The notes under the pieces are model-generated. The model was not told the DNA's origin. It ran no database searches and saw nothing but the letters and a program-made list of their open reading frames with translations. A stretch of 32,206 nucleotides of DNA, taken from contig MCFH01000130.1 in assembly GCA_002104945.1 (NCBI GenBank), positions 1-32,206 on the forward strand. Direction: 5' to 3'. Shown one piece after another: positions 1 through 32,206 of this stretch. The position numbers and the translations under genes were made by a program. How positions within the stretch are numbered: the stretch's first letter is position 1; each line of letters starts with the position of its first letter. This DNA is from Piromyces finnis finn (Eukaryota; Fungi; Neocallimastigomycota).

Positions 1-1141
1 TGTGTTCTGTCATAGCTTTGTTGTATATAATATGATCAATGCATGAAGATTTAGATCCTTTTTCCCAGGTAAAATTATTACCAGTTAACTCAGCCATAGT
101 CCAATCCGGGAAGTGTTGTGATATATAAGATTTGATTTTAATAGCTGACATATTAAAGTCTCCTACAAGGATAGCTGGGTGGTTGAATTTTGTTATGCGT
201 TGTTAACCACTTATCAAGTTCATCAAAGGCAATTAATCTAGCATCCGGCCATCTAGTTTGCGGGAAGTAAATATTACCAATGGTACATCTCTGGTTCCAA
301 AATGACAATATTGTAACTGAAATGATGTACTTATATAGAAGAGGTTCAGGAGTAAAGGAACAAGAATTATGAACACCAATGTAAAGTCCTCTCATACCTG
401 GAACTTTAGGATTAGCACGTCTGTGTACTGGTTTATAGTTCGGTAGGCATGGGGAGGAAATTGCATTACCACAGAGGAATTGGCTGTTACCTACTTCTTG
501 AAGACAGACACATACAGGTTTGAAAACAGAGATGAAGTATAAAACACCGTCCTTTTTCTCCGGGTTCCAACCATTGATGTTCCAACAAGTACATAAGTTG
601 AAAAAGGAAGCATTAGAGCTTAGATGACTAAAATAGAAATCGTCAGAGAGTGGACCAGTAGTAGATTTGATAGATCGTTTGTTTTTGTATGATCTATTGT
701 TTTTGAGCTTATCAATGAATTTCCAAGATATTTTACTAGAGATTGGGAGTTTTTCAGAAAGTGAGTGTATAAGTAACATGGCTTTAAGCGGACATTTTCC
801 ATTGACTTTAAGAATGAAATAGATACCGAGTGATTGTGAATATTTTTTGGTGAGGGATTGAAGAATATCATTGAAAGGTTGAATGTCCTTTAAAAGAAAT
901 TCCATTAGTCGTTGTTTTGACCATGAACTAAGATCATGGATAAAAATTAGATATGATTTATTGGAGTTAGATCCGAAGAAACGAAGACCACGTCGTAAGG
1001 TAGGTACAGTACAATTGGTATTGTTCATTTTGAAAGAACTTATTATGACAATAGATATTAATAGTTTGAAGTATTGATATAATGATATAAATAAGATAAT
1101 GAAATAAAATATATAGTAAAATAAAAATAATAATAGTAAAG
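1..1141 (-). mobile_element. Inverted partial copy of the 5' part of LINE-A (5' UTR, N-terminal domain, APE endonuclease)
   Basis: ORF 153..1028 has CWNINGW and CLQEV endonuclease motifs. GDFN and SCIDHII follow in other frames toward position 1. Confidence 0.92.
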
Positions 1142-1826
1142 ACGGATATATTATATAGCAAGTGGATTATTTGTCAAACAATATTTTAAATTTATAACTG
1201 GAAAAGTGGCTAAGTTGTTGACAAACTTAGTTCTAACTCTACTGAAGACTTTAAACGGGAAGATAAATTTTGAATATCTATCACTTTGGATTTCTGTATT
1301 ATAACTGTATTTTGAAAGCTCTTTATATTAATAAGAATTGTATAATTTATTGGATGATTATTGTATTGTGTTGATTCTGATTGTTGAAATTGAACATTCA
1401 TATAGGTTGTTTATGTTGTAAGGTAGAGAGATAATAAGAGTGAAAAGTTGTTATATAAAAAATAATGGAAAAAAGTTGAAGAATTTTGGGTAAACATAAT
1501 AAAATTTTTTTTTTTTTTAAAGATAAAATTGAAACAAGAGTAGTATTTACAATATAAAAATAGAATACTCGATTTTCCAGGATAGAAGCTTTGATAATAG
1601 AAATGTTAAAGAAAAAAGGTGTTAATACTTACCATAATAGTCCATAATAAACCTAATTAAGTTATACAGATATATAAATATACATATAATATAGTATAAG
1701 AAATATATATATATAGAAAAGAGATAGAAAAAGTATACAAAAGAATGTTAGTAGAAAAGAGATTCCTTGGAAAATCTAGAGTTACAAAAAAATAAGAAAT
1801 AAAAAAAGATATTACTAGAATCATAT
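1..1826 (-). repeat. Left arm of large inverted duplication (truncated by window start)
   Basis: Reverse complement of 1899-3722 (position 1 pairs with ~3722; ...ctagaatcatat at 1826 pairs with atatgattctag at 1899). Arms differ by scattered 1-2 bp indels and rare substitutions. Confidence 0.97.
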
Positions 1827-1898
1827 AAAATCATAAAGGAAAAATAAAAAAAGCCGCGCCCCTCGAAAATAATAAAAATAGAAAAAATAAAAGATTAA

Positions 1899-3722
1899 AT
1901 ATGATTCTAGTAATAATCTTTTTTTATTTCTTATTTTTTGTAACTCTAGATTTTCCAAGGAATCTCTTTTCTACTAACATTCTTTTGTATACTTTTTCTA
2001 TCTCTTTTCTATATATATATATTTCTTATACTTTATATTATATGTATATTTATATATCTGTATAACTTAATTAGGTTTATTATGGACTATTATGGTAAGT
2101 ATTAACACCTTTTTTCTTTAACATTTCTATTATCAAAGCTTCTATCCTGGAAAATCGAGTATTCTATTTTTATATTGTAAATACTACTCTTGTTTCAATT
2201 TTATCTTTAAAAAAAAAAAAAATTTTATTATGTTTACCCAAAATTCTTCAACTTTTTTCCATTATTTTTGATATAAACAACTTTTCACTCTTATTATCTC
2301 TCTACCTTACAACATAAACAACCTATATGAATGTTCAATTTCAACAATCAGAATCAACACAATACAATAATCATCCAATAAATTATACAATTCTTATAAT
2401 ATAAAGAGCTTTCAAAATACAGTTATAATACAGAAATCCAAAGTGATAGATATTCAAAATTTATCTTCCCGTTTAAAGTCTTCAGTAGAGTTAGAACTAA
2501 GTTTGTCAACAACTTAGCCACTTTTCCAGTTATAAATTTAAAATATTGTTTGACAAATAATCCACTTCTATATAATATATCCGTCTTTACTATTATTATT
2601 TTTATTTTACTATATATTTTATTTCATTATCTTATTTATATCATTATATCAATACTTCAAACTATTAATATCTATTGTCATAATAAGTTCTTTCAAAATG
2701 AACAATACCAATTGTACTGTACCTACCTTACGACGTGGTCTTCGTTTCTTCGGATCTAACTCCAATAAATCATATCTAATTTTTATCCATGATCTTAGTT
2801 CATGGTCAAAACAACGACTAATGGAATTTCTTTTAAAGGACATTCAACCTTTCAATGATATTCTTCAATCCCTCACCAAAAAAATTCACAATCACTCGGT
2901 ATCTATTTCATTCTTAAAGTCAATGGAAAATGTCCGCTTAAAGCCATGTTACTTATACACTCACTTTCTGAAAAACTCCCAATCTCTAGTAAAATATCTT
3001 GGAAATTCATTGATAAGCTCAAAAACAATAGATCATACAAAAACAAACGATCTATCAAATCTACTACTGGTCCACTCTCTGACGATTTCTATTTTAGTCA
3101 TCTAAGCTCTAATGCTTCCTTTTTCAACTTATGTACTTGTTGGAACATCAATGGTTGGAACCCGGAGAAAAAGGACGGTGTTTTATACTTCATCTCTGTT
3201 TTCAAACCTGTATGTGTCTGTCTTCAAGAAGTAGGTAACAGCCAATTCCTCTGTGGTAATGCAATTTCCTCCCCATGCCTACCGAACTATAAACCAGTAC
3301 ACAGACGTGCTAATCCTAAAGTTCCAGGTATGAGAGGACTTTACATTGGTGTTCATAATTCTTGTTCCTTTACTCCTGAACCTCTTCTATATAAGTACAT
3401 CATTTCAGTTACAATATTGTCATTTTGGAACCAGAGATGTACCATGGTAATATTTACTTCCCGCAAACTAGATGGCCGGATGCTAGATTAATTGCCTTTG
3501 ATGAACTTGATAAGTGGTTAACAACGCATAACAAATTCAACCACCCAGCTATCCTTGTAGGAGACTTTAATATGTCAGCTATTAAAATCAAATCTTATAT
3601 ATCACAACACTTCCCGGATTGGACTATGGCTGAGTTAACTGGTAATAATTTTACCTGGGAAAAAGGATCTAAATCTTCATGCATTGATCATATTATATAC
3701 AACAAAGCTATGACAGAACACA
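1899..3722 (+). repeat. Right arm of large inverted duplication
   Basis: Mirror of 1-1826; the ORF track shows identical peptides on opposite strands (883..1077+ and 2649..2843-; 153..1028- and 2698../2946..+). Confidence 0.97.
2327..2584 (+). pseudogene. Probable 5' coding remnant of LINE-B, left of the LINE-A insertion
   Basis: Q/N-rich short frame (MNVQFQQSES...). The segment ending ..C-Y-I-I-Y joins to I-R-G-I-R-S-W at 7079, matching Y-L-I-F-I-H-D-L-S-S-W of LINE-A; the join needs a frameshift. Confidence 0.45.
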
Positions 3723-6700
3723 TAAACAAATCTTCAGTTTGTGAAGTTTTCCACGATGTTTCTGATCACAAACCGATCCCTTGTGTCTTGTAAAAAAGAC
3801 TCTTCGGATGATTTCAAAAAGCCTAAGAAGACCTTTAAGTGGTCAAGTCATATCTGTAACACAAAGTGTTCTGACATTCTTACTAGTAATCGCTTTGCTG
3901 TTCTAGCTTCCGAGCTTGAAGCTAATTGCGATAGCCTTTCGGCTGACGATATGGTTTCAAGATTTTTAGATACTTCCAAAACTATAGGTAAAGAAATAAA
4001 AGCCATTGTGCCTGCAGATTTAAAAGGTCCAGCATTCCATTGCCCTCAATACATCAAAAACTTATCACATGAAAAACACCTGGCTTACAAAAATATTAAG
4101 CCCCTTTCAGATTGCGCTGACATGGAAAATTATCTTAACCAGTTCTCCATATACCAAAATCTATGTAATACCATCAAAAAGGTTAAGAGCAAATTCAGAT
4201 CCAATCTCTATAAAGCTAATATTGTTTCTATCGGTAAACATTTTATTGATAAAAGCTTTAGACAAGGTTGGAAAGGCCTTAAAAAACTTGCCAAACCAAG
4301 TTATTCGTCCTCCCATGTTTCAACTATTAAGGACAAGAATGGCAAGGATTTATTTACTCCTCAAGAACAATTAAAACGTTGGGCTGAACATTATGAAAAT
4401 CTTGCATCTGATGTTACAAATCACAGCTTAAATCGTGGTTACTGGGAAAGAGCCTTCCAATTCAACCATATCAATCAAATAGCATGGGATATAAATGGTC
4501 CCATTTCTATTGAGGAAATTAGAAATGTTGTTCTGTCAATGAAGAATAACAAGGCTCCAGGTCCCGATGGTATCCCAATTGAATTTTTCAAAGCTTTCTT
4601 TTGTAACGAAGAACTGGAGAAAGAACATAAGTCTGCTGGAAATTGTCTTAAATTAATTTTTAATAAAATCTGGAATGGTTCCTTTCCTTTGAAATGGAAC
4701 TCTGCTTCCATTGTTTCTATTCCAAAAAAGGCGATCTTTCAGACTGTAATAATTATCGTGGTATTTCTCTCATCAATGTAGGTCTTAAAATTATTTCAAA
4801 AATTGTAACTAATAGAATTTCAAAGTATGCTCTTTCTCATAATTTTATAAGACCTGAGCAATTTGGTTTTCGCAATAAAGAAGAATGTATTAGCTTATTT
4901 ATTTCCATTAGAGAAATCTGTCAAAGAAGGAAATTTAAAGGAAAAGCCACTTATGTCGCCTTTCTAGACCTTAAAAAAGCATACGACTCAGTTCCTATTT
5001 TTAATATCCTTACAAAGTTATATAAATTAGGTATACGTGGTAAATGTTTTGATTTTCTCAATAATCTCTACTCTACCTCTAAAGTTCGTGCACGTTTCTT
5101 GGATATGCTTTCCAATGAATTCCCTGTAAACCGTGGTGTAAGACAAGGATGTCCTCTTTCTCCTATACTGTTTAACCTCTTTATCAATGATATTTTAAAT
5201 AAATGTGAAAGGCTTGGAGTTAGCTTAGGTAATAAACGTTGTTGTGGTGGCCTTTTCGCTGATGACATTGTTTTGATTGCTCCTAGTAAGAAGAACCTTC
5301 AAAAGATGCTCAATCTAGTCCTTGATTGGGCTAATTTAAATGAAATGTCTTTTGGAATAAATAAATGTGCAACTATTGTTGTTAAACCTATCAACTTTAA
5401 TAGATCCCCTAGTTATGTCGACCCAACATTTTACATCGGTATGTACTCGATTCCAAAGGTTTCTTGCTATACTTATCTTGGAATCCCATTCGACGAAGAT
5501 CTTTCTTTGACTCCTATTCTGTCTAATATGTACAAAAAAGTTCAGAAATCTTTATTCTCTTTTAAGAACTTCCTCACCAACAATTGTGTTCCTATTGGCT
5601 TAAAAAACATAGTAATTCATTCTTATATTTTAAGCAAAGTCTCTTATTATGCTCCTTTGCTTGGTTCCAACAAAAATAGAACTAGAAGAGTCCAATCTCT
5701 TATCAATACTGCTGTTTTATGGAGTGTCAATAGCTTTCACAATAAAAGTTTTAATAACAAAGATTTTGTTTTTGAACGAAATTCATTTATTAGTCTGTAT
5801 GCTCTTACAAGAGATATGAAGATCCCTACCCTTTCAGGTATTTGTGCTGCGCAACAAGTGAAATGCTTTGTTAAATGGAGAAAATCAAATTGTATAATTA
5901 AAGACCTCGTCCGATCTATTCCTCCCATGTCTCATTACTCTTGGGCCAAAGAATCTTGTTCACTACATAAGAAGCTTATGAAAATAAATATTAAAAGTAC
6001 TAAAGATATTAGAGAATATTATTGGAATAATAGTAGCCTAAATAATGGAAGTAAAGCCCTCAGATATACTAACAACAAATTCCTTAATTCAAATCGCCTA
6101 ATGCATATCGGTCTCAACAAACCTCACTTAAATTTAGGAATTACCTGGATTATTCGTATTCGATGCGGTTATGAAAATACTACCCGAATTGCTATTGCCA
6201 GTAATAGAGTTACTCCTGACTGCCCTCGTGTCTGTCCATGTTGCGGATATGACGAACAATCTTTTTACCATTGGATATTAGAATGTTCTGCATTCTCTGA
6301 ATACAGAGCTTCTTCACTTAGCTTTCTTGACGATCTTTTTACCCTTTTTTACAATAAATATAAGAATCAATTCATCACATACTTACTCCCCGAAACGGAA
6401 GTAAGAAAAATAATTTATAACTATATTTTTACGTTCCTTCTTGGTGGAACTTTAGCTTATGATGAGCTACAAATCGATAAGGCGGAACAAAGACATTTGA
6501 ATGAACAGCTTTACAGTTCATCGGGGTCTCATGTTCCATATGTAGAGGGTCTCGCGGCTTTTCTTACTAAAACAATCCCTATCATTAGTAGCTCTATGAA
6601 GCTACTTTTTGATAGGTTTAGTAAGACACCTAACGTAATCAAGAGCGCCGACGTCGTACCGATATGGCAAAGGAACATTTCCAATGTTCCGTACACAGGG

Positions 6701-7045
6701 TTCAATGTTAGTATTTCCTCAAATTCGAATGAAAACATTATGAACTCATGGGAGAGTTTAGTGGACACCACACTATCATACCTGATGTTACTTCTTTTTT
6801 TTATTTCATTTAATTTATTAGGTAGGGACCAATCCCACACAGTACAAATTGCAGAGTTCATTGAACTTTTATGCAACTTAAATAATTATTTTATATTTTT
6901 TTATATTTATATTTTTATTTATATATATTTTATTATTTTTATTTATTATTTATTATATCATTATCAATATGTATTATCACCTAATATTATGTAATATCAC
7001 TAATTAAGTAAGTAAATAAATAAAAGATGTGTATTCTCTTCCTAG

Positions 7046-7079
<34 letters not shown>
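2585..7079 (+). mobile_element. Non-LTR retrotransposon LINE-A (APE-type), apparently full length
   Basis: EN-RT-CCHC coding region, A31 tail at 7049-7079, candidate TSD ATCCGT at 2579-2584 and 7079-7084 (which sets the 5' boundary). Confidence 0.9.
2698..6994 (+). CDS. LINE-A polyprotein (N-terminal domain, APE endonuclease, reverse transcriptase, C-terminal Zn finger), broken by 4 single-base indels; ~1432 aa if corrected
   Basis: Motifs WNING, CLQE, GNIY, GDFN, CIDHII, SDHKP; KAPGPDGIP, YRGISL, QFGFR, FLDLKKAYDSV, GVRQGCPLSP, FADD, YLG; CPCC..H..LEC. Frame offsets between ORFs 2698/2946/3425/3741/4694 are +1,+1,-1,+1 at ~2884, ~3448, ~3780, ~4729. Confidence 0.92.
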
Positions 7080-7082
<3 letters not shown>

Positions 7083-8790
7083 GTGGTATTCGATCATGGT
7101 CAGTAAATATGCTATGGGAAAAACTCGAGGTTATTCTAGAAGATAAATTTAATTCAGTTATTAGTGTTAAATATTTTCAAACTTTCAATGATCACTTTTT
7201 CTTAGTCAAGGTTCATGGTTCATCAAAGATTGTATTAAAATCTTACACATGTTAAAGAAGAAACTTTCAGTTACCTCAATTTCCTTTTCAGCTCGTAGTA
7301 GAAGGAATCACAAATACACTTTTTCCACTCTCAAACGTAAAATTTTAGTTTCTAATAAACATCAACATTCTATTCAACAATCATTTCAACAATCAGTTCA
7401 ACAATCACATCAACAATCCGATCTTCAACAAGATCTTCAACAAGATCTTCAACAAGTTTCCCATCATGAAAATATTCCAGATCTACAGCAAACACAATTT
7501 CAATCTCAACATTCAACAATTAATTCTAATAGTTCTATCAACTCTGATAACAGTTCAATAGTTGATAGTTCTTCAGTTTCACAGCCATCTAGTAATAGTT
7601 CTACTTATTCCTCTGATGCATCATCCATTAATAATGATGACTTTAATAATAGTAATAATAGCAACGATTCTTCCTCATCCAACAAGCCTGATAACTTTTC
7701 TTTTTGTCTTAGTTGGAACACCAATGGGTGGAATCACGAAAAGAGAGATAATATTAGCTATTTCACAGCTATTTTCAAACCATTATTTTTATGTTTCCAA
7801 GAAACTGGTAATGGTTCTAGATCGAATACAGATTATCCTTGTCGTGTTACTTTGCGAAACTATAGACACCTTTTCAAGAAAGCTGAAGAATTATTGATTG
7901 GCATGAGAGGTTTATATTTAGGTATTCACAATTCGTGCCAAGCCTCACTTTAAAACCACTCATGTAAGTATAATATTTCTATTTATATTTTTAGTCTTTG
8001 GAATATATTCAGACACTCGATTGGAAATATTTATATGCTTCATAGTCATCACAATATTTATGTTGATTAAGCAAAGTTAGAAGTTCGCTTGTGGTTACAA
8101 TTTCACCCATCCTATCCATCGATTCTTGTTAGTGATTTTAATATGTCTAAAATAAAATTATTCAACTGGTTATCATCTAATGGATTAGGAGATTTGAAGT
8201 TCTTCCATTTGAAGATTCTTCTATCTTTTGGATGAGAGGTGATCAATCTTCCGACATTAACCATGCTCTTATCAATTCGAAGATGAAAGATCTTATTCAC
8301 TCAGGATCATTTATAAATAATTTTTATCCTGTATCAGACCATAAGCCACTTCTTATTAATGGTAAAATTATTCCTATGGAAGATTTTTCTAATGACTTTA
8401 ATGTTCTTAAGAAAATTCTGAAATGGAATAGATTAAAATGTATTGAGGAAAAGAAATCTCTTCTTAGTCATAATAAATTCCAAATTCTTTCATCAAAACT
8501 CAATGATTCTAATGTTTCTACAGATGAACTTTCCAAAGAGTTTACTTCAACCGCTTTTTCAATTGCAGACGAGCTCAGTATTACTTCAGTAAATAATGTT
8601 ATATAAAATCTTTATTTCATATTTCACATCAAATTTTTAATCATCAGAAAATCAAAATGAAATTGTAAAGAATATTTAAAAAAGAAAGAGTTTATTGTAT
8701 AGAGAATTTATTAAAAGGATTAAAAGTTACTATAAGTTCATTAATTACATTCACAAAAAATGTATAAAGATATAAAATATATCTTTAAAT
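7080..8790 (+). pseudogene. Degenerate LINE-B (N-terminal domain and APE endonuclease, truncated before RT)
   Basis: IRGIRSWSVNML..FFLVKVHG is homologous to the LINE-A N-terminus. Motifs WNTNGW, CFQETG, GMRGLYLGIHNSC, ILVSDFN, SDHKPLL, HNKFQILS are present, with in-frame stops and frameshifts. 3' boundary approximate. Confidence 0.88.
7375..7460 (+). repeat. 12-bp-period tandem repeat (CAACAATCAnnT / CAACAAGATCTT) encoding a QQS/QQD-rich linker
   Basis: caacaatcatttcaacaatcagttcaacaatcacatcaacaatccgatcttcaacaagatcttcaacaagatcttcaacaag. Confidence 0.85.
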
Positions 8791-8839
8791 CATTAATAAT
8801 TAATTAATAATTATTAAATAATAATTCTGATATTTTAAT

Positions 8840-9260
8840 TGATACGGGTTAATTTTATGTAGAAAGAATTAAACTTTAATTAATATATATATTTTATTAA
8901 TAATTTTATTTATAACGTTCCAATATTTCTATTCTGTCTAAATACTAAAACGTTCTGTCGTTGTCAAATATTAAAATTCTAACTAAAACAAGAAGCCCTT
9001 TTTAATAATATTTATTCTAGTCTATTTATACTAATGAGGCTTACTTAATAATTAATTGTCCAATTATAAGGCTGGAACTATATGGATCATTCATTTACAA
9101 TACTCTTTTACATTACATGATTTTACATTTGTCGTACATTTACATTATATTCTTATACATTGTAGAAATAATTAATATTATAATAAATCTATATAAATTT
9201 AATATTAGGAAAAATTACTAATATAATAATATGTTCAAGTCACATATTATTTTTATATCA
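8840..9260 (-). repeat. Gypsy-1 3' LTR
   Basis: TGATA...TATCA termini; identical by eye to 22605-23025. Confidence 0.96.
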
Positions 9261-9274
9261 AAAATCCCCTCGCT
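9261..9274 (-). other. Candidate polypurine tract of Gypsy-1
   Basis: AGCGAGGGGA then TTTT directly before the 3' LTR on the minus strand. Confidence 0.55.
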
Positions 9275-9422
9275 ATAGGAGAGCGAAGTATAATTTAAGA
9301 TACAAAATTTTTACTGAGCGTATCTGGTTATAATATTAATTTTTCTGGTTATAAAACTAAATTTCTAAAATTAAAAAAAATTGAAAAAAATTGAAAAAAA
9401 AATTGAAAAAAAAATACTAATA

Positions 9423-9461
<39 letters not shown>

Positions 9462-9769
9462 ATTATTATGATTAGTTATATATACTAATTACTAATTAAA
9501 CTAATTATTATTGTTATTATTATTATTATTTACTATTATTATAATTATTATTTATTATTATTCTCAATAATCTACGGTAGGCTACTCGAGGTTTAGCAAG
9601 GTCGAACAGGAGTTAATCGACTTTTCGAAATTTGAAATCCCTTTTTGACTTTTTCAATTTCAATTTCGAAATTTCAAATTAATTATTTTTTTTTTTTTTT
9701 TTATATATATATATGTTTAAACATATCTAATTTGTAAAATATCATAAATTTTAAATAAAGTGTCGTCTC

Positions 9770-11925
9770 TCATAACGAAATATTTTCTTTATAAGGGAGG
9801 ATATTCTTCATATGTGTATACCTGGTTAGTTCTTGTCCCGTATTGTAGTCCTTGAGCTTGACTGTATTCCAGGCGATATCTAAGATTTGATAAGGTCCTT
9901 TAAAATATGGGTCCAATTTTGTTCTGTTGAAATTCCTTAATTTGACTAGATCGCCTATTTTGTATTCTTCCTTATGATCCATGCTTATTTTACTTTGTCT
10001 TCTAGCTTCCCAATACTTTAGAGTACCTAGCATTTTTGAAGCCGCCTTCCTTATCCATTTAGCGTGATCCACGAACCTTTCCATTATAATTTCTTCTGTG
10101 GATCTTCCTAAAGTTTCTTGATATGTTTCCATTAGCACTAAATCTATTGGGCGTGCATCCTTTCTTCCATATACAAGTTCAAAACTAGAGAATCCAGTTG
10201 TAGTAGATATACTGGTCCTTAACGCCCATAGAGCTACTGGTAAGTATTTGTCCCAGTCTTCATTGTTCTCTACTAAGAATCGTAGCTGTTTCCCAATTTC
10301 CCGATTCTTATTTTCCACTAGACCATTCGACTCTGGGTGATAGGTGGATACGAAGTGTACATAAGTATCATATAAATCTAAAAATATTTTTGTATAGTCG
10401 GAAGTAAATTGTACACCATTATCCATTAAGACCAATTGTGGGACTCCGTGGCGACTAAATACTTCGGTTAGGAATTCCGCTACATCTTCTGAGGTGGTCG
10501 TTGACAACGCCTTCGCCTCAGGCCATTTTGTAAAATAGTCCACAGCTACAATAATATATTTGTTATCTTGCACAGTAGTCTTTAACGGGCCTATTATGTC
10601 CACGGCTATTCTGACAAACGGTGCTTCGACTGGTGATGCAAATCTCTCGGTTCTTTCAGGTAGAGGTTGGGACTTCCGTAACTGACAGATTTTACACGTA
10701 GAAATATAGGTTTTTATATCTAAAACCATGTTCTTCCAATAATACTTATCCTTGATCCTTTGGTAAGTTTTCTGCAGTCCTTCATGTGCGATTTTATGGT
10801 TTTTCGCGATGACCTGGATCTTTTCCAAGGGTTCGTCAACAATCTTTCTTAAGTTATCATTATCCCTGAAATATAACAGATTATTTATTCTTATTACTCT
10901 TTCTTTTAGAAAGTTTTTCATAACCTCTGAGATATATTTATCATTTTCCTCGTTTTCTTCTTCTGACATTAATTCAGGCATCTTAGTAGGTTCTTCTACA
11001 ACTTGTTTTCTCTGTTTCCGAGCTAATAAAGATTCTTCTTCATCACTTTCGCTTTCATTATTTTCTGACTCAAGGTTGGTATCATTTAGTGTGCTAACTA
11101 TTGCATTTGCGTTCGCTTCCTGACTGTTATCCTCTTTTAATGACATCCGGGATAATGCGTCAGCTAAAATATTCGCTTTTCCAGGTTGATATCTTACTTC
11201 TACCATGTTTTGGCTAAAGTCATTAACCCAGCGAGCGTGTTTTGAAGTTTGAGGTTCATTTTTATTAATGATAGCAACTAGCGGAAGGTGGTCCGTATAT
11301 AAAATAGTTTTATACGGATTTCCTAGGACATAATGACGAAATTCCATCAGGCAATAATGAGCAGCGGTACCTTCCAGTTCAGTAATAGGGTAGTTTAATT
11401 CAGCTTTCTTTAGTGCACGACTAGCATACTTTATAGGATGCTCTACCCCGTCCTCCAAAAGTTGCAATAATACGCCGCCAATACCACTGAAACTGGCGTC
11501 CGAGCGGATAATGAAAGGAATATCATAACGAGGAAAACACAGAATAGGGGAAGAGGCCAAATATTCTTTAGCAGCAACGAACGACGAATTGCACTCAGAA
11601 TCCCAAATAAACTTGGCGTCTTTTCTAAGGAGTTTATTTAAGGGGGCAGTAATAGAAGCAAAGTGATCAATAAATTCCCTATAATAACCAACCATTCCAA
11701 GAAAAGAACGAATTTCAGTAACAGATTTAGGAGGATCTAGTTTGAGTATATTATCGACCTTAGATTTAATAGGAAGAAGACCATTAATAGAAACAACATG
11801 ACCCAACACTTCAACTTCCTGTAAACAGAAGTGACACTTCTCAATGTTGACCTTTAAACCATTATCGCGAAGGATCTGGAAAACCTTTTTGATATCACGA
11901 AGGTGTTGTGAGTAAGAAGGAGAAT
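9770..11925 (-). CDS. pol: Gypsy-1 pol, 3' part (end of RT, RNase H, integrase with GPY/F-like motif)
   Basis: SPSYSQHLRD..KC.F...LGHVVS; FLGMVGYYR; SDASFSGIGGVL; YTDHLPL; H..AHEG..C..C zinc finger; VDIIGP, DNG, E.KN catalytic core; FKGPYQI. The frame extends to the insertion site at 11925. Confidence 0.95.
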
Positions 11926-11936
11926 TGTAATGAATA

Positions 11937-12646
11937 TGTTACGGTTCGAGGAATTTACTTTTATTTATAAAATATTAATAAATTTATTAATACTCAAAAA
12001 TAATATTAAAATGAAATAAGAAAAATTGTTTTATTAATAAAATTGTTTTATTAAGATATTAATATAAAATTATAAAATAAAATAAAAATAAAAATAAAAA
12101 TATCTGTATATTCTCTAATTCTTATAATATACACCTTTTTATACTTTTTGTAAAAAATTAAGTAGTGTTAATTAAAAGAATTAGTCTTTAATTATTTACA
12201 TAATTTTAGTATTTAAATTACTTTTAAATGAATAATAAAATTACATTACTATTATAATAAATATTTATACATATTATTAAATTGATTAACATACATTAAA
12301 AGTTTACTTTAAATATATTTAACTAAAAAATTTTACTATTTTACAGAAATATTATTCATAATTTTAATTAATAAAAATTCATTAACTTGATAAATTAAAC
12401 TAAAAGTTCAATAAACTATAATTTTCAATATATTATTATTACTAAATTAATTTTTAAGTTTAATAAAATAAAATTTAAGTTCAATAAAAAATAATTATTA
12501 ATAATTTTAAATATAATTTAAGTGTATACATTAATTTACAAATAAGAATATTGTAAAGTTTTCATACATTTAGGAACAATAATGAATGGATTAGGTCATA
12601 ATCATTAATTATGACAAGAATAACATTATTTGTTGGTTCCTTAACA
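11937..12646. mobile_element. 710-bp insertion, probable solo LTR of a third family
   Basis: TGTTA...TAACA termini, 4-bp TSD AATA (11933-11936, 12647-12650), non-coding. Confidence 0.85.
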
Positions 12647-12860
12647 AATACTAGAAATAACTAAATTGTCTTAGTGGTTAGTAGCTAAGACTTTGAGTCT
12701 GAATGACACTAGTTCGAGACCTCATAGATACTATTTTTAAAAAAATTATAATTTTATTTTATTTTATTTTATTTTTAAATTTTATTTTATATGAAGATTA
12801 TTGATTGGTTAAGAATTTTAAGTTGAAAAAATTTTATAAATTAATTTAAAAAATTTTTAG

Positions 12861-12868
12861 TATAAATA
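12861..12868 (+). promoter_or_regulatory. Candidate TATA box in Gypsy-2 LTR
   Basis: TATAAATA 40 nt upstream of 12901, the transcript start inferred from the self-priming complementarity. Confidence 0.5.
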
Positions 12869-13079
12869 CGAGTGAATTTTCCCAAATATTTTAAAGAATC
12901 GAGATTTTATTAATAAATAATTATATTATTAAACACTTAACTTATTAAGTTAAATTCTATGTGTTTTTAATGATATTTTTATAAATTAATAATTTACAGA
13001 ATATTTTAAAGTGTTAATATTACTAAGTTATTTAGTAAATATTATAATTTGTTTTATTGTTAAAGACACATTTCTTTAC

Positions 13080-13090
13080 AATAAAATCTC
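13080..13090 (+). other. Self-priming PBS of Gypsy-2
   Basis: AATAAAATCTC is the exact reverse complement of GAGATTTTATT at 12901-12911 in the LTR. No TGG tRNA-type PBS is present. Confidence 0.8.
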
Positions 13091-13970
13091 CTTATAATAT
13101 AAAAGCTTAATACCTTAGTGTTTAAGGAATTGTTATAGATAAAACTTTTAAGTTTTATTGTTGAAGCTTTTCTTTAAAGAAATATTTTTACTTAAAGTAG
13201 TAGAATTAGTACGCTTTAGAAGCGGTATATAATTCAAACTATAAAAAGTAAAAGATTAACGGGATCGAGTTTAACCTGTACAATAATTGGGTTGGCAGGC
13301 TCTGAGCTATTCTACTTTGAATAAGGAAGTAGGAGAATCCGAGGTACACCACGTACAAGACGCTGTAATAAGCAAGCTGGCGTGAGATTTATAGTTGTAT
13401 ACTATCTTTTGCTGTTTGATTATAGACCGGAAAATAGCCGGAAATGCCTTACTTTAATAAAATAATATTTCTTAATTAATACATTTTAAAATTAAGTTTT
13501 CTAATAAAACAATTTCTAATTTTTAATTATAATTATTAATTGTTAAGACAATTTATTAAAATTGTAATAATATAAAATAATATTCTTTATAACTCCTTTA
13601 GCGTGAGAAGTTAAACTCTTATACATAATACTTCTACGTTCGGATAAGGTTGATATAGGGAAAGAAAACCTGTAATAATTTTTATTGCTAACAATAAGTT
13701 AGACACTAAAAAAATTTTTACACCGTTCCTTTCTTTTATTAATTTAATTAATATTAACAATCGACTTTATACGTGTTATCGTGAAGAGCTACGAAGGACT
13801 TATTATAAAGAATAAAACAGGTTATATATTTGATGGTTTAACACTATATAATCTGGTTTATATTATTATTTAATAAAAAGATTTACTCAATTAATAAATA
13901 TAATTAAATACTTTATTCTATTATTTTTACAAACTTATTAAAGTTTATTAAAGAAAACATCATAAATACT

Positions 13971-16900
13971 ATGGAAGAGAACGAAAACAACCACATGGAT
14001 AATAATAATATTTTCGAAAACGCAACTCTTAAGGATGGTTTTGCAGGGGATCACAGGTATCTGAAGGGTTTCTTAGCTAAGGTGGAGCTAGTGTTTATGC
14101 TATATCCTGAACGGTATCAAGACGACGCAACCAAAATTCTCTATATAATATCAAGACTTTATGGGGACGCTATGAATTGGGCTGCTACTCTTATAAACAA
14201 CCATGATCCGTGTCTTAATAACTACCAAGCTTTTGTTGACAGGTTTAAGGCTTTTTATGGATATAACGATGCTACCTATGTTGCAAATCAAATGCTTAGA
14301 ACCTTAAAACAACGCCGATTAGGAGGAATTAGAGGCTATATCTTAGAATTTAACCGCTATGCTGATGAATCAAACTGGAATGAACAAGTCAAAATGGATG
14401 CATTTATAGCTGGCCTTAATCAACAAGTTGCCGTTCGTATTTTGGAAATGTTTCCGGGTCCTAGGGATCTTCTTTCATTACAGACTATTGCTTCAAGAAT
14501 CGATTCAAGATTATCTACACATCATACCTTTTTCCCTTCTGGTTCAAACAATGACCGAAACCGAAAGAAAAGATCTTTTCATCACTCTTCAAAAATAACA
14601 AAGTCCATTACAAACAGGAATAACCATGGCCCTATCTCAAACGAAGAAAAGGAAAGAAGAAAGAAAGAAAATCTTTGTGTGTATTGTGGTGCTTCAAGTC
14701 ATAAGCTTAATAATTGTCCAAAAAGAAAGAATAAAGATCGTGAAGATCCTTCACTAATATCTATTCCCACACTTATATCCGCTCCTAAAGAAGAAAACAA
14801 AACTCATAATAAAATGACAACTAAATTTAAACTTTCTTATGAACTAAATACGGATATTCTTATTGACTCAGGATCCAAACTTAATTTAATTGATGTAGAT
14901 TACTGTAACGATAATAACATTCCTTATCATGATGACGGTAACCTCCCAAATATCGTTGGTATCGGTGGTCGACAATCTCTTTTTGGAATTACATCTCCTT
15001 TGAATCTTCGCTACAAAGATCATCTCTGTCGAACACAATTCTATGTAACTGATCTACCTTATTATCCTTGTATTCTTGGAATAGACTGGCTTAAAGAACA
15101 CAATCCTTCTATCGATTTCACAAAGAACAAAATTTCATTTGTATCCGATTACTGTTATAATCGTTGTATAACACTCTCCAATAATGTCCCTGAATTTCCT
15201 GAAGAAAGATCTGCTTTTCCTGCAATGGAAGATCCTTCCTACGAACCTCCGCATGATTCATTCGCTTACCCTATATATGTCGATAAACAAAACATCCAAT
15301 CTCAAAACGAAACTAATCGTACTTGTACTATTCTCTGTTCGGGTTCTTCAAAAAATATTAACAATTCTGTTTCTAAGAAGTCTTCTGTTAACTTTTCTAC
15401 TTCGTCTCTCTCAAATCAAGAACCAACTTCTGTTTTGACTTCTTTTTCTGATTCTAATATTCAATCCAATTCTATTCTCAAATCCGATTCAAACTCTAAA
15501 TCAGAACCCAATTCTTCTATTATACTTCCGGATGTTCTCTCTGACTTTGCTGATGTCTTCAATGAATCTAATGCTGAAAAACTTCCTCCACACCGTCCAT
15601 ACGATTGTGAAATAAAACTCAAAGAAAATTCAAAACTGTTTTATGGACCGATTTATCCTCTAACAGAAACCGAATCAATTGCTTTAGAAGAATATATAAA
15701 AGAAAATCTCAAGAAAGGATTTATTAGAAAATCAAAATCGCCTGCGGGAGCTCCTATTCTGTTTGTACCTAAGAAAAACGGTCAACTTCGTATGTGTGTT
15801 GACTATCGCCAATTAAACTCCATAACTATTCGTGATTCTTATCCCCTTCCTCTTATACAAGATATGCTTGAACATCTTGGAAAAGGGAAGATTTTCTCAA
15901 AATTGGATCTTCGTTCTGCCCATAACTTGGTCAGGATTAAAAGTGGTGATGAATATAAAACCGCTTTTACTTGCAAGTTAGGTCATTTTGAATACTGTGT
16001 GATGCCTTTTGGGTTGAAAAATGCACCTGCTGTTTTTCAACATTTCATTAATGATGTTCTTGAAGACGTTCTTGGTAAATTCGCTTTCTTTTACATAGAT
16101 GATATTATTATTTTTTCCTCTGATTATAAATCTCATATATCTCATGTCAAAACTGTTTTGAAACACCTGAGGGATGTTGGGCTCTATGCTAAATTGGAAA
16201 AATGCGAGTTCTTTGTTTCTTTTATTGATTTCCTTGGTCATAGGATTTCTACTGATGGTATTCACATGGACCCAAATAAAGTTTCTTCTATTTTAAACTG
16301 GCCTACTCCATCTAATGTTAAAGAGGTTCAATCTTTTCTTGGTCTTGCGAACTACTACCGTCGATTTATTCCAAATTTTGCAAAGATCGCTCATCCTTTG
16401 CATAAACTTTTGAAGAAAAATGTTAAATTTGCATGGTCTAAAGAAGCTCAAGATGCTTTCGATTCACTCAAGTCCTTATTTATTTCTGCTCCTGTTCTTA
16501 TATTTCCTAATCGTGAACTTCCATTCATAGTCGAAACTGATTCAAGTAACTTTGCCATTGGTGCTATTCTCTCGCAAGTCTCTCCAATTGATAATATGAC
16601 CCATCCAGTTGCTTTCTTTTCTCGCTCTCTTACTGGTCCTGAACGTAATTATCCAATATATGATAAAGAGCTCTTAGCTATCGTTGCTGCTCTTGAAACA
16701 TGGCGTCATCTACTTAAAGGCTCTTATTCTACTTTTAAGATTTACTCGGATCATCGAAATTTACTCTATCAAAAGAAACCTGAAAAAATGTCTCAACGTC
16801 TTGTTCGCTGGGCTTTGTTTCTCTCTGAATTTAACTTTGTTATTATTTATCGTTCTGGTTCTTCTAACGGTAAGCCTGATACTCTATCTCGTCGTCCTGA

Positions 16901-18413
16901 TTATGCTATCAATTCGAATTCCTCTTCTGATGTTCCTTTTAATGTTCTTCGCCCTGAAAACTTTTGTGCCATTGTGACTTCTGTTTCGTCCATTAGTGAT
17001 TCTTTTCTTTCCGAATATATAAATGATGACTTTTACAATAAAATCTGTGAATATCTTGATTGTAGGAAACCTCCAATACCTCATCCTCAAATTGACAAAT
17101 TTTCCTTAAGCAATAGTTTTCTCCTTTTTACTGACAGAATCTATGTTCCTCCTAATTGTCGTCTTTCAATTCTTAAACTCTGTCACGACTCTCCTTCAGC
17201 TGGTCATTTCGGAATAAAGAAAACATCTTCTCTTATTGCTAGAGACTTCTGGTGGCCTTCTATTTCTTCTGATGTTAAAGACTACGTTCGTTCTTGTGAA
17301 GTTTGTTGTCGTTCAAAAACCTTTCGTCATAAACCTTATGGTCTTCTGAATCCTCTTGATATTGCTGAGCGTCCTTGGTCATCCATTTCAATGGATTTCA
17401 TTACAGATTTGCCTTCATCTTCTGGTTTCACTTGCATTCTTGTTGTTGTTGATCGTCTTACAAAAATGGTTCATCTCATTCCGTTCAAAAGTATTCCTTC
17501 CGCCGCCGAAACAGCCACAGCCTTTATTGATAATATTTTCCGTCTTCATGGCCTACCTGAATCTATTGTCTCGGATAGAGGTTCTCAATTTACCTCTAAA
17601 TTCTTCCAATCCATCTGTTCCTCCCTTGGCATTGAACTTAAGTTGTCTACTCCATTTCATCATCAATCAAACGGTCAGACGGAGAGGGTGAACTCCGTTA
17701 TAGAACAATATTTAAGATGTTTCTCAAATTATAAAGGTTCAAATTGGAAAAGTTTTCTTAGTCTTGCAGAATTTAGTTATAACAACGTGGTTCAAGAATC
17801 ATCCAAATTTTCTCCATTCTTTTTGAATTACGGCTTTCATCCAAAATATTCACCAGTTATTCCAGACTTATCTAAAGTCCCAAGAGCAGAAGAGTTTACA
17901 AGAGATTTTAAAACTTTAATTAATACCTTAAAAGAAAATTTAAAATCTGCCATGGAAACCCAGAAGAAGCATGCTGACAAACTTAGAAAAGAAGCTCCGA
18001 ATTTTAAAGTTGGTGACAAAGTTTGGCTGGATAGTTCTTTAATTATCCACAAAGGAAATAAAAAATTTAAGCCAAGAAAACTCGGCCCATACAAAATCTT
18101 GGAAAAAATATCAAATGTTACATTTAAATTAAGTCTCCCAAAATCTATTAAGATTCATCCAATTATTCATGTATCCAATCTCGAGAAATATGTCGAAGAT
18201 AAATTTGGAAGATCTCAACCGCCACCGCCACCTATTACCGTTGACAATGAAGAAGAATACGAAGTTGAAGAAATTCTGGATAAAAGAAGACATTACGGAA
18301 AAATACAATACCTGATTAAATGGAAAGGGTATTCAATCAATGAAGCTTCGTGGGATCCTGAAGAAAATCTAAATTGCAAGGGGCTACTTAAAAAATTTAA
18401 TAGAAAGAAATAA
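13971..18413 (+). CDS. pol: Gypsy-2 Gag-Pol polyprotein (capsid, CCHC-like knuckle, protease, RT, RNase H, integrase, chromodomain), 1480 aa
   Basis: [14 protein letters not shown]; LIDSGS; LRMCVDYR; [13 protein letters not shown]; YIDD; [10 protein letters not shown]; SDHRNL; GHFG..CEVC; MDFI, SDRG, QTER; LGPYKI; [23 protein letters not shown]. Confidence 0.97.
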
Positions 18414-18710
18414 AAAATAGTTAAAAAATTCAAATTATATTTATTATTAATATTAAAATCACAATTATTATTATTATCAAAACTTATTAATATCATTATC
18501 AATATCAATTTTATTATTAAACAATTTATTAATATCAAATTTATCAATATTTTATTTTTAACTTTAGTAATATTAAAAAAAAAAAATGTATTTTATTATA
18601 TTAAATGTATTTTTATAATTAAGAAAATTCACTCCTTAGTTTAGTTTATTAAAAAAGAAAAACATATATTTAAATATTAAAATTCTAGATTCGTCTGGTA
18701 TCCGAATCCT

Positions 18711-18720
18711 GGAGGAGGAC
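18711..18720 (+). other. Polypurine tract of Gypsy-2
   Basis: GGAGGAGGAC, 2 nt before the 3' LTR. Confidence 0.8.
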
Positions 18721-18722
18721 CA

Positions 18723-19163
18723 TGTAATGAATACTAGAAATAACTAAATTGTCTTAGTGGTTAGTAGCTAAGACTTTGAGTCTGAATGACACTAGTTCGA
18801 GACCTCATAGATACTATTTTTAAAAAAATTATAATTTTATTTTATTTTATTTTATTTTTAAATTTTATTTTATATGAAGATTATTGATTGGTTAAGAATT
18901 TTAAGTTGAAAAAATTTTATAAATTAATTTAAAAAATTTTTAGTATAAATACGAGTGAATTTTCCCAAATATTTTAAAGAATCGAGATTTTATTAATAAA
19001 TAATTATATTATTAAACACTTAACTTATTAAGTTAAATTCTATGTGTTTTTAATGATATTTTTATAAATTAATAATTTACAGAATATTTTAAAGTGTTAA
19101 TATTACTAAGTTATTTAGTAAATATTATAATTTGTTTTATTGTTAAAGACACATTTCTTTACA
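18723..19163 (+). repeat. Gypsy-2 3' LTR
   Basis: TGTAATG...CTTTACA, 441 bp. Confidence 0.96.
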
Positions 19164-21134
19164 AGAATAAATAATTATGTCATCAAGGTATACTTGAATA
19201 CAAACATTGAGGAGGTCAAAGAAGATACGATTCATCTCTCTTTGAAAGGTCGCCGGCGCGTTTGTTAAACCAAAAGGCATGACTACGTAATCAAAATTTC
19301 CAAAGCGCGTGGTAATAGCTGTAATACATTGGTCTTCTGGTAGCATAGGAATTTGGTGGTATCCACTGAATAGATCTAAGGCCGTGAAAAATCTTGCACC
19401 AGTCATGGATTCAAAAGCTTCTCTAATGTTGGGAATAGAGTAAGCATCCTTTACAGTAATATTATTGACTTTTCTATAATCTGCACAAAGACGCCATTTA
19501 TTGTGCTTCTTAGGAACCATTACAATGGGAGAAGCCCAAGGGGAATGGGATGGAACAATAAGGCCTTTATCCAGTAGTTTTTGAAGTTCACCCTTAAGAG
19601 CAGCTAGTTGAACTTGTGACAACTTCCGAACTTTAGCTTTAATGGGTTTAGCGCCCTCAACAAGTTCAATGTGGTGTGACCGGAGTTTTGAACGTTGGAG
19701 ATCATCAGTGGAACAAGCAATAACATCACGAAAAGAAAATAGAAGACTTTGAAAATCATCTACAACAATCGGTTCTTCAGACTTATATGAAGGAATAAGA
19801 TTATGTAATTCCTCAACTTTACCTAGAATTAAATCCTCCTTATTAAGAATAGGCTCGTTCTTGAGAGCAGCTACAATTGGTTTCCTATCAGAAGAGGGAA
19901 ATAAGTAACAGTAATAGCACAAAGAGTTAAAAGAATTAATATCAATAATAGGAGTGAGAGGTTCCAGAGTACCTTGACGTGTCTTAACACAAACAGTTTT
20001 ATCGACTGCATCAACAATAATCCGTTGATCATGTTGAACTTTCAAACCAATCAGAGCATCATAAAATACGTCGTCATTATCGCAAATGCGGAATAGGACC
20101 GGAAAGGTAAGAGAACCAATACACACATTGAGTTCAACCAAATCAAAGGTACGAAGGTTATCATCAGCCATAGCCTGTTGAATTTTGCTGTATACTTGGC
20201 CTTCAATTTTGAAATCGTTTATATTATCTAACAAGAATTTCCTCGAAACCAAGTTAATATTACTGCAGGAATCAACTAAAAGAAAAGCCTTATGTCCATT
20301 CAGTAAGGCATGAACTACGGCAATGTCGTGGTCTTTTACGGCACCCGACACATAGTCGTGATGAGGATTATTAACGACTTGTAGTTCCAGCGGCTTATTA
20401 TCCTGTTCGACCATACCCATGACAATAGAGCTAGAGGGAACACGTTCCTTCTTTAAGTTGTTGGCAAGATCCATACGAGATTGGTTGGATAATTCCAAGA
20501 GTTGGGCGAAAGTCACATTAGCCTTAGTATTTTTCAAGTCTTCGCAGATATCATATCTATTTGTCCCTTGAGATAACTTCATGACTTGTATAGTTTTCTC
20601 TTTTGGGCCTAAGGGCTGTACAAGTGCGCTTCCGATATTAGGAGAGGAAGTAATAGGACTTTTACTTTTCTTTTCACTTTTCGGCTTGGAAACATTTTTA
20701 AAAGATACAGATTTAACATGGCTCTCGGACTTACGGACATCTGGAGGTGCCTGAGTTTGTTCAAAATCCATTTCAACACTACTTACGTTTGGGAACGAGG
20801 GGGATTCGAACGCATGACCTGGGGACTGGGGGTTCGAGACAGTGCCCGCTGCACCATTGTGGTTATTTTCCTGAAAATTTTTTGAAGAGGGAAGATTCAC
20901 CTGGGGGTGTGCCTGAGATGGTTGTGAGCTCACCGGAGATGTAGGAGGAGGAGTAGTATCAGAATTCGAGGAGGTGAGCGAGTTGCGTCTCTTCGTTTGA
21001 GCTGATTCCTCCTCATCTGTAGGGTCTAATTTCCTTTTAGCTACAGCAATTATATCCTTTTTGACCGTAGATTCCGATGGTGAGTGACCCATTTGGTTAC
21101 TGGAGGTGGATCGACCTCCATTTAGTGATTTAAA
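19164..21134 (-). CDS. pol: Gypsy-1 pol, 5' part (S/P-rich linker, protease, RT up to YLDD), in the -1 frame relative to gag
   Basis: LLVDSCSNINL protease-like site; SPWASPIVMV, WRLCADYR, DLFSGYHQ, MPFGLTNAPATFQ, YLDDIIIYS. Rejoins 11925 as IYS-PSY once the TSD is removed. Confidence 0.94.
21086..21134 (-). promoter_or_regulatory. -1 programmed ribosomal frameshift signal (U UUA AAU plus stem/pseudoknot)
   Basis: Heptamer at 21134-21128 is in the correct gag frame. A 7-nt spacer precedes stem TGGAGGT/ACCTCCA (21120-21101); loop GATCC can pair with GGGTC (21090-21086). Confidence 0.8.
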
Positions 21135-22069
21135 CGACCACAGTCTTTTTGGAGGTGTCCTGGTTGATGGCAGCGATAACACACTTTTTGGGAAAAGTTA
21201 CCAGACGCATGAGGGGTATTCCTAGGCTGAGTGTAAGATGAATTATACCTGTTTTGATACTGATTTGGAGGATTATAAGCAGGATAAGGAGTGTAATATT
21301 CAGATTGATGATAAGTGGCATAACCATCACCCATTGGTGCAGGAGGCCTGTTGTTGAAATAAGGATCTGAGTAACTAGGTCCAGGAGCTTGGACAGGAGC
21401 AACCGGTGTTGAAGGATAATTGTAACTGGAATTATTGGAATATCCATAAGAATAAGGGTTAGGATTGGAATAATGACTATCCATCGGACGATACTGTGGT
21501 GTATAAGCACCATGAGGATTATAACCAGGAGTAAAGCTACTGGAATAAGAGGCGTATTCTTTCCAGTATTCGTGGTTCTTTGCAGTTTGGCAAGCCTCAT
21601 CAATAGTTGCGGGCTCGCGAATGGTGAGGGCATGTTGTAATTCTGGACGACTACGGATAGCATGCATATAGTCGTACACAGAAACTCTGGGGCGATATTC
21701 CGCATCCAAAGAATGGTAAAGGTCCAAAAACCTATTATTGAATTCATCCACTGTTTCTCCAGGACGAATAACCATAATCTTTAATCGGCGAAAACCATCC
21801 TGTTTGTTGTTCCAATAGGCTAACCTATTCCTAATTGATGGCATACATTCATCCAAAGAGGGTGGCCTGTTCCACATGCGTTCAAACCTAATTAGTTCAT
21901 CAACAATTTCTGGGAAATCGATACAACCGACAATGGTATCGAACTTTTCATTCTCATCAACAATGCCTTCTCTAGAAAACCATGCTTCCATCTGACGTTT
22001 CCACACATCTTCGTTGCAATGGGTTTTGTCCAAGATAGGAAGTCTATAATACGAAGATCTATTAGCCAT
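21122..22069 (-). CDS. gag: Gypsy-1 Gag (315 aa) with CCHC zinc knuckle
   Basis: ETVDEFNNRF major-homology-like segment; CYRCHQPGHLQKDC. Confidence 0.92.
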   Translation of the reverse strand: MANRSSYYRLPILDKTHCNEDVWKRQMEAWFSREGIVDENEKFDTIVGCIDFPEIVDELIRFERMWNRPPSLDECMPSIRNRLAYWNNKQDGFRRLKIMVIRPGETVDEFNNRFLDLYHSLDAEYRPRVSVYDYMHAIRSRPELQHALTIREPATIDEACQTAKNHEYWKEYASYSSSFTPGYNPHGAYTPQYRPMDSHYSNPNPYSYGYSNNSSYNYPSTPVAPVQAPGPSYSDPYFNNRPPAPMGDGYATYHQSEYYTPYPAYNPPNQYQNRYNSSYTQPRNTPHASGNFSQKVCYRCHQPGHLQKDCGRLNH

Positions 22070-22117
22070 AGCAAAAATTTACTGAAATTTAAAGGGTTAG
22101 GTATTAATGAGTAAACA

Positions 22118-22167
<50 letters not shown>

Positions 22168-22582
22168 ATTTAACTGAAAATAATATAACAAACTAATTAT
22201 TTAATATATTTTATTTATCAAGTTTAGTTTTCGACCTCCACTTCGGGCCCTCACTAATAAATACTTTATTCTAACAGTGGGTTAGAATGGTGATATTTCT
22301 TTAATAGCTGCCGGAAGCGCTCTACTCTCCTAATGAATATTTAAGAACTGATATGGTAGTTACCAACTCTTAAATAACCTCAATAAATAACTGGAGTAAA
22401 TATACTAAACTTTAATAATTTATACGCAAGCGTTGTAGCTGTCTAGTATAAACTACTTAATTATATTATATTATTAAAAGAATAACAACTTTTTATATCC
22501 TTTTCTACTTCTAAGTAGTAAAGGAGGAAAATAACAATAAAACTTGTTTTAAAAATCGAAAAAAAAAAACACTATTCTTTCT

Positions 22583-22601
22583 ATCCCCGATATCTCCACC
22601 A
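22583..22601 (-). other. Gypsy-1 primer binding site complementary to the tRNA-Ala 3' end
   Basis: The + strand reads ATCCCCGATATCTCCACCA, like eukaryotic tRNA-Ala ...ATCCCCGGCATCTCCACCA; 3 nt from the LTR. Confidence 0.8.
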
Positions 22602-22604
22602 AGT

Positions 22605-23025
22605 TGATACGGGTTAATTTTATGTAGAAAGAATTAAACTTTAATTAATATATATATTTTATTAATAATTTTATTTATAACGTTCCAATATTTCTATTCT
22701 GTCTAAATACTAAAACGTTCTGTCGTTGTCAAATATTAAAATTCTAACTAAAACAAGAAGCCCTTTTTAATAATATTTATTCTAGTCTATTTATACTAAT
22801 GAGGCTTACTTAATAATTAATTGTCCAATTATAAGGCTGGAACTATATGGATCATTCATTTACAATACTCTTTTACATTACATGATTTTACATTTGTCGT
22901 ACATTTACATTATATTCTTATACATTGTAGAAATAATTAATATTATAATAAATCTATATAAATTTAATATTAGGAAAAATTACTAATATAATAATATGTT
23001 CAAGTCACATATTATTTTTATATCA
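22605..23025 (-). repeat. Gypsy-1 5' LTR
   Basis: 421 bp, identical by eye to 8840-9260, adjacent to the PBS. Confidence 0.96.
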
Positions 23026-23461
23026 TAATGAAAAGATTATTTGTTAATTTTACTATATAAATTTATGAAATAATTTAGATAAATATTTAAATTAATGAAT
23101 AATTAAATTTAAATATTTTAAGCATTCAAATTAAATCTTAAAAAGTTTTTATTTAATTAAAATTAGTTTAAAACTTCAAAGTCAAAGTAGTTTTAAAATA
23201 GCATTTTTCAATAGTAATTATATAATAAATAGTATTATTAATATTAAATTAATATAGAAGTAATACATGGACTATATTCAATTTACAGTTTACTCAAATT
23301 GAATCAAAAGTGTATCTAATTAGTTTTAGTATAGGTTTATTATTTTATTATTTATTTAAATTAGTATTAAATTAGATTGGTTTATTTTATATTAAATATG
23401 TATATAATTAAATAGATATATCAAATTATAATATATAAAAAATATAAATACATGTAATTTT

Positions 23462-24095
23462 TCTTAATAAAAACGATGTAATTGTTATTGACTACAATTT
23501 ATTTAATAACTAAGTTCACACAAAGGTAAAAACACTATTCTGTCTGAGAAGACGAACAATAACATCTAAGGTATTGTTCAATGACAGCATTAGTAAGCTC
23601 AATTTGTCCGTTGGATTGTTGATGATGAGCAGTAGCAAGATTTGGTTTGACTCTAAGAGCAAAGCAAAAAGAAGTTCAAAATTCAGAAGAGAATTGAGAG
23701 CCGTGATCGGAGATAATGGTTTTAGGAAAACCATGATAACGAAAAACATTTGAAAGGAGGAGTCTAGCTGTGAGATCAGCCGAAGCAATGAATTAAATGG
23801 ATCATCTTTGTAAGGTGATAAGCGACCACCATAATACATGTACAATTTTGAGAATTTTGGAGAGAAACTATGAAATCCATCCCAATGATTTCCCACGGTT
23901 TATTTGGTACAGGAAGTGGCTGGATTTTTCCGTAAGGTTTGTGGCGGCGTATTTTGTTTTTTCCACAAACCTCACATGAAAAAACGTAGTTTTGTACGTC
24001 ATTACGCATATTTGGCCACCAATAATAACGTTTTAGTTTTTCAAGGGTTTTATCAACCCCCTGATGACTATTGTTTATTAAATAATCTAAAGATA
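23462..24095 (-). pseudogene. Degenerate Ty3/gypsy integrase remnant (related to Gypsy-2 type)
   Basis: HQGVDKT..WWPNMRNDVQNYVFSCEVC..HKPYG..PWEIIGMDFI; then SDHGSQF and QSNGQIE..IEQYLRC across frameshifts and stops. Confidence 0.88.
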
Positions 24096-24102
24096 TATAT
24101 TA

Positions 24103-24506
24103 TGATACGGGTTAATTTTATGTAGAAAGAATTAAACTTTAAATAATATATGTTTTATTAATAATTCTATTTATTACGTTCCAATATTTCTATTCTGTCT
24201 AAATACTAAAACGTTCTGTCTTTGTCAAATATTAAAATTCTAACTAAAACAAGAAGCCCTTTTTAATAATATTTATTCTAGTCTATTTATACTAATGAGA
24301 TTTACTTAATAACTAATTGTCCAATTATAAGGCTGGAACTATATGGATCATTCATTTACATTATTCTTTTACATTTGTCGTACATTTGCATTACATTCTT
24401 ATACATTGTAGAAATAATTAAAATTATAATAAAACTATATAAATTTAATATTAGGAAAAATTACTAATATAATAATATGTTCAATTCACATATTATTATT
24501 ATATCA
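24103..24506 (-). repeat. Diverged solo LTR of the Gypsy-1 family
   Basis: TGATACGGG...ATATCA, 404 bp, substitutions and deletions relative to the 421-bp LTRs, 4-bp TSD ATTA (24099-24102, 24507-24510). Confidence 0.93.
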
Positions 24507-25174
24507 ATTATATCTTTACAATATTATTAATACAAAATTAAATTTTATAATATATATGTACAATATACAATCAAAAACAATATCATTACAAGTAATAAAT
24601 AATATTTTAGATTATTTAATATATGATAATGTTTAATAAGCTTATTTAAATTTTTCTTATTAGATTATAAAACAAGCTTTTATGACTTATATTCTATGAA
24701 GATTCTATTAAACTTATATTAAATAATAAAGTTATCATTTTAGTAAATATTACTATTATTAAAAGCATTTTTTTTAATTATAGTAATTTATTTTACATAC
24801 ATAATACACTATGTAATTTATTAATTTTTATTATGAAACTTTTAGTGTTGTGTAAATATTTTTGATACTAACTTTTTTTTGAAAGTATTATTTTATTAAG
24901 CTTTACATTTAGTATACTATTAAATTACTATATTATTTCTTAGTAAAATTATTCTTAAAACTTAAAAAAACTATTTTATAGAATAGTATTGTACTAGTCC
25001 TTATATTTCTCAGAAATGATTTACTCAATTTTATATATATATTAGGATTACGATTGTAAATTGTAATATAAAGCATATTCGATTTATAATTTTTTTATTT
25101 CTTTAGCATTTATAAATCATATAAAATGAAAATTTAATAAAATCTAAATAATAATTCTAACTATTTAAATATTT

Positions 25175-25234
25175 AATAATCCTAGTTTTATTTACTTTTA
25201 ATTTGAATTAAAAGTAAATAAAACTAGGATTATT
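25175..25234 (-). terminator. Perfect 28-bp stem / 4-nt loop hairpin over the stop codon of the 731-aa ORF (candidate viral 3'-end signal)
   Basis: AATAATCCTAGTTTTATTTACTTTTAAT-TTGA-ATTAAAAGTAAATAAAACTAGGATTATT; stop codon at 25208-25210. The palindrome is certain; its function is inferred. Confidence 0.7.
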
Positions 25235-27403
25235 TTTTAAAGATTTATATATTGTACCATCTATACTTCTATTTAATAATAGATAAGGTTTATTAGGAAA
25301 ACTATCTTGAAGTTTTATATTTGTAGCTTGACATGGATAATATATATTATCTTTCCATACACCAAATACCACAACTTCTTTTTCATTTATGTTTTTAAAG
25401 TAATGATATCCTGAAATCTCTTTAATTTCCTTATATAAAGTTGAATATGGAGGTAAGGTGTCATTAAATATATCTTCATTAATTATTGGAATTTCCGGCA
25501 ATATATTAGAATATGTAGACTTCCATAAATAATACTTTTTATTAGAATCATCTGATATTTTTTTCTCTGCTATCAAAATAACTTTATCTTCTTCTGAGAT
25601 AAATTGTGAAATATATGAATCTCTATTGTTTTCATCAATAATAATTATGTTATTTTTTTTGTACATTGATAATATTGCTTGTACAAATACATCGTTAACG
25701 AAAAATAAATTAGTTTCTGGTTTTACTATATATTCATATCTATAATTTGGACGAAGGTATAACCTAGTAGTGTTCATCATAACAATTATGAATGGATATG
25801 AAGAATTAAAATTATAAACGAAATTATTTACTCCATATGGATATATCTTCATTTCATTATCTACGGAAAATGATAATATATTTATATTGGTATAACTACT
25901 TTCCATTTTTAATATATTTAATTGTTTATTTAAAAACTTTTCTTTTAATATGTTTAGAAAGTGTTGCTGAGATGGGATATTTATATAAGTACTACATTTA
26001 GAACATATTTTAAATTTCGAAAATATTTCTTCAATGTCAAAATAAATTCTATATAAATTTGGTAATTCATACCCATAAGAAATAAATAAGTTTGATGGTA
26101 ATAAACCAATAGATTGTTCAACAATATTATACGATATATTAGTAAAAATAATCTTTTTTTTACTTTTAGCTTTTTTAATAGTTTTAACGCATTTAGGAAT
26201 TCCAGGATTATCACCAGACCTTCTATTTTGATTTATAGTTATTGTGTACCCAGAGCCCTCTGGAGATTTATAATAATTATTATTCCATTGAACATAAGGA
26301 ATATTGTGTTTGATACAATATTCTTTATCAGCAATAACAGGATAAACTTTATCGACATTCCTATAATATCTTGTATAAAATTTCCCAAATAATCTATTAT
26401 AATTTATTTTTATAGGTATTTTAAAGAATAAAGTTTTATTTTGAAAATAATTTATATGGAAATTAATATATAATAAATAAATATAGTTTAACAGAATTTT
26501 TACTGATAAATACATATACCATTCTAGATTTTTAATATGAATTGTTTCATTATATTGTTTATGTTTATTATATAAAAATATATCTATTGAAGTATTAAAT
26601 AAGTTTAAAGAATACACTAAACTTTCTTGTTTTTTTATTAAACCACTTTTTTCATTTGTATAAAGATAGGGATATAAATTATTTTCATATAACATTAAAT
26701 CAAATAATTGAAAATCAATTGATATCGGGTATATTAATGTTATATCTGATGGAATAAATCTTATAAAAGTATTATCAATTGAACAATTTAAGAATGGTAA
26801 TAATAAGTAAATAATGTTAGAATATGATTCTTTATCTGAAAAAGTAATTTTGGATTTTGTAATTTGTATTACATCATGACAACATTTAATAATAATATAA
26901 TTATCTACATTTTCAAGTTTTCTAAGTCTATCAAATCTTATTAATTCTTGGTTATATGAAAATGAATCAATAAAATATTTATTTACATATTGAAAATGCT
27001 GTATACCTTGTATAAAACTTGCTATATATTGGCAATTATCAGGTAAATTTTGAGTAATTATTTTTTCATATGTTTCTTTAAAACTAATTGAGGGTAAATT
27101 AATTGGAATATAGTATTTTGTTTTAGTTGTATCTTCTAAATAATATTTATATTTTATAGGTTCATTTTTTATTTTTTTTTCTAAATTATCATAAAGTGAA
27201 AATAATAATGATACTTTTTTTATATCTACATTAGAATTATCCTTATACTTTACTATATATTTTTCTTTGGATAATTCATTACAATCAATAATATTAATTC
27301 CTTCAAAAAAAGAAAATACTTCATTATTAATTAATATTTCAAGTTGATATGGTAGGGCTTTGTATTTTTCTAATATTGTACGTATTAAATTTATTATATC
27401 CAT
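25208..27403 (-). CDS. 731-aa intronless protein resembling the NCLDV/poxvirus early transcription factor large subunit (A7/VETF-L family)
   Basis: Motif order recalled for VETF-L: FYTRY..YPVI, YYKSP..N..GIPKCVKT (PCC-like), GLLPSNLF..YR, NILSF, YEYIV, QFISEEDK, VFGV. Length is close to poxvirus A7. Remote, by-eye similarity. Confidence 0.6.
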   Translation of the reverse strand: MDIINLIRTILEKYKALPYQLEILINNEVFSFFEGINIIDCNELSKEKYIVKYKDNSNVDIKKVSLLFSLYDNLEKKIKNEPIKYKYYLEDTTKTKYYIPINLPSISFKETYEKIITQNLPDNCQYIASFIQGIQHFQYVNKYFIDSFSYNQELIRFDRLRKLENVDNYIIIKCCHDVIQITKSKITFSDKESYSNIIYLLLPFLNCSIDNTFIRFIPSDITLIYPISIDFQLFDLMLYENNLYPYLYTNEKSGLIKKQESLVYSLNLFNTSIDIFLYNKHKQYNETIHIKNLEWYMYLSVKILLNYIYLLYINFHINYFQNKTLFFKIPIKINYNRLFGKFYTRYYRNVDKVYPVIADKEYCIKHNIPYVQWNNNYYKSPEGSGYTITINQNRRSGDNPGIPKCVKTIKKAKSKKKIIFTNISYNIVEQSIGLLPSNLFISYGYELPNLYRIYFDIEEIFSKFKICSKCSTYINIPSQQHFLNILKEKFLNKQLNILKMESSYTNINILSFSVDNEMKIYPYGVNNFVYNFNSSYPFIIVMMNTTRLYLRPNYRYEYIVKPETNLFFVNDVFVQAILSMYKKNNIIIIDENNRDSYISQFISEEDKVILIAEKKISDDSNKKYYLWKSTYSNILPEIPIINEDIFNDTLPPYSTLYKEIKEISGYHYFKNINEKEVVVFGVWKDNIYYPCQATNIKLQDSFPNKPYLLLNRSIDGTIYKSLKNNPSFIYF

Positions 27404-27844
27404 TTTGATTTTAGTTCAATTCTTTACTATATAATTAATATTTTCTAATTCACAAAATATATATTTTTTGTAAATTTATTCTAAACAAAAATTTAATATA
27501 TAATTTATAATTTGATAGGATAATAAAAAATTGTTAATATGAATTTAATAACTTTAATTGTGATAGTATCAGAATTTAATTAGTTAAAATTTGGGTTTTT
27601 AATATTTACTATATTTATAGTAATTTATTATTACGAAGTATTACAAATATGTATATATATAGCTTATACTACATTATTAATACATTATTAATACATTATG
27701 TTAAATGTATTAAAGATTATTAGAATATTTAATTTTATTATAAATCTTAAATATATTCAATTAATTAAAGTTTATAATAAAATTAAGAAATTCTAAAAAT
27801 CCTCAAACCTGATTTCATTATGAAATTCAATGTTTGATGTATAA

Positions 27845-27978
27845 ATAAAATAAAATAAAATAAAATAAAATAAAATAAAATAAAATAAAATAAAATAAAA
27901 TAAAATAAAATAAAATAAAATAAAATAAATAAAATAAAATAAAATAAAATAAAATAAAATAAAATAAAATAAAATAAA
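27845..27978 (+). repeat. (TAAAA)n microsatellite, ~26 units
   Basis: Directly visible; generates the spurious ILFYF ORFs. Confidence 0.97.
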
Positions 27979-29269
27979 CGGAACATAATTTTAATGAAAA
28001 TAATAGAAATAAATATATGGAGATGATATTTTTTTTTCTTCTTGAACGTAATTTAAGTCTTTTATAATTAATTCGTAAAATCACTATCATTTAAACCTTA
28101 ATTTTCGGATATAGATTCTTTGATAATAAATTGGAATACATTAATTCTAAAATATATGAAGACTTTAGGGTTAATATGATGACACCATTAAGTCTTGACT
28201 AGTTGTCTTGGTAAGAATGGATTGTTGAATTAAATCTTCAAATCTAATTTTGATGCTATTATTAATATTTGGTTCACAGGTACCTATTACATTTTCTTCA
28301 CTGCCTGTTGTTATGATTCTTTATTTGGATATTGATACCAGATTTTGTCAATTATATTCTTCTTATTGATTTTTGTTGATATCTTTTGAAAATAGGACTT
28401 TATCTAAAATATCTCAGTAGCATTAACCCATGGATTGTACCATAACCTTCAAATATACATAAAGATTTGTTTTTCAATATTATCGACAAAATGTCCGAAC
28501 ATTGTATTAATTTTTTCGAAGTACGAGCCATTTGTACAAGCTTTAAAGTTTTTCCATCTTTTCCTATGCAGATTAGGTTATTATAATATTAAATTCTTAT
28601 AATATTTATTATATAATTTATATCACATGAAATACCATATCATATGATAAATTATGTATATATTAATGTGAATAAACAATTATACCTAGGCCACCATAAA
28701 TAAAATCTAAATGCCACATTGAATTTTTTAACATTAATTAGTACATTATATTAATAAATAAGGTTATATACTTTATTTAATTTTATAAAAAATATTAATT
28801 TTAAATTATTAATCAAATTTATTAAATAAACACATAAAATAATTCAAAATAATCATATAACAACGTGACCAAAACTTATTGAGGCGTAAACATTTCACAA
28901 GATAAAAAAAAATTAAGTGAAAAAACACAAATTTATTTTATTAATTTAAAATTTAAATAATTATAATGTAAATTATGTTATGTAAATAATTTCTTTTATT
29001 TATATTTATATTTATATTATTATATTTTTATTATACTTTAATAAATATTTTTATATTTTTTATATTAGTTTTATATAGATTGTTAATTAAATAAATAAAG
29101 AAAATATATATATTTTTATTTCATGTATTTATTTTTTAGCTTATTTTATAATTAACTGTCGAAGTAATATTTTTATTAATAAATTAATTTTAACTATTAA
29201 TAGATTTAATTATTCCTAAAAAGGAAAATATATGTGATTTATTAAATTTAAATAAATATATTATTTTAA

Positions 29270-30720
29270 TTTATTAATAAACTTTATATATTATAAAAAA
29301 ACATTATTAAAAAATGACCAAATTTTGAATATCTTTTTATAAGTAAAATAACTAGATTTATTTATTTGAATTTAAGGCATGATATATACTTTATTAATTA
29401 TTTTAATTAAATTATATTATTATATTCATAAGGAATTTTATGACTATAATAATATTTATGTTTATTACATTTTCTATTTTTATTTATTAATAAACAAACA
29501 AACTAAAATTTAACTACTTAGTTTATTTGTTTATTTATATGAATTTAATTTTAACAAAAATTTTAATATATCCATAAATTGATGGATGATATACATATTT
29601 GAAAAAATTAATTTATTTTATATTAGTATAAAATAAATTAATATACTAATTAATCTTATGTATTATAAAAATATAAAAACCCAAAATATAACTTTTGAAT
29701 TTTTCTTGTAGTAAATAATTGACTAAGTTTATTTATTTAAATTTTTAAGAAAATATAGTATTAAAAATATTTTATCATATTCCTTACTTTTATTTAATTA
29801 ATTATTTATGTTTTATATATTTTCTACTTTTTTATACGAAGATTTAATTATTAAGTTTATTTACATATTTCTTACTTTATGAATTGATTCTAGACAAAAA
29901 TTTAATATATCCATAAATTGATAGGATAATAAACAATTAAAACATTTAATATAGTAATAAACTTTATATATTATAAAATATTTTAAAAGAAAAAGTTCAG
30001 AATAACTTTAAATTTTCTTTCGTAATAGATAATTGATTCAGTTTATTCCGTTTATGTTCAAATTTTTATGAAATGATTCTAGACAATAAAAAATTAATAT
30101 ATCTATAATTTGATAGGATAATGAATAATAAAATAATTAATATAGTATTAAACCTTGTATTTTATAAATACTATTAAAGAAAAGTCCATAATAACTTTTA
30201 AGTTTTCTTTTGTCATTTATTCAAATTTATAAGATATTTTATAATTTTTATTTATTAATTATTTTAATGCAAATTATATTATTATATTCCTAAAATATTT
30301 TATTTTACTTCCTACATTCTTTTATTTAATTATATTTATTATATTTTCTCTTTTTTATACGAAAATCCAACTATTAAGTTTATTTGCATGTTTCATACTT
30401 TATAAATTGATTCTAGACAAAATTGATAGGATAATACGCAATTAAAACAATTAATATAGTAATAAACCTTATGTATTATAAATATTATAAAGGAAAAGTC
30501 TAAAATAACTTTAAGTTTTCTTTTTGTAATAGATAATTGACTCGGTTCATTTATTTAATTTTATATGAATTGATTCTAGACAAAAATTTAATATATCCAT
30601 AAATTGATAGGATAATAAACAATTAAAAAATTAATTAATATATTAACTTAAAATGAAGTAAAGACTATAAAAGAAAAGTCAAAAACAATTCCGAGTTTTT
30701 ATATTTTTTAGTAAACAACT
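29270..30720 (+). repeat. Degenerate tandem array of ~160-190-bp AT-rich modules with a ~500-525-bp higher-order period
   Basis: GATTCTAGAC at 29886, 30075, 30409, 30572; TGATAGGATAAT at 29919, 30111, 30424, 30605; decayed units near 29275 and 29545; second module duplicated at ~29780 and ~30306. Confidence 0.85.
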
Positions 30721-30885
30721 TTTTAAAGTAAAATAATATAATTCGGTTCTTTTATTCAGATTATAGGATTTTATCTTGTTAGGTTTAATCATAATATTTA
30801 TACTAAAATTTAATTGTTAATTTTATTTCCTTATATCTAAAATAATTTACTAAATAAGTTTATTTCTTCCTTTTGCCTAAAACTT

Positions 30886-30924
30886 TCATCATCATCATCA
30901 TCATCATAATAATAATAATAATAA
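30886..30924 (+). repeat. Compound microsatellite (TCA)7(TAA)6, 12 nt before the helicase ATG
   Basis: Directly visible. Confidence 0.9.
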
Positions 30925-30936
30925 TTAGTTTTTATT

Positions 30937-32206
30937 ATGTCTTATCCCGATATTAATAAATTATATAACTATCGAGAATTTAAAGAAATATTTACTAATG
31001 AAAATTTATTGGAGGAAAAACTCCATATGAAAAGATATCAAATATTACCTTCTAGGTATATGTCGAGTGATAATGAAGCTGTTAAAAGATTTTTAATCTA
31101 CCATCCACCGGGTTCAGGAAAGTCATATACTGCATTATGGATACTGCTAAACTTTATAAATTTTTATGAAAAACCAGCTATTATCCTTGTAAAGAATAAA
31201 GAATCGATAATAAATTTTAAAAGTCGTATTGAATCATGGTATTCATTTACATTTAACTTTAATAAACCTCCAGAAGGTATAACAAATTATCAACAATTTA
31301 TAAAAAAATATATTGAATTTTATACATATTTTTCATTTTTCAAATCTATAAAAAATATAGAGGATATTAAAATGCATGAAAATAGATTTATTATTATTGA
31401 TGAGATACATAATTTTCGAAATACTAAAGAAAATAAATTATATATAAAAGAATTAATAAATTCTTAAGTTCTATTAAAAATGCAAGAGTAATATTTATGT
31501 CAGCAACACCGATATTTGATAACTATAATGAAATATCAAGTTTAATAAAATTAATAGTACCAACTATTAATAATAATACTGATTTTACTCCCAAAAAAGT
31601 AGAAGAAATAATGAAAGGACACGTATCATATTATGGATTAAATCCGCCAGATACAATTGTTAATTATAATGGTAAGTGTATTCAAGGAATTAATAAATAT
31701 AAAATATTTGAAATTCCTATGAAAGGATTCCAACTTCAATATTACCAAAATTTAACCAAAAATGTTAAGAATTTAAATAGTATGGAATGGGAATTAATTT
31801 AACGAAAGCAGCTATTGGTGTTATTGATTTTAATAATTTTAAATTAAATATTCCCCATGATACCTAATAATGAAAAAAAACGTTATATATTCAAAAATGG
31901 TCATATCATTTATAATGATATAGAAATTCAAAAAACTATAATAAAGCATTCAGAAAACCTCAGTGATTATTGTTGTAAATTTTACCATTGTCTAGATATT
32001 ATTAATAAGGCTAATTCATCAGATGGTCTTGTTTTTATATATTGTAATTTAATAGAAGATATCGGTATATATTATTTTGCAGCACTACTTTGCTCTATGG
32101 GATATAATTATGTATATGATAATAAATCAGCAAAGCGATTTAGTAAAAAAAAATTTTTAGATAAAGAATTTGATTACCCAGAATTAAAAGAAATAAGAAG
32201 AGGTAA
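30937..32206 (+). CDS. SF2 DExH helicase/NTPase of the poxvirus D6/D11 (VETF small subunit / NPH-I) family; 3 single-base indels, truncated by window end
   Basis: Motif I LIYHPPGSGKS, motif II IIIDEIHNF, motif III MSATP..NEISSLIKL, GHVSYY, then LSDYCCKF..GLVFIY..G....LCSMGY from 31857. Indels at ~31460, ~31795, ~31855. Confidence 0.82.

Follow-up and report, generated by a model that had tools for sequence, protein, structure and literature searches.

We conclude, at a probability of about 80%, that the right-hand end of the analysed window (the whole 32 206-nt stretch, from the anaerobic gut fungus Piromyces finnis) represents a partial, chromosomally integrated copy of an NCLDV-like element, carrying genes for a protein of the early transcription factor large subunit type (VETF-L) and for a D6/D11-type SF2 helicase. 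As far as databases show, the element family is confined to anaerobic gut fungi (Neocallimastigomycota). With its Neocallimastigomycota host and nearby retrotransposons, the segment is an insertion of the same kind as the endogenous 'fundsalphavirus' NCLDV-like elements that Gong, Zhang and Han reported from fungi (Virus Evol. 2020; PMC7017919).

The locus in the Piromyces finnis chromosome

The window sequence, which contains no N, encodes the features listed in Table 1; neither tRNA genes nor Rfam families were found in it. As the initial annotation had described, two divergent and very AT-rich genes, the VETF-L-like ORF and the helicase gene, lie on opposite strands on either side of a repeat array, and the G+C content is 0.11–0.23 over 24–32 kb. 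The surrounding 'graveyard' of transposable elements is also real: nested Ty3/gypsy elements fill ~3–23 kb of the window, and an older LTR copy is the closest retrotransposon sequence to the left of the element-derived DNA.

Table 1. Features of the window around the element-derived segment
Feature	Position	Strand	Remarks
Ty3/gypsy element	8839–23028	-	LTRs 8839–9263 and 22604–23028, 99.8% identical
Second Ty3 element, intact, nested in the first	13971–18413	+	1480-aa gag-pol with chromodomain
Older LTR copy	24103–24506		92% identical to 22604–23028
Perfect inverted repeat	25175–25234		29 + 29 nt with 2-nt centre; RNA fold -37.7 kcal/mol
VETF-L-like ORF	25208–27403	-	Intact, 731 aa; recognised by fold, not sequence
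TBP-like region, residues ~90–320	26444–27136	-	Bounds approximate, inferred
Isolated repeat core	27465–27531	+	60–130 nt upstream of VETF-L-like ORF start
(AAATA)27 microsatellite	27843–27978		
Degenerate repeat array	29237–30720	+	~2.5 copies of ~500-bp unit, 64–79% identity
D6/D11-type SF2 helicase, 5' part	30937–32206	+	~420 of 1004 codons; extends past window end

Positions 20 935–32 206 of the window matched a P. finnis contig of 749 539 bp (MCFH01000025.1, hereafter the GenBank version) at 99.68% identity, and both versions have the same junctions with Ty3 LTRs across 11.3 kb. This match to a long contig and the Ty3 flanks support integration in a fungal chromosome, and the segment is a real endogenous fragment, as had been proposed. 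Past the window end, the GenBank version continues with an open 721-aa N-terminal part of Rpb1 and a conserved 148-aa ORF; there, each of the four ORFs that the locus derives from the element (VETF-L, helicase, Rpb1 N-part and 148-aa) is open. P. finnis has eight or more VETF-L loci, and several of these are intact.

The repeat array reported between the two genes was confirmed, but its copies are degenerate. The 15-nt core occurs seven times against 0.75 expected. Each array unit holds cores containing AAATTGAT; about five occurrences of a core of ~60–90 nt lie at 29.5–30.7 kb inside the higher-order units, and every core is on the + strand, in the same direction as the helicase. The isolated core is oriented away from the VETF-L-like ORF. 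The perfect palindrome straddles the stop of this ORF, its inner arm being made up of the last codons and the stop, and its outer arm, at which the initial annotation had placed the start of the segment, being their mirror image. It is present in the GenBank version too, and no comparable hairpin was found at the end of the VETF-L gene in the relatives. The palindrome probably marks the left edge of the element-derived DNA.

Affinities of the two proteins

The VETF-L-like ORF had been called intact, and it is indeed uninterrupted from its ATG to its stop codon and identical in the GenBank version. At its own base composition the probability of 731 stop-free codons is ~1e-33, and the longest open run in 500 shuffles was at most 113 codons. 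Its homologues look like a single family, both in a word search (16 of 16) and in an exhaustive profile search (38 of 38); those that are named come from Neocallimastigomycota and the remainder are metagenome or run-assembly proteins. A second, distant homologue was found in Neocallimastix californiae within a 1018-codon open frame.

The proposed similarity to VETF-L was recovered in structure but not in sequence. None of the sequence methods connected the 731-aa protein to VETF-L, including the Pfam model of the poxvirus VETF large subunit: 12 members of the protein family were searched against Pfam without a match at E ≤ 10, and sequence searches of the PDB with the single sequence and with a profile gave no match. 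The fold search was queried with an AlphaFold (AF2) model of medium confidence (pLDDT 65.6). The best PDB match was 7amv_K, a chain of 708 residues in the vaccinia early pre-initiation complex (763 columns, E = 1e-5, probability 1.0), which was also the only one at E ≤ 1e-3; ranks 2–33 were mostly TBP cores (E of 4e-3 to 0.07, probability ≤ 0.99). In BFVD, 58 matches at E ≤ 1e-3 were obtained and VETF-L proteins dominated. Nearly all of the named matches were NCLDV early transcription factor large subunits, including the entomopoxvirus and vaccinia '82 kDa subunit' and ASFV G1340L, and a viral TATA-box-binding protein was also among them. The strongest matches were VETF-L-like models of Marseilleviridae, Pithoviridae, Iridoviridae and Asfarviridae, led by Tunisvirus (1.9e-15), Pithovirus LCPAC001 (2.5e-14) and IIV-6 295L (1.2e-12).

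The alignments to 7amv_K and to the NCLDV VETF-L models covered the whole length (763–1080 columns), with TM-scores of 0.28–0.35, which are low, though expected for a multidomain protein. Residues ~90–320 of the model show a repeated strand/helix pattern, and with the TBP core matches this places a TBP-like domain approximately there. A TBP-like domain is likewise known from vaccinia VETF-l, whose partners at early promoters are VETF-s and Rap94 (PMC12917281). The vaccinia protein is similar to the fungal protein in length and in its TBP-like domain signals, whereas the identity between the two is only ~11% with no detectable sequence-profile link, and no Rap94/TFIIB-like partner was identified in the fungal elements. 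Taken as predicted structure, these matches support homology between the 731-aa protein and the large subunit of the NCLDV early transcription factor (VETF-L, like poxvirus A7). Its size, as had been remarked, is pox-like: members of the family are 728–738 aa long, compared with 975–1496 aa for most of the non-pox BFVD matches.

The helicase gene is open in the GenBank version (1004 aa), and the window copy is frameshifted relative to it by three one-base indels. The start of the window copy matched Pfam ResIII (3e-12) and also DEAD, its first piece matched vaccinia NPH-I, and positions 30 940–32 198 aligned to residues 13–430 of the 1006-aa helicase of the relatives at 50–69% identity. Both SF2 lobes were recognised in the GenBank version (Pfam ResIII, DEAD, SNF2-rel_dom and Helicase_C). 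A profile of the helicase family scored 5.5e-41 to NPH-I/D11 and 7.4e-28 to VETF-s/D6, compared with 4.4e-8 to the best cellular SNF2 protein. In the fold search VETF-s (7amv_W) ranked first at 9.3e-16, followed by NPH-I and then by Chd1/ISWI, and the seven best matches were all VETF-s and NPH-I chains. The helicase therefore groups with poxvirus D6/D11, as the initial annotation had it, and apart from cellular SNF2/ERCC3 proteins. Neither of the two refutation tests that the initial annotation had set went against its reading. Between D6 and D11, the sequence is nearer to NPH-I/D11, while the fold is marginally nearer to VETF-s/D6 with a longer alignment; the fungal protein is also ~370 residues longer than vaccinia VETF-s. 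The best solved fold matches of both fungal proteins belong to vaccinia VETF (PDB 7AMV). That both VETF subunits lie side by side at this locus is plausible.

Compact relatives and their known counterparts

Relatives of the element form gene-dense, circularly permuted units of ~42.4 kb with 19 genes, and such compact units were found intact in many sequencing runs. Their genes include RNA polymerase, PolB, D5, capping enzyme, TFIIS, UDG, VETF-L and one D6/D11-type helicase per unit; the VETF-L gene lies in a conserved block with the helicase, TFIIS, Rpb1 N and C, Rpb2, PolB, D5, UDG and a capping-enzyme-like methyltransferase. Equally long contigs are circular permutations of one another, and one contig begins and finishes within the same gene, a circular map that could instead reflect head-to-tail arrays in a chromosome. 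A 12.5-kb block in the units encodes proteins predicted to be secreted, including one that has a chitin-binding domain; this block is absent from a ~30-kb deletion variant. In Neocallimastix sp. 'constans', contigs of 36–110 kb contain dozens of intact copies. An A/T-rich motif, TAAAATGA(T), is located ~45–95 nt ahead of many compact-unit genes, and nine of 19 upstream regions contain TAAAATGA (0.28 expected); within 160 nt upstream of the two window genes the motif is absent.

The scan of other contigs recommended by the initial annotation yielded PolB, RNA polymerase and capping enzyme in the relatives, but not capsid or A32. The ~42.4-kb units gave no Pfam capsid or A32 match at E ≤ 1 and, D5 apart, no Walker-A protein, in searches that covered the proteins, among them those of 469, 723 and 1526 aa, at the level of sequence. 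A virion-forming Nucleocytoviricota virus proper would, by comparison, be expected to have a double jelly-roll major capsid protein and an A32-type packaging ATPase.

Although the initial annotation suggested an undescribed lineage, the element family is that of Gong et al. (PMC7017919), who searched with PolB as the probe and found insertions adjoined by retrotransposons in P. finnis, Piromyces sp. E2, Neocallimastix and Anaeromyces. Six shared genes were given there (D5, D6/D11-like SNF2 helicase, SAM methyltransferase, RPB2, RPB1 N/C and PolB), and VETF-L was not listed. This gene set is complete in the relatives that share the VETF-L gene, and the window locus itself retains the helicase and RPB1 N. 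The PolB of the fungal elements was placed next to Pithovirus (PMC7017919), with which the strongest fold matches of the 731-aa protein, those to Marseilleviridae, Pithoviridae, Iridoviridae and Asfarviridae, are in line. VETF-L, the compact 42.4-kb units, the circular map, the ~30-kb deletion variant and the upstream motif are new relative to that study, from which complete units, map, variant and motif are all missing. Mycodnaviridae are likewise NCLDV-type and associated with early-diverging fungi, as infections and as insertions (PMC13533422), but they are giant, whereas the relatives of the P. finnis element measure ~42 kb; Neocallimastigomycota, anaerobic fungi, pithoviruses and Pimascovirales are nowhere mentioned in that paper.

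Origin of the segment and its possible function

The arrangement of the compact units has not been kept in the chromosomal copy: here the helicase gene runs in the opposite orientation with respect to VETF-L, TFIIS and the 268-aa gene that elsewhere part the two are missing, as is the Rpb1 C-terminal gene found downstream of VETF-L elsewhere, and spacers of ~0.15 kb have given way to 3.5 kb of repeats. Having lost these genes and the upstream motif, the copy is therefore incapable of acting as a complete element. Alternatively, the fragment could be old and its ORFs exapted host genes, which selection has preserved because they serve the host, for instance by interfering with incoming elements of the same family. 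All four ORFs are open in the GenBank version, though a stop would arise from 7% of point substitutions in the VETF-L ORF, while around them the spacer repeats have diverged to 64–79%, gene order is scrambled and neighbouring genes are lost. This contrast, and the several intact VETF-L loci of P. finnis, would fit this explanation; the frameshifted helicase of the window does not, and the repeats may have arrived with the donor element and so do not date the insertion. We consider exaptation unlikely. The label of the 731-aa protein could also be wrong and the element still be NCLDV-like, if the protein were a TBP-domain protein of other function, such as the counterpart of an intermediate or late factor. 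Poxviruses do possess a further TBP-like factor, VITF-3l (PMC12917281), and the TM-scores are low. The matches to 7amv_K and VETF-L nevertheless extend beyond the TBP-like part, and VITF-3 chains are absent among the PDB fold matches listed, making this reading improbable.

It is more improbable still that free or episomal element DNA was joined to the chromosome by assembler error. The stand-alone, circularly permuted contigs of close relatives and the many intact copies in Neocallimastix sp. 'constans' would allow for it, but the Ty3 LTR junctions are identical in two versions of the locus, the P. finnis contig is 749 kb long, and the broken gene order and expanded spacers are unlike the compact units. 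The alternative of an integrated pGKL2-type cytoplasmic linear plasmid, raised in the initial annotation, turned out to be a poor fit and is the least probable of all. Like the fungal units, the yeast killer plasmids pGKL1 and pGKL2 are small replicons of a cytoplasmic style that supply their own RNA polymerase and capping enzyme as well as a D11-like helicase. Killer plasmids of this type encode a secreted chitin-binding toxin precursor, which the secreted-protein block of the 42-kb units, lost in the shorter variant, recalls. The fungal units differ, however, in having a D5 primase-helicase, TFIIS, UDG and VETF-L, none of which pGKL2-type plasmids are known to encode. Circular permutation of the contigs of the units is at odds with a linear molecule of fixed ends, terminal protein and terminal inverted repeats were not seen in them, and the PolB was placed next to Pithovirus (PMC7017919).

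With the segment taken as a decayed copy of an NCLDV-like element, the VETF-L-type protein and the sole D6/D11-type helicase would constitute the promoter-recognition module of the element. If they worked as their counterparts do in the vaccinia early pre-initiation complex, the two proteins, possibly as a heterodimer, would bind TAAAATGA(T) in the compact units and load the multisubunit RNA polymerase that the element itself encodes, and the resulting transcripts would be capped by the capping enzyme of the element. The open ORFs of the chromosomal copy may or may not be expressed.

We tentatively suggest, at somewhat less than even odds, that the family persists in anaerobic gut fungi as a free replicon: a ~42.4-kb circular or circularly permuted DNA of 19 genes with a complete NCLDV-type replication and transcription core (PolB, D5, UDG, split Rpb1, Rpb2, TFIIS, capping enzyme, VETF-L and one D6/D11 helicase), without a recognisable capsid or packaging ATPase, and with a dispensable 12.5-kb secreted-protein block. 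If so, it would be the smallest NCLDV-type genome by far and might connect giant viruses with cytoplasmic elements of the killer-plasmid kind.

VETF-L-like protein and helicase in the terminal segment

We interpret the segment at 25175-32206 as a fragment of an endogenous NCLDV-like element carrying a homologue of the early transcription factor large subunit (VETF-L, poxvirus A7-like) and a D6/D11 helicase, with a probability of roughly 0.8. The G+C content was 0.11-0.23 across the last 7 kb of the window, where a 731-codon open reading frame (ORF) and the 5' part of a helicase gene diverge from each other and are separated by a 3.5-kb non-coding spacer. At the ORF's own base composition, a run of 731 codons without a stop has a probability of ~1e-33, and the longest stop-free run among 500 shuffles was 113 codons. 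A 15-nt repeat core occurred 7 times in the window versus 0.75 expected, and the DNA to the left of the VETF-L segment was entirely retrotransposon. The ORFs, the degenerate array and the nested Ty3 elements thus agree with the initial annotation, which had described a divergent VETF-L/helicase pair around a repeat array beside transposable elements. No tRNA or Rfam family was found in the window. The spacer also involved a patch of higher G+C and complexity (28090-28600) with short ORFs only (≤55 aa) and no match to the genes of relatives.

Features of the window and contigs carrying related compact units
Feature	Location	Strand	Details
Young Ty3/gypsy element	8839-23028		LTRs 99.8% identical
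Second Ty3 element	13971-18413		intact, 1480-aa gag-pol with chromodomain; nested in the 8839-23028 element
Third LTR copy	24103-24506		older
Perfect palindrome	25175-25234		29+29 nt; outer arm starts at 25175, the start of the segment
VETF-L-like ORF	25208-27403	-	731 codons, ATG to stop
Isolated copy of repeat core	27465-27531
(AAATA)27 microsatellite	spacer between VETF-L ORF and helicase
Degenerate repeat array	~29.2-30.7 kb		~2.5 copies of a ~500-bp unit, 64-79% identity
Helicase gene, 5' part	30937-32206	+	extends past the window end
Compact-unit contigs	SRR25667310_978, SRR25667315_2293, SRR25667292_290, SRR25667323_331		~42.3-42.5 kb, 19 genes

Neither the 731-aa protein nor any of 11 relatives matched a Pfam family, and PDB sequence searches with the single sequence (phmmer) and with a profile gave no match for the protein. 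A word-based search yielded 16 homologues with 44-62% identity, of which the named ones were all from Piromyces finnis (seven), Piromyces sp. E2 and Neocallimastix and the remainder were metagenomic. When 1.84 billion representatives were searched exhaustively with a profile, only 38 proteins were returned, apparently members or fragments of the same family, and no known NCLDV VETF-L was reached. When the VETF-L alignment was used to search for loci, neither prokaryotic genome contigs nor IMG/VR viral contigs gave a match, and an exact look-up of the window's protein returned no record.

The protein was then modeled by AlphaFold2 from 12 sequences with medium quality (pLDDT 65.6, pTM 0.54). 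In a Foldseek search against the PDB, the sole match below 1e-3 was chain K of 7AMV (708 residues; 763 aligned columns, E 1e-5, probability 1.0), followed in the list by some thirty TBP core domains. The 7AMV entry is the vaccinia early pre-initiation complex, and VETF-l has a TBP-like domain and acts with the small subunit VETF-s (D6) and Rap94 at early promoters (PMC12917281). Against BFVD, 58 matches were obtained at E≤1e-3, and the named ones were nearly all 'early transcription factor large subunit', including those of Tunisvirus (1.9e-15), several pithoviruses, IIV-6 (295L), Orpheovirus, ASFV (G1340L), and the 82-kDa subunit of entomopoxvirus and vaccinia. Chain W of 7AMV is labeled VETFS by its depositors; for chain K, its length and the BFVD names both point to the large subunit. 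The proposed VETF-L likeness was therefore recovered by fold and not by sequence. The pox-like size suggested in the initial annotation also held, since the gut-fungus family spans 728-738 aa whereas most non-pox BFVD matches span 975-1496 aa.

The first part of the helicase in the window matched the Pfam ResIII (3e-12), DEAD and SNF2-related models, and the whole stretch up to the window end aligned to residues 13-430 of a 1006-aa helicase of related loci with 50-69% identity. Vaccinia NPH-I (D11) was matched at 1.5e-4 by this first piece and at 8.3e-18 by a full-length relative, while a profile of 17 family members matched NPH-I at 5.5e-41, VETF-s (7amv_W) at 7.4e-28 over nearly its whole length, and cellular SNF2 at 4.4e-8 at best. 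For the predicted model of a 1004-aa relative (pLDDT 69.5), the best fold match was 7amv_W (9.3e-16, 715 columns), followed by NPH-I chains (8.5e-14 to 2.4e-12) and then Chd1/ISWI. These profile and fold rankings thus place the helicase in the pox-type D6/D11 clade, outside cellular SNF2/ERCC3, as had been anticipated. Its earlier label as the D6 subunit is premature: it may be the counterpart of D6 or of D11, its sequence being nearer to NPH-I and its fold marginally nearer to VETF-s. Because compact relatives of the element carry only one such helicase, it would be the only candidate partner of VETF-L, and the odds that the two act together as a VETF-like heterodimer are about even.

Rearranged P. 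finnis locus

Positions 20935-32206 of the window were 99.68% identical over 11.3 kb to the 749 539-bp P. finnis GCA_002104945.1 contig MCFH01000025.1 (L013:1-11274), so that the segment is part of a chromosome of this anaerobic gut fungus. Between the two versions there were 12 substitutions and 23 small indels, an excess of indels that is compatible with a different assembly or with indel errors left uncorrected. No differences fell in the VETF-L ORF. The helicase part contained 1 substitution and three one-base indels, and its reading frame was broken in the window versus open for 1004 codons in the GenBank version. The open state is real in at least one sequenced version because random errors cannot make so long an ORF in 20%-G+C DNA, and the window's three frameshifts come either from strain variation or from assembly indel errors. 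Past the window end, the locus goes on with a 148-aa ORF that is conserved across the family and an N-terminal part of Rpb1 that is open over 721 aa. A 188-aa ORF was also located between the helicase and the 148-aa ORF (L013:15571-16137); the public gene model over it has a weak glutaredoxin match, and the ORF by itself has no Pfam match.

Compared with the compact units, ~42.4-kb relatives of the element with 19 genes, the chromosomal copy had the helicase inverted relative to VETF-L, the N-terminal part of Rpb1 relocated to the helicase side, spacers of 3.5-4 kb instead of ~0.15 kb, and no 268-aa gene, TFIIS or Rpb1 C-terminal part. No remnants of TFIIS, the 268-aa gene, the Rpb1 C-part, PolB or D5 were detected between 22 and 32 kb of the window (E≤1e-2). 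The window locus cannot be a complete element.

The left boundary of the element-derived sequence coincided with the palindrome, in which the inner arm consists of the last codons and the stop of the VETF-L ORF, mirrored by the outer arm, and the element-derived sequence stops at the stop codon exactly at the palindrome center. The palindrome was found in both the window and the GenBank version. It looks like a fold-back scar at a breakpoint, and may be either such a scar or a local 3'-end hairpin. Since no comparable hairpins were found at gene ends in relatives, including that of VETF-L, the palindrome is confined to this locus and we rejected it as a family-wide 3'-end terminator.

As for the age of the insertion, none of the four element-derived ORFs is interrupted in the GenBank version. 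With 7% of point substitutions in the VETF-L ORF giving a stop codon, this implies that the insertion is recent or that the ORFs are under selection. Age is hinted at by the diverged repeats, but the donor element may have brought them in. The exact repeat core was absent from the 12 related loci compared, so it was rejected as a signal conserved across the family, and the spacer DNA had no specific match in these loci.

Compact units and copies across gut fungi

The VETF-L gene was located in a conserved block in P. finnis, Neocallimastix sp. 'constans' and many run assemblies, in the order of a 282-aa gene, helicase, 268-aa gene, TFIIS, VETF-L, Rpb1 C-part, PolB, 145-aa gene, 194-aa gene, D5 primase-helicase and Rpb2. 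The rest of the gene list was obtained by walking along Logan contigs, which added an 808-aa capping-enzyme-like protein (weak mRNA_cap_C and a methyltransferase domain), the Rpb1 N-part, three proteins of 469, 723 and 1526 aa, a 207-aa protein sharing ≥90% identity with P. finnis proteins annotated as DNA glycosylase, and a ~1720-aa protein with a C-terminal chitin-binding domain (Chitin_bind_1) and a weak B_lectin match. The 19 genes had a coding density of ~87% and a G+C content of ~23%. Neighboring genes for the 723-, 1526-, 227- and ~1720-aa proteins encoded signal-peptide-like N-termini (L024:2475-9815, L026:1-2133 and L001:2-3958; L024 and L026 are SRR25667292_290 and SRR25667323_331). 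A Walker A motif was found only in D5 among the compact-unit proteins, and a sequence-level search for capsid or A32 packaging ATPase families gave no match anywhere in the unit.

Contigs of 42 285, 42 384, 42 391 and 42 416 bp from different runs had equal gene content with different start points, where the 469-aa gene lay at 10.6, 21.6 or 28.9 kb, and one ~42-kb contig had both ends inside the same chitin-binding gene. Because contigs of equal content begin at different points, the map is circular, as would result from a circular molecule, from a linear genome with circular permutation or from head-to-tail arrays. We also found ~30-kb contigs (L002:1-5200; SRR14695932_120, 29 954 bp) lacking a stretch of ~12.5 kb that opens within the 1526-aa gene and closes where the 227-aa gene ends. 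The chitin-binding gene, the 723-aa gene and the larger part of the 1526-aa gene are missing from this variant, and what remains was 96-99.9% identical to the compact unit.

P. finnis carried at least 8 VETF-L loci. In the N. 'constans'/N. lanati cluster of the relative P0008, 80 VETF-L sequences were found at ≥90% identity. Dozens of them are intact at 736 aa, each on its own contig of 36-110 kb, and a few members lie on 0.3-0.8 Mb contigs. Such numbers suggest either a massive amplification in the recent past or an element of high copy number. Helicase and Rpb2 copies were likewise numerous in N. lanati, N. 'constans', Anaeromyces and Orpinomyces, and a metagenome scan with an Rpb2 fragment captured just three short contigs. 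A 1018-codon open frame with 24-28% identity to the VETF-L family was found in Neocallimastix californiae MCOG01000334.1 (L009:9977-13030) and constitutes a putative second, longer VETF-L lineage in anaerobic fungi. The product annotated at this frame (P0034) is 563 aa long.

Upstream of the compact-unit genes, TAAAATGA occurred in 9 of the 19 110-nt regions versus 0.28 expected, with TAAAATGA(T) as its fuller form (gene set from L014, L021, L024 and L026, the four compact-unit contigs), and AAATGAT occurred in 11 of the 19. Both were usually positioned 45-95 nt before the ATG, including those of the VETF-L, helicase, TFIIS, D5 and Rpb1 C genes, and in the N. 'constans' lineage (L010) the motif was kept before VETF-L and Rpb1 C. 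Poxvirus VETF binds early-promoter cores that are A/T-rich with a central TG, and the compact-unit motif, with its A/T-rich core and central TG, appears alike in style. The motif was absent within 160 nt of the window's VETF-L and helicase genes. Its one-letter variant AAATTGAT was found in six copies in the window's repeat array, all on the plus strand, which is suggestive at most.

Relation to described insertions and implications

Gong, Zhang and Han screened fungal genomes with PolB in 2020 and reported endogenous NCLDV-like 'fundsalphaviruses' in P. finnis, Piromyces sp. E2, Neocallimastix californiae, Anaeromyces robustus, Pecoramyces and others, which share D5, a D6/D11-like helicase, a methyltransferase, RPB2, RPB5 and RPB1 N/C, have a PolB placed next to Pithovirus, and lie near retrotransposons (PMC7017919). 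Given that such elements were reported in P. finnis itself, the window is a further insertion of a class already described in gut fungi, and the suggestion of an undescribed lineage in the initial annotation has to be withdrawn. The name 'fundsalphaviruses' was not found in other papers by our literature search, nor were the SRA run numbers of the compact units, and the Mycodnaviridae paper does not cover anaerobic fungi (PMC13533422). Both the VETF-L assignment and the ~42-kb units seem to be new, no paper on either in gut fungi having turned up in a literature search of incomplete coverage.

VETF-L in gut fungi is a core gene missing so far from the described insertions, in an unusually compact, pox-sized form. 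That it was invisible to sequence profiles and found by structure prediction matters for scoring 'viral' regions by marker genes. The compact units recur in many independent sequencing runs with a full NCLDV replication and transcription core. If they are free replicons, they would set a new lower bound for NCLDV-type genomes and provide a natural minimal set for cytoplasm-style transcription, and descriptive data could then test how giant viruses and cytoplasmic plasmids are related, a question that has long been under discussion. For the anaerobic gut fungi, which are studied for fiber degradation, they would be the first candidate DNA element of such a kind.
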